63,495 nucleotides of DNA from positions 1 to 63,495 of the IMG/VR virus record IMGVR_UViG_3300049203_000046; one strand, 5' to 3'. Made by a program: the position numbers and the translations under genes. Shown one piece after another: positions 1-63,495 of the stretch (positions are counted from its first letter, which is position 1; each line of letters opens with the position of its first letter). This DNA comes from a virus. Its lineage: Duplodnaviria; Caudoviricetes. Under the pieces are notes generated by a model. It was not told the DNA's origin. It did not search any database and worked only from the letters and a program-made list of their open reading frames with translations.

Positions 1-131
1 TCGAAGGGATCGTGCCGGCAGGAGAAGTGAGCACGGTCATGACCCTCACCGGGACAAAAGACGACGGGAGCGGCGCGCTCAGGATCGTGTCGACGGTGGA
101 TCAGGACGCCTCGATACTGGCGTTTACGCTG
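1..131 (+). repeat. Terminal direct repeat, copy 1 (probably assembly circularisation overlap)
   Basis: 1..131 equals 63365..63495 except C127 vs A63491. The repeat lies inside a CDS. Confidence 0.95.
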
Positions 132-242
132 GCGCGTATGTCCTTCGGCGTCACGCCTGAGTCGTTCGCCAGATTGCACAAGGCGTTGTCGGAGGCGACG
201 TCGCTGAGGGTGCAGCACACGGAGCTGGTTGGCCATGGATAG
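1..242 (+). CDS. Hypothetical protein, 3' part (starts at 63322 across the junction)
   Basis: Frame continues from MDPNDIDAEAIFGALEGIVPAGEV at 63322. Confidence 0.75.
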   Translation, partial: EGIVPAGEVSTVMTLTGTKDDGSGALRIVSTVDQDASILAFTLARMSFGVTPESFARLHKALSEATSLRVQHTELVGHG

Positions 243-735
243 GTACAATCTCCTGCCGGCAACCGATGCGAATGCGGTCGAGCGCGTCTTCGAGGCTATG
301 CTGGCAATGGGCACACGCTCAACGACAGTTGGATACCAGCATGCCAAGCGCATCCAGGCCGCGCTCGTCAATCGTCGTGACTGGATCGAGAAGGCGAACG
401 TCGAGATCACGAAGGTGGTCATGCTGGAGAATGAGAACGCCATCCTCAAGCACCAGCTCGGCGAGCTGGACAAGATCAACAAGGCCCGGATCATCCGGGC
501 TTTGGCCAATAAGCCTAGCGAGATGCGTGCCGTAACAGGGCAAAAGTATAGAGTAATGGAAGGTGATGCCGAACACTTCATGCCGAGGACCATTGGGCAT
601 CAAGTAGATATCTTGGCCGACTTCTTTATGGCTCACGGCATCAAAATGCCGGTACACTTCCCTGAAAGAGTTGAGGCCGTCAGAGCGGAGATGAGAAAGA
701 GAAATTGGAGGTTTCAGGCGTCGTCCATCACCTGA
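235..735 (+). CDS. Hypothetical protein
   Basis: ORF coupled to the upstream gene, with GGAG upstream. Confidence 0.7.
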   Translation: MDRYNLLPATDANAVERVFEAMLAMGTRSTTVGYQHAKRIQAALVNRRDWIEKANVEITKVVMLENENAILKHQLGELDKINKARIIRALANKPSEMRAVTGQKYRVMEGDAEHFMPRTIGHQVDILADFFMAHGIKMPVHFPERVEAVRAEMRKRNWRFQASSIT

Positions 736-749
736 ATTGCGCGAAGTAG
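725..749 (+). promoter_or_regulatory. 25-bp repeated promoter-like element CCATCACCTGAATTGCGCGAAGTAG
   Basis: Exact copy at 2996..3020. Runs into TAGTAT (-10-like). Confidence 0.65.
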
Positions 750-788
750 TATTTGTTTTGGCCAACCACACCACGAAAGGAACTGGCA

Positions 789-1565
789 ATGACTGAAGAA
801 ACAACTGCACATCTGGTGCCCGATGAAGAAGATATCGGCGTCGATGTTGGCGCTGGGCTTGGAGGGTTCGGCATTGCGGTGCCGAGGCCGGCTCCCGTGC
901 CGGCGACCGCACATGAGGAGGAGTTCGATCTTGATGAACTCGACGATGACGATGACGACGATGGCAGCGATGCCATGGTCGAGACGGTTGCTGCGGCGAT
1001 GGCGCCTGAGGCGGCCAAGCCGAAGCCGAGGGAGCTGACGGAGGAAGAGAAGGAAGAGCTGGCCGCTCGCAGGAAGGCGGCCATTGAGGAGCACGAGAAG
1101 ATCCAGGAGATCCGGGTGGCCACGCTGCATGATGCGGTGCGGCTGATCCGGGCCGGCATGATCCTCATTGCGGAGAGTGGCCAACGGGTCGTCGATAGCG
1201 GGCTGATCGGGAATTTGGATGCACCGCTCCAGATGTTCATCAAGAACTCGCTCGAAGTTGAGCGGGAATATCAGGCGATCCTGGCCGGCGAGCCCGTCGA
1301 TGACGAAGAAGGTGAGATCCCCTCGATCCTGTCCGACTTCCTCAAGCGCAGCGAACTCGAAGAGGCCGAGCGCAAGGCCGAGGAAGAGCGCGAGCGGGAG
1401 GAAGCGAGGAAGGCTGCGGCCGCTGCGGCAATGGCCACGCATCATCATCACGAAGATGAAGAGCGTGAGCCTGAGGACGTGGACAAATATGCGGCCGAGC
1501 GTGAGGCGGAGAGAGAGGCCGAGAAGAAAAAGATTGACGAGTTCTTCGGAGCTGACATCTTCTAG
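789..1565 (+). CDS. Highly acidic hypothetical protein
   Basis: CACCAC leader plus AAAGGA SD. Poly-Asp tract, E-rich, ends DEFFGADIF. Confidence 0.8.
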   Translation: MTEETTAHLVPDEEDIGVDVGAGLGGFGIAVPRPAPVPATAHEEEFDLDELDDDDDDDGSDAMVETVAAAMAPEAAKPKPRELTEEEKEELAARRKAAIEEHEKIQEIRVATLHDAVRLIRAGMILIAESGQRVVDSGLIGNLDAPLQMFIKNSLEVEREYQAILAGEPVDDEEGEIPSILSDFLKRSELEEAERKAEEEREREEARKAAAAAAMATHHHHEDEEREPEDVDKYAAEREAEREAEKKKIDEFFGADIF

Positions 1566-1592
1566 TATCCATCGATAACGATGGAGGCAGAC

Positions 1593-1799
1593 ATGAGGGT
1601 GGTTGTAGCGTTACTTGCGGGATTGGTGGCTGGCTGTTCGAGCAGCCCGCCACCTAGCGGGTACTACCAGAGCAGCGCATCAGCAGAGGCCATGATGAGG
1701 GCCGGGCAGCAGATGCAAAGCCGACGACGCTACGATGATACTCCCGTGAACTGCCAATCGTTTAGGTATGGAGCGCATACCAACACGATCTGTAACTGA
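1593..1799 (+). CDS. Small lipoprotein
   Basis: GGAGG SD. Signal peptide MRVVVALLAGLVAG-C with lipobox. Confidence 0.7.
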   Translation: MRVVVALLAGLVAGCSSSPPPSGYYQSSASAEAMMRAGQQMQSRRRYDDTPVNCQSFRYGAHTNTICN

Positions 1800-1824
1800 C
1801 CAACTAATCACGACAGGGTGAATG

Positions 1825-1856
1825 AAGGTCCGGCCAAAAGCCGGGCCTTTTTCTTT
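1825..1856 (+). terminator. Rho-independent terminator
   Basis: AAGGTCCGGC-caaaa-GCCGGGCCTT followed by a T-run. Confidence 0.8.
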
Positions 1857-1896
1857 GGCGATTGGCCAAATAGATGTAGACTTGTGGGTGATATTA

Positions 1897-1913
1897 TGTC
1901 ACCCATGGGAACA
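1897..1913. promoter_or_regulatory. 17-bp operator-like site TGTCACCCATGGGAACA
   Basis: Member of the TGTCACC-N3-xGxxACA family. Preceded by an inverted GGGTGATA 3 bp upstream. Confidence 0.65.
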
Positions 1914-1939
1914 CCACAACACGAGCACAGGAGCATACA

Positions 1940-2995
1940 ATGTCCGACTTCCTCAACAAATTGAAGGCTGCGGTGAAGAGAGAACCAGAGGCGGTGAATG
2001 TCGTGTCGAGCATACACGCTCAGGCACTTGCCGTTCAGGTCATCGGCGCAATCAAGAAGGGCGAGAAGATCGATGTGGCCATGTCACAGGCGCAGGCTTG
2101 CAGCTGCAATGGGCTAACGCTCCGGTTCGGCGGCACGTCGCACTTCATGCACCACCCCGAGGCGGCCGAGTTCTCGAAGGTCTTCCCGACCATGTTCGCC
2201 TGCCTGGGAAGTGACGAGTACACCGACGACCAGGGTATCGCCATCGCCAGAAAATACGCCAACGAGTTCAGCAAGGTGCAGATGATCAGTGGCGTGATCT
2301 CGAACCTGCTCACGTTCAACAGTATGCACGGCAGGACGAAGCTGGAGCCGGCGGCCGAACAGTTGGCCATCCTGAATGCGTGCGGCGCTTACTTCAATCG
2401 CATGCTGAAGGACGATGCCGACGGTGAAGACGCCAAGATCGAGAGGGATCTGGAGGCCAGGGCCTCGGCGGCGTACCTCGAATACCACGGCAAGCTGAAG
2501 CCGATCACCGATCTTGCCAGCGTGACCGATCAGCACATCGATACGATGAAGGATGCGCTGATCATGCTGGCCAACAGCGGCGGCAGCGGTCGCTGCCTGA
2601 TGATCGGCTTCGTCACCGAGGAAGGCAAGACGATCATGCTGGAGGATGGCAGCGACGATCACTTCGACAAGCATGTCGGTGTGGTGTTCATTGCCACGAA
2701 CCTCGACACTGGCGTGACTTCGCCGGTCGCCGTGTTCCACTATGGGGATGGCCTGACGGCGCTCGTCGAGAAGGCAGAGAAGGCGATTGTGGATGCGGAC
2801 AAGTTCGTCCCGTTCATGAATGGCCCGCTCAATACAATGCGGACGGTCGGTGCGAACATGACGACCAAGCCGCAGAGTGCCAGCGCGTGGCGCAAGGTCA
2901 TGGCCGAGGCGCTTAGCGACGTGATGCAGATGGTCACGCCGTCCGATATCGCCGAGCGTCAGGCTCAAGGCGTCAAGCCAAGCACTCTGCACTAA
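1940..2995 (+). CDS. Hypothetical protein (351 aa)
   Basis: AGGAG SD and typical codon usage. Confidence 0.85.
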   Translation: MSDFLNKLKAAVKREPEAVNVVSSIHAQALAVQVIGAIKKGEKIDVAMSQAQACSCNGLTLRFGGTSHFMHHPEAAEFSKVFPTMFACLGSDEYTDDQGIAIARKYANEFSKVQMISGVISNLLTFNSMHGRTKLEPAAEQLAILNACGAYFNRMLKDDADGEDAKIERDLEARASAAYLEYHGKLKPITDLASVTDQHIDTMKDALIMLANSGGSGRCLMIGFVTEEGKTIMLEDGSDDHFDKHVGVVFIATNLDTGVTSPVAVFHYGDGLTALVEKAEKAIVDADKFVPFMNGPLNTMRTVGANMTTKPQSASAWRKVMAEALSDVMQMVTPSDIAERQAQGVKPSTLH

Positions 2996-3020
2996 CCATC
3001 ACCTGAATTGCGCGAAGTAG
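2996..3020 (+). promoter_or_regulatory. 25-bp repeated promoter-like element, copy 2
   Basis: Identical to 725..749. Runs into TAGAAT. Confidence 0.65.
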
Positions 3021-3106
3021 AATTGAAGGTTGGCCGGCTTTCCGGCCAGCCAGCGAAGCCCTGCGCAATGGGCCGAGCACACCACGAAGCACGAAAGGAA
3101 TTGGAT

Positions 3107-5146
3107 ATGACAGGCATTAAGATCGGCTCCGTCCTAGCGGATGGCACGCCGGTAGCGGAAGCGGTGGAGGTTGCGAAGGTTGCCTCCGCTGGAGCAGCGC
3201 CCTCCCCCACGGTGGTAGTGGCGAAAGGGGAAGTGAAGGTCACGATACACGGCGTGCCGGCATTCCTGACGGCAGACGACGTGCGAGCCATGCTCAACGA
3301 CGTCTACCACCTGACCGACGCCATGCACCATGTGAACGTCAAGCATGGGCTGCCGTCTCCGAAGCATGAGATCACGGTGCGAGCACTCGAAGGCGTGCTG
3401 CGTCACGGCGTGGCCACTGCGGTGGCCGCTTCGCAGGGCGGCACGAAGGAACGCAGGGATGCGCTGAGATTGCAGTCGTCCTATGCGCTGACGTCGAGGC
3501 CGACGCTGAATGGTGTCCCGCACTTCTTTGCCGGCACCGAGTTGGCTGATGCCAGTAAGGCTCCGAGCATTCGGAATATGGCCACGCAGGATCAGCTGCA
3601 CCTGCTGGCGCTCGGCATCCTGAACAGCGCAGCGGCCGAGGCGTGGTACGCCGCCGGCAGCGAGACGTTTAGGAACACCTTCGAGAAGTTCGGCGATCTG
3701 ATCACGCACGTCCAGACCCACACGCTCCCGAGCATTCGAGACAGCGTGGTCAAGGAGTTGCGCATGCGTGGCTTCTCTGACGAGCAGCTCATGAGCGGGT
3801 CCACACTTTCGCCCGTGGTGGCCACGGTCGACGACGCTGGCCGCATCACCGACCTCGATCTCTCCGCCCTTCTGCCGCCGGCTACGGCCGGCGCAGCGAC
3901 TACCAGCACGACAACCACCACAGCAAGCACAAAGGAAGCTGCAATGTCTGACGCCCTCGTCTCCATCCCGTCTGTCAACGAAGCCATCAAGAACAACAAG
4001 TTCAGCCTCGACCCCACGATGGCCGGCATGCTGGATGGCAGCCTCCGTCACCTTGGTCTGCCGTCGATTGAAGAGATCGGCGCAGCGTTCAGGGAACTGG
4101 CGGCCAAGGGTTCGGCTGCTGCTCCGAGCGGGCTTAGCCTGAGCATCGGCGATGCCATGGAATACAAGGCCACGGCAGGCGGCACGATCCCGAGCGGCAA
4201 GTGCGTGACCAAGAAGGCGGCTGCGGTGTTCGGCCTGACTGGTAAGGCGGCTGGCCCGTTCAACATGGACGTGCCGGTCTACGAGTGGGACGCTCCGCAC
4301 CCGCATGTGCCGGCCATTGATCCTGGCTACCAGTTCCAGCCGGTCCAGCTGCTCAGCATCCTCGTGGCCATCGTGACGAACCAGAGAGCGTGGCTCTATG
4401 GGGACACCGGCTGCGGCAAGACCACGCTCATCGAGCAGGTGGCAGCACGGCTGAACTATCCGGTCATCCGAGTGAACTTCGACAGCGAGATCACCCGCAT
4501 GGATCTGATCGGGGCCAAGGACATCATCGTCAGTGGTGGCCATCCGGTTACGACGTTCACGGAAGGCGTGCTGCCGTCGGCGATGCAGATGCCCTGCATC
4601 TTCCTCGCTGACGAGCTGGACTTCATCCGGGCCGACGTTGCGTATGTGTTCCAGCGTGCGCTTGAAGGTAATGGGTTGACGCTGCCGGAAGATGCCGGCC
4701 GCATTGTTAACCCGCATCCTGGTTTCAGGATCTTTGCGACGGCCAACACGCAGGGCCAGGGCGACGAGACTGGCCGGTATCAGGGCGCGAAGCCGCAGTC
4801 TGCTGCGTTCCTCGACCGCTTCACCATGTGGATCCAGTGCGGCTACATGAACGACAAGCAGGTCGAGCAGATGCTGGCCGAGAAGAACCCGTCGCTCCCG
4901 ACCAACATCAGGACCAGCCTGACCAAGTATGCGAGGGAGCATTGGACCGCGTTCATGAACGGTCAGGTGCTGACGGCGCTCTCGCCGCGCGGTCTGCTCA
5001 GCTGCGCGATGACGTACACCGTGTTGTCGTCGACCATCGACAGCAAGGCGGCGTTCGCTCAGGCCATGGAGCGCACGTTCGTGGATCGTGCGAGCCCGGC
5101 CGACGCGCAGACCATCAAGGGCCTGATCACTCGGGTCGTCTCCTAA
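3107..5146 (+). CDS. MoxR/CobS/CbbQ-like AAA+ ATPase with N-terminal extension (possible internal start at 3944)
   Basis: Walker A GDTGCGKT, Walker B FLADELD, sensor ATAN, AFLDRF. vWA gene nearby. Confidence 0.9.
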   Translation: MTGIKIGSVLADGTPVAEAVEVAKVASAGAAPSPTVVVAKGEVKVTIHGVPAFLTADDVRAMLNDVYHLTDAMHHVNVKHGLPSPKHEITVRALEGVLRHGVATAVAASQGGTKERRDALRLQSSYALTSRPTLNGVPHFFAGTELADASKAPSIRNMATQDQLHLLALGILNSAAAEAWYAAGSETFRNTFEKFGDLITHVQTHTLPSIRDSVVKELRMRGFSDEQLMSGSTLSPVVATVDDAGRITDLDLSALLPPATAGAATTSTTTTTASTKEAAMSDALVSIPSVNEAIKNNKFSLDPTMAGMLDGSLRHLGLPSIEEIGAAFRELAAKGSAAAPSGLSLSIGDAMEYKATAGGTIPSGKCVTKKAAAVFGLTGKAAGPFNMDVPVYEWDAPHPHVPAIDPGYQFQPVQLLSILVAIVTNQRAWLYGDTGCGKTTLIEQVAARLNYPVIRVNFDSEITRMDLIGAKDIIVSGGHPVTTFTEGVLPSAMQMPCIFLADELDFIRADVAYVFQRALEGNGLTLPEDAGRIVNPHPGFRIFATANTQGQGDETGRYQGAKPQSAAFLDRFTMWIQCGYMNDKQVEQMLAEKNPSLPTNIRTSLTKYAREHWTAFMNGQVLTALSPRGLLSCAMTYTVLSSTIDSKAAFAQAMERTFVDRASPADAQTIKGLITRVVS

Positions 5147-5204
5147 GTTTCGTGTGGTGGTGAAGGAGGGGCGCGAATGCCCCTCCGACACGAAGGAGGC
5201 GCGC

Positions 5205-5576
5205 ATGATGGACAAGAAGCTGGAGCGAAAGCTCGGCGTCAAGCATGTCGATGTGATCGTCGTGGCGTCCGTCGAGGACGAGGGCGAAACAATCGCCATG
5301 AACTCGTACCTCACCGATCCAGAGGCTGACGAGTGGGTCTCTGAACAGATGGCCAAAGGTCATCGCAGCTTTGCCAGGCTTAGGCTGGGCATCCTCGGGA
5401 ACAACCAGGCGATGGTTGCCAAAGAGCGGGCATGGGAAGCGTTCATCGCAAAGCAAAAGGCCGACCGCCGCAAGGCGTTCGTTGCGGAAAGCATCGACTC
5501 GCTCCTCACCGGAGCGTTCGCAGGCGCAGCGTTCTTCACGGTGCTGACGATCCTGCAATCAATCCCAACCAACTGA
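5205..5576 (+). CDS. Hypothetical protein with C-terminal hydrophobic segment
   Basis: AAGGAGG SD. C-terminal LLTGAFAGAAFFTVLTIL. Confidence 0.75.
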   Translation: MMDKKLERKLGVKHVDVIVVASVEDEGETIAMNSYLTDPEADEWVSEQMAKGHRSFARLRLGILGNNQAMVAKERAWEAFIAKQKADRRKAFVAESIDSLLTGAFAGAAFFTVLTILQSIPTN

Positions 5577-5589
5577 AAGGCACGACACC

Positions 5590-7452
5590 ATGAGTGAAGA
5601 TGACGCATACATCAACAAGCTCGCAGCCGAGATGGCCAGGGGTGTGGCCCCTGATCTGTTCGAGCACGAAATGTACACCAACTCGAAGGTCTTGGGTCGT
5701 GACGGCGGCGTGGTCGTCGTGATCGGCGGCGACAAGGCGCAGACCGATGGCAAGACGGTCGTGTTGCCGGCGCTCGATAAGCACAAGGTGGTGAGCAATG
5801 AAGCTGCGAACGTGGCACGCGGGTTTGTTAACCACGAGTCTGGCCACCTGCGCTTTACCAATGGCCTCACGGTGAAGCGGTTCGCTCGGCACGAGCAGCA
5901 CATGTCGTTCCTTAACGGCATGGAAGACGTTCGGATGGAGAAGAAGTTCGCCGACCAGTATCCGGGGTCGATGGAGCAGTTCTCCTATGCGGCCAACGCC
6001 ACGTTGAGACGGTTCATCAAGCAGGTCGAGACGGGCGAGATCAAGATCGGCGACAAGGCCAAGCTGGTGCCGATGGCCACGGCCTGGGCGGGCCGGCGCA
6101 AGATGGGGCAGGCGCTTGAGACGACGCTGATGGAGAAGCTGGAGAAGCTGACCGGCGTCGAGAACATGAAGGTCGCCGAGTATCTGGCGGACGAAAGCCT
6201 GAAGGCGACCGGCACGCTGGACATCGCACGGTTCCTGGAGAAGTGGCTGGGCAAGGTCGACCCTGAGACGGAGGCCGAGAAGAAGAAGCACGAAGATGAT
6301 GGCGGCATGGGTGCGCCGGGCGGCTCGCCGATGGGTGCTCCGCCGGAGCCGGGCTTTGCGCCGCCGGCTGGCGGGTATCATGAGCCGGACATGGCCGGCG
6401 CTGTTGGGGATATGCTGCCGACTGGCGGCGGCTCGACCGCCTACAAGTCGAACCTCGAAGAGGATAAGATTTGGGATCTCGACAAGTACATGGCCCCCGG
6501 TGGCGGGGCCAGCTCCGGTGAGAACCGCGTGCCAACAGTGACCGAGTACAAGAGGAACTACCTGTATGAGCAGTCGACGCACAAGCCGAGGCACGTCGAC
6601 GATCTGCGAAAGCTCGGGCTCCAGAACGTCGAGTTCATGAAGACGCACCTGGGTCCGAGTGTCAGGGCGGTGAAGATGGCGCTCGAACGTGGGCTGATCG
6701 TGGCCAAGCAGAGGAACTGGGATCCGGGTCAGTCGAGGGGCAACATCGATCCGAAGCGCTTGGCCACGGTGCTGACCGGGTCGAGGAACTTCTATCGCAG
6801 GCGCAGCGCGCTTGAGATGATCGACACGGCCGTGACGCTGCTGATCGATATGAGCGGCAGCATGTGCAACGAGAAGGCCGTCGAGGCCATGAAGGCGGCC
6901 TATGTCTTTGCCGAGAGCCTGACCAAGGTCGGCGTGCCGATTGAGGTGTTGGGGTTCGTGAGCGACCGGGCCGGGCTGAAGAAGCCCATGAGCCGCAGCG
7001 GCGTGATCGACATCATCGTCTACAAGAAGTTCGTCGACTCGATGCAGTCCGGCATGTGGAAGGTCGGGCTGGTTACGAACGCCACGATGTTGGCCGGTGG
7101 CCACCAGAATGCAGACGGCGACAGCCTGCTGCACGCTTGGCGGCGGCTGAGGACGAGGCCCGAGCCGAGGAAGGTACTGATCGTTTTCAGCGACGGCATG
7201 CCCTGCACGCACGGGACCGGCGACGAGAACTACCACCTGAAGCGGGTCGTGCACATGCTGATTGCGCAGGGCTGCGAGACGTTCGGCGTCGGGATCATGA
7301 CCGACTCGGTCAAGCGCTTCTATCCCGAGCACATCGTGATCTCGAAGGCGGAGGATCTGGCCACCAAGGCCGGCGAGTTCCTCAAGAACCTGCTGTTGCC
7401 GCAGCAGATGCGCCAGAAGCGGGCGCGCAAGGAGCTGAAGGCCGCTGCGTGA
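5590..7452 (+). CDS. CobT-like protein: N-terminal zincin-like HExxH domain plus C-terminal vWA domain
   Basis: HESGH and EDVRME motifs. MIDAS DMSGS and VFSDG. Confidence 0.88.
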   Translation: MSEDDAYINKLAAEMARGVAPDLFEHEMYTNSKVLGRDGGVVVVIGGDKAQTDGKTVVLPALDKHKVVSNEAANVARGFVNHESGHLRFTNGLTVKRFARHEQHMSFLNGMEDVRMEKKFADQYPGSMEQFSYAANATLRRFIKQVETGEIKIGDKAKLVPMATAWAGRRKMGQALETTLMEKLEKLTGVENMKVAEYLADESLKATGTLDIARFLEKWLGKVDPETEAEKKKHEDDGGMGAPGGSPMGAPPEPGFAPPAGGYHEPDMAGAVGDMLPTGGGSTAYKSNLEEDKIWDLDKYMAPGGGASSGENRVPTVTEYKRNYLYEQSTHKPRHVDDLRKLGLQNVEFMKTHLGPSVRAVKMALERGLIVAKQRNWDPGQSRGNIDPKRLATVLTGSRNFYRRRSALEMIDTAVTLLIDMSGSMCNEKAVEAMKAAYVFAESLTKVGVPIEVLGFVSDRAGLKKPMSRSGVIDIIVYKKFVDSMQSGMWKVGLVTNATMLAGGHQNADGDSLLHAWRRLRTRPEPRKVLIVFSDGMPCTHGTGDENYHLKRVVHMLIAQGCETFGVGIMTDSVKRFYPEHIVISKAEDLATKAGEFLKNLLLPQQMRQKRARKELKAAA

Positions 7453-7622
7453 TGGCCAAGCGCAAGCGCGTCAGGGTCGCTGGCCCCATGGACAGGCAAC
7501 TGAAAGCCATGGGGTTCAGCTACACCGAGAGGCTGAAAGCTTTCGATGAAGTCAGGACAAACAGGACGGTCGCAGCGCTCGCTGCGGTCGCCCACATCGC
7601 ACGCCACACACGAAGGAAATGA
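7452..7622 (+). CDS. Small basic hypothetical protein (56 aa)
   Basis: TGATG coupling with the vWA gene. Overlaps the next start. Confidence 0.55.
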   Translation: MAKRKRVRVAGPMDRQLKAMGFSYTERLKAFDEVRTNRTVAALAAVAHIARHTRRK

Positions 7623-8218
7623 CCATGGAAGATCAGGATCAGAAGGCCATTGAGTCGATGGCCGATGCAATGCTCGGCACGTTCGAGAAGAAAGAGGAGA
7701 AGAAAGAGGAGCCGAAAGCCAAGGGCTACGTGGGGACGAGGTATTGGGAAGAGTCGGAGCTGATGAAGCGCGCGAAGGCTCGGCCGCTCGATGACGATCT
7801 GGATAGCCTGGATCTGAGTGGGGGGTTGGGGGGAGGCCGCACGACCAGCACACCCCCCGATACTTTGCACACCACGAGCAAAGAGGGACATAGCCCCTAC
7901 AAGCCGAGATATGGATCAGCCTTTGCCGGAAGTCAAGGGGGCGGCGCGCTGCCCACGAGCCCACTGCGGCATAGCCTGAAGAAGCTCACGCCTGCCGACG
8001 TGGACGGGTTGGACATGACGCGCATTCTCACGAAGGTGAAGGATGTTCTGCTCGACGAGTTCGAAAAACAGAATTGGCTGATCCTTGGCAACGCCGAGGC
8101 TCACATGTTCCGGGCTGCATGCGACAGCAACTTGAAGGCAGCGCTGCGGGCGGTCGCCATGAAGATCGCGACCAACGACATCATGCGCGACAAGACGAAA
8201 TCCAAGCCGGCGAAGTGA
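7619..8218 (+). CDS. Hypothetical protein
   Basis: AAGGA SD and CA-rich leader. Confidence 0.75.
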   Translation: MTMEDQDQKAIESMADAMLGTFEKKEEKKEEPKAKGYVGTRYWEESELMKRAKARPLDDDLDSLDLSGGLGGGRTTSTPPDTLHTTSKEGHSPYKPRYGSAFAGSQGGGALPTSPLRHSLKKLTPADVDGLDMTRILTKVKDVLLDEFEKQNWLILGNAEAHMFRAACDSNLKAALRAVAMKIATNDIMRDKTKSKPAK

Positions 8219-8274
8219 CGCCGGCCACGACACGACGACCATCACGACAACACCACACACGAAAGGAAAGCATC

Positions 8275-8691
8275 ATGAAACTCGACGAGCCAATGACCAT
8301 CGAAGCCGTGGACCTGAGCAAGGTTGGCGTTGCGCGCCTCCTCCATCCGATGTTCGGCGCGAGTAAGGTCGGCAAGTTCGTGTCCGTCCGCAAGGCTGGT
8401 GAAGGCGAGAAGACCAAGCTTGGCCTGTATCTGGGCGACCTGCCCTACCAGCTTGGCGGGCGCATTGCGGACACCGAGGAAGGCAAGACGTTGGTCATCG
8501 AACCGTTTCCGATGGGGAACCCCTGCATCTACGTGTTCGATGACAAGCAGTTCGTCTACGGCTTCGAGAGCTGGTGGGGCGAGATCCGTGATCCCGATCA
8601 CCTGCGCGAGATCACGGACGGCGACATCGAGAACGTCTGGTACGTCCAGGCGCTCAAGCAGCTGAGCGAGAAGGAGGCGGCCAGCGAATAG
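8275..8691 (+). CDS. Phage hypothetical protein
   Basis: CACCAC leader plus AAAGGA SD. Typical codon usage. Confidence 0.8.
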   Translation: MKLDEPMTIEAVDLSKVGVARLLHPMFGASKVGKFVSVRKAGEGEKTKLGLYLGDLPYQLGGRIADTEEGKTLVIEPFPMGNPCIYVFDDKQFVYGFESWWGEIRDPDHLREITDGDIENVWYVQALKQLSEKEAASE

Positions 8692-8741
8692 CTGGCCAAC
8701 TCCACCACACCACAACACACGACACGAGAAGGAATTTGGAA

Positions 8742-9467
8742 ATGACGGACAAGGTTGAAGCTCACCGCGAGTCGATCATGCAGCAGCAGGCCACATGGTT
8801 TGGCGAGCACTTCATGCCGGCGCTGACCGATGCTGCGACGAGGACGGACGGCGTCGACATCGATGACATTGTGGCCGACCCGGCGTTCGAGGATATCGGG
8901 AAGCTGGCCAAGACAGTCTGGTCCTATTGCCGGGACACGCTGCCGACGCAGGAGTCTGGCCAGTTCACGCCGATGATCCATGCGAACACGGATGCTGGCG
9001 ACGTGCTGATCGTCATGCCCGAGATGGCTGATGATAACGCGGACCTGAGGCGCTTCGCTCGTGAAGTCATGGCCCCGGCGGTCCTGAAGAAGATCGAGGC
9101 GAAGGCGGCGCTCGTGGCCACCGAGGTCTGGTACATCGAGCAGAAGATGCAGCCGGGCATGAAGCTGGAGGCGACGACGGCTGACGAGGCCAGGGCGGAG
9201 GTCTCCAAGACAATGTCGGTCCCCGTGCGAGAAGACGACCGGCGCAAGTCGGCGATCATGGCCATGGTCTTGACGCCGATGACAGAGCTGCTGATGACGT
9301 TCACGATCAACGAGGGAGACGGCCGCAAACTGAGCCCGGTGCCGACGATCATCGTGGCCAAGAACAAGGGCGCGATGCTGCCGCTCATGCGCTCACACTG
9401 GTATTCGGACGAGACGCCGGACCTGCCAGACTCAATGATGACAGGCGTCGGGGAGGCTGCGGAATAA
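8742..9467 (+). CDS. Hypothetical protein
   Basis: CACCAC leader plus AAGGA SD. Confidence 0.8.
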   Translation: MTDKVEAHRESIMQQQATWFGEHFMPALTDAATRTDGVDIDDIVADPAFEDIGKLAKTVWSYCRDTLPTQESGQFTPMIHANTDAGDVLIVMPEMADDNADLRRFAREVMAPAVLKKIEAKAALVATEVWYIEQKMQPGMKLEATTADEARAEVSKTMSVPVREDDRRKSAIMAMVLTPMTELLMTFTINEGDGRKLSPVPTIIVAKNKGAMLPLMRSHWYSDETPDLPDSMMTGVGEAAE

Positions 9468-9877
9468 TGGGTGAAACCGTAGCCAAGGCTCCGTGCGCGT
9501 CCTGCCCGTACAGGCGGGACGTTCCCTCGGGAGTGTGGCACAGGAGCGAGTACGAGAAGCTGCTGCGGTTTGATGGCGACATCGTCGAGCAAGCGGTACA
9601 GGGCGGCATCGCCCTGTTCGACTGCCACCAGCAGGATGGAAATCTTTGTGCGGGCTGGATCGCTGCGCATGGAGCGGAGAACCTGTTGGCTTGTCGGCTG
9701 CACGCTGACGATCTGGACCCGAAGGTGTGGGATTATAAGAGCCCCGTCCCCGTGTTCGGTAGTGGCCAAGAGGCGCATGACCATGGCGTTCGAGATATCG
9801 AAGAGCCTGGCGAAGAGGCGGAGCGGACGATCAGTCGGCTTCGCAGGAAGCAGGAGCGGCGAGCAAAGACCCGCTGA
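9467..9877 (+). CDS. DUF6283-like Cys/His protein
   Basis: PCASCPYRRDVPSGVW..EYEKL..LFDCH..LCAGW pattern. Confidence 0.7.
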   Translation: MGETVAKAPCASCPYRRDVPSGVWHRSEYEKLLRFDGDIVEQAVQGGIALFDCHQQDGNLCAGWIAAHGAENLLACRLHADDLDPKVWDYKSPVPVFGSGQEAHDHGVRDIEEPGEEAERTISRLRRKQERRAKTR

Positions 9878-9881
9878 AACG

Positions 9882-9914
9882 AAGAGCCCCGCGTGCGAGC
9901 GCGGGGCTTTTTTT
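9882..9914. terminator. Terminator between convergent genes
   Basis: AGCCCCGCG/CGCGGGGCT hairpin followed by a T-run. Confidence 0.85.
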
Positions 9915-9939
9915 GTGCCTGCATATAACACAGATGTGA

Positions 9940-10185
9940 TTATGAGGGAGGCGTCGGCTTGTAGGTGGCGAAGCTGTCGTGCTCGACGATGGGCTCCGGT
10001 TCAGCGCCGAGGCTGGCGAAGATGCTGGGCAGGACTTCGGGGTTGATGTTGGCCAATACCGTGATGTCGGATTGGGTGTTGGGGTCGATGACGCCAATGA
10101 AGAAGAGCGCGTCCTTCGGGAGCGAGGCGCGCATGATCTGGGCTAGTTCCTTCTTCTGGTCTTCGGTCAGGGCTGGGTTAGGCAT
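9940..10185 (-). CDS. Hypothetical protein
   Basis: ORF coupled to the upstream gene, with AAGGA SD. Confidence 0.65.
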   Translation of the reverse strand: MPNPALTEDQKKELAQIMRASLPKDALFFIGVIDPNTQSDITVLANINPEVLPSIFASLGAEPEPIVEHDSFATYKPTPPS

Positions 10186-10660
10186 TCTCGTCTTCCTTCA
10201 CTTGCTGGACGAATTTTTCGATGGATCGGTAGGTTTCCATGGACAGGAGCCGCCACGCTTCTCGGCATTGTTCGAGCGTGAAGTCGCCAACGTGGGCGGC
10301 TTCATCGAGCCCCATCGTGTAGGTCAGGAACCTGTAGACGGTGGAGCGGCCATCGCGCTTGTTCGGTGCTGCGGCCCACAAGGGATCGAGCATATCGTTG
10401 TGAAGCTTCATGCGGGCTTGGCGCGTCTCGCGATTGGCGGCGTAGCCTAGCGGGATATCCGTGCCGTCGTGGCAGCCGACATAGGTGTCCTCACATAGAG
10501 GGCAGGCGTGAAAAATTCTGGAACCGTATCGGTCGCGGGAAGTTTGGGAGCGGTAAATCTCGGCTCCGGTTTTTTTGACGCAGGTCGAGCCGCAATGGAG
10601 GCAGCTGGTCGTCTCCTTGCGTCGGCCGTAGGGGATCTTTCCTCGGGCTGAGGTGTGCAT
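10178..10660 (-). CDS. DUF3268-like zinc-finger protein
   Basis: CxxC...CxxC..YVGCH..PLG..A..R..R..H..DPLW..HVG..EQC pattern. Confidence 0.75.
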   Translation of the reverse strand: MHTSARGKIPYGRRKETTSCLHCGSTCVKKTGAEIYRSQTSRDRYGSRIFHACPLCEDTYVGCHDGTDIPLGYAANRETRQARMKLHNDMLDPLWAAAPNKRDGRSTVYRFLTYTMGLDEAAHVGDFTLEQCREAWRLLSMETYRSIEKFVQQVKEDENA

Positions 10661-10686
10661 GGGAATGTCTCGCTGGTGTGTCGTGC

Positions 10687-10723
10687 GGGTGATATCATGT
10701 CACCCTGAGGAACACATTGTCAA
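10687..10723 (-). promoter_or_regulatory. Sigma70-like promoter overlapped by operator TGTCACCCTGAGGAACA (10698..10714)
   Basis: TTGACA (10723..10718), 18 bp, CATGAT. Same GGGTGATA-N3-TGTCACCC arrangement as at 1886. Confidence 0.65.
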
Positions 10724-10745
10724 GCGAGCACATTGGTGTGTGCTG

Positions 10746-10782
10746 AAATAGAAAGAGCCGGTCGGTTCCCCCCGCCGGCTCT
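10746..10782 (-). terminator. Terminator
   Basis: AGAGCCGG/CCGGCTCT hairpin with T-rich tail on the minus strand. Confidence 0.6.
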
Positions 10783-10817
10783 CCCCCTGAAAAGGCTTCG
10801 TGTCGAATTTCGTGCAG

Positions 10818-11006
10818 TTACTGCGCGTTTTCGAACGCCTTTTTGACCCCTTCCAGGTACTTAATTGCGTCGCCGATTATAGCGTCGTGGATCTCTCCGA
10901 CCGCCGCGCGCTCACGGGCAAAAGCGATAATGTTATCAAGGGATTGCAAAGCAGAAGCGACGGTGTCCGGTGTCGTTGCGGAATGGGTGTTGCTGGTGTT
11001 GTGCAT
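10818..11006 (-). CDS. Small hypothetical protein next to attP
   Basis: 62-aa ORF, helical-looking, followed by a terminator. Confidence 0.45.
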   Translation of the reverse strand: MHNTSNTHSATTPDTVASALQSLDNIIAFARERAAVGEIHDAIIGDAIKYLEGVKKAFENAQ

Positions 11007-11129
11007 CGTTCGAAAATCCTGTGCAGGTTTTCGTGCAGAAAGCTGGTCGAGCAGCCAAAGCACGACTGGCCCTCAGGGCCATTGGTTGTGTACTTGGGAT
11101 ATCGAGACGGTGTTGTTGGTGTGAACCTG

Positions 11130-11177
11130 TGGTGCTGCGGAGTGGGATTGAACCACCGACCTCACCCTTACCAAGGG
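11130..11177 (-). other. attP core = 3' half of tRNA-Thr(GGT)
   Basis: Minus strand reads CCCTTGGTAAGGGTGAGGTCGGTGGTTCAATCCCACTCCGCAGCACCA (anticodon loop, T-arm, CCA). 100 bp from the integrase stop. No 5' tRNA half. Confidence 0.9.
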
Positions 11178-11277
11178 AATTTTTGCTCCTGTTATCAGGG
11201 GCTTAACTCCCTCTCGGTCCCCCCAACAACGCCGCCCCGAGCAGGCGACGTTGGTGGTTAGTCTATATACCTCCGGG

Positions 11278-12330
11278 TTATGCGATCTTCTCGACGGCTT
11301 GGCGACGTTTATCAGCTCCGACGATGGCGTAGGTGGCCAGCATCCGCTTGTCGACGTGTCCGAGCAGGTTGGTGATGATGATGTCTGGCACGTCCTTGTC
11401 AAGGAGGTTTGTGCCGAAGGTGCGGCGCGCGTCGTGCGGCGTCAGGTTGGGGAGGCCCGCCGCCTCCACAAGATCTGCGAACACTTTGTTGACGAGGCCG
11501 GGAGTATCGAGCGGCAAGCCGGTCCGAGAGAAGAACACACGGTGATGGTCTTTTGGTTTGCGCAGCGCGCGCATGGCCGTGAGGATCGGCTTGAGCGTTG
11601 AGTTGACCGGGATATGCCGTTCGATCACGGTGCCGCGTGCGCCTTTCTTTGAGCGAAGCACGACGACGTCCGGTTGGCCATCCTGATCGAGGAGGATGTC
11701 GCCCCAGGTCAGCATGCACATTTCGGAACGTCGTGCTCCCGTGGCGAACAGAAAGTTCAGGTGCGGCACGAACCATGGATGAAGATCCTCGCAGGCATCC
11801 ATCACCTTGGCCTTCTCGTCATCGTTAAACTTCGTATCCTTCGGAGGATTGTTCTGAGGCTTAGCGATGCGCAGCGGCTGAAGGTTCATGCCGATGCGGA
11901 GAAAGTTCAGAAAGCCTTGGATCGCATTGATCTCGCGCCGGATCGTGGACCCACCTAGACCGGGACGTTGGCAGAATTTTGTCACGTCGATTGGCATGAC
12001 GTCGACCACACAGAGGTCTGCGTGCTTGGCCACGAAGGCATCGACATAGCTGGCTGTTGTTGCCCCTACTTCCTTTGGCCGGCCGTAGTAGAGCTTCGCC
12101 CCATCTTTGACCGTGAGGCTGGAGGCGCGGTCACGCTCCTTGCGGCCGCCGGTTTTCTTTTCGACTGAGGTTTCGAGCAGCTCACGCTCGATATTCTTCA
12201 GCGCCTTCTTGGCCAAAGTCTTAGCCGATGGCCCGCACCCTGTTGAGCGATTTACGCGTACCCCGTTGACGCTTCCCACAGCGTAATAGCGTGCGCCGGT
12301 CGCTCCCTCGACAAGCTTCAGCTTCAACAT
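11278..12330 (-). CDS. int: Tyrosine recombinase/integrase
   Basis: TGARRSE (R), SKKG (K), HDARRTF (HxxR), LLGH and catalytic Y (ATYA). Confidence 0.95.
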   Translation of the reverse strand: MLKLKLVEGATGARYYAVGSVNGVRVNRSTGCGPSAKTLAKKALKNIERELLETSVEKKTGGRKERDRASSLTVKDGAKLYYGRPKEVGATTASYVDAFVAKHADLCVVDVMPIDVTKFCQRPGLGGSTIRREINAIQGFLNFLRIGMNLQPLRIAKPQNNPPKDTKFNDDEKAKVMDACEDLHPWFVPHLNFLFATGARRSEMCMLTWGDILLDQDGQPDVVVLRSKKGARGTVIERHIPVNSTLKPILTAMRALRKPKDHHRVFFSRTGLPLDTPGLVNKVFADLVEAAGLPNLTPHDARRTFGTNLLDKDVPDIIITNLLGHVDKRMLATYAIVGADKRRQAVEKIA

Positions 12331-12332
12331 GG

Positions 12333-12770
12333 TTAGTTACTCCTACTAGTTACAAGATCATTGACAGGGTCATCCTGTCGGTACTCGCTATCCCAGCTCT
12401 TCGGCAGACCGCCGGACGCTTCCAAGTAATCGTCGTCGGAAATGCGCGCCAGAACTGGTGCGTAGGAAGTTATAACCGCAGCCCTACGGGGTGCTGCAAG
12501 CTTCTTTCTAATTATGACTGTGTGCGTCTTGATCGTATCAGGCGCAACCTTTAGTCGCTTGGCAATCTCCTCATTCGATGCGTCTCGGCACAGCATTTGT
12601 AGGATGGCGTGCTGTTTTGTGGTGAACTGAGACATGTAAACGATATCGGACGAGAGCGATGAACCTTGGGCAGGCGAGAAATTGCCTGACGGTCGGGCGA
12701 GTATCATGTCTATCTTGGCTTCTATACGCGCCAAGGTAGAACGAAACTCTTGGTCGGTAGCTGTAGGCAT
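12333..12770 (-). CDS. LuxR/GerE-type HTH regulator
   Basis: TTKQHAILQMLCRDASNEEIAKRLKVAPDTIKTHTVIIRKKL. Confidence 0.85.
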   Translation of the reverse strand: MPTATDQEFRSTLARIEAKIDMILARPSGNFSPAQGSSLSSDIVYMSQFTTKQHAILQMLCRDASNEEIAKRLKVAPDTIKTHTVIIRKKLAAPRRAAVITSYAPVLARISDDDYLEASGGLPKSWDSEYRQDDPVNDLVTSRSN

Positions 12771-12798
12771 ACGCGGTAACTCCCTTCTTGGTCAAAAC

Positions 12799-12815
12799 TG
12801 TCACCAGTGGTGACA
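12799..12815. promoter_or_regulatory. Perfectly symmetric operator TGTCACCAGTGGTGACA
   Basis: 8-1-8 palindrome upstream of the luxR-int operon. Confidence 0.75.
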
Positions 12816-13011
12816 CATTGGCCTATAACCGTCAAGAGGCTATCAGCTACTCCATTGGTGGAGAGGTAAGCCTCGCGTTGGCTTCAAGTTGTCAGCGCGA
12901 TTTGACACTAGTCATGGTACGATTTCGTACTCGGACGTCCGACCAAAAAAAGATGTCGCATGGTTAATGCGACATTAGCAATTCCTAAAATCTTGGGAGT
13001 GAGGACTAGGA

Positions 13012-13035
13012 GAACGGTACGAAAGCGTACCGTTC
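13012..13035 (-). terminator. Hairpin after holin-like gene
   Basis: GAACGGTACG-aaag-CGTACCGTTC. Confidence 0.6.
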
Positions 13036-13039
13036 GTTG

Positions 13040-13276
13040 TCAGTTTTTGGGACGGCCGATCTTTGTGCTTGCCTTGATCCGGCCATAGATCGCGCCGGCA
13101 TCGAACAGGAACGACACGAAAAGCGGCATCGCAGCCGAAAGATTGTCAATAGCCACCTTCACCTGCTCGTCCTCAACATCGATTGCGATGAAGAGCGACA
13201 AGAGCTTGAGCGCGATGTTGAAGAGGACCATCCAGAATGTGGTCGAGGCGAAGATCGATTTCGTTTCCATGGCCAT
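13040..13276 (-). CDS. Putative holin (2 TM segments)
   Basis: KSIFASTTFW start, two hydrophobic segments, AIYGRIKA basic tail. Confidence 0.65.
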   Translation of the reverse strand: MAMETKSIFASTTFWMVLFNIALKLLSLFIAIDVEDEQVKVAIDNLSAAMPLFVSFLFDAGAIYGRIKASTKIGRPKN

Positions 13277-13282
13277 GGCTCC

Positions 13283-13705
13283 TTATACCGGCGACTCTAG
13301 GCGCGGCCCTTCACCCGGTCGTCCTGACATCGGCGCGGCGTCGAACATGTAGCCATGGGCTGGGTCGACCTTGATGGCCAAGATCGGGGAGGACGGCACC
13401 TCGTTGACCACCTCAGCACCGAGCAGGTCGACGAAGAATTGGTTGGCCCCAGGCTTCATACCAATGATGAGTTCGGACGGCTTGATGGGCATGGGCAGCG
13501 GGTTCATGTACCAGACGGGGATGTTGACGCCTTCACGCTGGAAGAGCGCGCGCATGAACTTGCCGAACTCGATATAGGCCGGGGCCAGCATCGAGATCAC
13601 TTCGTGCTTGCGCATGTCGGGGCGCGCTCCGAAGTCGTCGTAGACGACAGGCATGGCCAAGAGACGGTCTTGGATGAGGGCGGGGTCGTATAGGAGTTTT
13701 GTCAT
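13283..13705 (-). CDS. Hypothetical protein
   Basis: ATGA coupling with the upstream hydrolase gene. Confidence 0.7.
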   Translation of the reverse strand: MTKLLYDPALIQDRLLAMPVVYDDFGARPDMRKHEVISMLAPAYIEFGKFMRALFQREGVNIPVWYMNPLPMPIKPSELIIGMKPGANQFFVDLLGAEVVNEVPSSPILAIKVDPAHGYMFDAAPMSGRPGEGPRLESPV

Positions 13706-14991
13706 GAGGGGGTGAAACCACGACGGATTTGATCGGCGGACAAGCCGGGGCGGAAGCCACGCTGGACGAGAACGGCCATGACCTCGGGAGGTAGCTTGGT
13801 CCAGCCGCCCCAATTGGTATCGGGGTTGAAGGACTTCGGCACGGCGGAGCGCATGTCAGCGTGGATATGAGTGGGGTAGTAGCCGAAAGCGTTGAAGCCG
13901 TTGCCCGCCAGGGCATCGACCAGCTTGGCGATCTCTTCCTGCGACATGCCGGCGGTCGAGATGTCTGAGGCGTCGCCGTGGGTATGACGAGACTCCTTGG
14001 CCACAGTGATGCGGTTCGGATCGCCGCTGTTGCGGATACGATCCTGGTGCGCTTGCGAGCGGTAGCCAGATGAGATGGTGATGTCGCGGCCGAGCTGATT
14101 GGCTGCGAGGGTCAGTGCCTCACGGGCCTGCGGCTGGATGCCATCAATGTTGACGTGATCGCCGGCCGGCTTGATGCCGAACTGGAGCGTCGTCGAGGCG
14201 GCTTGCAGAGAAGTGTCCTTGCCAAGGGGAACGGCCTTGTCGGGCACGCTGGACGGGTCAGGGCGGAAGGAAGAGGACAGCTCTGTCTGAGTGGGCATGC
14301 TGACGTCCGTCGAGCCCCCGAGGGGGGCGTAGGCGGACTGATAGGAGAGAGGGCTTCTTTTCCGAGAGAGGATCTCACCTGCCCTGATCATGCCAAGGCC
14401 AGTGAAGCTCACGCCGGGGTCGTCGTACATCGTCTGAGCCTGGCGCATCTGCGCGACCTGCTGCTCGTCGAGGGACTGCGCTGGCTGTTGGCCAGGGGGA
14501 GGAGGTTGAATGGCGGCTGTGACGTTGGGCGTCTGGCCGTAGAGCTGGCCGGCATAGTCGAGGCGCTTGTCAATGTGATTGAGCTTCGGGTTCTTCGAGG
14601 CTCGTTCGTAGTGGGCCATGAAGTTCTGCGCGGCCGAGTGCGGATCGCGAGCGCCGAGGATGGCGTCGCGGTTCTTGGCCGCCTGCACGTCGGCATATTG
14701 GGAGTCTGGGTTCAGCTCTTCGAGAACGAAGTCCAGCTGCGCGTTGAGATCGGTCGGCGAGCGATTGGTCGACTTGGCGAACTCTTCGAAGTTGTCTTTG
14801 CGGCCATGGCGGAGCTGTTGCACATAGTGGGCTGAGCCTTTGTCGCCACGCTGGTCGCCGGAGATCACGCTCGGGCTGAAGTTGCCAGACTCGATGGCCA
14901 AGTTCGCGACGATGCCAGCGGCCACCTCGGGCGAGAGGCCCTTGCTCAGGTAATACTGGTATGCGTAAAGCGCGCGATCATTGACCTGCAT
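13702..14991 (-). CDS. Two-domain peptidoglycan hydrolase (phage tail lysozyme plus M15 peptidase)
   Basis: N-terminal AAGIVANLAIES..QLDFVLEEL..YER. C-terminal SSGYRS..H..GDASDI..HIHAD. Confidence 0.8.
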   Translation of the reverse strand: MQVNDRALYAYQYYLSKGLSPEVAAGIVANLAIESGNFSPSVISGDQRGDKGSAHYVQQLRHGRKDNFEEFAKSTNRSPTDLNAQLDFVLEELNPDSQYADVQAAKNRDAILGARDPHSAAQNFMAHYERASKNPKLNHIDKRLDYAGQLYGQTPNVTAAIQPPPPGQQPAQSLDEQQVAQMRQAQTMYDDPGVSFTGLGMIRAGEILSRKRSPLSYQSAYAPLGGSTDVSMPTQTELSSSFRPDPSSVPDKAVPLGKDTSLQAASTTLQFGIKPAGDHVNIDGIQPQAREALTLAANQLGRDITISSGYRSQAHQDRIRNSGDPNRITVAKESRHTHGDASDISTAGMSQEEIAKLVDALAGNGFNAFGYYPTHIHADMRSAVPKSFNPDTNWGGWTKLPPEVMAVLVQRGFRPGLSADQIRRGFTPS

Positions 14992-15000
14992 GTTGACACC

Positions 15001-15210
15001 TTAGCCGTGAAACCACTTCCCGATGCTGACCCTGATCTGATCCCAGGCGACGAGCGCGCCGGCCACTGAGAGAAGGATCCACATCGCTATCCGACCGAGG
15101 ATCCCCATCACCTGCCAGACCTGATAGGCTCTGGCCATTTGGCGTAGAGCTTCGCGCTCCTCCTTGCTGAAGTTTGCGTTCTGCTCTGGCTCGATGCTCG
15201 GGTCTGGCAT
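15001..15210 (-). CDS. Small single-TM membrane protein (holin/lysis-associated?)
   Basis: One hydrophobic segment. CCACCAC leader plus AGGA SD. Confidence 0.6.
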   Translation of the reverse strand: MPDPSIEPEQNANFSKEEREALRQMARAYQVWQVMGILGRIAMWILLSVAGALVAWDQIRVSIGKWFHG

Positions 15211-15272
15211 TTCGAAGTATTCCTGTCGTGGTGGCGTGGGCCAAATCCATGTTGAATGGATAGGGCTCAGGA

Positions 15273-15668
15273 CTACTGACGGTCGTCCGCTTTGAAGCCG
15301 TGAAACCTCAGGAAGGCGTCGTAGATCTCAAGAAAGTCGTCGAACCGCATGGCCACGGTCGAGTGGCCAATGGACTGGCGAGACTGTCGATGGATCACCA
15401 CTGGCAGATTGTCGCCGGTCGCATTGCGGACGGCCTGCTCCATGAACTCGTTGAGGGTGAAGCGTTCGGTCCTCTTGGCTTCGATGGCCAACCGAGGTGC
15501 GCCGAAAATGTCCGAGGATCCTTTAGACTGGTCGAAGGCTTGAGCACCGGCAACGCCACGGGCGACCTCGATGCCGATCTTGTCTTTGAGGTGAGCGACG
15601 ATCTCGCGCTCGTAACGGAGGCCCTTCTCGCGGACGCCCTTAGGGGTGATGCGGCGCTTAGTAGTCAT
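15273..15668 (-). CDS. Hjc-type Holliday junction resolvase / PD-(D/E)XK nuclease
   Basis: KGLRYERE..SDI..AIEAKRTE. Confidence 0.75.
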   Translation of the reverse strand: MTTKRRITPKGVREKGLRYEREIVAHLKDKIGIEVARGVAGAQAFDQSKGSSDIFGAPRLAIEAKRTERFTLNEFMEQAVRNATGDNLPVVIHRQSRQSIGHSTVAMRFDDFLEIYDAFLRFHGFKADDRQ

Positions 15669-15996
15669 AGACGAGCCGCCTGCACTTGTCGCACATGTAT
15701 TGGTTGACGGGCCTGGACTTGGTGTCCTTGCAGCGCATGCACGGGCGCTTCCAGCGCTTCGCCTGAATGGTCGGCACATACTTGGCCCCGACCGGCTCGA
15801 TCAATCCGAGCCTTGCTGCGCGCCGCCTGATCGAGTCCTCGCATAGGGTGACGCCAGCTTCTCGAAGCTTGGCGATGATGGGCTTGATGGAGTTCTTCGG
15901 ACGCCGTCGAGCTGACCCGATGTCGGGCGGCACCGTCTTGAAGAGATTGATCATCAGATCTTCTTGCTCATCTGTGAGCGCAAGCTTCTTCGGCAT
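15658..15996 (-). CDS. GcrA-like HTH protein with C-terminal zinc finger
   Basis: LTDEQEDLM..SIRRRAARLGL resembles the GcrA N-terminus. CMRC..CDKC. Confidence 0.5.
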   Translation of the reverse strand: MPKKLALTDEQEDLMINLFKTVPPDIGSARRRPKNSIKPIIAKLREAGVTLCEDSIRRRAARLGLIEPVGAKYVPTIQAKRWKRPCMRCKDTKSRPVNQYMCDKCRRLVYDY

Positions 15997-16271
15997 GGCC
16001 GTCCCCCGGTCAAATCACCCTGGGGAGTATTTGATATCACCTTTGTGGTTAATAACCATAGCCGTAGGGGTTGCATTTTGTGCAGAAATGTGGTACTCGC
16101 TCTTCGCGAGACGAGACGAAGTCGAGTTGAGACGAAGACGCGAAGCCGACGGCGTCGTCGCCTTTGGCTTCGCGGTAGCACGAAGTGACGAAGCGAAGTT
16201 TCGGCACTTTGGGATACGCGAGTACCAGCCCCGCCCGGTTGCAAAATCCCCAAATATTTCAGGCACGACCA

Positions 16272-16487
16272 ATGAAATACCTGACAGCAGAGCAAGCGCG
16301 CCTCGAACATGCGCGCGTCAACGAAGAGCGCGAACGAAATCGCCGCCTCTATCCAGAAGAGGCGGCGTTCGTCGACGAGGTCAGAAATCTATTCGGAAGC
16401 GGCGCGAAGGTGGTCTATTTCGGCGAGCCGCGAGAGACTAGCGTCGAGCATTACTCAGACGCCAAGCCACTCCCTGATGGTAAATAG
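16272..16487 (+). CDS. Hypothetical protein convergent with primase
   Basis: AGGCACGACCAATG leader. Protein-like sequence (NRRLYPEEAAFVDEVRNLFG). Confidence 0.6.
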   Translation: MKYLTAEQARLEHARVNEERERNRRLYPEEAAFVDEVRNLFGSGAKVVYFGEPRETSVEHYSDAKPLPDGK

Positions 16488-18383
16488 GCTGATGCCAAGC
16501 GTGCGGGCGATCTCCATGTCCGAGAGCCCGCTGGCATACATGCGGCGCGCACGCTGAACTGATGACGACGAACCGATCATTGCCTCCTCCCCCGTAATCA
16601 CATTCGAGCAGAGCGCCATCCACTGGACACTGTCGTGCCGGTCGGTCCAGTCGCGCACCTTGCCGTAGCGCATTTCGTAGATCGCGGTCGGCAGCCAGTC
16701 GATGCCAAGCTCAGCCCTCGCTTTCGCCTCCATCTTTGGCCACACGGGCTCCGAATAGGCGTCGGCGTCATAGATGCCGGCGGTCGCTTCGGCGCGCGCC
16801 TTGTCGCGGTAGACCTGCGTCACATAGAACTGCGTCTCGACGTTGTTGAGCTGCGCCGTCGAGCCGGCTTCACGGGAGAACCCGCCAGTGCCCTGCGGCT
16901 TGTTCTTGTGGTGCAGCACGATGGTGGCGATGTTGTAGGAGCGCAGCCGCACCATGATCCTGTTGATCGGAGCCCATGCGTCAGCGTCGTTCTCGTTGAT
17001 CCCTGGCCATGCCGAGCGGATCGTGTCGACCACGACGATGTCTGGCTTCTGCAAGCGGATATAGTCGCCGAGCTTCACGAGCGAACCGCGATCACTGAGC
17101 GGCATGTCGTCGCCTTCCAGCCATGGCGTCCAGACGCCAAGCCGATCACCGGCATCGCCATAGCTCTTGGTCATATTATCGAGGCGGCGCGCCAGCGTCA
17201 GCTTGCCGTTTTCGTAGTCGAGATAGAGGACGCGAAGCGGGCGCGGGAACTCGAACGGGCCAAGCCCAGGGATGCCAGCAGCGCCGGCCGCCATGAGATG
17301 CGACGTGACCATCGACTTGCCGTGGCCAGTGTAGCCAGAGATGTGGACGATGCCGCCGACCGGGAGGAATGGTTCGATGAGCATTGGCTGCGTGGCGCTG
17401 GCCACGGCCAAGGCAGAGGCATCCGACATGCGCAGGAGTGTAAGGGCCTTCGACGCTTCAGGCTCAGGCGCTGCCGGCCGCTCCGGTTCTGGTGGCGTGG
17501 CACGCTTCTCTGTCTCGAACTTCTCCACTCGCTCCGGGTGATTGCGGCGCTCTGCGGCCTCGATTGATCGAAGCGTCGCCTTCCATTCCTCGTCGTCGAG
17601 GCGGTCCATATAGAACTGGTCCATGAAGGCCAGGATCCGCCGTTCGAGATCAGCACCATATAGACCTTCGGCGACGCACTCGCCGGCATAACGGGCGACG
17701 CGCTCGTTGCGGCCATTGCTCGCGCCTGTCGGGATCTTCGAGCCAGGATAGTGCGTGGCGATATATTCGGACGTGCGCTCCCATTCGGTGTAGTTCGTGA
17801 GGATGCGAGAGCCTGACAAGTCCAGCTCTTCGAGGTTATGGACCGGCGTCTCCATTGGCCAGCCGTTCCATTCAGGCGCGTCGTCCAGCTCGTAGATCGA
17901 GAAGCCCTCGTCGCACTCGATGGAGTAGCCAGGCGCATTGAAGGCCACGACGTAGGAGCCGTCGCCACGGAAGTCGAGGCCGGGAAACTTTGGCCAGTCG
18001 AGGCCCGTCGATTGCGAGCCGACGCGCGGCCCGAAGCGGCGATCATCCCGAGGGTGGCGAAAGATCAGATGCCGACCGCGTCTCGTCTTGACCCTGATCG
18101 GGGACCATACACCGTTCTCTTTGCAGAAGGCGGCTGCGTCGTCGTTGTCGCAGTCGACCACGACAAAGCCAGAGCGCTCCCCTGTGATGACGCCGACCAA
18201 GGCGTCTGGAAATTTCTCTGCCCAAAACTCGATCTGGAGTTCTTGCGCAGGGTCGTTCTGATACTCCCGCCATTTGACGAGGGGCACCTTCTCTTTCTTG
18301 GTGCCTTGGCCGTTGTGCACGGGGATCAGGTTCCACCCGTACTCCAACATGACTCTGGCTTCGTCCCAGCAGGAACCGCTCAT
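16455..18383 (-). CDS. Prim-pol (AEP) primase fused to RepA/AAA_25 helicase, with C-terminal HTH
   Basis: GVITG..VVDCD..TRRGRH..DFRGDGSYVV. PriCT GRN. Walker A GYTGHGKS and Walker B VVVDT. Confidence 0.9.
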   Translation of the reverse strand: MSGSCWDEARVMLEYGWNLIPVHNGQGTKKEKVPLVKWREYQNDPAQELQIEFWAEKFPDALVGVITGERSGFVVVDCDNDDAAAFCKENGVWSPIRVKTRRGRHLIFRHPRDDRRFGPRVGSQSTGLDWPKFPGLDFRGDGSYVVAFNAPGYSIECDEGFSIYELDDAPEWNGWPMETPVHNLEELDLSGSRILTNYTEWERTSEYIATHYPGSKIPTGASNGRNERVARYAGECVAEGLYGADLERRILAFMDQFYMDRLDDEEWKATLRSIEAAERRNHPERVEKFETEKRATPPEPERPAAPEPEASKALTLLRMSDASALAVASATQPMLIEPFLPVGGIVHISGYTGHGKSMVTSHLMAAGAAGIPGLGPFEFPRPLRVLYLDYENGKLTLARRLDNMTKSYGDAGDRLGVWTPWLEGDDMPLSDRGSLVKLGDYIRLQKPDIVVVDTIRSAWPGINENDADAWAPINRIMVRLRSYNIATIVLHHKNKPQGTGGFSREAGSTAQLNNVETQFYVTQVYRDKARAEATAGIYDADAYSEPVWPKMEAKARAELGIDWLPTAIYEMRYGKVRDWTDRHDSVQWMALCSNVITGEEAMIGSSSSVQRARRMYASGLSDMEIARTLGISLFTIREWLGV

Positions 18384-18580
18384 TTCTCGACCACATAATC
18401 ACGCGCGTTGATCAGAGGGAACTCTGTGAGGATCGCGGCCAGCTGGTCGGTCGTCATCTTGCCCCGGCGGAAGATCGAATAGATCGCGGTCCTCTTTATG
18501 CCTGTGCGCAGGCGGACGAGGTTCGGCCCGCCGCAGTCGGCAATGAGCCGCTCGACGTCCATCGAAAGATTTTTGGACAT
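18380..18580 (-). CDS. Small Cro-like HTH protein (66 aa)
   Basis: LIADCGGPNLVRLRTGIKRTAIYSIFRRG. First gene of a divergent unit and flanked by operator-like sites. Confidence 0.65.
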   Translation of the reverse strand: MSKNLSMDVERLIADCGGPNLVRLRTGIKRTAIYSIFRRGKMTTDQLAAILTEFPLINARDYVVEK

Positions 18581-18645
18581 ATCACCCTCAGGGCTATTGA
18601 CAATACACCCCAGGATTATAAAAACTGTCACCAATAGCAACACAT
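18580..18645. promoter_or_regulatory. Divergent promoter/operator region
   Basis: TTGACA (+, 18597), TATAAT (-, 18620..18615), TATCACC at 18580, TGTCACCAATAGCAACA at 18626..18642. Confidence 0.65.
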
Positions 18646-18683
18646 TTTTGCGTCTACACCACCACGAAGCACGAGAGACCCCT

Positions 18684-19256
18684 ATGAGCGAAGACACTAA
18701 GCCGTCGCCTGACGACCCGTTCACGGAGTTCGCCAAGGCCATGGAGACGACGGGCGAAACCGTCGAGAAGATCAAGGCCGAGGCCCCGGCTATGCCTGGG
18801 CCTGCCAGCTCGGTCCAAGAGATCATCGACAGCTACGGCGAGTTCGCCGAGTACGTGAAGGTCAGATCGGCGGCCGAGCGCGCCTATGTGAAATCCCGCA
18901 AGGACTTCCTCGAAGCAGCCCTGAATGCCGAGCTGACCAAGCAGGGCTACGTGAAGAGCTTCAGCAGCAACGAGCCGTCCCCTTACATGGTCGGCACGAT
19001 CAGTGGTGAGAAGTTCGAGGCCAGCATCGACTACAGCGAGAAGGCCACCTTCAGCCAAGAAAAGCTGCGGGAGATCGACATGAACGTGACGGCCGGCGCG
19101 CCGGCCGTGTCCCTGCCCCCCGGTCTTTCCGTGAAGTATTCCGCCAACCCCGAGAAGGCCATCGCCGAAGACTTCAAGCACGACCTGATGGGCGCGATCA
19201 CCGGCTACGAATACGAGCGCAAGGTGAAGTTCGCGAAGATAGAGGAGGCCAAGTAA
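18684..19256 (+). CDS. Hypothetical protein of the recombination operon
   Basis: CACCAC leader. TAATG-coupled to the Sak4-like gene. Confidence 0.8.
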   Translation: MSEDTKPSPDDPFTEFAKAMETTGETVEKIKAEAPAMPGPASSVQEIIDSYGEFAEYVKVRSAAERAYVKSRKDFLEAALNAELTKQGYVKSFSSNEPSPYMVGTISGEKFEASIDYSEKATFSQEKLREIDMNVTAGAPAVSLPPGLSVKYSANPEKAIAEDFKHDLMGAITGYEYERKVKFAKIEEAK

Positions 19257-20089
19257 TGGCGTGGCGTCCGAAATCCACCATGGGCTCCGGCCTGCACGAG
19301 CCGAACAAGGTTCTCCTCTATGGCCATCACGGCTGGGGCAAGACTTGGCAGGTCCGCAATTTCCAGAAGCGCTACGGCAACGGCCTCCTGCTCTCTGGCG
19401 AGAAGGGTCTGAAGTCGCTGGCCGACGTCGACATTCCGCACATCGCATTCACGTCCTGGGACGGGCCGCACGACCCCGACAACGACGTCTATTCGTTCCG
19501 TGGCATGGCGCAGATGCTGACCCCGTCCTTCCTTCGGGACAACGATATCAACTGGCTGGCGCTCGACAGTATCACCGAGCTTTCGGAAATGCTGATGGCG
19601 TGGGCCAAGAAGGAAACCGAGGGCGAGAAGAACCGCTTCGCCGTGTGGGCGCTCTATAACGAGAAGATGATCGGCGCGATCAAATGGATCCGCGATCTTC
19701 CCGTCCACATCTATGTGACGTCGCTCGCCGCCGAAGGCGAGGATGACAGCGGCGGCTCGGACTTCTGGCCACACGTCCATGGCTCCAAGGTGGCCACGGC
19801 CATCCCCGCCAACTTCGACCATGTGTTCTGCGCCATCAAGCGCGACGTGGTCGAGGGCGACGACGTGAAGACGAAGCGCTTCATCGTCACCGAGCAAATG
19901 CGTGGATGGCACGGCAAGGCGCGCGACCCTTTCAATCGCTTGGCCGCCGTCGAGGAAGTCGACGACATCACTGAGCTGCTCGACCGCATGACGCGCTCGA
20001 AGGCTGATGACGAGAAGCGGGCCGAGACGCTGAAGGTGCTCGAAGCCAACAAGGCCAAGATCGAGGAAGCCGCGAAGGAGAAGGCGTGA
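19256..20089 (+). CDS. Sak4-like / AAA_24 ssDNA-annealing ATPase
   Basis: LLYGHHGWGKT and LALDSITE. Near the SSB. Confidence 0.85.
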   Translation: MAWRPKSTMGSGLHEPNKVLLYGHHGWGKTWQVRNFQKRYGNGLLLSGEKGLKSLADVDIPHIAFTSWDGPHDPDNDVYSFRGMAQMLTPSFLRDNDINWLALDSITELSEMLMAWAKKETEGEKNRFAVWALYNEKMIGAIKWIRDLPVHIYVTSLAAEGEDDSGGSDFWPHVHGSKVATAIPANFDHVFCAIKRDVVEGDDVKTKRFIVTEQMRGWHGKARDPFNRLAAVEEVDDITELLDRMTRSKADDEKRAETLKVLEANKAKIEEAAKEKA

Positions 20090-20283
20090 TGAAAAGATGG
20101 CTGCTCAAATCCGCGCCGCCGAGGATCGCCTTGGTCGCGATGTATGGCTGGATGTTTGGCGACAGCGCCGGTCGAGTTTACCGACAGGGTGATTTCTGGA
20201 TGGTCGACTTGCTCTTCGCAGTTATCGGCCTCGCATTCCTCGCCTACCTGATGTGGATCAACCGGGACGTCTACGTCGAATAG
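20086..20283 (+). CDS. Small membrane protein (65 aa)
   Basis: GTGA coupling and two hydrophobic stretches. Confidence 0.6.
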   Translation: MMKRWLLKSAPPRIALVAMYGWMFGDSAGRVYRQGDFWMVDLLFAVIGLAFLAYLMWINRDVYVE

Positions 20284-20387
20284 TGCCGGGGCGGACCCGC
20301 AGGGCACTCCTCCTCCCAGCCCTGTGTGTTGCCGGCGCTTAGCCCGACGCGACTTCCCCTCCTCCCAAGCCGCGTCGGGCACCCTTT
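20282..20387 (+). ncRNA. Cuckoo/alpha-r14-like sRNA element (two hairpins with CCUCCUCCC loops)
   Basis: GCAGGGC-actCCTCCTCCCa-GCCCTGT and GCCCGACGCG-..CCTCCTCCC..-CGCGTCGGGC, both intergenic. Confidence 0.7.
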
Positions 20388-20413
20388 CACCACAAATACC
20401 ATGAGCAAGGAGC

Positions 20414-20968
20414 ATGAACATGAGCGCATTTGGTGGTTCTGATTTCGGGGGTGTCGATCTCGACCTCACCGAGAACAGCGTGAGCGAAGGTTTGCCGGTA
20501 CTGAAGGCCGGCATCTACGACGTCATGAGCGGCGACGTGGAGCTGGTCAAGAACAAGGGTGGCCAGATGCTGAAGATCGTCCTGGCTGATCTCGCCGGCA
20601 GTGGCCAGATCACTCAGAACTTCAACATCATCCACTCGTCGTCCGAAGCGCAGCGCATCGGCCGCGACCAGCTCAAGACCTTCCTCACCCACGGCGGCCA
20701 TCCTGACCCCGACCATCCGTTCAAGCACGCAAAGGAAGCGATGCTTGGCCTGAAGGTCCGCATTTGGGTCGAGCACGACGGCAAGTATGTGAAGAACAAC
20801 AAGGAATACGACAGCTTCGCGGTGAAGCGGATCGGCAAGGTAGACCCGGATAATCCTGCACCCGGACCTTCCGCCGTTCAGCCGACGCGGCAGAGCGGGA
20901 CGTCGTCCTCCCCGTCATCGTCGTCGGCTTCGAGCCGCACGGCTATGTCGGACGACATTCCGTTCTGA
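20414..20968 (+). CDS. DUF669-like single-stranded DNA-binding protein
   Basis: C-terminal DDIPF tail. LKAGIY..GQMLKI pattern. Follows the Sak4-like gene. Confidence 0.8.
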   Translation: MNMSAFGGSDFGGVDLDLTENSVSEGLPVLKAGIYDVMSGDVELVKNKGGQMLKIVLADLAGSGQITQNFNIIHSSSEAQRIGRDQLKTFLTHGGHPDPDHPFKHAKEAMLGLKVRIWVEHDGKYVKNNKEYDSFAVKRIGKVDPDNPAPGPSAVQPTRQSGTSSSPSSSSASSRTAMSDDIPF

Positions 20969-20979
20969 CGATCATAGTC

Positions 20980-21054
20980 AGAGCCGGTGCTACCGCCCGT
21001 CAGCACGGGCTTTGATGCGAGGGGCGAGCCAGGTCAAGGGGCTCGCCCTTCTGG
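20980..21054 (+). terminator. Two tandem hairpins after SSB
   Basis: AGAGCCGGTGCT/AGCACGGGCTTT and GGGCGAGCC/GGCTCGCCC. Confidence 0.5.
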
Positions 21055-21078
21055 TTTACTGGAGCGAAATGGAAGCTA

Positions 21079-21924
21079 ATGGACAAGATCGACGACGAAA
21101 TGCTGGAAGTCCTGATGGCCATGAGCGCCGAGCCGGCGCGGCCACTCTTCTCTGGAGCGCGCACGATCTCAGCATCGATTGTCGGCAGCGAATGCGATGC
21201 CGCTTTGGCCTTCACGATCCGTGGCTTCAATGAGGAAGAGCCGACCGAGACACGGCGCAGGCTCTATGAGGTTGGCAATTTACTGGAACCCCGCGTGATC
21301 CAGCACATGCGCAGCATCGGGCTGGCCGTCGTGGACCGCGACCCAAAGACCGGCAGGCAGTTCATGCTGACCAGTCGAGAGGGCCACGTCAAAGCCTACC
21401 TCGATGGCTATATCGAATGGGATGATGCCGAGAGCGAGCCCGTCGAGATCAAGTCTATGAGCGACGACCGCTTCAAGAAGGTCGTGCGCGAAGTTGCCAA
21501 GCGAGGAAAGCAAGCTGGCGTGAAGCAGGCCGAGCCCAAGTATTACGATCAGATGCAGCTGATCATGGAGTTGGCCAACCGAGAGAGCTGCATCTTCTTG
21601 GTCTACAACAAGAGTGACTCCAAATATTTGGCCATCCGAGTGGCCAAGGATCTGGACCGAGTCAGTTTCATCTTCGAGAAGATCGACCGCGTGCTCGACG
21701 GCGGAGGCGCGAAGATCTCAAAGGATCCGCTCTCCGATCATCGGTGCTTCCTGTGTGGCCACAAGAATGGAGCATGCACGAAGGTGAAGGGGCAGGCCAA
21801 GATTGGGTGCCAGCGCTGCATCCACGCGACGCCAGACGTCGATAAGAAGTGGTACTGCTCAAAGCACAAAGTCCTCGCACCGTTGTTGTGCGGGGACTTC
21901 GAGTTCTGGCAACCTCCGCTTTAG
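21079..21924 (+). CDS. Cas4-like PD-(D/E)XK exonuclease
   Basis: SASIVG.EC, YLDG, VEIKS, YYDQMQ and a C-terminal Cys cluster. Confidence 0.8.
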   Translation: MDKIDDEMLEVLMAMSAEPARPLFSGARTISASIVGSECDAALAFTIRGFNEEEPTETRRRLYEVGNLLEPRVIQHMRSIGLAVVDRDPKTGRQFMLTSREGHVKAYLDGYIEWDDAESEPVEIKSMSDDRFKKVVREVAKRGKQAGVKQAEPKYYDQMQLIMELANRESCIFLVYNKSDSKYLAIRVAKDLDRVSFIFEKIDRVLDGGGAKISKDPLSDHRCFLCGHKNGACTKVKGQAKIGCQRCIHATPDVDKKWYCSKHKVLAPLLCGDFEFWQPPL

Positions 21925-24900
21925 TCTTCCGAATAGAGCTTTGGAGCGTTCTTCGCCGTGGCATTGCTGCGGCGTTGGCTTTTCGGGATGGCCTCGTCGA
22001 TGATGCTCTCGACGATGGGGTTCTGCCCGCCGAGGACCGGGATGCGACGAAGAGCTTCGCGCATTGCCGTCCGTTCGGGATAGGTCGAGCGCTCGTTGCC
22101 ATCGAGAGCGCCCTGCATAACATGCCAGGCCGAGATCCCGGTGCCGGCGCTCGGGCCGAACACGGTCGAGATCATCCGCTCCGTACCGAACGCGCCGTTC
22201 TCTGCCTGAGTGGCAGCATCCGTGAACATGCCGGCAATGATGCCGAGGCCAGACGCCGAGAAGAAGCCGGCGATATACTGGCCAGCGAAGGCGTCGAGCG
22301 TCTCCCGATCCACGATCTGCTCCAGAGAGCCGAAGCGCTGCTGGTAGTTCTTGTCGTAGCCAGGGAAGGACCGCATGTACTTGCTGAGCGTGCGCTCCTG
22401 CTTCTCACGATCCTGGCCATCACCGCCACGGCCGCGCACCACATCCATGAGGGCGTTGGTGCCGTAGCCGACGAGCGGCATCAGCGACAGCAGATAGAGG
22501 GCGCGCTTGGTGTTGCCGGTCCCACGGATGTCGCTGACGTCGAACGGGCGGCCAAGCCTGTCATTGATGGCCAAGCGGATGTCATCGTAGAGGACTTCGC
22601 GCGCCATCCGGCCCATCATGGTCGGGAAGGTCTTCAGCTGGAACATGACCGCGCCCCACGGGGTCTGAGCCCACAGCGGAACGTCGTCAGGGTTCGGCGA
22701 GAAGACTGCGTCGTCGACGAACTTCATGAGCGCCACGCGAACCTGATCCGTCTCGACTGCCTCGGGCGCATCGATGGTCTTGCGGTTCGTCGCGAAGCTC
22801 TCCAGCCCATAGCGCTTCAGAAAGCGATAGTTCTGGCGGAAGGGCGTTGACTGCTGCTGGATCGGCAGGCTCGGGTTGAAGGCGTTGAGCGCCTTTTTCT
22901 GCGCGACCTTGAAGGCTTCAAGGCCAACGGCAGTGCCGACCGCGCGCATCTCATCAGTCCACGGCGTCAGGCCGGTGGCATTGAAGAAAGCGGAGGTCAG
23001 TCGATTGGCCGGCGTGCCCGTCATGTGGGTCATGCGGTTGTGCAGCAGGCTCTCGATGCTGGCCCCGACGTTCTTCATCGCGTCCCGGTAATCAGGGTCG
23101 GACATGTACTTGCCCCAGGCGCGGAACGATGTGCGAATGCGGCCAGAGCGAACGACCGGCAGCAGCGCGTCGCCGAGCGAAGCGATGGTCGTATAGGACA
23201 AGAGCGTCAGCGCGTTGAAGGCGCGCAGGTTCTTGGCCGCCTTGACCATGTAGGTCGTGTCGCTGATCAGCGGCCGGCGCGCAGCCACCTTCATCGAGTT
23301 GACGAGGAAGCGGCCGTCCTGCGACGTGATGTTCTGAGCGTCTCCGCCGAAGTCGCTGAGCGCATCGACGATGGCATCGACGCGGCGCTCGTACACAGCG
23401 GACGGGCCGTCCTTCCGGGTCGGGTCAGGAATAGCCAGGTCCATGAGGTACTTGCGCGCCTGCTGACGGCCGAGCTTGTTGTAGATCTCGATCACTTCGT
23501 CGGCCGCAGCCACGGCCATGTGAGGCCGATCCTCGAAGGGCATCGGATAGGTCTCGACGAAGGACACGTCGACCGGACCATCCTCGGGAGTGACGGCGAA
23601 GGTCGAGTGCTCCTGCGTCCGGCGGGACGAGAGGAGGTGCGCAATGCCGTCGCGGCCGCGCGTCACCACGCCCATGTAGTCGCCGAAGGCATGATTGCGG
23701 AAGCCGAACTTCTTGGCCAGCGAGAGGCGGTGGGCGACCTGGTCGAAGTAGCGGACCAGATAGCTTTCGAGATCCTGTTCGAGGAAGGGCTTCAGGTACT
23801 TCAGCGCTTCCGGGTACTGGTCGAGCGAGATCTTGCGGGCATAGTCGAGGTTTTCGGCGGCGCCAGTGGTCAGCGAGTGGGCGTCAGGATCCCACATCGA
23901 CTGGTCATCGACCTCTGCCAGCTTGGCCACGACCTTGGTGGCCTGATCGCGCAGGGTGGACTGCTCGACCGGGCGGCCCATTCTGATGGCCTCGATCTCG
24001 AAGTATTTGGCGAAGGCGTCGATGGCCTTGTCCGGCTCCTTGCGGATCGCGGTCTGCGACCAGATCTGCGGGAAGTAGTTCTTGCCGCGCGAGCCCATCA
24101 TGACGCCGGCATCGCGTAGATCGAAGAACGCCTTCGACAGAGAGTCGCGGATAGACTTGAGGGCTGCCCTCTCCTCGCCCGTAAGCTTGGCTTCGTGGCG
24201 CGGATTGGTCGGCTCCCACAGCGCGTTCAGCAGACGGGTGTGGCTCTCGGGTACGATGTTGCGGCCGGTCGAAGATGCGAGCCAGCGCTTCACCGCAGAC
24301 GGCGCGTCAGGCAGCGTGCGGATCGCGCGCAGCGGGCCGGGGGCCGACTTGGTACCGAGGATGCGGCGGGCAAATTCCTGCTGCACCCAGGGGAAGTGAT
24401 CCTCGAACCAGTTGCCAAGCGTGACCATTCCGGCCGAACGCATCCGCTCGGAGTTCATGCCGAGGAAGCGATGCTTCATGCGCAGCGGGGTCAGTGCGTC
24501 GGAGCGGCGCGGAACACGATTGCGAGAGAAGTTCAGCAGCCAATGCTTCAGGCCGTGCTCGTCAGCCTTGTTGGCCATGACGAAGCCGGGAGGAGGCGTG
24601 AAGTTCTTCAGCGTCGGCTCGGGCGCGAGCAGGCTCAGGTTCATGGCCCTACCGACCGGCGACTCCAGTGTGTCGTCGAACTGCATGCGAGGCGCGTAGA
24701 AGAGCTGGTCCATGAAGTCTCTGACCGGAGCGATCTGGCTGCGGTCGAAAACCTTGGAGACGCGACCATACTTGTCCAGCATGCTGTCGTGGCCAAGGGT
24801 CTGGATGAAGTCCGCCGACGAGAAGTCGCCGGTCAGAACCTTGTCCAGCTCGCCGACGAGCTGCTCGTTGGATTGGCCAAGCTTGAAGCTGGAGAGGACC

Positions 24901-27900
24901 GCATCGATCTTCTTGCCGACAGCTTCAGGGATCTCGCCCTCTTCGACGGCATCGACGACGCTGTCGCGCAGCTGCTTCACCATCTTGGGATTGTCGATCA
25001 CGGTCGCGAGCTTGAAGGGCGTCTTCGCCTTCATGGCCACGATGGAGAAGGTCGGCACCGAGACGCCGAGTTCAGCCAAGACATTGAGGTGATCGTCGAG
25101 CGAGCGCAGCAGGCCCTCGCGCTTGTCAGCCGGCGCGGCCATGATCGCGTCACGGACCTTGTCGGCCTTGTGCGCGGTGAGGACGGCGAGTGCCTTGCGC
25201 TCTTGTCCGCCGAATGCCGAGGCCGGCATGTTGGCGATGGAGGTGCGCTTGCGCGGCTTGCCGGACTTGGTTTTCTCGAAGCCGGCCACCGGCAGATCGA
25301 GGTAGGACGTGAAGCCATCGAACGGCGAACGGACCAGATCGAAATCGACCGGGATGCTGTCGTCGTCGAGGAACTGAGACCCGCGCACGATGCCGATCTC
25401 GTTGAAGCCTGCCCTGGCCAGGATCGATGGGTCGACGCCTACCTTGTCGATAGACAGATCGCCGAACTTCACCAGCTGGCCAGTCGTCAGCTCGCTGAGG
25501 CCGAGGTTGTCGGCCACGCGCTCGGTCGACAGCATGTCGCCGAAATAGGTCGCGCGATGCAGGGCGTTGCGCACGCTGCCGTTCTCGATCAGGCCGTTCA
25601 GCAGGTAGCCAAAGCGGTCGAAGAGTTCGGAGGCGATGCGGCGCTCGCCGGGCTCGATGCGGCGGTCGATCATGCCGAGCGTGCTCTGCATGAGTTCGAC
25701 TGCGTCAGCCACGCTGTAGTCGAGAGCATCAAGCTCAGCCTTGAGGGCCGGGCTGGTATCGTAGATCAGGGCCACAGTGCGGTCGACGAGGCGGTCCATG
25801 TCGCCGCCGGCAGTGTAGGCTTCAGCCAAACCCTTCACGCGGCCACGCAGCGCGCGCCATTCCTCGGAGTCCGGGGTGAGCGTGATCGCCTTGTCGTTGA
25901 CGCCGTTGTGCTCCATGCGCAGCGCCCGATAGGCGAGCGTGCGCGCGGCATACTTCACCCGGCGGGAGCGGTGCTCGATGTTCTGAAGCAGAGCCGTGAC
26001 GATGGGCGTGGCAGATGGAGGGACGCCGATGTCGGCGCTCTCGATAGATCCGCGGTTCTCAAGGATCTCGGCGCGGATGGCGTTGTTGACCGACTTCGAG
26101 CGCGGCGTCATCTGCACCTTGGTCGTAGCGGCCACAGCGGCAACGTCGCCATCGGTGGTGTCGTCGCCGTTCAGGATCTTCTCGCGCATCGACTTGACGC
26201 CTTCGAGGGCGTCGTCGATGTCGGTCGCCTTGATGCCCTCGGGGACGTGGGCCACGGCCAGCTCGCGACGGACAACCTCATCGGAGGCGTCTTCGGCCAG
26301 CTCGGTGTTGCTGGTTACGCGACGCAGCAGATCATCGGTGGCCAGCTCCTTGGAGGAAGCGGCCGCAGGGTTGGCCTCAATCGTTTGGCCAAGAGCTGCG
26401 ATACGCTCGTTGGCGCGGCGACGGGCTTCGTCGATGCGTGCGCGCTTCAGTGCGGCGCGGGCATTCTGAGCGGCGGCGACGCGACGCTTGCGCAGCTCCT
26501 CGACCTGCCGGCCATTGGAGCCGCCCTTGTAGCGGGTGAAGGCGTCGATCTCGTTGCCCTTGACCTGAAGGATCTGGCCGTTGAGGTCGCGGAAGGTGAC
26601 GACCTGGTCGGCACTGACATCCTCGACGGTCCACTGGTTGCCGCGAGTGTCGGAACGCTTGAAGACGTCGCCGATAGAGATGGCATTGAAGCGGCCAACG
26701 GAATACTGCCGGACCTCCTTGGGCAGGACGTCGCCATCATCGAGCTTGCCCTGCGGGATGATGCCGCTCTGCTCGTAAGCGGTGTTGAGCGCCTCGCGCA
26801 TGTCGGTGAGCATGCGTAGGAAGCCGGCCTTCTCCTTGCCGTCCTCGCCACGGAAGACGGAGAGCAGAGCCTTGGCTGCCTTGCTGTCGTCGTCGGTCGA
26901 GAGGCCAGCCTCAATGGCTTCGACGCCGGAGACGACGTCAGGCATATCGCCGAGGTTGACCAGATCGTTCTCGTCCATTGCCTGCACCTGACCGCGACGG
27001 GCCAGCGAGAGCATGCGCCGCATCTTCTTGGAGCGCGGCACGATGTCGAGGTAGCGATTGAACGGGCCGAAGGGCTCGTCGGATTGAGAGTAGAGGGGCT
27101 CGACCTGCGTCTTCTTGGAGCGCGCGACGTTGGCCAAGAGGCGGCGCTTCTCTTCGAGCGAGGTCGTCGAACCAATGAGCAGACGCATCGACGAGCGGTA
27201 GGCTTCAACGGCCGCCGCTGGATCGAGCGAGTCTTCTGCCTTCTGCCAAAGCTCCATGGCATCGTCGACCGCAGCAGAGACCTGCTTCAGCTTCTGGATG
27301 AACGGAGCGCGGGACTGGTCGCCCATGGCCAGCAGCTCGTCCATCGGGAGCGACATGTAGTTCGGGCGCGCAGCAATCGACGGATCGCTCGTGATCGGCT
27401 GCATCTCGGACGCTGACGGCGAGAGATCGGGGATGCTCTCCTCTGGCGTCAGATGGCCAGCCTGTAGCGCGTCGATGTTCTCTGCCACCTCGTCGGCCTG
27501 CCGATCCGGCATGACCTTGAGGAAGAGCTTTTCGAGGTCGCGGTCGACCATGTATTTGCGGCCCACGACCGTGTCGTAGATACCCTTGATGATGCGAGCG
27601 AAGCGCTGCCACATCTTCGGGTTCGACGCGCTATCGAGGCGAGCGGTAGCCCAGCGGGCGAAGCTCTCGGCGAAGAACTCAGCCGGGTTCGAGAAGTATT
27701 TGGTGAGATGGTCAGCGAGCTGCGCCTGGCTCGGGTCGATCTTGCCGGCCGGCGCGATGCCGAGCGACTTGCGAACCGATGCTTCGCTCGTGAGGTTGTT
27801 GGCCGCCCACTCCCAGAACTCGGCGCGGTCGCGGGCACTGAGCAGGTTCATGTGCGCCCAATGGCCAATCTCGTGGAAGAAGCTGAAGCTCTGCGGGACG

Positions 27901-30900
27901 GTGGCCTTCGACTTCTTGTTGACCAGAATGGTGCTGGTCTTCAGGTCGAGCGCCATATCGGGGATCGCTTCGGAGACCGCGATCTTCGGAGCCATGCCAT
28001 CGGCCAGGCGACCGAGCAGGTCGACCATGGGAGCCATCACGTCGTGCGGCACCTTGGCGAAGATGGTCTTCACGCTCTTGATGGCGGCGTCACGAAGCGG
28101 CTCGGCCCGGCGGAAGCCGTTCGGAGCGATGATGTCTTCGACGTCGGCGATGGCCTTCAGCAGGCTGACCGACTGCGCCGTTACGCCAGGGAGAGGCGTG
28201 CGGTGCACGAGATCGGAGAGAGCGATGACGTCCTTGCCGGTGAAGTTCTCGCGCAGCGTCATGAGGCCAAGCAGCGGATCGACGCCCGGCGCGGACGCCA
28301 TGGCCATGATCGCATCGTTTACGCGGTTGGCTGCCTCCTGAAGCTTCGGCACCAGAGACGGGGTGAAGCCTTCGGCGCTGAGTTCCTCGACCTTCGGCGG
28401 CTTGACCGTCACACGGCGCGCATTCTCGAACTTCTCGGCAAAGCCCGTGCGAGCACGCTCAAGCCCGACCTTGTTCTTCGGCGTGGACTTGTCGTGGTAT
28501 TCGACCGTCCAGTCGTCGGGGCTCGACTTGCCATAGATGTTCTTGGCTGTCTGGCCGGCTTCGATCTGCTTGTCGGTGGGGACGCGGACGTCGCCGGTCT
28601 TCTTGTTGATGAAGAAGGCGCGAAGGCCATCCTTCTCAAGCGCCGGCAGACCGGAGGTGCTGACGGGCAGTTCGGGCAGGATCGTCTTGGCTCCTGCGAT
28701 TTCGGCGAGCGACTGGAGGAAATCGATGTAGCCCATCGACTCCGCGTTCGTCGGCGCAGAGCGGCCAACCTTGATCGCATTGTCGACGCTGGCGGCGCGA
28801 GCCGGCGCGCGTTCCTTGCGGTTCGACATCGAGGCCCGCATGCTCGACATGACGTCGACCATGACGGACGGCATCTGGTCTCCGCTGAACGGCAGGTTCG
28901 CGTCCTTGGCCGCGTTGCGCCAATCGGAGAAGATCTTGCCGGAGCGGCCAGAGACGTAGACTACGTCGCCCTTGGTCGGCTTGTTCTTGGAGTCGCGGAC
29001 GCGCTCGAAGCCGTTGGCCACGAATGGCATGACGGATGAGCGAACAAAGGCGCGGCCCTCCTTCTTGGCCGTCTCGCGGATCTCGTTCCAGTTCCGCTGG
29101 AGATCGTCGGACCCGTCGCTGAGCTGGGCAAGATCCTTCTTCGAGAGCGAGCGCTCGGACATCAGCTCTTCCGGCGTCAGCTTGCGGCCAAGCTTCAGCT
29201 CGATCTGCGCGAGCTTCTCGTTCAGCTCGTAGGAGCGCGAGGCGAGCTGTCGCGCCTTATCGAACTTGAAGGTGGCCGCGTTCGGCGCAGCGCCTTGGAT
29301 CGAATAGGTCGAGCCGTCGTCGGCTGCCTTGTCCACAAACTCCTGGCCGGGACGAAGCATGGCCTGAAGCTTGATGATCGGGTTGCCCTCGGCGTCGAGC
29401 GGGATCGGCGACGCCTTCTGCATGCGAGGATCGAGAGAGGCCACGTCCTTCTTGGACTGCGCGGTGCGAGCGCGATAGACCTCGTAGCCGGCGGCACGGT
29501 GAGCGGCTTCTTCGCTGAAGCCCTGCTTCGTGAACTCGTCGACAAAGTCGAAATACTGCGCGCGCTCTGCCTTGTCGCGCGGCTTCATCTCGCCTGTGGC
29601 CTGAACCTCCGGCTTATTCTCGACTGACTTGATAGTCTTAACGTCGCCGCTGACCTTGATGCCGGGCCGATCCGTGCTCGGAGCCTTGAACGACTTGCCG
29701 TCACCGAGCTGCGAACGATACACGTCCATGAGAGCGGCAACGTCGGCGTCTGAATATGCGCCCTTGAGGACGTCGCGGTTGTAGCTCGCGATCATGTTGC
29801 GGACCACTTCCGGGTCGGCGAGCGCCGCCTGGATGCTATCCTTTGGCACCTTCATCTCGGCCATCTTGGTCTGAGCATCGCTCAGGACTTCGATGAGCTG
29901 ATTGACCGAATTGACGAAGGTGTCGGACGCGCCATTGTTGGTGACATGGGCGTCGATGTCGGACTGGATGATGAGGCCATCCGGGCGGGACGCCTTCACC
30001 TCGGCAAGGTCAACGCCGAGCTTGGCCGCGCGCTCCTTCGCGCCACGGGATGCCTTCACTGGCGTCGCCGCGATATCGGCTGTCGAAGCCGTGACGGGCA
30101 TCGGCTTGGCCACTGGCGTCTCTTCAGCAGCGACGCCAGGCTTCTCGGTCTTTACCTTCGATGCGTCGAGCTTGACGCCGGACGGCTTGGTGACTTGTTC
30201 GGTGACTTGTTCAGTAGCGGCCGCTTCGGTCTCAGCCTTGGCAGCAGCCTCCTTGGCCATGGCTTTCGCCTCGGCCTCCATGGCGGCCTGCTCTTCGAGG
30301 ATACGGTCTGCATCGGCAGAGCTGACCTGATCGTCGGTGAGGCGAGCCTGGTTCTTGGTCGCTGCGTCGGTGCGCGCTGCGAGCTGGCCGGTGTCCTTGG
30401 CGACAACGCCCTCTGCGGCAGCCATTGTGCTGGCGTCGTTGGCGACGATCTTGGCGCGCTGCTTGAGCGCGGCGCGGCGCGCAGCTTCATCGAGGGAGCC
30501 ATCTTCCTGAGCGAAGCGTCGACCTTCTTCGAGCAGCTGCTTGTTGGCCACGCGCTCCTGAATGAACGCGGAGATGTCCTCGGGGACATTGCTGGCCATC
30601 ACCTCCTCGAACCGGGCACGGTCCTCGGCGAGCTGGCGCACCATCTCCATGCCCTGCGCGCGCTTGGCCTGATCAGGGTCGATGAGAAGTTCTTCGACGA
30701 TCTTCTGCCGGCGCTCCAGAGAGGCCGGGAACTGGCGCGCCGCTTCGAGAGTGGCGATCTGGTCGAGGGTCTCGTTGATCTGGTCGTCGAGTTCGCCAAC
30801 GCCATCGACGCCGATCTCATTGTCGGCGCGCAGGTTGGTGAGCTTCTGGCGGAGTTCGGAGAGGTTGTCGTTGAGCGGCCCAAGGTGAGACGCGATGCGG

Positions 30901-31877
30901 ATCTCTCGCTTCTGGTCCTCAGCCTGCTTGGCTGCCTGGATCGGGTCGACCGGCGGGTTGAGCGCGTCTTGCTCAGCCTGCTTCATCGCCTCGATGCCCT
31001 GGCGATAGATGTCGGGCTCCATCTGCTGGAGACGCTGGAGACCTCCCTCCTCATCAAGGAGCGAACTGATCTCGGCCTCCGAGTAACCCTTGGCCTTCAG
31101 GCCCTCGACAACGCGCTGGCCACGGAAGCCGCCGATAGCGCCGCCGATGGTGCCGAAGATGCCGCCGAGGCCGGCAGAGAGCGCCGCGCTCGACGCTGCG
31201 CTTTCGAGCACACGGGTCGCGGATGTCTCATCTGATAGGCCAAGCTCTTGCTCGACGCTCTGTTGGCCAATATCGGAGATGGCTCCTGTGATCGCGCCTT
31301 CGGCAGCGCCAACCTTTGCGGCCTGCACGAGACCGCGACGAGCGCCGGCCGTGATGCCTGCGCGAGCGCCGGCCACGAATGGAGACGCCATACCGCCGGA
31401 GACAGCCTCGACGCCGCCGAGCACCCAATTGACCGGGTCGGTGACGATAGCGCCGGCAATGGACGGGAGGGCCTCGGAGACGGAACGGCCATCCTTATTG
31501 AAGATGGTCGGTGCGTTCTGCATCGCGATGTGGAGGCGGCTGGCGCGCAGCATGGCCTCGTCGGTCTTGGAGTTCCGAGCCAGATCCGACTGAGAGCCGT
31601 AGGTCAGGAAGAATGAGCCAAGCGTGTTGAGGTCACGATAGTTCGAGCTATCGTGCAGCATCGCATCGAGTTCTTCGTCGGTCTTGTCGTTGATGCCGCG
31701 CTCAGCGAAGAAGCCGCGCAGGTCGTTCAGATACTGAGCGTCGCGTAGGCGGTTCTTGTAATCGAAGCTTTCGTATTGGCCTTTGGCCATGACCCCCGTG
31801 TTTGCAGGGCGGTCGAGAGGCTGGCCAGGCTGCCAGCTCAGCAGGTAGTCGAGATCGTCGGCCAACGGAAGCTCCAT
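21921..31877 (-). CDS. Giant internal virion/ejection (polyvalent) protein, 3318 aa
   Basis: Last gene of the structural module. Gly/Ala-rich N-terminus, PSBD-like segment, HEIGH..EFFAE zincin motif. Confidence 0.8.
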   Translation of the reverse strand: MELPLADDLDYLLSWQPGQPLDRPANTGVMAKGQYESFDYKNRLRDAQYLNDLRGFFAERGINDKTDEELDAMLHDSSNYRDLNTLGSFFLTYGSQSDLARNSKTDEAMLRASRLHIAMQNAPTIFNKDGRSVSEALPSIAGAIVTDPVNWVLGGVEAVSGGMASPFVAGARAGITAGARRGLVQAAKVGAAEGAITGAISDIGQQSVEQELGLSDETSATRVLESAASSAALSAGLGGIFGTIGGAIGGFRGQRVVEGLKAKGYSEAEISSLLDEEGGLQRLQQMEPDIYRQGIEAMKQAEQDALNPPVDPIQAAKQAEDQKREIRIASHLGPLNDNLSELRQKLTNLRADNEIGVDGVGELDDQINETLDQIATLEAARQFPASLERRQKIVEELLIDPDQAKRAQGMEMVRQLAEDRARFEEVMASNVPEDISAFIQERVANKQLLEEGRRFAQEDGSLDEAARRAALKQRAKIVANDASTMAAAEGVVAKDTGQLAARTDAATKNQARLTDDQVSSADADRILEEQAAMEAEAKAMAKEAAAKAETEAAATEQVTEQVTKPSGVKLDASKVKTEKPGVAAEETPVAKPMPVTASTADIAATPVKASRGAKERAAKLGVDLAEVKASRPDGLIIQSDIDAHVTNNGASDTFVNSVNQLIEVLSDAQTKMAEMKVPKDSIQAALADPEVVRNMIASYNRDVLKGAYSDADVAALMDVYRSQLGDGKSFKAPSTDRPGIKVSGDVKTIKSVENKPEVQATGEMKPRDKAERAQYFDFVDEFTKQGFSEEAAHRAAGYEVYRARTAQSKKDVASLDPRMQKASPIPLDAEGNPIIKLQAMLRPGQEFVDKAADDGSTYSIQGAAPNAATFKFDKARQLASRSYELNEKLAQIELKLGRKLTPEELMSERSLSKKDLAQLSDGSDDLQRNWNEIRETAKKEGRAFVRSSVMPFVANGFERVRDSKNKPTKGDVVYVSGRSGKIFSDWRNAAKDANLPFSGDQMPSVMVDVMSSMRASMSNRKERAPARAASVDNAIKVGRSAPTNAESMGYIDFLQSLAEIAGAKTILPELPVSTSGLPALEKDGLRAFFINKKTGDVRVPTDKQIEAGQTAKNIYGKSSPDDWTVEYHDKSTPKNKVGLERARTGFAEKFENARRVTVKPPKVEELSAEGFTPSLVPKLQEAANRVNDAIMAMASAPGVDPLLGLMTLRENFTGKDVIALSDLVHRTPLPGVTAQSVSLLKAIADVEDIIAPNGFRRAEPLRDAAIKSVKTIFAKVPHDVMAPMVDLLGRLADGMAPKIAVSEAIPDMALDLKTSTILVNKKSKATVPQSFSFFHEIGHWAHMNLLSARDRAEFWEWAANNLTSEASVRKSLGIAPAGKIDPSQAQLADHLTKYFSNPAEFFAESFARWATARLDSASNPKMWQRFARIIKGIYDTVVGRKYMVDRDLEKLFLKVMPDRQADEVAENIDALQAGHLTPEESIPDLSPSASEMQPITSDPSIAARPNYMSLPMDELLAMGDQSRAPFIQKLKQVSAAVDDAMELWQKAEDSLDPAAAVEAYRSSMRLLIGSTTSLEEKRRLLANVARSKKTQVEPLYSQSDEPFGPFNRYLDIVPRSKKMRRMLSLARRGQVQAMDENDLVNLGDMPDVVSGVEAIEAGLSTDDDSKAAKALLSVFRGEDGKEKAGFLRMLTDMREALNTAYEQSGIIPQGKLDDGDVLPKEVRQYSVGRFNAISIGDVFKRSDTRGNQWTVEDVSADQVVTFRDLNGQILQVKGNEIDAFTRYKGGSNGRQVEELRKRRVAAAQNARAALKRARIDEARRRANERIAALGQTIEANPAAASSKELATDDLLRRVTSNTELAEDASDEVVRRELAVAHVPEGIKATDIDDALEGVKSMREKILNGDDTTDGDVAAVAATTKVQMTPRSKSVNNAIRAEILENRGSIESADIGVPPSATPIVTALLQNIEHRSRRVKYAARTLAYRALRMEHNGVNDKAITLTPDSEEWRALRGRVKGLAEAYTAGGDMDRLVDRTVALIYDTSPALKAELDALDYSVADAVELMQSTLGMIDRRIEPGERRIASELFDRFGYLLNGLIENGSVRNALHRATYFGDMLSTERVADNLGLSELTTGQLVKFGDLSIDKVGVDPSILARAGFNEIGIVRGSQFLDDDSIPVDFDLVRSPFDGFTSYLDLPVAGFEKTKSGKPRKRTSIANMPASAFGGQERKALAVLTAHKADKVRDAIMAAPADKREGLLRSLDDHLNVLAELGVSVPTFSIVAMKAKTPFKLATVIDNPKMVKQLRDSVVDAVEEGEIPEAVGKKIDAVLSSFKLGQSNEQLVGELDKVLTGDFSSADFIQTLGHDSMLDKYGRVSKVFDRSQIAPVRDFMDQLFYAPRMQFDDTLESPVGRAMNLSLLAPEPTLKNFTPPPGFVMANKADEHGLKHWLLNFSRNRVPRRSDALTPLRMKHRFLGMNSERMRSAGMVTLGNWFEDHFPWVQQEFARRILGTKSAPGPLRAIRTLPDAPSAVKRWLASSTGRNIVPESHTRLLNALWEPTNPRHEAKLTGEERAALKSIRDSLSKAFFDLRDAGVMMGSRGKNYFPQIWSQTAIRKEPDKAIDAFAKYFEIEAIRMGRPVEQSTLRDQATKVVAKLAEVDDQSMWDPDAHSLTTGAAENLDYARKISLDQYPEALKYLKPFLEQDLESYLVRYFDQVAHRLSLAKKFGFRNHAFGDYMGVVTRGRDGIAHLLSSRRTQEHSTFAVTPEDGPVDVSFVETYPMPFEDRPHMAVAAADEVIEIYNKLGRQQARKYLMDLAIPDPTRKDGPSAVYERRVDAIVDALSDFGGDAQNITSQDGRFLVNSMKVAARRPLISDTTYMVKAAKNLRAFNALTLLSYTTIASLGDALLPVVRSGRIRTSFRAWGKYMSDPDYRDAMKNVGASIESLLHNRMTHMTGTPANRLTSAFFNATGLTPWTDEMRAVGTAVGLEAFKVAQKKALNAFNPSLPIQQQSTPFRQNYRFLKRYGLESFATNRKTIDAPEAVETDQVRVALMKFVDDAVFSPNPDDVPLWAQTPWGAVMFQLKTFPTMMGRMAREVLYDDIRLAINDRLGRPFDVSDIRGTGNTKRALYLLSLMPLVGYGTNALMDVVRGRGGDGQDREKQERTLSKYMRSFPGYDKNYQQRFGSLEQIVDRETLDAFAGQYIAGFFSASGLGIIAGMFTDAATQAENGAFGTERMISTVFGPSAGTGISAWHVMQGALDGNERSTYPERTAMREALRRIPVLGGQNPIVESIIDEAIPKSQRRSNATAKNAPKLYSED

Positions 31878-31934
31878 CGTTTGCCAAGGCTATGATGCGC
31901 GACCATGCCTTGGCAGCCGATGGAGATCGTCCGG

Positions 31935-34412
31935 TTATTGCTGGAACTGCTGGCGCAGATCGTTGTAGTCGATGCCGCCTTCCGGCGAGAGCGGCTCGTT
32001 CTCGTCGAGCGGGTGATCGTTCGTTGTCAGGTTCTTGATCAGCTTACCGACCGGCGACTTGCTGAACCGCTTGCCGACGTCTTCCATATGCTCTTCGGTG
32101 CTGCTCTGCTGGAGGCGCGGGCTCTGGCCAATCAGCTGGTCTTCCGGGCGCACACCGAGGTTCACGGTGATGTTGGTGCCGTTCTTCTGGACGGCCTCGA
32201 TGCGCGCGAGCGTAGCCTTCAGACGATCCGTCAGCTCGGTGCGGACCTTGGCCAGGTCTTCGCTCGTGATCTCGCCATCGGTCGACCAGTATTGCGACTT
32301 GGCGGCAGCGCCTTGGATCTGCTGGATCGTGGCTCCGGTGAGCTGCTTGGCGGCCAGCAAGAGATCGTTGATCTCATTGTTGAACGCCTGCGTCGCGGCC
32401 AGCGTGTCGGAGTTGTTGAACGACGCGGTCGGATGACGGGTCTGCTCGCGGCGGTACTGGCCCATGAAGGAGGTGAGCTTGGCATAGCTCTCCTGGATTT
32501 TCTGGTCGATCTGGTCGAGCTTGGCGATTGTCTGCCTTGGCGCGTCGGAGATGATCGGTTTCTTGCTGCCACGACGGTCGCCATAGGGGAAGCCAAGGCG
32601 AACTGCGCGCTCGGCCTCGGCCTGCGAAGAGACTTCGAGCTTGCCGCCGGTCTGGCGCATGATCTCGTTGTACATCTCGATGGGGTTGTTGTTGTGCTCT
32701 TCCGCAAAGTCGCGGGTCATGAACGGAGCGAGCACGGCCACGCCATCGGCGGTGAGCACGCGCGAGCTGTCCGGTCCATAGAGGACGGACTGCACGAGGA
32801 CGTTGAGCGCCGCTGCGCTCGGGTCTTCGACGCCCTCCGTGTCGCTGCGGACGTTGGCTGCGACGAGCGCGGCGAGCGCCTTCTTGTTGTTCTCGGTCGC
32901 CTCGCCAGACACCTTCTTGACCTGCTCCTTGAGCTGGGCGGACTGCTGGACGAGCTGAGCGGAGCGGACGCTGTCGACGCGCTGCGCCAGGCGGTCGATT
33001 GCCGTCTTGACGTCGGCCGGAGCTGGGTCGCGGCCAAGGCGGGAGCGCATCTCATCGGTGACGCGAGCCGTGATGTCGTTGGCTTTGATGTCGCCGTTCA
33101 CGACTTGGCCAACGAAGAGTTCATCCTTGAGCAGCGAGTCCACGGTCTGGAACGTGGCCGACGTGTCCTCCTTGCGGTTGGTCTCGCGGCGGCGCGTCGC
33201 CCACTGCTGGACGCTGCGTTCGTAGGCGTCCTTAGCCTGGGCCTGAAGCTCGGGATCGGCAAAGGTCGGCACCGACGGAAGCGCCGAGATCGGTGCGGTC
33301 GGATCTGCCAGGACTTGGCTGATGTCGCGCTTGTAGTCGCTGAGCTGCGCACGGTCGGCGGCAAGCTTCTTTTCGCGCAGGGCTTCCTTCGCTTTCGATA
33401 GCGTCGAGTTGGCCACGAAATTGATATAGTTGTCGTCGGGCTCCATGCCCCGAGTGCGCGCCGATTGACGCAGGAAGTCCTTGAAGGCCGCGACCTTATT
33501 GGGATCTTCGGCCATGGACTGTAGGTACATGGGGTCGTTGGCGTAGAGCGAGGCAGCCTCGGTCACGGCAGAGCGGGACTTCTCGGTCGCCGCATCTTTC
33601 TGAAGCTTCTTGCGCGCCTCGTAGTACGGCTTCACACGGCGCTCCGCCTCGGCCAGATCCTGGCCTTCGAGGGACGGCAGCGAGTATTCTCCAGTGGCGT
33701 CGATCTGCTTCTGCGCATCGGAGACGGCACTATCGAGCAGCTCGCGACGCTTCGTCTCGCGGCGCTCCTTGTCCTTCTCGCGTGCACCCTTCAGCATCTC
33801 GGTCATGATGTTGAGGCGCGGACCCTTCACGGTCGGGTCGAGGCCCGGCACGAGCGTGGCCAGCTCCTGATCGGTGAGGTTCGGGTTCGCTTCGATGAGC
33901 TTCTCGACCATCGGCAGGTTCTTCTGGAACAGCTCGTCGCGCTGCCGCTGGCGGATCGACTGGAAGCCGGACGGGTACTGACGTTTCACCTGATCGAGGA
34001 TGCCGGCGGTGTTCTGGTCCTTGGGGTCGTAGCCAAGGGCGGTCGCGATCTGCTCGGTCAGCTTGTTGTCGTCGTCGGTGTCGAGCGCGTAGGTATTGGC
34101 CAAGGCGTCAAGCTGGCCAGAGAGCTGGGCCTGAGCCTGAAGCAGCTGCATGTTGGACATCATGCGCTTCTGCATGTACTCGGCTTGACGGTCCTGAGCC
34201 AAGCGCTCCATGATCTGATCGGTCGGCAGGCCACCACGAAGGTAGCTGTTGCCCTCCGAGACCTCGAAGGCGTAGCGGCGATAGTCCTCGGCCGAGGCGT
34301 TCGGATACATCTCCATGAACTGCATGAACGCTTGACGCGCCTCAGCACGGCGGGCGCGCCAGCGCTCCTCCGCCTGTACCGCGCCAGTGTACATATCAGC
34401 TGGACCACCCAT
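31935..34412 (-). CDS. Putative internal virion protein (825 aa)
   Basis: Helical, Q/A/E-rich. Position matches a podovirus ejection cluster. Confidence 0.7.
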   Translation of the reverse strand: MGGPADMYTGAVQAEERWRARRAEARQAFMQFMEMYPNASAEDYRRYAFEVSEGNSYLRGGLPTDQIMERLAQDRQAEYMQKRMMSNMQLLQAQAQLSGQLDALANTYALDTDDDNKLTEQIATALGYDPKDQNTAGILDQVKRQYPSGFQSIRQRQRDELFQKNLPMVEKLIEANPNLTDQELATLVPGLDPTVKGPRLNIMTEMLKGAREKDKERRETKRRELLDSAVSDAQKQIDATGEYSLPSLEGQDLAEAERRVKPYYEARKKLQKDAATEKSRSAVTEAASLYANDPMYLQSMAEDPNKVAAFKDFLRQSARTRGMEPDDNYINFVANSTLSKAKEALREKKLAADRAQLSDYKRDISQVLADPTAPISALPSVPTFADPELQAQAKDAYERSVQQWATRRRETNRKEDTSATFQTVDSLLKDELFVGQVVNGDIKANDITARVTDEMRSRLGRDPAPADVKTAIDRLAQRVDSVRSAQLVQQSAQLKEQVKKVSGEATENNKKALAALVAANVRSDTEGVEDPSAAALNVLVQSVLYGPDSSRVLTADGVAVLAPFMTRDFAEEHNNNPIEMYNEIMRQTGGKLEVSSQAEAERAVRLGFPYGDRRGSKKPIISDAPRQTIAKLDQIDQKIQESYAKLTSFMGQYRREQTRHPTASFNNSDTLAATQAFNNEINDLLLAAKQLTGATIQQIQGAAAKSQYWSTDGEITSEDLAKVRTELTDRLKATLARIEAVQKNGTNITVNLGVRPEDQLIGQSPRLQQSSTEEHMEDVGKRFSKSPVGKLIKNLTTNDHPLDENEPLSPEGGIDYNDLRQQFQQ

Positions 34413-34416
34413 GTCT

Positions 34417-35928
34417 TTACCTCATCCAGGGGTTAAAGCCATTCCAGCCCGGCGTAGACTGGACGGCAGGCTGCGCGCCCATCGCGCCGTAGGGATTGGC
34501 TGCCGGCGGCCGGTAGGTGCTGCTGCGCGACAGATCGACCATGGCACCGCCAATGGCGCTGAAGCCAGCACCCATCTGGTCCATGCCCATCTGCATGTAG
34601 GTTGCCGGCGTGTACTGCTGGGCAATCGAGCCGATGAGCGAGGAGGCGTTCGACATGAAGGGTGCGGGACCAGTGAGGTTCCACATCTGCGGCTGGAACT
34701 GGTTGTAGTCGCCAGTGATGACGTAGGCGTCGGCCACGGACGGCATGTTGAGGGTCGCGCCCATGCGGGACGACATGCCGGTCGGCGCGAAGATCGACGA
34801 GCCGACGCCGATTGGCGCGGCGTACTGGTTGGCCGATTTCACGTCGCGGATCACGTTGCCGGTGCCGATGCCGACCGGGGCCTGATAGGCGTTGGCCGAT
34901 AGCGCGCCACGGTTCTGTGTGAGGCCCTGGATGATCGGCGCGTAGACCGAGCTGATCTCCTCGAAGGTCCGGCCGCGCGCCGCCACCTGACGCTGGAAAG
35001 CCTGATCCTTCAGGCCCTCCTTGCCAGTGATGTAAGCCATAGCCTGGTTGCGTGCAGCCAGCCTTGCATTGTCGTAATCCAGAGCCAGCTTTCGGGCCAC
35101 TTCAGCTCGGCGCATTTCGCCTGCTGTAGAGCGAGCCATACCGCTGTCGATGAGAGATGCTTCCGCCTGTGAAGCGACCCGGTCTGCGGCACGGTCGACG
35201 TTCGAAATCGCGTTGTTCTCGTAGCGAGAAACGGTGCTTGCGATCTCTTCTTCCGATGGGCCGGCAGGCGCATATAGGGCTCCCATTCCGCTGTAAGCTG
35301 TTTGAAGGGCTTCGCCCATCTCGCTGAGCTGGGCCATGATCCGGTCGCGGTAGTTCAGATCGTCGACCCGCTCTCCGGCGGCGATGGCCTGTGCGTTGCG
35401 CAGCTCGCCGATGGCGAAGTCGCGTTCCTGCTGAGCAGTCAACCGCTCCATGCGGAGCCGGATCAGATCTTCGTCGCGCTCGCCGCTTGCGACCTGACGT
35501 GCGCTGTCGAGGTAGGCCAGAGCGGTCTCCCGCTCCTCCTTGGCCAAATTGGTGTTGCGGAGATAGGCTTCGAGTTCGAGCGCATATTGCTCGGCCTGCG
35601 CCTTGTCGATCTGCACCTGACGGTCGACGACATACTGGCGCTCAGCCTGATAGGCGGCCAAGCGCTGCTTGCGCTGACCCTCTATCTTGGCGCGCTCGAT
35701 GGCCTGATTGAGTTCGTTCCGGCGGTTATATTCCTTGACGTACTCAGTCTGCTCTTTCTCCATGGCCAGCTGGTCGAGAGCCAGGCCATAGTTGAGCATG
35801 CCAAAATCGCGCTGCTGGTTCAGAGCCTCACGCTTGAGGGCGAGTTCCTGCATGCCAAGGGCGTACTGCTGTCCGCCCATGATGATGGAACCGATACCTC
35901 CGATAAGGCCGAGCGCCGCCGAAAACAT
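34417..35928 (-). CDS. Putative internal virion/DNA-ejection protein (503 aa)
   Basis: N-terminal Gly-rich hydrophobic segment (ALGLIGGIGSIIMGG) and coiled coil. Confidence 0.7.
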   Translation of the reverse strand: MFSAALGLIGGIGSIIMGGQQYALGMQELALKREALNQQRDFGMLNYGLALDQLAMEKEQTEYVKEYNRRNELNQAIERAKIEGQRKQRLAAYQAERQYVVDRQVQIDKAQAEQYALELEAYLRNTNLAKEERETALAYLDSARQVASGERDEDLIRLRMERLTAQQERDFAIGELRNAQAIAAGERVDDLNYRDRIMAQLSEMGEALQTAYSGMGALYAPAGPSEEEIASTVSRYENNAISNVDRAADRVASQAEASLIDSGMARSTAGEMRRAEVARKLALDYDNARLAARNQAMAYITGKEGLKDQAFQRQVAARGRTFEEISSVYAPIIQGLTQNRGALSANAYQAPVGIGTGNVIRDVKSANQYAAPIGVGSSIFAPTGMSSRMGATLNMPSVADAYVITGDYNQFQPQMWNLTGPAPFMSNASSLIGSIAQQYTPATYMQMGMDQMGAGFSAIGGAMVDLSRSSTYRPPAANPYGAMGAQPAVQSTPGWNGFNPWMR

Positions 35929-35939
35929 TCGTCACCTCA

Positions 35940-37718
35940 TCACATGTACACGGCTTGCAGCTGCCGCGCGAAGGACGACGGCAGTTGGCCAGGGAAGTAG
36001 CGACCGCCGCCGATCATCCACGGAGCTTGGCCGGCGTAGTAGGAGCCATAGCCACGGCCGCCAGTCTGCGTCGCCTCCTGCGCTGCCTTCTGCTCTGCGG
36101 CGATACGCTCACGCTCGCTGGCAATCAGGGCCGCGATGGCGTCGATCTCGTCGAGGGCCTGATAGGCTCCGTAGGAAGTCTGGCGTCCGGTCAGCTCATT
36201 GAGTTGCTGGGCCAGAGCGTCAAGCTGGCTGCCCGATGTGTAGCCGGTGGTCTTGGCGCTGGTCAGCAGAGCGCGGGCGGCATTCTCGATGCCGCCGCGT
36301 TCGGCCACGAGCTGCTTCATCTTCGTGTCGCCGGCAGCCAGGGCGTTCTCGACCTGCGTGCGGACGTCGTTGATGTCGTTGCCAGTGAAGCGGCCGAGCT
36401 GCGCGAGCAGGGCCTGAGCGTCGGAGATGCCGCTGCTGATGCCGCTCTCGTTGGTCAGGTCGAGGCCGTTGATCCGTGACGTGAGGTCGCCTGCCTTGGT
36501 GACGTAGCCGGCCAAGGCCGCTTCGCGCTGTGCCATCAGCTGCTGGAGGCGGCCCTCTGCGGTGGACAGGTCGGCGTTGGCCGCGCCGAAGTCGAACGGC
36601 AGGACAGAGCTGAAGCCCGATAGATCCATCTGGCCTTCGTCGATGGCGCTCTGGATCTGGTTGAGCGTGCCGAGGTTGTAGATGTCGGCATTGCCAAGCA
36701 TCGACTGAATGCTACCGATGCCCATCCGGGCCTGCTCCTTGGCCTGCTCGATGCGCGAGAGTTCCTGTTCCCGCTTGGCCATGAGACCACCGAGCTTGCC
36801 CTCAAGGCTGTCGAGCGGGCTGAGTTCCTGACTGAGGTCGTAATCGAGAAGCGAGGAGAAGCGGCCGGCTTCGAGCTGGCGAGCGTCAATCTCGTCCTGA
36901 AGGGCTTTCATGCCAGCTTCGTCGGCGATGGTCAGCGCGCCGAAGCGCGAGCTGAAGCCGTCGTAAGCGGAGTTCAGGCCCATCTCGTAGTTGCGGATGC
37001 GGTCTTCTTCTGCCTTGCGCTGCTGCATCAGCTGGTCGAGCTTTGAGTTCGCGCCCGTGATGCGGCTTTCCCAAGTCTGAGCAAGGGTCGGCTTGTAGTC
37101 GCTGAGGATCGCGGACGAGAAGCCCTTCACCTGCGCCAGCATCTCTGACAGGGAGCGCCGGCTCGTGTTGATGCCATCGAGATCGGCGATGGTCAGGCCG
37201 CCGAGGCCGCTGTCTACGCCTGAGTAGTAGGACTCAAGCTGCGAATTATAGTCGTCGATCCGCTTCTCTTCGGCGGTGCGGCGAGAGCGAAGATCTTCGA
37301 GCGCCGTGCGCGCGCTGCCGATCCCGGACTCCAGCTGAAGAGCGAGATTGTCGTTGCGGCTGTAGAGCTTCGGGATGCCGACTTCGACCGAGCCGTATGG
37401 GCTGGAGACCACAGACGACCAGCTCGGCATGTCGAGCGAGCCGACGCGCGATGCCTGGAGGTTGTTGAAGCGGCCCTGAAGATCGTTGATCTTTGTGTCC
37501 CAGGAGCCGAACAGCTCATCGTCTGTGAGCTTGAGACCCTTGAGGCCGGTCGACAACGTACCACCCAGCGAGTTGAGGTTCGCCAGACGGCTATTGTAGT
37601 TCTGGATGGCCGTGTTGTACTTCGCGGCCTGTTGCTGGCGACGGGCATACTCGGACTGAGCATAGGCCGCGCGTTCCTTGGTGTAATCAGGCTCTTTGGG
37701 CGGCGTCTTCGACCCCAT
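35940..37718 (-). CDS. Putative internal virion protein (592 aa)
   Basis: MGSKTPPKEPDY start typical of podovirus ejection proteins following a GNAT gene. Internal helical repeats. Confidence 0.7.
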   Translation of the reverse strand: MGSKTPPKEPDYTKERAAYAQSEYARRQQQAAKYNTAIQNYNSRLANLNSLGGTLSTGLKGLKLTDDELFGSWDTKINDLQGRFNNLQASRVGSLDMPSWSSVVSSPYGSVEVGIPKLYSRNDNLALQLESGIGSARTALEDLRSRRTAEEKRIDDYNSQLESYYSGVDSGLGGLTIADLDGINTSRRSLSEMLAQVKGFSSAILSDYKPTLAQTWESRITGANSKLDQLMQQRKAEEDRIRNYEMGLNSAYDGFSSRFGALTIADEAGMKALQDEIDARQLEAGRFSSLLDYDLSQELSPLDSLEGKLGGLMAKREQELSRIEQAKEQARMGIGSIQSMLGNADIYNLGTLNQIQSAIDEGQMDLSGFSSVLPFDFGAANADLSTAEGRLQQLMAQREAALAGYVTKAGDLTSRINGLDLTNESGISSGISDAQALLAQLGRFTGNDINDVRTQVENALAAGDTKMKQLVAERGGIENAARALLTSAKTTGYTSGSQLDALAQQLNELTGRQTSYGAYQALDEIDAIAALIASERERIAAEQKAAQEATQTGGRGYGSYYAGQAPWMIGGGRYFPGQLPSSFARQLQAVYM

Positions 37719-38220
37719 CGTCGGCCTCCATCGGTTCGGTGTTGGCGGGATTATCGGCGGAGGGGGTCGCCTCGTCGTCCTTTTGTGGCGTTAGCCACGG
37801 GCATTCTTCCTTCACCATCCCGAGGACCACGACGTCTTCGCGATCCGGCCCAGCCTGGCGCATCAAGCCTTCACGCTTGAAGCCAATCCGCTCCGTGATC
37901 TCGATGGACCGCTTGTTCGAGATGTTGATGAAAGAGTTCAGACGCTTCAGACCCATGCCGTATGGAGGGTCATTGAAGATCATGCTGGCCACAGCTTTGA
38001 TTGTGGCGCGCGTGAACCACCTCGGCGAGGTGGACGCGCCCATGATCGAGGCCATGCGGTTCTCTGGGCCGCCTCGGTCATCGTAGACGCGAACAGCGCC
38101 GACCATTTGGCCATGATCGAAGAAGATGAACCCGCCTTCGCGCGGGTCCATTTCGATGTCGAGGATGTCGGCCATGTAGTGGGTGGCCAAGCCGCTTTCG
38201 TCCCACACCGCCTCGGTCAT
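37687..38220 (-). CDS. GNAT-fold acetyltransferase-like virion assembly protein
   Basis: SNKRSIEITERIGFKREGLMRQ. Confidence 0.75.
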   Translation of the reverse strand: MTEAVWDESGLATHYMADILDIEMDPREGGFIFFDHGQMVGAVRVYDDRGGPENRMASIMGASTSPRWFTRATIKAVASMIFNDPPYGMGLKRLNSFINISNKRSIEITERIGFKREGLMRQAGPDREDVVVLGMVKEECPWLTPQKDDEATPSADNPANTEPMEADDGVEDAAQRA

Positions 38221-39746
38221 TAGTTGAGCCTCTCGAAGGCCACGGTCAGCCACATGTCGGTGCCCGAGCTGTTGGAGGAGATGGTGACGTCGAGCGACTT
38301 GGAGGCGGCGAGTGCGTCGATGTCGATGACGGTGCCAAACTCCTGGTCGTTGGTGGAGCCGGACGCCGAGTAGACGGAGCCGACAGAGACGCCGTTGATG
38401 CCGAGCTGGATCGAGCAGGTGCCAGAGGTCAGGCGAACTGACAAGCCAGTGATGCGAATATGCTCCTTGAAGAGCCGGCGCATCACCTTGGTGCCGTCAG
38501 CCAGAGCGCCGCTGATCCTGTAGTCGAACGTGTCGTTGGTGCGGACCGTCGGGATCTGCGTCGGGTCGAGCTTGCCATCACCATCCAGCGTGGCCACACC
38601 GCCCGCGACGCCCTTTTCTGCGTCGAGGATGAGGGCCGAGAAGTCGATGGGCTGGTAGGAGTAGCCTGAGCCAGTCGAGTTGATGAAGACGGCATAGCCA
38701 GCATCAGTCGACTTGATGGTCGGCAGCGAGGTCTGCGGCTGCACAGAATACCATGCCGAGGCGTCGTAGACCTTGAGGTCTGCCGGCGTCTGCGAGGTGT
38801 CGAGCCAGAAGTCGCCTGAGACCGGGCCGCTCGGGGTGCTGCTGCCGACGGTGATCTTGGCCACCGTGGAAAGCTTTTCGACGAGGCCATCGATCTTGGC
38901 CTGAGGGATATCTTCGTCGCCGATGGCGACCTTGGCCACAGGGATGAGGCCCGTGGTCATGTCGGTGTAGACGCCTTCCAGCATCAGGCCGGGGACAACG
39001 GTCGCGCTGTTGACCGACATGAAGACGGTCGTGAAGACGTCGTTGGTGACGGCCGGGTCGAGCAGCGTGATCGACGAGGTGCCGGGGCTCAGGATGTAGT
39101 CAAGCGTCTCGGCCAGGAGGAGGCCGTTGAGGTAGACCTGAGCCTGATAGGTGCCGGCCGCCGGGAATGTGACGCCGAAGACCGACTGCGATGCTGCGGC
39201 CACGACTGTGTCCGTGCGCGCGAGCGTAATGCCGGCGTCGCCACGAACCTTGTAGATGATCAGCTTGTCGCTGAGCGAGGCCGGCGAGGTCAGAGTGACC
39301 GTGTCGGAAGTCGCGTTGTTCGTGTAGTCGGTGGTCGGCGTCAGCAGCAGACCTTCGTGTACGACGAAGAGTGTGTCGGTCGAGGAGTGGACGTAGTTGA
39401 AGACGGTCTGGCCAGCGGTTGCTGTATAGGTCTGCACGCCAGTGATGATCGGCAGCGGGACGTCGCCAACGTCACGGCCAGGAGAGCCGCGCAGGTCAGC
39501 AGCTGTGGCCAACACGTCCCAGGTTCCATCTTCGCCGACCTTCATCTGGAGGCCGTCGCCGTCGAACTTGAAGTCGACGCCGAGGTTCAGCTCGCCGTCG
39601 TCGTCGAAGAGATCCTGGAAAAGCTCTGCGTATGAGCGCCCGCCGCGCTCTGCCGCCACGATGTAGCGGATGATGCTCTCGAACTCCGAATTAATCGCAG
39701 CGACCGAGCCGTAATTGTTCGGGTTAAACTGGCGTAGGCGGCCCAT
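38220..39746 (-). CDS. Tail/tail-fibre adaptor protein
   Basis: Repeated ATAGQTVF..VYLNG..DY beta modules and GVATLDGDGK. Confidence 0.7.
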   Translation of the reverse strand: MGRLRQFNPNNYGSVAAINSEFESIIRYIVAAERGGRSYAELFQDLFDDDGELNLGVDFKFDGDGLQMKVGEDGTWDVLATAADLRGSPGRDVGDVPLPIITGVQTYTATAGQTVFNYVHSSTDTLFVVHEGLLLTPTTDYTNNATSDTVTLTSPASLSDKLIIYKVRGDAGITLARTDTVVAAASQSVFGVTFPAAGTYQAQVYLNGLLLAETLDYILSPGTSSITLLDPAVTNDVFTTVFMSVNSATVVPGLMLEGVYTDMTTGLIPVAKVAIGDEDIPQAKIDGLVEKLSTVAKITVGSSTPSGPVSGDFWLDTSQTPADLKVYDASAWYSVQPQTSLPTIKSTDAGYAVFINSTGSGYSYQPIDFSALILDAEKGVAGGVATLDGDGKLDPTQIPTVRTNDTFDYRISGALADGTKVMRRLFKEHIRITGLSVRLTSGTCSIQLGINGVSVGSVYSASGSTNDQEFGTVIDIDALAASKSLDVTISSNSSGTDMWLTVAFERLN

Positions 39747-39748
39747 GG

Positions 39749-41263
39749 TCAGTTGCTCCTAACTAGCAGTGCGAAGGCAGCCACACGGAAATGGCCCTTG
39801 CCTTTCGCCCTAATGCGAACACGGCACGAGGTCGTCCGTATATTGAGGGGGAGGAAGCGCGCCTCGGTCAGGGGGAAGCCGAGCGGCCCGCTTGAGACCG
39901 AGTTGACGTCTGCCTCGTAATTCTTCTGGTAGAGGACGCGGTCGTCCTTGCCGTTGAGGATCTCGATGCTGACGACCGACTTGCCGGACGCCGAGATCAG
40001 CATGCCGGTGATATCCTTGTCGGTCGTGAACGAGCCGAGATACAGGATCGGCGTCTCGAAGATCAGCTCCGGGTTCACTTCGCGGCCATCTTCCTCGACG
40101 AGGCCAACCTGATAGAGACCATCGTTTGAGCCGAGGACGAGAGAGCCTTCAAAGAAGTCGCCGCACAGGTGGTTGAGGTTCTCTTCCGAGAGCGACCATT
40201 TCGGGCTGGGGTCCGTGATATCAGGGCTGTCCAGCGTCATGGTCAGGCGCGACGATAGGTCTTTCGTCTGCGGGAAGAAGATGTGGTACTGGTTGTTGTC
40301 CTGATCCCACACGGCGCTGATCTGGCGGACGTCGGGGACGGAACGCAGCAGGCGGCGGTAGAGCATGTTGATCGCGCCGCTGAGCCGGAACGAGGCGACG
40401 TTGCCGCCGGCCTCCGTCGAGCGGGCGACGCCATAGACGCCGTTGCGCGAGCAGTAGAGGATCGCCGGGCCAGCCTTCTGGATCGTCTTGTGCGAGATGC
40501 AGCCGTTGGTGATCGAGGTGCGATCTTCGATGGCCCAATTATCGATGTCCGTGGCCACGCGATACATGATGCCACGGGAGGCCGTGAAGATGATCAGCTT
40601 GTTGGTCTCGAACTCGGCAAGGCCAGTGAGGGTCTGCCGCTCACCGATGACCGACCAGATGTCGATCTTGCCGGCGCGATTGACGCTCTCTTCCTCGTCG
40701 TCCTCGTTCTCGCTGAATTTGGAGAGGTCGTTGACCCGGCTGACCTCGATGACGCCAGGCGCGATGGCCATGCCACCGATCACGAAGCGCGACTGCACGG
40801 TGCAGCCAAAGGCCGGTCGCAGCTCGTTGAGCGGGTGGTTCGGTTCGAGGAGCTGGAATGATGCGCCGGAGTACGTCCAGACCGGCTCATTCTGTGCCAT
40901 GAAGACGAGCGTGCCATTGAAGGACGCGATCACGGGGACCGAATAGACGTTCCAGCCAAGCTCCTGGGTGCGGCCCTTGCTCGACTTGGCGGTGTAGGTC
41001 GTGGCATTGCGCTCGACCCATGTCAGGTCGAAGAGATTGAGATGGCGGGCGAGGACGACGTTAGTGGCCGACTGAACGCGATCCATGCCGGGGTCGCGGA
41101 TGATTTGGCCAACCTCGTCGACGAAGCCGTTGGTCAGACGTGCCAGCGGTTGGCGGGAGCCAACATCCTGAGTGGAGCTGTCGCGAAGGGTCTCAAGGCC
41201 GATGAACTTTTCGTAGACCTTCGGGACTTCTTTGACTGCGCGCGGAGAATTGGTGGAGGACAT
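39749..41263 (-). CDS. Tail tubular/stabilisation (nozzle) protein
   Basis: Size, beta-rich sequence and position after the head-tail adaptor. Confidence 0.6.
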   Translation of the reverse strand: MSSTNSPRAVKEVPKVYEKFIGLETLRDSSTQDVGSRQPLARLTNGFVDEVGQIIRDPGMDRVQSATNVVLARHLNLFDLTWVERNATTYTAKSSKGRTQELGWNVYSVPVIASFNGTLVFMAQNEPVWTYSGASFQLLEPNHPLNELRPAFGCTVQSRFVIGGMAIAPGVIEVSRVNDLSKFSENEDDEEESVNRAGKIDIWSVIGERQTLTGLAEFETNKLIIFTASRGIMYRVATDIDNWAIEDRTSITNGCISHKTIQKAGPAILYCSRNGVYGVARSTEAGGNVASFRLSGAINMLYRRLLRSVPDVRQISAVWDQDNNQYHIFFPQTKDLSSRLTMTLDSPDITDPSPKWSLSEENLNHLCGDFFEGSLVLGSNDGLYQVGLVEEDGREVNPELIFETPILYLGSFTTDKDITGMLISASGKSVVSIEILNGKDDRVLYQKNYEADVNSVSSGPLGFPLTEARFLPLNIRTTSCRVRIRAKGKGHFRVAAFALLVRSN

Positions 41264-41703
41264 TATTCCTCCACATCAGAGCCGTTGGTCGGATTGAACG
41301 GCCCGGTGTCGACCGGCCGGATCTGGATCTTGGTGTTGCCGTTCAGCTCGAACCAAAGCTGCTGGTTCATGGTCTTCAGATACATCGCGTTCAGCATGCC
41401 GGCCTTCTGGCTGACCTGCTGCGCGGCGTAGAGCGCGGCAATGCCCGCGATCATGATCATGTCGCTGATCTCGCGGACGTCTTCGGGGCTGGTGTAGAAT
41501 TTGATCGGGGTCTTGCCCGTGCGGTACGGGTGGCTGTTTACTTCCATGACCACGTTGTTGGCCATCATCAGCAGCATCATGGCCAGGCTACCGTCGGCCA
41601 TGTCGTAGTTGTTGTCGCCCATCAAAACGAGGGCCTTCGACATGCACTCGCTGAGCGGAGCATAGCCAGACCCCCGGTCGAGATGGGCGGAAACAGTCGT
41701 CAT
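41263..41703 (-). CDS. Putative head-tail adaptor
   Basis: Position and size. Translationally coupled. Confidence 0.55.
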   Translation of the reverse strand: MTTVSAHLDRGSGYAPLSECMSKALVLMGDNNYDMADGSLAMMLLMMANNVVMEVNSHPYRTGKTPIKFYTSPEDVREISDMIMIAGIAALYAAQQVSQKAGMLNAMYLKTMNQQLWFELNGNTKIQIRPVDTGPFNPTNGSDVEE

Positions 41704-42128
41704 TATGCCGGCACCTTGCGGATGCGGCCGGTGATCACATGGTGATGGCGGTCGGCGCGATCTTCGTCAGCTGCCGGAACATGCCATTCGTAGTGGCCGG
41801 GCTCGTTCGGGTTGCGCACAGGGCGGATGCCGATGAAGCGGAACGAAGAGAACTCCTCGCCGCGCGAGCGATAGACGACGACAGCGTCGACAGCCTTGGC
41901 TTCTTCCTTCTTGGCCTTCTGCTTCGGCTTGTCAGCCTTGGGCTTGTCGGCCTTTGCTTCGGGGACCACTGGCGCAGCAGGCTCGACGGGCGCAGCCGGC
42001 TGGTCGTCCTTGGCCGCTTCTTCGACCTTGGCTGCCAGATCCTCGACGACGTCCTGAACGTTCTCGACAATTTCGCTGACGGCCGCGAGATCCTTGGCCA
42101 CTTCAATCAATTCGCTATTGGGGTCCAT
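41703..42128 (-). CDS. Hypothetical virion-associated protein
   Basis: Follows the MCP, GAGGA SD, A/P/K linker. Confidence 0.7.
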   Translation of the reverse strand: MDPNSELIEVAKDLAAVSEIVENVQDVVEDLAAKVEEAAKDDQPAAPVEPAAPVVPEAKADKPKADKPKQKAKKEEAKAVDAVVVYRSRGEEFSSFRFIGIRPVRNPNEPGHYEWHVPAADEDRADRHHHVITGRIRKVPA

Positions 42129-42155
42129 TGAGGGCTTCCTCGCGTTGGAGATGGA

Positions 42156-42177
42156 GATGGGGGCCGAAGCCCCCATC
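42156..42177 (-). terminator. UUCG stem-loop after major capsid gene
   Basis: GATGGGGGC-TTCG-GCCCCCATC on the minus strand. Confidence 0.65.
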
Positions 42178-42187
42178 AGCTCGCCCA

Positions 42188-43363
42188 TTAGGCGGAGCGA
42201 GTGGTCCAACCCTTGATCAGGGTGTGGGTCTTGTCCTGGAGAAGCTCCAGACCGCACTCGGTGAGGAACTCGTGCAGACGACGGTCTTCGCCGTTGTTCT
42301 GACGGTCCTTCAGCAGCTGCGTGTCGCGGTTCTGCATGTACCGATACTTCAGATCCTTGGCGTCAAGGATGAGCATCGACTCCTTCATGCCCGGAACCTG
42401 ACGGAACATCGGGTGGAGGTAGACAAGCAGATCGCCGGCCGGCGTCTTGTAGCGGGAGAAGTTGATGCCGTAGGCGTCAGTCACCTGCTGAAGCTGCCAG
42501 CGGTCCTTGGCGAACCAGCTGAGGTGGTGCGCGACGGTCGTTCCGATGAACGCCATCTTTTCCTTGGAGCCCCAAGCGAAGATGTCGTTGATCAGGAAGG
42601 CGTCGAACTCTTCCTCGGTCATGCGGTTTGCGGTCGCGGTGTCGGTCGCGCAATCGATGACGTTGGAGATCGAGTTGATCAGACCACCAGTGTAGCGGGT
42701 CGGCGTTGCCGTCGAGCCGTTGACGATGTGGCGGCGGCCAAAGAACATGGCGCGCTCGATGTCGGCCATGTGCAGCTTGAGCGCCTTCACACGGGACTCG
42801 TCTTCCTTCGGGCCAGTGCGCAGATTGGTGTTCGCCAGGGTTCCCGTGACAGAGAACGACTTGCGGAAGATCTGCGTGTAGTTGTACGCGAGCGTCGCGT
42901 CGAAGGAGACGGGCGTCGGAGTGTCATCACCTTCCGATGCCGCATAGCCGGCGATAAAAAGCTCGGCATTGTCGGCAATCTGGAACGTGGTGCCGCCGAT
43001 GTTGCGGGTGACGGTGAGCGAGGTCGCCGTGCAGTCCGCAGTCGCGTGCATCACTTCGCCGGTCGTGGCGTTCACGAGGATGGTGCCGGCGACGATAAAC
43101 TGGTTGTCGTCGTTGGCGTCCAGCGTGATGGCACCAGTCGTGGTGTCAGCGATTGCGCCGTTGACCGTCACGACCTGATCGGGCAGCTCGTCACGGAAGT
43201 TGTTGAACTTCGGGTCGTCGGTAGCTTCCGACGCCATCATTGCCAGCAGGGCCTGAAGCGGCGCATCGCCGTTGGGCTCAAGCATGGTGTAAAGTTCGCG
43301 GTAATTGGTCGGGCGGAAGTCCGTGGAAAACGTGCCCGTGCCGCGAACGCCGAGAATAGCCAT
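42188..43363 (-). CDS. Major capsid protein (SU10/DUF5309-like)
   Basis: NYTQIFRKSFSVTGT..DIERAMFFG..RYTGG..ECGLEL. AGGAGG SD. Follows the scaffold. Confidence 0.85.
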   Translation of the reverse strand: MAILGVRGTGTFSTDFRPTNYRELYTMLEPNGDAPLQALLAMMASEATDDPKFNNFRDELPDQVVTVNGAIADTTTGAITLDANDDNQFIVAGTILVNATTGEVMHATADCTATSLTVTRNIGGTTFQIADNAELFIAGYAASEGDDTPTPVSFDATLAYNYTQIFRKSFSVTGTLANTNLRTGPKEDESRVKALKLHMADIERAMFFGRRHIVNGSTATPTRYTGGLINSISNVIDCATDTATANRMTEEEFDAFLINDIFAWGSKEKMAFIGTTVAHHLSWFAKDRWQLQQVTDAYGINFSRYKTPAGDLLVYLHPMFRQVPGMKESMLILDAKDLKYRYMQNRDTQLLKDRQNNGEDRRLHEFLTECGLELLQDKTHTLIKGWTTRSA

Positions 43364-43549
43364 AGTGGCCTCCTGTTTGTTCAGTGACTGTTTGGCTCCG
43401 CTTCTCCACCCGTCTCGGATCAACCTTCGAGGTCAGGCAGCATTCGGAAATTCAGAGGGCCGTGGCGCTCATGGCGGCAAACTAATGTTTGTCGAAAACT
43501 TTTTCGTCCGGTAATCTTCAGGATTATATTTTGTGCTCTCGGGGGACAC

Positions 43550-43780
43550 ATGCTCGTTCGTCAGGAAGGCATGCTTCGCATCGTCTGTGATGAGTGCGAG
43601 GCTGAGACATGGCCGTTCGAGGAGGCCGAATATGACGAGCTTATGCGGCACACAAAAGCCGCCGGCTTCTCGATGAAGGGGCGGCTCGAAAAGGGATCGC
43701 CAAACTGCGTTTGGGAAAATCTCTGCCCCGATTGCCAGGGCAGAGAGGATCGTTGGAGCGCCTTCCTGAAGAGGCGTTAG
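43550..43780 (+). CDS. Small zinc-finger protein, antisense between scaffold and MCP
   Basis: CDEC..CPDC and GGGGGA SD. Confidence 0.55.
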   Translation: MLVRQEGMLRIVCDECEAETWPFEEAEYDELMRHTKAAGFSMKGRLEKGSPNCVWENLCPDCQGREDRWSAFLKRR

Positions 43781-44757
43781 AGCTGCCGCTGACTGATCGT
43801 GCGGTCGGCGAACTCGGCGAAGTCCTTCTGCTCCGGCGACATCTGAGAGCCGCCGCCCATCGGGGCTTGGCCAGCCGTCGAGGTATAGGCGGTACGGCGC
43901 GAATGGATCTGCCGCATCCGCTCCATCTCTGGCGACTGCATGTTGTTGGCGAAGTCCTGCATGACCATGTAGGTCAGCTGCGGATCGACGAAGTCCTCGA
44001 AGCTGTAGCCGCGCTGCTGGGCGAACATCATGAAGTCGTTCGCGCTCTCGTCGGGCAGCTTGAGGGCGGCCTGCGCGCGGTCGAGATTGTTGCCGATGGT
44101 CGCCTGAATGCTCTGGCCCTGCTGCTGGCGGGACTGCTGCTGAGCGGTGCGGGCTGCGTCGACATGGCCGGCGCTCGCCCCCATGACCTGCTGCATCATG
44201 GCCATCATCTGGTGCATCCCCTCGGCCATCTGGCGCATATTGAGGTGCATGTCGCGATAGCCGGGCGGTAGCGTCGAGGCGTTCTCGGTCTCCCAACGGG
44301 AGAAGTCGTCGTCGCTCACGGGCGTGGCGCGCTCCTGTCGCTTGCCTGGCTTCGACGTGCCGTCGCCATCCGGGTCGTTGATGCCGCCCTTACCGAACTG
44401 CGTCTGACCGCCGCCGCCTGCTGCGAGCTGCTGGAGCGTCTGAGCCAGCTCGGCCGGCGACATGTTCGGGTTTGACTGCAGGAAGTTCTCGATCACGTCC
44501 GTGACCGGCTTCAGGGTGGCGTGCTTGTGGTTGAGCTTGGAGTAGCGTTCGGCCATGCCGAGGATCTGCTCCTTGCTCATGGCGCGCTTCTGGCCATTGG
44601 GCAGGTCGAACTCGAAAATTGGCGACGCGCTCATCTCCTTGGCTTCGGAGGATGGCGCGCCCTTCTCCTGAGCGTTACCTTCAGGAGTGGACTTTTCATT
44701 GGCCTGCGGGCCATCAATCGCGGCGATTGCGCGGCGGGCGGTTTCATCGAGAGGCAT
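43777..44757 (-). CDS. Capsid scaffolding protein
   Basis: Q/M-rich helical protein upstream of the MCP. Confidence 0.65.
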   Translation of the reverse strand: MPLDETARRAIAAIDGPQANEKSTPEGNAQEKGAPSSEAKEMSASPIFEFDLPNGQKRAMSKEQILGMAERYSKLNHKHATLKPVTDVIENFLQSNPNMSPAELAQTLQQLAAGGGGQTQFGKGGINDPDGDGTSKPGKRQERATPVSDDDFSRWETENASTLPPGYRDMHLNMRQMAEGMHQMMAMMQQVMGASAGHVDAARTAQQQSRQQQGQSIQATIGNNLDRAQAALKLPDESANDFMMFAQQRGYSFEDFVDPQLTYMVMQDFANNMQSPEMERMRQIHSRRTAYTSTAGQAPMGGGSQMSPEQKDFAEFADRTISQRQL

Positions 44758-45061
44758 CGGTCTCTTCCTTCGCGGGTTTCATCGTGTCGGCGATCCTGAG
44801 CTGAAGCTCCAGGTCTTTCTTGATCATGCCCGGCAGCCCGGTCATGAGATCGATTGCGCGAAGAGTGGCGCGGTAGAAGTCCAGCTCTTCGCGGGTGGTG
44901 GTGGGGGATGATGTGAGGGCTCGGGTTGCGATCTCTCGCTCTTTGGCCATGGTCTCGGCGAGCACGGCCCAGCCACGACTCTCGCCGAGCTTGGCCAGCT
45001 CTTCGATGTCCCGCCGGATCTCGGTGGCGGGACGGACTCCCATCAGCTCAGAGAGCGCATC
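44744..45061 (-). CDS. Hypothetical protein
   Basis: Coupled ORF with SRGWAVL motif. Typical pre-scaffold gene. Confidence 0.65.
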   Translation of the reverse strand, partial: DALSELMGVRPATEIRRDIEELAKLGESRGWAVLAETMAKEREIATRALTSSPTTTREELDFYRATLRAIDLMTGLPGMIKKDLELQLRIADTMKPAKEETDASR

Positions 45062-45063
45062 CA

Positions 45064-46053
45064 TTACTTGATCCTGAAGATGAGCTTGAGGATGCGGATG
45101 AAGATGTTGGTGGCCGCGCCGACGGCTGCATCTTCAGCGGCGTCCTTCACTTCTTCGACGGCATCCTTGATCGGCCGGGTGACAGAATTTGTCACCTTCG
45201 GCAGCGGCACGTCGAGTGGCTGCCCCTTGGCCAACGGGTTGTCGCCGTCGACGAGGAAGTCGATGGCCTCGTCCATTGTGCCCTGGTTCTTCCCATTCCT
45301 CTTCATGATTTCCTCCGCGTCGTGCTGGACGAGGCGGCGGTGCAGCGTGTCACGCGTCACTTTGCCGATGAGCCCGTCGACTTCGATGTGGTTGTCGGTC
45401 TGGAAGTGCATGATGCCCTGCTTGGTGGCCTCATAGCTGAGGATGACGAGTGCGGCGCGGGATGTGGCTTCGAGGCGCTTGTCGTAGTGGGTCAGGCCAC
45501 CATTGATGATCCGGGTGATCATCTCGTCGTTGTTCTGCTGGGCATAATTGTTGAGGGTCTTGCCGGTGCGGTTGCCCTCGGACCAGAAGAAGACCGCCGA
45601 GAAGAAGGCCCACGGGAACTCGCAGAGCTTGGCCGGCTCCTTCACGAAGTCGGGGATCGGCGTTTTGACGATGCCGGATAGCGTCCGCTTGGCCCATTTG
45701 GTGAATGCGGCGTGGTTCGACTTGCCTGTCGTCTGGATGAGGCCATGGCCTTTGTAGAGCGGGCCGTCGCCGTCCTTGGCTGCGGTGTTGCCGAGATCCG
45801 TGCGGGACTCGTAGGCTTTGCCGCTGGCGTATTCCTGGGTGGTCTTGAAGTAGTCGCTCTCGACGGAGATCTGGCCAATGAAGCGGGCGAGGTTGACGCC
45901 CTGATCAAGGCCGAAGGTCGGGCCGAACGCATTGAGGTACTCGGCCGTGTTCTTCATGATCGAGTCCTGGCGCGCACGCATGGCGCTGCCGGGCTTCGTC
46001 ATGGCCGCAGGACCAACGATGGCGACGAGGTGAGCGGGGGTAATCTCAAACAT
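45064..46053 (-). CDS. GH19 endolysin with peptidoglycan-binding domain
   Basis: FIGQ..VES..EY, YKGHGLIQTTG..N, TRIINGG. FQ..IEVDGLIGKVT PG-binding motif. Confidence 0.88.
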   Translation of the reverse strand: MFEITPAHLVAIVGPAAMTKPGSAMRARQDSIMKNTAEYLNAFGPTFGLDQGVNLARFIGQISVESDYFKTTQEYASGKAYESRTDLGNTAAKDGDGPLYKGHGLIQTTGKSNHAAFTKWAKRTLSGIVKTPIPDFVKEPAKLCEFPWAFFSAVFFWSEGNRTGKTLNNYAQQNNDEMITRIINGGLTHYDKRLEATSRAALVILSYEATKQGIMHFQTDNHIEVDGLIGKVTRDTLHRRLVQHDAEEIMKRNGKNQGTMDEAIDFLVDGDNPLAKGQPLDVPLPKVTNSVTRPIKDAVEEVKDAAEDAAVGAATNIFIRILKLIFRIK

Positions 46054-46125
46054 TTCTGTTCCTCGGGATGACAGTTGACCGAGGGAACATGCGCCAGTGT
46101 CTGAAGCTGGTCGTCCGGTTAACGA

Positions 46126-46620
46126 TCAAAGAGACGATGCCCAAATCCACAAGGCGTCGATTTCTTCCGATGTCAGGCCGAGCACAACGGCGAGCGACTG
46201 CACCCATGGGTCGGTGCGGACAACCGTGCGCGCATATTCGAACTCGATGCCAGCCAGCGTGCGGTCTGGCTCTGGCAGCGCGTCGATGGCTGCGATCACA
46301 TCATCAAGCAGGCCGGCGCTCAGAAGGCCGAGGCGAAATTGCCGCATGGTCAGGTCAGGAAGCCCAGGCGACGGGTTTAGGGCGGCACTGAGCGCGTCGT
46401 AGGCTTCCTGGTTGAAGATTGCCCACTCCCCCTCAATGAGCGTCATCAGACCAGGGAGAAACGCTTGGCCCGGCCCGTCAGTCTCCACGACGGTGTGGGT
46501 GCTTGGCCTGATATCCGGGGCGCGAAACGGGCTCGTCATGCCGCTATCAGCCATAACCGGCTCGACATCGAGCAGGTGGTGAACAATGCCAGTAGAGCTT
46601 TCCACTACTGCAAACATCAT
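46126..46620 (-). CDS. Tail fibre-associated/assembly protein
   Basis: LTMRQFRLGL..IEFEYA..R.DP..GLT.EEIDALW motif. Follows the fibre genes. Confidence 0.7.
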   Translation of the reverse strand: MMFAVVESSTGIVHHLLDVEPVMADSGMTSPFRAPDIRPSTHTVVETDGPGQAFLPGLMTLIEGEWAIFNQEAYDALSAALNPSPGLPDLTMRQFRLGLLSAGLLDDVIAAIDALPEPDRTLAGIEFEYARTVVRTDPWVQSLAVVLGLTSEEIDALWIWASSL

Positions 46621-48389
46621 GCGGCCTCCATCAAAAGGTCCGTCGCCGAGATCGCGTAGCCGGCTGGTCGGCCATTATCGTTGGCAATGAGAGTGCCGTC
46701 GCCCTTCAGGAAGTAGCGCGTCTTTGGCGTCAAACCAGATCGCTGTTTGTCCAGCCCGCCTCGCAGAGCCACTTCCACGCTTTCCCCGTCGACAATCGAC
46801 GCCTTCGCTACACCGATCCAATCGTCAGCGTTTGTCGTCTCGGTGGGGAAGATGAAATTGAAGGCCGTTAGCGTCGTTGCCGTGCCAGATGTCGGGTTCC
46901 AGTTGCCCAGATCGATGAGAGACCAGCCGGCTTGAAGCTGTTGCGCTCCATTGCCCGCGAGGGCGTTGTAGGTCGGGACAGCGCTGCGGACAAGCACGTC
47001 CTCTTTCGCCGTGAATGTGCTGCCGGAAATCAGCCCCGTTGCAACGTGGAACCGATTGTAATCGTTCGCGTCGACATATGTCATCGCAATATCGCCTGTG
47101 CTCGGGTGCGAATACAGCTCCATGAAGGAGGTGCCATTCGGGTTGACGCCTTCCGACAACCAAGGCGTTTGCGCCGTAAAGGAGATTGTCGTCCCAGATA
47201 CGGTTCCGAGCTGGACCACGTACCCGCCTGCTTCGGCGCTTGAGGCGCCTACTTGCGGCGAATAGACGACCGCGATCTTCCCTGAGCTGGAGTTGTGCAC
47301 GGCAACCGCTTTGGTGCCAGTCGGCATGCGCATAGCGCTCGCACTCACGGAGACGCTGGTATTGAACGTAGTGACGGTTCCAGAGAACGTCACCACGGTC
47401 GCCTGTAGAACAGCGATGGCGGTGGATGGCGTCGTAAAGACCACAACCTTCCCAGAACTCGGCTCGAAAGCGAGCGCCCATCTGACGCCCGATTTCGACT
47501 GCTCCACACCCACGGTGAATGTCGTTCCCGAAACGGTTCCGCAACGGGCTACCGTCGTGCTCGACCCATTGGTGCCAACGGCAATGAACCGGGCGTTCGC
47601 ACCATCGTAAAAGAAGTCGGTCTGAGCAAAGGTCGTTGAGGGTCCGATAATGACAGGGCTTCCGACGCTAAATGTCGTTCCCGAATAAGTGGCGGCAACA
47701 ACCCTACCGTTCGCAGGCTGGGTCTCCGCCAGGTACAGGATGACCCTGCTTCCATGCGTATCGTCATGGAAAATCTTGATGCCCGCCGGCGAAGTGAAAG
47801 TGGCGCTGGTTGCCGTCGCACCCAAGGTAATGGTTGTGCCCGAGATCGTCCCAACCTTGAGACTCACAACCGAAGACGCATTCGGCCATGTCACAATGAT
47901 ACTTGTTCCGGCCGCATTCCAGCACACGTCGCCGTGAGTCAGGGGGTTCGAGTTGCTATCGACGGTAACTGGAGTGCCAAAAGTGATCGTTCCGTTCGAT
48001 ACTGTGCCGACGACGACATAGAGCGTTCGCGGCACCACTTGATCGAGATAGATGATTGCGAGCTTGCCGGATGTAGCGTTGTAAGACGCACCGTAGACGC
48101 GGAAGTCTGTCGACACCGAAAGCTGAGTGTTGTCCGCTCCGAGGGCGGCAAGCGTCTCGGTGCCGGTGACGACCTCAACCTTGCCGTCAGAGCGCAACGC
48201 CACAAACTGGCCGGCGGTGATTGCGCCGGACGCCACGAAGGTCTTATGCAGCTCCGTTGCTTTGGGCAAGTCTGTGGCGATGGTCGCCGCGATAGCGGCG
48301 ACATCTGCGCTCTCGGCCTTCGACTCCAAGTCCTTCACATGTTCCGGCCCCATCAGACCGGCGAGGTTCCGCGTCGCTACGTCCAACAT
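46617..48389 (-). CDS. Tail fibre / receptor-binding protein (beta-propeller-like repeats)
   Basis: Repeated VGTVSGTTI(T/S)F motifs. Confidence 0.75.
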   Translation of the reverse strand: MLDVATRNLAGLMGPEHVKDLESKAESADVAAIAATIATDLPKATELHKTFVASGAITAGQFVALRSDGKVEVVTGTETLAALGADNTQLSVSTDFRVYGASYNATSGKLAIIYLDQVVPRTLYVVVGTVSNGTITFGTPVTVDSNSNPLTHGDVCWNAAGTSIIVTWPNASSVVSLKVGTISGTTITLGATATSATFTSPAGIKIFHDDTHGSRVILYLAETQPANGRVVAATYSGTTFSVGSPVIIGPSTTFAQTDFFYDGANARFIAVGTNGSSTTVARCGTVSGTTFTVGVEQSKSGVRWALAFEPSSGKVVVFTTPSTAIAVLQATVVTFSGTVTTFNTSVSVSASAMRMPTGTKAVAVHNSSSGKIAVVYSPQVGASSAEAGGYVVQLGTVSGTTISFTAQTPWLSEGVNPNGTSFMELYSHPSTGDIAMTYVDANDYNRFHVATGLISGSTFTAKEDVLVRSAVPTYNALAGNGAQQLQAGWSLIDLGNWNPTSGTATTLTAFNFIFPTETTNADDWIGVAKASIVDGESVEVALRGGLDKQRSGLTPKTRYFLKGDGTLIANDNGRPAGYAISATDLLMEAA

Positions 48390-50212
48390 CAGGCGGTCAT
48401 CCTTTGCAGTTCAGTCGCGGACACGGCACGCGGCCAGTAAGTCAGACGAGAGATGCGGCCGTTCAACAAGTTGCCCAAATCCCAAGGATTACAGCCGATT
48501 GACAGACGGGAAGATGTCGGCAATGCGAAAGTCGTATCTTGCCCATAGTCAACGCCGTTAACTGCTAGACGCGCCGCCGATGAGGAATAGCTGATAGCAA
48601 CCTTTGTCCGGGTGCCGGTATTAGATATTCCCGCAACATTCATTCCAACGCCCGCGCCGGACGCAAGATTAACGGGAGTTGGCCCAAGTGTTAAATAGAT
48701 CGAGTTATTGAAAGTCGTGTCACCAAAACCAAAAACAACTTGAGCCACCGCTGTCGACACCGCGATGAACTCAGCATAGAAGGCACCTTCTTTTTGGTTG
48801 AAAAACTCAGTGAAATCAGACCCGCTGATAACCATGCCGTCCGCATTGCGGGCCACGGTGGCAGAAGTGGTCGGGACATAGGGGACCGGAAACGAGGTGG
48901 CCGTGAGCTGAGCACCCCAGACGTGCACATACTCTCCAGACACGTTGTCGGAACCCTGCCCTCGGACATATACTCGATTGACCAGCTGCGTGGCCGTGTC
49001 AGAGCTTATGGTCAGCGAAACCCTGACCCATCCATCCGCCAGTATATCAAGCGAACTGGCCAACAAGATCGCTCCGCCCACCACCATCGAAGGAGTTGCT
49101 CCCCAGGTGATGACTGCCGTTGCTTCAGCATAGGGAGCCACGCGGAAAAAGTTCACAAGACTGGTTGGCGATGTTCCTGCCTTGAGAAAAACTGAGAACG
49201 TGTAGACGGTTGCCGTGGAAACGTTAATCGTCTGGTTGATCAAGCATGTGTTGGGGGCACCACTTGCCGATGAAACCAAGCGGTCCGCCGTCGTTGTCCC
49301 ATCTGGCGCGGCAATCGCATTTGCCGTCACCGTCGCATTGAGCTTTCCCCAAGCTGCATTGTCGAACTCTTGAGATCTCAGCAGCAGGTTCGTATAGGCC
49401 CCATAGAACCCGGTGCCGAGCGCGGTGCCGGCCGAGAAATCAATCACCGGCTCATTGGCGACCGTGGGCACAAGAATGCCTTTGCCGTTCTGGCGATAGC
49501 CTCCTGCGGTCGCACGCGTGAGGTTGCCGGAAAACGGTGCGCCGTTGATGTTTCGAAAGTCGAAGCCCAGCGTCGGAGCAACCGTGGTGACATCGGTCGG
49601 GTCAAGGAAGACAACGCCAACTTTGCCATTAATCGAATATACCGGGCCGGCCGCGATGGACGCCGCCGACGCTGCTGCGGCAGCCGCAGAGAGAGCAGCG
49701 GCCGCAGCGGACGCAGCTGCGTTGGCCTCAGAGACGTCGGCCGCGTCGGCAGAGGCGTCGGCGGCCGAGGCAGAGGCAGCAGCCTCTCCTGCCTTTGTGG
49801 TCGAGATGCCGGCCTGTGTGCTGGCGATGCCCGCTTGCGTCGTGGCGATGCCAGCCTGCGTGGTCGCAGTCCCGGCCTGGGTCGTGGCCACGTCCGCATG
49901 GTCAGCAGCGATGGCCACCTGAATTTCGCAGGCGGTGATGAAGCTCTGGAAGCTTGTCGTGGTGATATCGGTCCAGCCGGCCTCGGGGTCGACGAAGTCG
50001 CCGATCCGAACCTGAAACACGCCTGGTTCGAGAGGGTCTTCACGGAACTGAAATACGTCTGTGCGGTATGCGCCAGTGCTGTCAAAGATGTCGGAAAGCA
50101 AGTCACCGATGGAGCGACCGCCCTTCTCCGCCGCCTCAAGATAGGCGTCGAGGATCGTTTCCCCGTTGGACGAGGATCGGAAGCGGACCTGATCGGTGCG
50201 CGGCTTCGTCAT
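48389..50212 (-). CDS. Tail fibre protein
   Basis: ATTQAG heptad repeats, SINGKVG, TNLLLRS..F..W, YVPTT..VARNAD, lectin-like C-terminus. Confidence 0.8.
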   Translation of the reverse strand: MTKPRTDQVRFRSSSNGETILDAYLEAAEKGGRSIGDLLSDIFDSTGAYRTDVFQFREDPLEPGVFQVRIGDFVDPEAGWTDITTTSFQSFITACEIQVAIAADHADVATTQAGTATTQAGIATTQAGIASTQAGISTTKAGEAAASASAADASADAADVSEANAAASAAAAALSAAAAAASAASIAAGPVYSINGKVGVVFLDPTDVTTVAPTLGFDFRNINGAPFSGNLTRATAGGYRQNGKGILVPTVANEPVIDFSAGTALGTGFYGAYTNLLLRSQEFDNAAWGKLNATVTANAIAAPDGTTTADRLVSSASGAPNTCLINQTINVSTATVYTFSVFLKAGTSPTSLVNFFRVAPYAEATAVITWGATPSMVVGGAILLASSLDILADGWVRVSLTISSDTATQLVNRVYVRGQGSDNVSGEYVHVWGAQLTATSFPVPYVPTTSATVARNADGMVISGSDFTEFFNQKEGAFYAEFIAVSTAVAQVVFGFGDTTFNNSIYLTLGPTPVNLASGAGVGMNVAGISNTGTRTKVAISYSSSAARLAVNGVDYGQDTTFALPTSSRLSIGCNPWDLGNLLNGRISRLTYWPRAVSATELQRMTA

Positions 50213-50553
50213 TCTTGGGCGGCCTCCACTTTTGCTTCATCGCGCATGATCCGCGCCACCTGAGCGCGGGTCAGGATTTCGATGGTCTTCTGCGAGATCA
50301 TCCGCTCGTTGTTGCGGACCTTGATCGAGAGGTCGTCGAGGCGTGCGCCGGTCGCATCGAAGGTCTCGGCGAGCGCGGTTGCGATCTGGACATTCTGCTC
50401 ACGCAGGAACTCGACGTCCTTGCGAAGCTCCTCGATCTCACGGCGCATCCGGTCGAACGGGGCTTCCTCGGTCGTGGCCAAGGCGCGCAGCTGGCGGGCT
50501 TCGCGTGCCGCTTCCTTGGCTGCTTCGCGGGTGGCTTCAGTGGGGTCGGTCAT
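50209..50553 (-). CDS. Coiled-coil hypothetical protein
   Basis: ATGA overlaps with both the portal and fibre genes. Confidence 0.7.
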   Translation of the reverse strand: MTDPTEATREAAKEAAREARQLRALATTEEAPFDRMRREIEELRKDVEFLREQNVQIATALAETFDATGARLDDLSIKVRNNERMISQKTIEILTRAQVARIMRDEAKVEAAQE

Positions 50554-52505
50554 GCTGCTGCCCTTCCTCGTCCTTGCAGGGTGGATTGAGAGACGAGGTT
50601 GCCGCGCTCGACCTGGCGAGCGAGCTGCTCCTGCGGCATGACCGTCGGATTGGAGCCGCGCATGCGCTCCATCATCGAGATCTGCTGCTGCGGAGAGAGG
50701 CCCTTGGCCTGACGTTCCTCGTCTGAAATTCGGAAGCGGTCCAGATCCGAGACCCCCATCGAACGAACCGCTTCCTCGGCCATCTGGCCGATATTGTACT
50801 CCATGTCCAACCCGGTCTGGTGGACCACCTGCATGACGTTGACCCACGTCTCTGGCGAGCGCGTGGGTTCGATGGGGAGGGTGCCGTCGATGACGAGGTA
50901 GTCGATGTTGCCCTGGAGTGCCTGAATGTCGACGTCGATGTACCCATCCTTGGCCATGGCCACGAGCTGGGAGGGCATCTGGTCGTTGACGCGAATGGAT
51001 GCGTCGAATGTGATTGCGTCCTGAATGTTGGAGACCATCATCTCCACCATCGGCCGGATCGTGAGCGCGGACGTGATGCGCGAGGCGACGCCGAGGCGCT
51101 GCGAGCCGAGCTGGGTCAGGCGCGCGATCTCGGTGGCCGAGCGGACGTCGGAAGTCGGGACGCCCTGCTGCGCGTCGGACGCGGCCGACATGCGCTGCTT
51201 GAGGTCCGACAGAGCCATGATGTCCTGCCAGTGGCCACGCGTGACGTCGGGGACGTTGGCGATGAAGACGCCGTCGCCCGGTTTGACGCCCGGCAGAGTG
51301 CGGACGATGCCCCACGGGTTCCGCTCGATCAGGTCGGGGATGTTGACCTGCGTCGGATCGGCGAAGATCAGGTTCGAGAGCGCGGCGCGGACGTTGTCGA
51401 TGCGCGACCGCAGCAGCCAGGTGGCCATGTCATGGAGCGGGAGCAGCAGATCGTACAGGCTCTGGCCATATGTCTTGTGGACGTCATGGTAGAGCGAGCC
51501 GTAGACCATCGGGAACTGCCGGCCGTAAGGCGAGAGCTGGAGCCGGATGATGTATTTCTCGTCGAGCACGGTGGCCACGACCCAGACGAGGCCATAGTTC
51601 GGCAGGCCAAGCTCGTAGCCGGACAGGATGAACCACGCTTCGTCGATGATGTGGCTGTCGCCGACCTTGAACGACGAGGTCGAGGTGCCGCTGAGGTTCT
51701 CGGTGGGGTCGACGGAGAGGCCGCGACCGGCCTGCCAGACGTTGGTGTGCGAGAACCACGAGAAGCGCCCTGCCCCGGTCGGGCATTCGTGGAGCTTCCG
51801 GTATTTGGCCAGCTTCGGGTAGAGGCCGGTGCGCAGCAGCTGAGAGATCGAGGCGGGCGATGACAGAACGACGAAGCTCATGTCGTTCCAGTTGCCCCAC
51901 GGCACGCGCGGGTCGGGGAAGGTCAGGCGCGGGTTGGCGTTGTGGATGATGTTTTGATTGCGTTGGCCATCCCAGGTGATCTTGGTCGGCGCGAAGCCGT
52001 AGCGAGCGGAGTCCAGAAGGAGCTGAGCGAGCCGCGCTTCGCCCCCGGTGCGGCGCATCTGCTGGTGCAGCACGCGCTCAAGGAGCATGGCCGGCTTGCG
52101 CGACTTTGCATTCAAGCCTTCGAGCTGGAACATCGGATTGCGGCCGGCGAGCGCGGCCATCTGGTAGGTGATGACGGTGTCGGTGATCGCGCGGGTGTCG
52201 CCGATCACGGCCTTTTCGCGGAAGTCGGTGCTCGTCGGGTCGACATAAACGTCGTGCGCCTGGTCGGCGGCCTTCCAGCTGTCGTAGCGCTGCGAGATCT
52301 TCGAGTGGGAGACGTCGGCCAGCGCCTTGATGTAGCTGACGAGCTTGGCCTCCTGCTCCTGGTCGAGAGCGTCGGAGATGTCCTCCATGTCGAGGAGAGC
52401 CTGAACAACCCTCGGAGTCTCCGAGAGGTCGAGGACCATCCGGCTCTTGTCGTAGGCGGTCTGTTCCGCAAGCTTGTAATCAGGCTGGGTCATGGTCGGC
52501 AACAT
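50550..52505 (-). CDS. Portal protein
   Basis: About 650 aa, downstream of terminase. SATEIARL..G.QRLG motif of P22-like portals. Confidence 0.8.
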   Translation of the reverse strand: MLPTMTQPDYKLAEQTAYDKSRMVLDLSETPRVVQALLDMEDISDALDQEQEAKLVSYIKALADVSHSKISQRYDSWKAADQAHDVYVDPTSTDFREKAVIGDTRAITDTVITYQMAALAGRNPMFQLEGLNAKSRKPAMLLERVLHQQMRRTGGEARLAQLLLDSARYGFAPTKITWDGQRNQNIIHNANPRLTFPDPRVPWGNWNDMSFVVLSSPASISQLLRTGLYPKLAKYRKLHECPTGAGRFSWFSHTNVWQAGRGLSVDPTENLSGTSTSSFKVGDSHIIDEAWFILSGYELGLPNYGLVWVVATVLDEKYIIRLQLSPYGRQFPMVYGSLYHDVHKTYGQSLYDLLLPLHDMATWLLRSRIDNVRAALSNLIFADPTQVNIPDLIERNPWGIVRTLPGVKPGDGVFIANVPDVTRGHWQDIMALSDLKQRMSAASDAQQGVPTSDVRSATEIARLTQLGSQRLGVASRITSALTIRPMVEMMVSNIQDAITFDASIRVNDQMPSQLVAMAKDGYIDVDIQALQGNIDYLVIDGTLPIEPTRSPETWVNVMQVVHQTGLDMEYNIGQMAEEAVRSMGVSDLDRFRISDEERQAKGLSPQQQISMMERMRGSNPTVMPQEQLARQVERGNLVSQSTLQGRGRAAA

Positions 52506-52589
52506 GAATTGCCGACCATTGTGAGTCGTCCGGTTATAGGGGTTCTTCGCACAGCATCATCGAAACGTAAGCGCCAGTGACCGGCGGGT

Positions 52590-53132
52590 CTAGCTGGAGG
52601 CAGACGCCACGAAGGTTACATCGGGGTCATGCGGCGCGGTGGTAGGAGGATCGATGATGCCGGGAAGGAGCGGCTCGGTCGTCCGCACTTCGGGAGAGAG
52701 GTCGACGGTCATCACCATGGTCGGGCCGCCAGAGAAGACGTCGTGCTGCTTGGCCGCGTCGACCGCCTGGATCGCGGTAGCGCCCATGGCCATGGCCCCC
52801 ATGGCGTAGTCCTCGCCGGATCCGATTGCGAAATATTGGCCAGAGAGGGGGCCGGAGAACCGGCTGTGGCCGGCATAGTAAAAGACGTCGCCGCCCGGCA
52901 GGACGACTAGGGATTGGGCGTCGAGCTTTTCGGTGAAGACGTGGTCGATCCCGTTCTTGTCGATGAGCGAGAAGAGAAGCTCGGAGTTGCCGGGGTGGAT
53001 CGATGAACTGGCCATCATGCCGCCGTTGGCCAAGCGTTTTATCTTGGTTTTGAAGCCCATCGGCCGGCGGTCGCCAGAGTAAGCGCGGCTGTCGGCGGCC
53101 ATGATGCCGTCGCGGTAAGCGATTGTGGTCAT
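52590..53132 (-). CDS. HslV/proteasome-beta-like Ntn protease
   Basis: N-terminal (M)TTIA..AADSR..K, and AIGSG..YAMGAM. Confidence 0.8.
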   Translation of the reverse strand: MTTIAYRDGIMAADSRAYSGDRRPMGFKTKIKRLANGGMMASSSIHPGNSELLFSLIDKNGIDHVFTEKLDAQSLVVLPGGDVFYYAGHSRFSGPLSGQYFAIGSGEDYAMGAMAMGATAIQAVDAAKQHDVFSGGPTMVMTVDLSPEVRTTEPLLPGIIDPPTTAPHDPDVTFVASASS

Positions 53133-53251
53133 CCGCAGACCCCCGTGCACACAGGGATCACTACAGCGCTCTTGAAGAGCCAGCCGGCGAGCGCGCCGAA
53201 AGCGATGGCACCGATTGCTGCAAGGAATGCTTCGATGTGATTACGCATCAT
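53129..53251 (-). CDS. 40-aa membrane peptide (not in the ORF track)
   Basis: MMRNHIEAFLAAIGAIAFGALAGWLFKSAVVIPVCTGVCG. ATGA overlaps at both ends. Confidence 0.55.
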   Translation of the reverse strand: MMRNHIEAFLAAIGAIAFGALAGWLFKSAVVIPVCTGVCG

Positions 53252-54900
53252 TCACCCCATTGTTTGGCGGGCGTTAAGCCCAGCTGGCCTGCGATGGACT
53301 TGCCGTAGACGCCCTCGATCCCCTTGCCGGGGACGAGCGGCGTGAAGCGGTTGAATTGGTCGATGAGCATCTCGGGCGTGATGGAGGTACGCGCGAGTTC
53401 GTGGAGAAGGAGCGACAGGGCGTCGACCTGGTCGTCGAACGCGCCGGACGGGAACTGCTCGATCTCGGTCAGGAAGTCGCCGATCCACGAAACGTCGAGG
53501 TCGGGGTCGTCGCTGTCCTTGTGGGGCAGGAAAACACGGCCGCCTTCGATGAGCGGGAGCACGCTGGCGAGGTGGACGACCTTATCGCCTGGCCAATTGC
53601 GCGCGATGATCGAGAGGCCGGACTCGTTCCTGAGTTCCTGAACCAGGCTTTGGCCAGAAGCTTTGTCCTCGACGACGATGGCGCGCAGATTTCGCGGCCG
53701 CCAGAGGGCGTTGAGCGAGATGAGCTTGGCCTTCAGCTCCGGGAACGGCAGCCGGGCGCGGACCATGCCGAGGACATGGATGTCACCCTTGGCCGTGATG
53801 CCCCCGATGGCCAGAGCAGAGTAGTCATTGACCGTCCGCTCCTTGAAAGCCGTGTCGGCGGCGATCAGGATCGAGTGGTAATAGGTCTTGGAGACGCGGA
53901 AATCCTTGGGGAGCCACTGCCACCAGTGCGATTTGACCATGTTGCCGCCCTCGACGAGCGGCTGCTGCTGGTAAAGCGCGGCGAAATCGCGTTCGGAGCG
54001 GGACTTCTGGCGCAAAAGGTAGGAAACCGGGAAGCGCTCGGGCCAGAGAGCCTTGTATTGCTTGATGCCGGGGGTGTGCGGGTCCGGCGGAAGCTCCGTC
54101 AGGCCCTGATAATAGACGTGCATCCACTCGCCCTCGCCCCATTCCGGCAGCTTGGCCAAGCGCCCGGCCGGATCGTCGGGGTGCCAGCGGGTCAGCGTCA
54201 TGATCTGGATGGGCTGGAGGCCGTCTTCCTCGGGTTCGAGGCGCGACCAGAAGGCCGAGGTGATCTGGTCCCAGACGAATTTGCGCGTTGCGGCGCTGTC
54301 GGCTTCCGAGCGGTTCTTGATCGGGTCGTCGATGATGAGCGCGTTGGCCGGTCGGCCCGAGGTGGTGCCGTCGAGACCGATGGCGTAGTAGGCTCCGCGG
54401 TCGGTGGTCTTCCATTCGTCGGAGGCTTTCTTGTCGGCCGACATCTGGAACTTGGGGAAGATCTTGCGGAACTCGGGCGTGAGCGCGATGGCCTTCGTTT
54501 CGCCGCCGAAGTCCTGCGCCAGCGTGGCGTTATAGGCCGAGACCATCACCTTGCGCTTGGTGTTGCGGCCCATCAGGTAGGCGGCGAAGTTGATCGTGCC
54601 GTAGTGGGTCTTGGCGTGGCGCGGCGGGAAGTTGGTCAGGAGGTTGTAGACCGGCTTCTCGGTCACGGGGTGGATCAGGGTCCGCTTTTCGAGCTTGTCG
54701 AGGAGCCGGATGAAGTCGAGCTGGAACGGCGCGAAGGTCCGCTTGGGGTACATGAAGCGGATGAAGCCCTCGAACGATGACTCCGCCCAGCGGATCGCGC
54801 CGAGCTGCTTGGCCAACGGGTCTTTCGAGGACAGGAGGCGGTACAGCTCCGTGTCGAAATCGTCCGGCAGATCGGGCGGGAGGATGAGCGGGTATGTCAC
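53248..54900 (-). CDS. terL: Terminase large subunit
   Basis: PPRHAKT, IIDDPIK, TRWHPDD, LYQQQP, VEDKASG, FDDQVDA. Confidence 0.95.
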   Translation of the reverse strand: MTYPLILPPDLPDDFDTELYRLLSSKDPLAKQLGAIRWAESSFEGFIRFMYPKRTFAPFQLDFIRLLDKLEKRTLIHPVTEKPVYNLLTNFPPRHAKTHYGTINFAAYLMGRNTKRKVMVSAYNATLAQDFGGETKAIALTPEFRKIFPKFQMSADKKASDEWKTTDRGAYYAIGLDGTTSGRPANALIIDDPIKNRSEADSAATRKFVWDQITSAFWSRLEPEEDGLQPIQIMTLTRWHPDDPAGRLAKLPEWGEGEWMHVYYQGLTELPPDPHTPGIKQYKALWPERFPVSYLLRQKSRSERDFAALYQQQPLVEGGNMVKSHWWQWLPKDFRVSKTYYHSILIAADTAFKERTVNDYSALAIGGITAKGDIHVLGMVRARLPFPELKAKLISLNALWRPRNLRAIVVEDKASGQSLVQELRNESGLSIIARNWPGDKVVHLASVLPLIEGGRVFLPHKDSDDPDLDVSWIGDFLTEIEQFPSGAFDDQVDALSLLLHELARTSITPEMLIDQFNRFTPLVPGKGIEGVYGKSIAGQLGLTPAKQWGE

Positions 54901-55433
54901 TTGCCGCCTCGCAGGGCGTAGACCTCCGCGAGCGACTTGCCGGCGACGCTACGTGATTTCGGTGGGATGCCACCGAATGGGATAAGGCCGGTGAAGGGCG
55001 AGCCTCCGTGCCACGGCGGGGATGGCGGCGCGACGCCGATGGGCGAACCGACCATCATGTCTTCGAAGGGTGATGGGGCGACGACGGTCTTGGCCTTCAG
55101 CTCGTAGAGGTCGTTCATGGCGTTACGCAGCGCGGTCTTGAGGAACTCGTTTTCCTCGCGCAGCTCGTATTCCTTGGCCGATGGCTCGCTGGTGACGACG
55201 GGCGCAGCCGGCGCGTCGAGGTCGTCGGGCATGACCATGAAGGGCTGGACGTCTTCGTGGCGAGAGCCCTCCTCGCAATCGAACCAGTGGATCTGGCCCG
55301 TCGCAGAGAAGACGCCGTATTGGCATTGCGTGACGCCGAACGTGTCCGTGACATCCCGATAGATGTAGAGCTTGCTGCCTGCGCGGTAGATGCGGGGCAT
55401 GGAGAAGGTCGGGTATTCTCCAGCCGCGCTCAT
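54897..55433 (-). CDS. Hypothetical protein
   Basis: Coupled ORF upstream of terL. Confidence 0.65.
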   Translation of the reverse strand: MSAAGEYPTFSMPRIYRAGSKLYIYRDVTDTFGVTQCQYGVFSATGQIHWFDCEEGSRHEDVQPFMVMPDDLDAPAAPVVTSEPSAKEYELREENEFLKTALRNAMNDLYELKAKTVVAPSPFEDMMVGSPIGVAPPSPPWHGGSPFTGLIPFGGIPPKSRSVAGKSLAEVYALRGGK

Positions 55434-55687
55434 TGCAGGGCCGCCTTCTGAAGGATTGCCTGGAGGTAGGCGTCTGCGATCTCACCGCCGAGCTGCTTGT
55501 CGACGAGATGGCGGGACATCACGGCCAGCATGTGCGCGCGGATGGCGTAGCGGCGCTTTTCAGGGGGCACGGCCGACAGATCGAATTGGGCCATGGCCTG
55601 CGCGAAGTCGCGGAGCGAGATCGTGGTGGCGAGGGTCGAGCCGCCCTCGTCAATCGTCTTCTTGTTCCGTCTGTTCAGGACCGACAT
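55430..55687 (-). CDS. Hypothetical protein
   Basis: GAGGT SD. Coupled to the next gene. Confidence 0.6.
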   Translation of the reverse strand: MSVLNRRNKKTIDEGGSTLATTISLRDFAQAMAQFDLSAVPPEKRRYAIRAHMLAVMSRHLVDKQLGGEIADAYLQAILQKAALQ

Positions 55688-56831
55688 CTTGCACCTCTTT
55701 GTGCTTGCCGTGATCCCTCGTGGTCGATGGGCCGATGAGACGAGCCCGTTGGGCTGCGGCCTCCAGCTCTTCCCGCGACATGTCCGAGGGGTCTTTCGGC
55801 TCGGGGGTTGCTGAGAGATTGATAGAGGCTGAGACGGAAGGGATCGTCCGGTTGAGAAGGCCAAGGAAGAGGGTCACTTGATCCTTCGACCAATGGGTCG
55901 CGCGGCGCGGCGTCTTGCGGCCCGGCGTGGGCACGGGCGTGGCGGACAGGAAGTCGTTGGCCGTTTCGAGATGAGAGAGCACGATCTCGGCCATCCTGCG
56001 GGTGACAGGGTTCTGGAGCGAGGCGATCTCGATGGGGCCGGGAGATGCTGGCACGGCTGGCACTGCGCTGGCTGGGGCGGCCGGGGCGGAGGTGGGTTCT
56101 GGGATGTGGGTGCTTTCTGTGGAAGCCGGCGGAGCCGAAGACGGCGTAGCCGGCGGCAGGAGGATATCGTCGTCGTCCGAGGGCATGGAGGTCTCCTTCA
56201 AATGGCGGCGTAGCGTGCGCCTGATGGCCAGGGGGTGGATGAGGAGTGATGAACCGAAGTTGAGCCCGTAGTCGTCCGCGAAATTGCCGGTCAGATACCA
56301 GGGCATGACGTCGTGGTAGTGGAGGTCGCGGGCACGCAGGAGGTCGGGCGGCAGGGCGTTGGGCGGGACCAGGCGCAGCATGGCGTAGAGGCGGAACGCG
56401 AAAGGGTTTCCGGGCTCGTAGGTTTTGCTGAAGGTTCGTTGGCGGGTGACGGCCAGGAGATCGTTCAGGAAGAGATGGATGGCCAGCTGGCAGATTGTTG
56501 AGCAGGGCGGCGGGGTCTCGGGGACGGACGAGATCGCGGGGCGGCCGCACACCGGGCAGGAGGTGGAGGCGTAGCCAACGCGGCGGCGGTAGGACGATGG
56601 CGATGGGTCGTAGATGGTTCGGCGGTTGGCCACGATGGCCACGTAGGGCGAGCGGGCGGGGAGGTGCCGGATGTCGCGGAGGATGTGGAGGGACTGGTTC
56701 GTTGAGGCGAGCTGGGACGAAAGGAGGAAGTAGAGGGAGGGCACGCGCTTGCCGGCAGGGATGACCTGCCACAGGCGTGAGGTGTGGTTGAGCAGGGGGG
56801 AGAGGGTGAGGCGGGGGTAGTTGTCGCGCAT
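55650..56831 (-). CDS. ORF whose C-terminal half (start 56186) is a possible terminase small subunit
   Basis: AAGGAG SD before in-frame ATG 56186. DPSDMSREELEA tail. N-terminal half has CPVC..C..C. Confidence 0.5.
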   Translation of the reverse strand: MRDNYPRLTLSPLLNHTSRLWQVIPAGKRVPSLYFLLSSQLASTNQSLHILRDIRHLPARSPYVAIVANRRTIYDPSPSSYRRRVGYASTSCPVCGRPAISSVPETPPPCSTICQLAIHLFLNDLLAVTRQRTFSKTYEPGNPFAFRLYAMLRLVPPNALPPDLLRARDLHYHDVMPWYLTGNFADDYGLNFGSSLLIHPLAIRRTLRRHLKETSMPSDDDDILLPPATPSSAPPASTESTHIPEPTSAPAAPASAVPAVPASPGPIEIASLQNPVTRRMAEIVLSHLETANDFLSATPVPTPGRKTPRRATHWSKDQVTLFLGLLNRTIPSVSASINLSATPEPKDPSDMSREELEAAAQRARLIGPSTTRDHGKHKEVQDVGPEQTEQEDD

Positions 56832-57181
56832 GTACGCATGAAGACAAAAGGGTGGGGGTGGGTCGTCCGCGAAAGGGCGCGCTGGGCGAGTTGTGGCGGC
56901 GAGCGGATTGTGCGGCTGCTCCTAGAGAGTCCCGGCTTCGCGCGATGGGAACCCAACGGCGAAGGTGCACCCCGCCCCCTCCCCTTACGCATGTGGGGCC
57001 TTTTTCGGAGAAAAAGGGGGTGGGGGTGGCACGAGATCCTGCACGAAGGTGGCTAAGTCCCTGATAAATCAGGGCTTAGGACTCCCTTGCTAGGGGAGTT
57101 CGGCCTAATGTCCACCAAACCCATAGGGTTTGTTCCCGCTATCGGGACGACCGTAATATCCAATCGGATATACCGCCTTGG

Positions 57182-57216
57182 CCACTCACCCCACGCTACG
57201 TGCGAAGTAGTATTTG
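57182..57216 (+). promoter_or_regulatory. Third copy of the GCGAAGTAGTATTTG promoter-like motif
   Basis: Shares GCGAAGTAGTATTTG with the element at 725 onward. Upstream of the first early gene. Confidence 0.55.
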
Positions 57217-57275
57217 ATGGCAGATCGTCGAACGGTTCGACGGTCGAGCAACCGCCAACACGAAAGGCGCACACC

Positions 57276-57869
57276 ATGCACGCACATTACGCCAACATCC
57301 GCTACCTCGGCCTCAACGGGCGCGTCAAGGGCACGAACCAAGCGCCCCTGCGCATCCTGGGCGACAGCCTCGCCGTCAAGGTCAAGGGCTTCATCATGCC
57401 CGTCATCGCCATCGAAGATGGCCACGCAATCGTGGACGCATCGGCCAAGGCCGAGACCGCCATCGCACAGACGCCGAAGACCCCAACGGGGTCTTGGGAC
57501 TATGCAGCGCTCGACGAGCTTGCGCCTGTGATCGCCGAGCCGTGGGACTTGCCCGAACTCAAGGGCCTGACCTTCGTGGGTACTCGCGCCGATGCCACCC
57601 GCTCACGTTCTGGCGAGCGTCACCCGAAGGCAAAGCCCGAAGGGCTTCGGCTCTCGGCCAAGCCGGCCGTGACCAAGACCGCCACGCCGAAGGCGCGCAC
57701 TGCTGCACCGGCTGAGCCGAAGGCTCACGTCGACGCCGACATGGCAATCGCCTACCTCGCCTCGCTCTCGGGCGAAGGCATGGCCGCGCTGATCGCCAAG
57801 CTCAACGCCGCCAAAGCCGAAGGCTCCAAGCGCACCAAGCGCACAAGCGTGAAGGTCGCCAAGCGGTAA
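57276..57869 (+). CDS. First early hypothetical protein (basic C-terminus)
   Basis: AAAGG SD. Followed by a terminator. Confidence 0.75.
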   Translation: MHAHYANIRYLGLNGRVKGTNQAPLRILGDSLAVKVKGFIMPVIAIEDGHAIVDASAKAETAIAQTPKTPTGSWDYAALDELAPVIAEPWDLPELKGLTFVGTRADATRSRSGERHPKAKPEGLRLSAKPAVTKTATPKARTAAPAEPKAHVDADMAIAYLASLSGEGMAALIAKLNAAKAEGSKRTKRTSVKVAKR

Positions 57870-57895
57870 CACCCGCGACCAACCGAACGACCAAT

Positions 57896-57926
57896 GGCCT
57901 GCGCCCTCAGGGGCGTGGGCCTTTTT
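57896..57926 (+). terminator. Rho-independent terminator
   Basis: GC-rich hairpin plus TTTTT. Confidence 0.75.
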
Positions 57927-57979
57927 GCGTTTGCAGCGCCTGCACCACGGCGCGCACACCACGAACGAAAGGCACGACA

Positions 57980-58186
57980 ATGCACAACACACACGACGAG
58001 CGTGATATCCAGCGCGATATCGCGGAGGCCAACGAGCGCCTGCGTCAACGACGCATCCGCATCGAGACGATGACCAAATCCATGCCGGCCAACAGGCCCA
58101 TGAGCACGCTGGATGCAGCGATTGCGAGCGTCATCTTCGTGACCATCATCCTCGGCATCGCCGCCATGATCGGAGGCAAGCTGTGA
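57980..58186 (+). CDS. Small membrane protein
   Basis: CACCAC leader and C-terminal TM segment. Confidence 0.7.
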   Translation: MHNTHDERDIQRDIAEANERLRQRRIRIETMTKSMPANRPMSTLDAAIASVIFVTIILGIAAMIGGKL

Positions 58187-58383
58187 TGGTCGCACACAAC
58201 GACAACTACGCCCGCGTGAGCCACGAGCTTGTGATCCGCGACCGCCACAACAGGATGCTCGGCTACACGACGCGGGTCATCGACAAAGACGACGCGGGAC
58301 GCCTGAGCGTGGTCGTTGCCGGCCGACGGCTCGACGTCAAGCGCGACGAGCAAGGCGAGCACAGCATCACGCTGGTGCTCTGA
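58186..58383 (+). CDS. Hypothetical protein
   Basis: TGATG coupling and GGAGG SD. Confidence 0.65.
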   Translation: MVAHNDNYARVSHELVIRDRHNRMLGYTTRVIDKDDAGRLSVVVAGRRLDVKRDEQGEHSITLVL

Positions 58384-58409
58384 GCCCACGACACGAACGA
58401 CGACCAACT

Positions 58410-58438
58410 GGCTCGGCCCTCACGGGGCTGGGCCTTTT
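58410..58438 (+). terminator. Rho-independent terminator
   Basis: GGCTCGGCCC/GGGCTGGGCC plus TTTT. Confidence 0.7.
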
Positions 58439-58472
58439 GCCGTTTGTCACAACACCACACGGAGCACGACAC

Positions 58473-58790
58473 ATGAGACAGTACACCAAGCGGAAGAAGA
58501 TCACAGTTCGTGACGTTGGCCACACGGCTACGCTGCACATCAAGCGCGTTGCCAGGCCCGCCGATGAGATCGACGAGCAGGCACGCAAGCTGATTGCGAG
58601 TGGCTGGACCAAGCCCACGAAGCGCGAGCCGGTCGACGAGCTGGAAGGCGCGATGACATACACGGTCTATCGGGGCGAGAAGCCGAAGAAGGCGAAGCCC
58701 GTTGATCGGGACATCGTCGTGGTCAAGCGCAAGAGGGGCGAGCGCGAGAGGCACGGCAAGATGTTCACCCATGGGAAATGGGTGGACTAA
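58473..58790 (+). CDS. Basic hypothetical protein
   Basis: CACCAC leader plus GGAG SD. Confidence 0.7.
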   Translation: MRQYTKRKKITVRDVGHTATLHIKRVARPADEIDEQARKLIASGWTKPTKREPVDELEGAMTYTVYRGEKPKKAKPVDRDIVVVKRKRGERERHGKMFTHGKWVD

Positions 58791-58843
58791 CGCGACAACG
58801 GGCACGACGTGCACTTTGTGCACTTTGTGACATGGGATTTTGT

Positions 58844-58874
58844 GGGTCGGCACCTTCGGGTGTCGGCCCTTTTT
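58844..58874 (+). terminator. Rho-independent terminator (UUCG loop)
   Basis: GGGTCGGCACC-ttcg-GGTGTCGGCCC-TTTTT. Confidence 0.85.
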
Positions 58875-58886
58875 GCATTTGTGGGT

Positions 58887-58932
58887 TTGGCACTATGGAC
58901 AACAGGTGCATATTGTGTCACCCATAGGAACA
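58887..58932 (+). promoter_or_regulatory. Promoter (TTGGCA-18-TATTGT) with operator TGTCACCCATAGGAACA (58916..58932)
   Basis: Operator differs by 1 nt from 1897..1913. Confidence 0.65.
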
Positions 58933-58958
58933 GCACGACACACCACAGGAGCATAACG

Positions 58959-59366
58959 ATGTCGACCTACAACATGGTCAATGGCACGCATCCCTTTGCG
59001 GGAGCGGTGCTTACGATGCTGGACAAGGAAGCCGATTGGTTCCCTCGCTTCCGTGACGCCTACATTCTCAGGGATCCAGCGCGTCTCGTCGTGATGACGC
59101 GGACTGGCGAAGGCAGCTGGGCCGACGAGGACACGGTCGCCAAGAACAAGGACATCGAGGCGTTGCCCGGCTTCATCGAGGCCAAGAACGACAGCTTCGA
59201 CAAGACCTTCCGGCACTTCTACTTCGAGGTGCCGGAGGAATATCGCGAGCGCACGGCAAACGTCATCAAGATGGTCGTGGACGAGGAAGGCATCGACCAC
59301 GACAAGCTCTTCCGCAACCCCATGAACACGTTCGTCGAGCGTGTCGAAGCAATGGGGAGGAAGTGA
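58959..59366 (+). CDS. Phage hypothetical protein
   Basis: AGGAG SD. RFRDAY..TRTG..D.FD.T pattern. Confidence 0.8.
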   Translation: MSTYNMVNGTHPFAGAVLTMLDKEADWFPRFRDAYILRDPARLVVMTRTGEGSWADEDTVAKNKDIEALPGFIEAKNDSFDKTFRHFYFEVPEEYRERTANVIKMVVDEEGIDHDKLFRNPMNTFVERVEAMGRK

Positions 59367-60466
59367 TGGCGACCGTCCCGAACAATTCAATCCACCCGAA
59401 CCGCTTCAGGGCGGCCAAAATTGGGGCCGAGTGGTTCGCCAACTTCTACTATGCCGAAGGCGATAGCTATTACGGCATGGCCCACGACAATCGCGCGATG
59501 GCTCAGCGCATGGCGCGCTCGAATGTCGATCCGCACGTCGTCGCCTACCGCATTCGCATCATCAAGCGCGATCCGGCCACGTACCTGGATCGGCTGATTG
59601 CTGCGGCCGAATGGACGCTGAGGCAAGCGTATGAGAAGTGGCAGGACGGTGGCGGCGCACGAAGTGGCACGAACTTCGAGGCGTGGAGCGCCGCTCATGG
59701 TCGGCTCTTCGCGCTGCAACACCGCAGACGCTGCAAGAGCCTGCCGCCTCAGACCCCTGTTCTCAGTTACGACCTACCGGCCGACGTCGCCGAGCAGATC
59801 AAGCGCAAGCGAGCGGCCAAGTCTGAGCGCGATCCCAATTGGGTCGACAGAACCGAGGGCTTCACCGAGACGGCCAAGCCTTTTCGTTTGGCCGTCCCGC
59901 ATCGTGGCGACATGAGCTTCCTCATTGGCTCGGCGCACCTGGAAGGGTTGAGGTTGCCGCACACGACCGGGATCAAGGACGATCCCGACGTCATGCGCTT
60001 CGGCAGCTACGCAGAGGCGGTCAGGTGGGCTCGCGGCAACCTCGATAAGAGTGCCCTGCCAAGGCTTCTCGTTGTCTACGACAATGGCACATACGCGCCA
60101 GTCGACCTGAACAGCGAGGACTATCACGTTCGTGAAGCCATGAAGGCGCAGCACCCTGCCACGAGCGAGCGTGATTGGGATAACGAGATCACGCCAGAGA
60201 ATGGCTGGAAGTTCTCGCAGGGCTCGCGTCCTCGCGGGCTCAACGACAACGACGCGTTCGAGTTCGTCCGCATCTATAAGGGCAAGTGGGAAACCATCGG
60301 CACCTTGACCGCACGAGAGTTCAATTGGGAGCTTTGGTGCCACTACAGGCCGGTCGACAAACCTCTGCTCGCCTCCGCAGCTGACGTCGGCACGGCCAAG
60401 CCAGCTACACCCGCCGATTATGTCGGCAGCATCGCTGACGCCATGCTGAAGGGGGTGCTGCCATGA
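59366..60466 (+). CDS. Hypothetical protein (about 366 aa)
   Basis: Coupled ORF ending IADAMLKGVLP. Confidence 0.75.
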   Translation: MATVPNNSIHPNRFRAAKIGAEWFANFYYAEGDSYYGMAHDNRAMAQRMARSNVDPHVVAYRIRIIKRDPATYLDRLIAAAEWTLRQAYEKWQDGGGARSGTNFEAWSAAHGRLFALQHRRRCKSLPPQTPVLSYDLPADVAEQIKRKRAAKSERDPNWVDRTEGFTETAKPFRLAVPHRGDMSFLIGSAHLEGLRLPHTTGIKDDPDVMRFGSYAEAVRWARGNLDKSALPRLLVVYDNGTYAPVDLNSEDYHVREAMKAQHPATSERDWDNEITPENGWKFSQGSRPRGLNDNDAFEFVRIYKGKWETIGTLTAREFNWELWCHYRPVDKPLLASAADVGTAKPATPADYVGSIADAMLKGVLP

Positions 60467-60654
60467 GGCAGGCTCTCGCGAGCATGGCCATGGGTTGGTT
60501 TCTGATCCTCTCTGGCTGGGAGAACTCGACGCCCATCATCGTCGACGAATACGCCAGCCAGGAAGATTGCCAGCAGGCGCGATACAGCGCCGGCATCAGC
60601 CACTTCAAGATGGCCTGCATCCCCTCGGCCGAAGCGGTCGAGGCTCAGAAGTAA
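60463..60654 (+). CDS. Small hypothetical protein
   Basis: ATGA coupling. Y.SQEDC..A..C.P pattern. Confidence 0.6.
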   Translation: MRQALASMAMGWFLILSGWENSTPIIVDEYASQEDCQQARYSAGISHFKMACIPSAEAVEAQK

Positions 60655-60675
60655 TCACCACCACGGAGCACGACA

Positions 60676-60924
60676 ATGCAGAACATCATACTCGGAGCAG
60701 CGTGCGCGCTGTTCGTCGCCTCGTTCGTCAACATGGTCATGGCCGGCAAGGGCTGGAGGAGCGACGCCACCGACCGGCTCAACGACAAGGGCAAGGTTGT
60801 TGAGCGCAGCGGGCTCATGGTCGTCACCGACCACGGGACCGGCGTCCAGTACGTCGTCCTGCCCATGGCCGGCATGACCGTGCGCGTCGACAAAGACGGC
60901 AAGCCAATGGTCGCCGGCAAGTAA
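60676..60924 (+). CDS. DUF6440-like protein
   Basis: VVTDHGTGVQYVV..GMTVRVDKDGKP. Confidence 0.65.
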   Translation: MQNIILGAACALFVASFVNMVMAGKGWRSDATDRLNDKGKVVERSGLMVVTDHGTGVQYVVLPMAGMTVRVDKDGKPMVAGK

Positions 60925-60951
60925 TCACCACACCACAACAGGAGCACGACA

Positions 60952-61383
60952 ATGGGATTTGTCATCGGAGTTATTTTGGGCGCTGCCCTCTGGCACTTTG
61001 GGAGGGACATCGCCATCGCAATGTGGAACGGCGCGCCACCACGGACGCCGCAGCCACCGAAAGAACCGGCCAAGCCAGAGGACAAGGCGCAGGAGCCCGT
61101 TGCCGGCGGCGTCTATGTGCGGTTCGTCGATGCGAAGAGCGGGCTGGTCTATCTGAGGGATCATCCGACGATCCCGTTCTCGGCGGGCATCGGCCACGCT
61201 TCACGCTTCAACACAATCGAGCGGGCGACCAAGGCGATGGCCCGTCAGTTCCCTAGCTACACTGGCTACTACGACGTGATCGACCAGCATGGGAACATCT
61301 GGTTCCAGCAGGGCGCAACGACGGCGGATGACAGCTTCTCCGCCAAGATCGGCGACGCCATGCTCAAGGACTACCTGCCATGA
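60952..61383 (+). CDS. Membrane-anchored hypothetical protein
   Basis: N-terminal hydrophobic segment. Ends IGDAMLKDYLP. Confidence 0.75.
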   Translation: MGFVIGVILGAALWHFGRDIAIAMWNGAPPRTPQPPKEPAKPEDKAQEPVAGGVYVRFVDAKSGLVYLRDHPTIPFSAGIGHASRFNTIERATKAMARQFPSYTGYYDVIDQHGNIWFQQGATTADDSFSAKIGDAMLKDYLP

Positions 61384-61685
61384 GCGGGACGATGGAGCAG
61401 CATCTGGAGAAGATGCGCCTGGAGAACGAGAAGCAGCGCCTCGGCATCATCGAAGGCACGCTCATGGGCCTGCTGATTATCGCCGGCATGGGCGTGGCCG
61501 CCACTCTCATTGGCTACCTGATCGTCAGTGGAATGGACACGGAACTGGTCGACGCTCTGGAAGAGTGCGGCCAGATCACGGTCAAGTGGGATCAGCGTGG
61601 CGAGTTCGACAAGAGCGTCGAGAACAAGTCGGTCGACGAGTGCCGGGCCAAGGTGTTCGAGCACTTCAAGGAGGCGACGCCATGA
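61380..61685 (+). CDS. Single-TM hypothetical protein
   Basis: ATGA coupling. Confidence 0.7.
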   Translation: MSGTMEQHLEKMRLENEKQRLGIIEGTLMGLLIIAGMGVAATLIGYLIVSGMDTELVDALEECGQITVKWDQRGEFDKSVENKSVDECRAKVFEHFKEATP

Positions 61686-61879
61686 AGCCTCCCTTCGACG
61701 AATGGTTCAAGGGCGAAGTCCGCACGATGGTCAATGATGCGAGCAGCAAGGGCTTGCTGCCAGCGTTCAAAGACGAGAACTCAATCGACGAGCTGGTCAC
61801 ACAGGAGATCAATCAGATGTCCAACGTGAGCATCATCGAAGCCCTCTCTGAATGGATGGCTCTGCCCGACGAAGCCTGA
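61682..61879 (+). CDS. Hypothetical protein
   Basis: AAGGAGG SD and ATGA coupling. Confidence 0.65.
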   Translation: MKPPFDEWFKGEVRTMVNDASSKGLLPAFKDENSIDELVTQEINQMSNVSIIEALSEWMALPDEA

Positions 61880-61954
61880 CAACACGCTCTGCGAGGGGCG
61901 TGAGAGCGCCCTTCATAGAGCCGGTTGGCTCACCACCACGAAAAGGAAAGCACG

Positions 61955-62305
61955 ATGTTTAAGGAAGTGGAGAAGGGTGTCTTCAGCCCAAACCTTGAGA
62001 TCAAGGGGGTGCGGGTCAGCCGCGTCAACGGGTCGATCAGGATCGTCATCGATCGCGGCCTGTTCAAGCAACTCGGCGAACCGAAGTTCGTCAAGATGCT
62101 GAGGGGCGACGGCGAACACGAGGGGATGGTGGCCATGATGCCGATCAGGGCGAAGGTGGCCAACGCCTACACCATGAACAAAGCCAATCGCTCGATCAGC
62201 ATTAGCCCGAAGCGGTTCGGCGTCGAGTACCGTGGCAAGGCCAAGGTCGTGCCCCACGAAGTGACCGAGGACGGATTGGTTATTGATCTGAGGGGGCTGG
62301 TCTGA
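61955..62305 (+). CDS. AbrB-like (swapped-hairpin) hypothetical protein
   Basis: VSRVNGSIRIVIDRGLFKQLG resembles an AbrB/SpoVT hairpin. Confidence 0.5.
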   Translation: MFKEVEKGVFSPNLEIKGVRVSRVNGSIRIVIDRGLFKQLGEPKFVKMLRGDGEHEGMVAMMPIRAKVANAYTMNKANRSISISPKRFGVEYRGKAKVVPHEVTEDGLVIDLRGLV

Positions 62306-62640
62306 TGCGGGACAAGATGACGGCGGAGCAGATCGCCGAACACACGGCCAAACGCAAGATCCTGCACGACCACGCCAGGAACGGCACGATCATCGAGAGC
62401 GGGTGGCAATCGCTGGTCGATCAGACGCTCAAGGGTGCCGGCGAGCGCCAGTTGCAGCTGATGCGGATGGCCTTCTTCTGCGGGGCCAAGCACTTGCAAG
62501 CGGTCTTGTTGGGCGGCGTCGCCCTCGACATGGAAGAAGATCAAGCCGACCTCGACATGATGGACAGCATCGACGGGGAACTGGACCGCTTCATCACCGA
62601 GTACATCGCAAGCATCACGCCCGGCGCTGGCCGGGCATGA
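62305..62640 (+). CDS. Hypothetical protein
   Basis: TGATG coupling. MRMAFFCGA motif. Confidence 0.75.
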   Translation: MRDKMTAEQIAEHTAKRKILHDHARNGTIIESGWQSLVDQTLKGAGERQLQLMRMAFFCGAKHLQAVLLGGVALDMEEDQADLDMMDSIDGELDRFITEYIASITPGAGRA

Positions 62641-62669
62641 GCAACACCACGACACGAAAGGATACGACG

Positions 62670-63266
62670 ATGACGATCAGTGCTGAGCACGAAGGCATGA
62701 AGAATATGGTGGCCGACGTCACGAAGAGGTTGCTCGGGGAGTTCGACGACCTGGGCAAGGCTGACCCGATGCGGGCTACAGCCATGGCCATGACGGGGTT
62801 GGGCGCAGTGAATGCTGCGATCATCGCATCGCTGTTTAAGAGCACGGGCGACGACCTGATGGACGACGTGATCGTGAAGCTGGCCGAGCAGACGAGGCGC
62901 ATCATCAAGTCGTATGAGACGGGGATGCTTGAGCCGTCCAGCGAGAAGATCGGGGACATACCGAAGAGCATGGCCGCAGCCATGCTGCTGAAGGAGGCCG
63001 GCGGCGTCCCGTCTGCCGAGCCCGGCGTCGTTCAGTCAGCCATGAAAGTGCTGATGGAGGATGCTCAGGACGAGGACAACGTGAAGGTCACGGCCAAGAT
63101 GATCAAGAACTTCATCGCCCTGATCACCAGCTGGGTCATCCTCCAGACCAAGGACGAGGGGCGGCAGGTGATTTGGGAGGCCATCAAGATGGGTGCCGAT
63201 CTGATGTTGAAGGAAGCCCCGCCTCGGGAAGAGATCCTGAAGCAGGCGGAAGCGCTGAAGCACTGA
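62670..63266 (+). CDS. Hypothetical protein
   Basis: CACCAC leader plus AAAGGA SD. Confidence 0.75.
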   Translation: MTISAEHEGMKNMVADVTKRLLGEFDDLGKADPMRATAMAMTGLGAVNAAIIASLFKSTGDDLMDDVIVKLAEQTRRIIKSYETGMLEPSSEKIGDIPKSMAAAMLLKEAGGVPSAEPGVVQSAMKVLMEDAQDEDNVKVTAKMIKNFIALITSWVILQTKDEGRQVIWEAIKMGADLMLKEAPPREEILKQAEALKH

Positions 63267-63321
63267 CACCAACGAGGGCGGTTCGCCGCCCTCCCCTACA
63301 CCACATCACGAGGAAATCGAA

Positions 63322-63495
63322 ATGGATCCGAATGATATCGACGCCGAGGCAATCTTCGGCGCGCTCGAAGGGATCGTGCCGGCAGGAGAAGTGAGCACGG
63401 TCATGACCCTCACCGGGACAAAAGACGACGGGAGCGGCGCGCTCAGGATCGTGTCGACGGTGGATCAGGACGCCTCGATACTGGCGTTTAAGCTG
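63322..63495 (+). CDS. Hypothetical protein, 5' part (continues to 242)
   Basis: CACCAC leader, GAGGA SD, ATG at 63322. Confidence 0.75.
   Translation, partial: MDPNDIDAEAIFGALEGIVPAGEVSTVMTLTGTKDDGSGALRIVSTVDQDASILAFKL
63365..63495 (+). repeat. Terminal direct repeat, copy 2
   Basis: Matches 1..131 with one mismatch. Confidence 0.95.

Follow-up and report, generated by a model that had tools for sequence, protein, structure and literature searches.

A two-hairpin module of cuckoo type, with anti-Shine-Dalgarno loops, in the recombination operon of a phage genome

Introduction

As defined in PMC4615179 and PMC3927594, RNAs of the cuckoo family consist of two to four adjacent hairpins, each with CCUCCUCCC in its loop and with variable stems; the authors of the family add that covariance models perform poorly on it because only the loop is conserved. 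In published accounts, the members of the family (alpha-r14/NfeR1 and CcsR) are sRNAs encoded on chromosomes or plasmids of the Rhizobiales and Rhodobacterales. CCUCCUCCC is the proven seed of NfeR1, and the sections of PMC10746234 on its mode of action report three redundant anti-Shine-Dalgarno (aSD) loops that occlude the ribosome-binding sites of ntrB and of ABC-transporter genes independently of Hfq. The CcsR1-4 RNAs, with two hairpins each, are cut by RNase E out of the 3' untranslated region (UTR) of a small ORF at U-rich single-stranded sites, according to the passages of PMC8034643 that deal with their maturation.

Regulatory RNAs carried by mobile elements have been described in enterobacterial phages and prophages, including DicF, svsR and the Pas sRNAs, some of which are processed from operon transcripts. 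The module described below resembles them in these respects but, as far as the available sources on them go, they represent unrelated families, have no repeated aSD loops and do not come from alphaproteobacterial phages. We found no report of phage-borne cuckoo RNAs in the searchable full-text literature (subscription papers and supplementary tables fall outside this scope), and neither PMC4615179 nor PMC3927594 contains the word 'phage' (0 occurrences). Here, we analyse a phage module with this RNA architecture. The architecture itself is known; what is new is that the carrier is a virus, that the module sits in a recombination operon and lacks a DUF1127 gene as well as a promoter and a terminator, and that such modules recur across unrelated phage early regions. 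If expressed, the viral copies would provide phages with a simple, portable means of interfering with translation initiation, and alphaproteobacterial phages would join a phage-sRNA field that so far has been dominated by enterobacteria.

Structure of the two-hairpin module

The window, that is, the whole stretch of DNA analysed here, is a complete-looking, linear IMG/VR virus record of 63,495 bp (CheckV, 100%) with a G+C content of 61.5%. The sequence CCTCCTCCC occurs exactly at positions 20309-20317 and 20358-20366 of the + strand, and both 9-mers are unpaired in the MFE and centroid folds. The first copy is located in the 13-nt loop of an extended hairpin (hairpin 1; 20282..20339), in which an inner stem of 8 bp with one G-U pair (20298-20305/20319-20326) closes the loop, and an outer stem of 8 bp, including one U-G pair, joins 20282-20289 (AGTGCCGG) to 20332-20339 (CCGGCGCT). 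Hairpin 2 (20342..20380) follows at a distance of 2 nt and presents the second copy in its apical loop on top of a G+C-rich stem of 10 bp (20342-20351/20371-20380). The original prediction, made from the letters of the sequence, had described two adjacent hairpins with the motif in their loops and an outer stem around the first; the sequence and the RNAfold model of 20270-20400 confirm this description in every detail. The MFE of this segment is -52.7 kcal/mol in RNAfold, compared with -39.25 +/- 3.29 kcal/mol for 200 dinucleotide shuffles, none of which folded as well (z -4.09; 0/200).

Two base pairs, U20284-G20337 and G20299-U20325, can form in + strand RNA only and turn into A-C mismatches on the opposite strand, so that the RNA reading belongs to the + strand, which also is the sense strand of the surrounding operon. 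Before, between and after the hairpins, there are unpaired stretches richer in A/U. The last of these, an unstructured linker (20381..20419, + strand) that contains the AAGGAG ribosome-binding site of the downstream gene (20407-20412), is a candidate RNase E entry site by analogy with CcsR, as described in the corresponding part of PMC8034643. Neither the sequence nor a terminator scan revealed a U-tract terminator after hairpin 2.

Given the G+C content of 61.5%, a chance pair of G+C-rich hairpins has to be considered. Using a descriptor that requires the motif in a loop closed by at least 6 bp, we identified two exact cases in the window, compared with a mean of 0.11 (maximum 2) in 100 shuffles; the single shuffle that also reached two such cases somewhere in 63 kb (1/100) speaks for chance. 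However, the two cases in the window are adjacent and exact, possess stems of 8 and 10 bp and occupy the operon's only non-coding gap of appreciable size, and both the fold z-score given above and the motif count in the window (5 versus 0.87 expected; 0/100 shuffles reach 5) argue in the same direction, making a coincidence hardly credible. The other three copies of CCTCCTCCC fall within genes, where they form proline codons or run antisense to the primase gene; as coding sequence, they were not accepted as components of the element. A credible third copy with a degenerate motif was not found in the window, where 5 cases with at most one mismatch compare with 2.52 expected.

Operon context

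The hairpins reside in a + strand gene block at ~18.7-21.9 kb. Upstream of them, this block encodes a 191-aa unknown protein, a Sak4-like ssDNA-annealing ATPase (19256..20089; phrog_124, 3.7e-34; AAA_24, 2.9e-23) and a 65-aa ORF; downstream, there are genes for a protein of 182/184 aa (20420..20968, with ATG at 20420 or alternatively at 20414; phrog_2300, 7e-4) and a Cas4-domain (PD-(D/E)XK) exonuclease (21079..21924; phrog_1990, 6.1e-42), the final gene of the operon. Stop/start overlaps (TAATG at 19254-19258 and GTGATGA at 20086-20092) join the first three genes.

The 182/184-aa protein ends in DDIPF, and a D(D/E)IPF tip is common to 5/5 aligned homologues. Such C-terminal tips are a hallmark of SSBs in bacteria, and Sak4 proteins are partnered by a cognate SSB. 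From the tip and the position after the Sak4-like gene, we infer an SSB-like protein; sequence and profile searches retrieved no Pfam or PDB match for it, apart from a chance match at E 0.65. A single-sequence AlphaFold model of this protein was unusable (pLDDT 37.9). The flanks of the hairpins had originally been given as a membrane ORF and the SSB gene; the hydrophobic character of the former holds, and the identity of the latter comes down to its position and the D(D/E)IPF tip.

A scan of 18300-22100 detected no sigma-70-like promoter and no terminator-like site near the hairpins, nor any terminator-like site between hairpin 2 and 21954. The sole terminator-like hairpin called on the + strand of this region (21954..21974) follows the exonuclease gene, and the operon transcript likely ends there, with the caveat that the consensus scan as a whole found 3 sites, which is not above the number in shuffles (3.5). 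Given that the module has neither a promoter nor a terminator of its own, this sequence context suggests that the hairpins most likely would be transcribed inside a polycistronic + strand mRNA.

An alternative is a cis-acting transcription element, either an attenuator or a put-like RNA of two stem-loops that modifies RNA polymerase in an early operon. The two-stem-loop architecture, in which we presume a likeness to put RNA, and the location inside or at the head of early or recombination operons, in the window as well as in two other viral loci discussed below (L044 and L088), are compatible with such a function. However, the loops display the cuckoo seed and no known antiterminator motif, hairpin 2 is not followed by a U-tract, and no terminator-like site intervenes before 21954, which renders an element of this kind very improbable.

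Elsewhere in the window, the idea that a 3318-aa ORF might be N4-like was dropped, given that this ORF matched no PHROG family at 1e-5.

The 65-aa ORF and the insert

Relative to its kin, the window carries ~325-330 nt of additional DNA that separate the stop of the Sak4-like gene from the start of the SSB-like gene (20090..20413, + strand); this insert comprises the 65-aa ORF, both hairpins and the leader of the SSB-like gene. In 13/13 relatives with Sak4 proteins 45-55% identical to that of the window (L126-L138; 8 from IMG/VR, 4 from metagenomes, and phage CRP-810; ~four distinct lineages), the end of the Sak4 gene overlaps the beginning of the SSB-like gene by 1-29 nt, and neither intergenic space nor the motif is present at this junction (0/13). 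Thus, the relatives lack the whole insert, as opposed to carrying a diverged copy of it. No closer relatives emerged when IMG/VR was queried with the SSB-like protein or when IMG/VR and metagenomes were queried with Sak4, the latter retrieving only the 45-55% kin. Among cultured phages, the nearest is Roseobacter phage CRP-810 (primase 43% and TerL 44% identical). GenBank phages gave no blastn match to 18400-22000 or to the module by itself, although the low-complexity filter may hide the motif in such a search. In a sequencing-read search, the window sequence was found in one DNA run, a soil metagenome that may be its source, and in 0 RNA runs; the soil reads gave one identical contig, with no variants and no insert-free form. 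With a soil metagenome as the sole matching run, the host of the phage is probably a soil alphaproteobacterium.

The 65-aa ORF (20086..20283, + strand, starting with GTG at 20086 or ATG at 20089) overlaps the Sak4 stop with its start, and hairpin 1 begins at its stop codon. Judging from its codon-position G+C (0.55/0.38/0.77), which resembles that of the neighbouring genes, from the AAGGAG upstream of its start, from the overlapping start and from a hydrophobic stretch at residues 40-58 (KD19 maximum 2.27), the ORF looks translated. Nevertheless, it is an orphan: among 5.8 billion proteins, only the ORF itself was retrieved, and no Pfam family matched at E<=0.01, with Mntp (E 0.24) as the only match at the limit of E<=10. 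DUF1127 was not matched even at that limit, and PF06568 is absent from the whole phage. Hence, the view that the upstream ORF is hydrophobic and not DUF1127-like, put forward in the original prediction, is borne out by both the KD19 profile and the Pfam searches.

An orphan ORF next to a module that no relative carries (0/13) is what one would expect if a fragment of a host ar14-type locus had recently arrived together with the ORF and persisted as a functionless passenger that has not yet decayed; furthermore, the module lacks the third, terminator hairpin of the bacterial loci that share its loop flanks. By contrast, both 9-mers and all three stems are intact, the insert matches the phage in its G+C content (0.611) and codon-position profile, and comparable pairs of hairpins are found repeatedly in unrelated early regions of phages, at a rate far exceeding that of the control among the matches listed in the survey described below. 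We accordingly regard a functionless passenger as quite improbable.

Relationship to the cuckoo family

With two adjacent hairpins (20282-20339 and 20342-20380), the element falls within the range of '2 to 4 adjacent hairpins' given by Reinkensmeier & Giegerich (2015), and CCUCCUCCC is present in every hairpin loop, both exact 9-mers being unpaired. As far as can be judged from the sequence and its predicted fold, the element qualifies as a two-hairpin form under the published structural definition of the cuckoo family.

At gathering thresholds, Rfam matched nothing anywhere in the window. In a permissive search of 351 nt, the only meaningful responders were ar14 (RF02344; 28.6 bits versus a gathering score of 58.8, E 0.0012) and CcsR1 (RF02791; 19.5 bits versus 65.3, E 0.017), both below threshold and both aligned loop to loop, with E-values that are no longer significant when rescaled to the whole window (~0.2 for ar14). 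Hairpins 1 and 2 of the window align to hairpins 2 and 3 of the ar14 model, the first hairpin of which aligns poorly, into coding sequence, whereas the alignment to the CcsR1 model is confined to hairpin 2 (20345-20377). For 17 of the 30 other viral loci described in the next section, the corresponding Rfam scores were obtained: all five three-hairpin loci reach the ar14 gathering score (70.8-81.2 bits), whereas none of the 12 clear two-hairpin modules reaches any gathering score. A score below gathering is therefore to be expected of a genuine two-hairpin module, and the absence of a covariance-model hit, by which the original prediction had proposed to judge the resemblance to alpha-r14 and CcsR, is a weak criterion for two-hairpin forms. 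On this criterion, the outcome falls halfway, with nothing at gathering but with sub-threshold responses of the two models; the resemblance stands as regards the structural definition and the identity of the responding models, but not as regards the scores, which are far below gathering.

In its layout, the module is closest to CcsR1-4 of Rhodobacter sphaeroides (RF02791; RSs0680a-d), which likewise comprise two adjacent hairpins with CCUCCUCCC in each loop, are encoded in the 3' UTR of a small ORF and, lacking a dedicated promoter, arise from a longer transcript, as stated in the relevant passages of PMC8034643. Unlike CcsR1-4, the window harbours a single module instead of four tandem copies, the carrier is viral, and the upstream ORF is hydrophobic and not a DUF1127 (CcaF1-like) gene, although an adjacent DUF1127 gene is the hallmark of CIN1/CcsR. 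Furthermore, the module has no terminator, so that its transcript must continue into the SSB-like gene. The aSD loop is also identical to that of alpha-r14/NfeR1 (RF02344) from Sinorhizobium meliloti and other Rhizobiales, and the loop flanks of both hairpins match as well, but ar14 comprises three hairpins and is equipped with a promoter and a U-tailed terminator hairpin, whereas the window module consists of two hairpins and has none of these.

The loop-flank pattern (CACUCCUCCUCCCAG ... CCUCCUCCCAAG) was found in 38 stretches of a species-representative genome collection. All of those named to genus or order belong to Rhizobiales, including Rhizobium, Neorhizobium, Pararhizobium, Shinella, Mycoplana, Hoeflea and Brucella/Ochrobactrum; two are MAGs assigned no further than Proteobacteria, and none comes from Rhodobacterales. 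These bacterial loci are of the three-hairpin ar14 type, with promoter-like and terminator features and with stems unlike those of the window. Across the 38 bacterial loci and 29 other viral modules (among the matches listed), the loops are identical and the stems unrelated, and homology to the window element is not demonstrable. RNAalifold derived no consensus pairs from a MAFFT alignment of 16 other viral modules, because the stems fall out of register. As regards a possible alphaproteobacterial setting, the carrier comes from a soil metagenome, its nearest cultured relative infects a Roseobacter, and the loop flanks match Rhizobiales loci.

Similar modules in other viruses

To assess the distribution of such modules, we scanned IMG/VR for two motif copies spaced 25-55 nt apart and obtained at least 120 stretches (the matches listed). 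The presence of both motifs in loops closed by stems of at least 7 bp was recorded for 30 of 120 stretches, compared with 2 of 119 in a control with the reversed motif, both counts being taken among the matches listed. One of the 30, L117, is a low-G+C tandem repeat, which leaves 29 credible loci among the matches listed; 14 of these are derived from metagenomes, and 15 were predicted as prophages in isolate genomes, with host flank perhaps included in some of them.

Typed phage early genes were found within ~3.5 kb of the module in 8 of the 9 two-hairpin contexts examined against PHROGs and Pfam. For instance, in L088, a gene for a RecE/YqaJ exonuclease (phrog_434, 1e-91) starts ~15 nt after the module, whereas in L044, the module heads a gene run with exonuclease VIII (phrog_412, 1.5e-30) and RecT (phrog_561, 6.1e-59). 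Together with the window, this makes three cases of attachment to recombination genes. In other loci, the module lies between genes for an Ant antirepressor and a small ORF (L057), follows a CI/S24-like repressor (L108), precedes a CII-like activator (L070) or is found near a primase (L116) or DNA methyltransferases (L043 and L078). The single ORF tested in L036 had no match in PHROGs or Pfam, and Pfam searches with the neighbours of L017 and L029 were uninformative on phage context.

Several of these modules (L044, L057, L088, L108 and L116) share with the window the two-hairpin architecture and the orientation of the flanking early genes. Often, they lie directly upstream of the next ribosome-binding site: in the window and in at least L043, L044, L057, L088 and L108, the second hairpin ends no more than ~45 nt before the next gene start. 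By contrast, their stems and neighbouring genes are unrelated to those of the window, and protein matches are limited to terminases encoded elsewhere. Judging from this recurrence, cuckoo-type hairpin pairs appear to be repeated passengers in the early, regulatory and recombination regions of phages, and the survey provides a concrete set of testable loci that, among the matches listed, are recurrently placed in early or recombination operons.

Predicted pairing and mode of action

Cuckoo RNAs act by an established mechanism, in which the exposed CCUCCUCCC loops base-pair with ribosome-binding sites, and NfeR1 with its redundant loops serves as the functional model here. The CcsR-like layout, with a small ORF, hairpins at its stop codon and A/U-rich stretches around them, favours a captured anti-Shine-Dalgarno RNA. 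We lean towards the explanation that the module is a captured RNA of cuckoo type that is transcribed along with the operon, may be processed and pairs with GGAGG-type sites. Under this scenario, the phage would have captured a two-hairpin alphaproteobacterial RNA, cuckoo-class by its architecture, and would carry it as a moron, with the module lying in the 3' UTR of the orphan hydrophobic ORF; the ORF and the hairpins would have entered jointly between the Sak4-like gene and the SSB-like gene. Within the polycistronic + strand mRNA suggested by the context, each loop would present CCUCCUCCC in single-stranded form, and the RNA would pair with GGAGG-type sites of host or phage mRNAs and lower their translation. 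By analogy with CcsR1-4, a species of ~100 nt might be released through RNase E-type cleavage in the flanking A/U-rich stretches; alternatively, the hairpins could act while still part of the mRNA.

The latter option borders on a purely cis-acting role, which was brought into focus by duplex predictions against the phage's own gene starts in a crude call of 62 genes. The ribosome-binding site of the Sak4-like gene, GAGGAGG (19242..19248, + strand), is perfectly complementary to the loop motif over 7 nt and is predicted to form a duplex of -16.0 kcal/mol with loop 2, ranking 6th of the 62 gene starts. This site is thus a candidate target, in cis or in trans, on the strength of these predictions. 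The site of the 65-aa ORF ranks 9th, whereas that of the SSB-like gene is at the median (33rd). As the Sak4 and ORF65 sites are both predicted to pair well, a purely host-directed role is not implied, and an effect on the same operon becomes a serious rival. If the hairpins stay in the operon mRNA as an intercistronic element, they could protect the Sak4-ORF65 portion from 3' exonucleases, uncouple the translation of the SSB-like gene or fold back on the Sak4 and ORF65 sites, setting the Sak4:SSB ratio. This would account for the missing promoter and terminator, for the interruption of an otherwise translationally coupled chain (the two overlaps described above), for the upstream sites being the best partners within the operon and for the short distance, within ~45 nt, between the second hairpin and the next gene start in the window and at least five other viral modules. 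However, a stabiliser or insulator does not need two identical 9-nt loops that are also identical to a known trans-acting seed, the relatives do well with overlapping Sak4 and SSB genes, and the pairing energies are predictions. For these reasons, an exclusively cis-acting element appears unlikely, although the trans-acting aSD and cis-operon readings are not mutually exclusive.

Returning to the captured aSD RNA, a broader version of this explanation, which we put forward tentatively and would sooner doubt than accept, is that phages of Alphaproteobacteria have repeatedly captured the host cuckoo module into early, recombination and regulatory operons. The product would be a viral mimic of an NfeR1/CcsR-type host sRNA, which responds to stress and nutrients, and it would be this mimic that floods the cell upon infection or induction, silencing GGAGG-dependent host mRNAs, for example, those of transporters or NtrBC-type regulons, and perhaps tuning the phage recombination genes. 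The window module then would be one example, taken up in a cassette together with a small membrane protein, and a whole host sRNA family would have a virus-encoded mimic.

As to the phage's own transcripts, the suggestion that many phage early genes might escape such an RNA is not uniformly borne out, given that the Sak4 site is among the best predicted partners. The strongest predicted duplex across the 62 gene starts, at -17.8 kcal/mol, involves the gene starting at 59366.

Predicted targets of the hairpin loops

Among the phage gene starts that look real, the highest complementarity to the loops of the two cuckoo-type anti-Shine-Dalgarno hairpins is found at two sites, for both of which loop pairing is predicted, namely, GAGGAGG (19242-19248), the ribosome-binding site of the Sak4-like ssDNA-annealing ATPase gene, and GGGGAGGAAG (59355-59365), upstream of a gene for a 366-aa protein starting at 59366.

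Paired-hairpin modules in other viral loci

Eight viral genomes (UViGs) from isolate genomes, L018, L029, L030, L040, L063, L083, L110 and L119, have in common one type of two-hairpin module, with GGATCCGCTTGTTCGCCAG as a conserved flank after it. The first typed gene past the module in L029 encodes a DUF4942 protein. This module type may represent a conserved prophage-associated cuckoo locus. In two further viral stretches, L081 (2692-2769, minus strand) and L109 (about 11170-11250, plus strand), the two-hairpin module lies inside an ORF of roughly 400 aa with a high third-position G+C (0.81-0.83). The hairpins here overlap coding sequence unless the ORF has been called too long, across the module.

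Some modules are accompanied by genes for small proteins. The modules of L043 (2112-2188, minus strand) and L108 (670-755, plus strand) are located directly upstream of genes for homologous 65-aa proteins, that of L108 matching phrog_22869 (E 3e-4), and might be part of a conserved module-plus-small-protein cassette. These proteins are unrelated to the 65-aa ORF of the window. Just downstream of the module in L057 is a 62-aa ORF (5363-5551, plus strand), which scores 26.5 bits, slightly below the cut-off of 27 bits, against the Pfam hairpin domain of Acb2/Tad1, two sponge proteins that act against host defence.

Gene content and lifestyle of the phage group

Given that an integrase is present in the Roseobacter phage CRP-810, the nearest cultured relative, the phage group may be temperate. 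A Sak4/SSB/primase block with 55-57% identity to that of the window is found within positions 666833-672678 of L137, a metagenome contig of 1,530,927 bp. Its presence in so long a contig points to integration of a relative or to chimerism in the assembly. The window also encodes a giant 3318-aa ORF (21921-31877, minus strand), which shares 55% identity across 666 aa with the ORF at the syntenic position in the Sak4-relative loci L126/L127; its CRP-810 counterpart is a large gene annotated as hypothetical. As the ORF matches no PHROG family at E<=1e-5, its identification as an N4-type virion RNA polymerase is unsupported. Two large plus-strand ORFs (3008-5146 and 5590-7452) match phrog_249 (1.6e-56), which carries the label porphyrin biosynthesis/ATPase, and phrog_1576 (2.1e-57) and phrog_17276 (6.2e-31), labelled cobaltochelatase CobT-like, and may constitute a CobS/CobT-like auxiliary gene pair.
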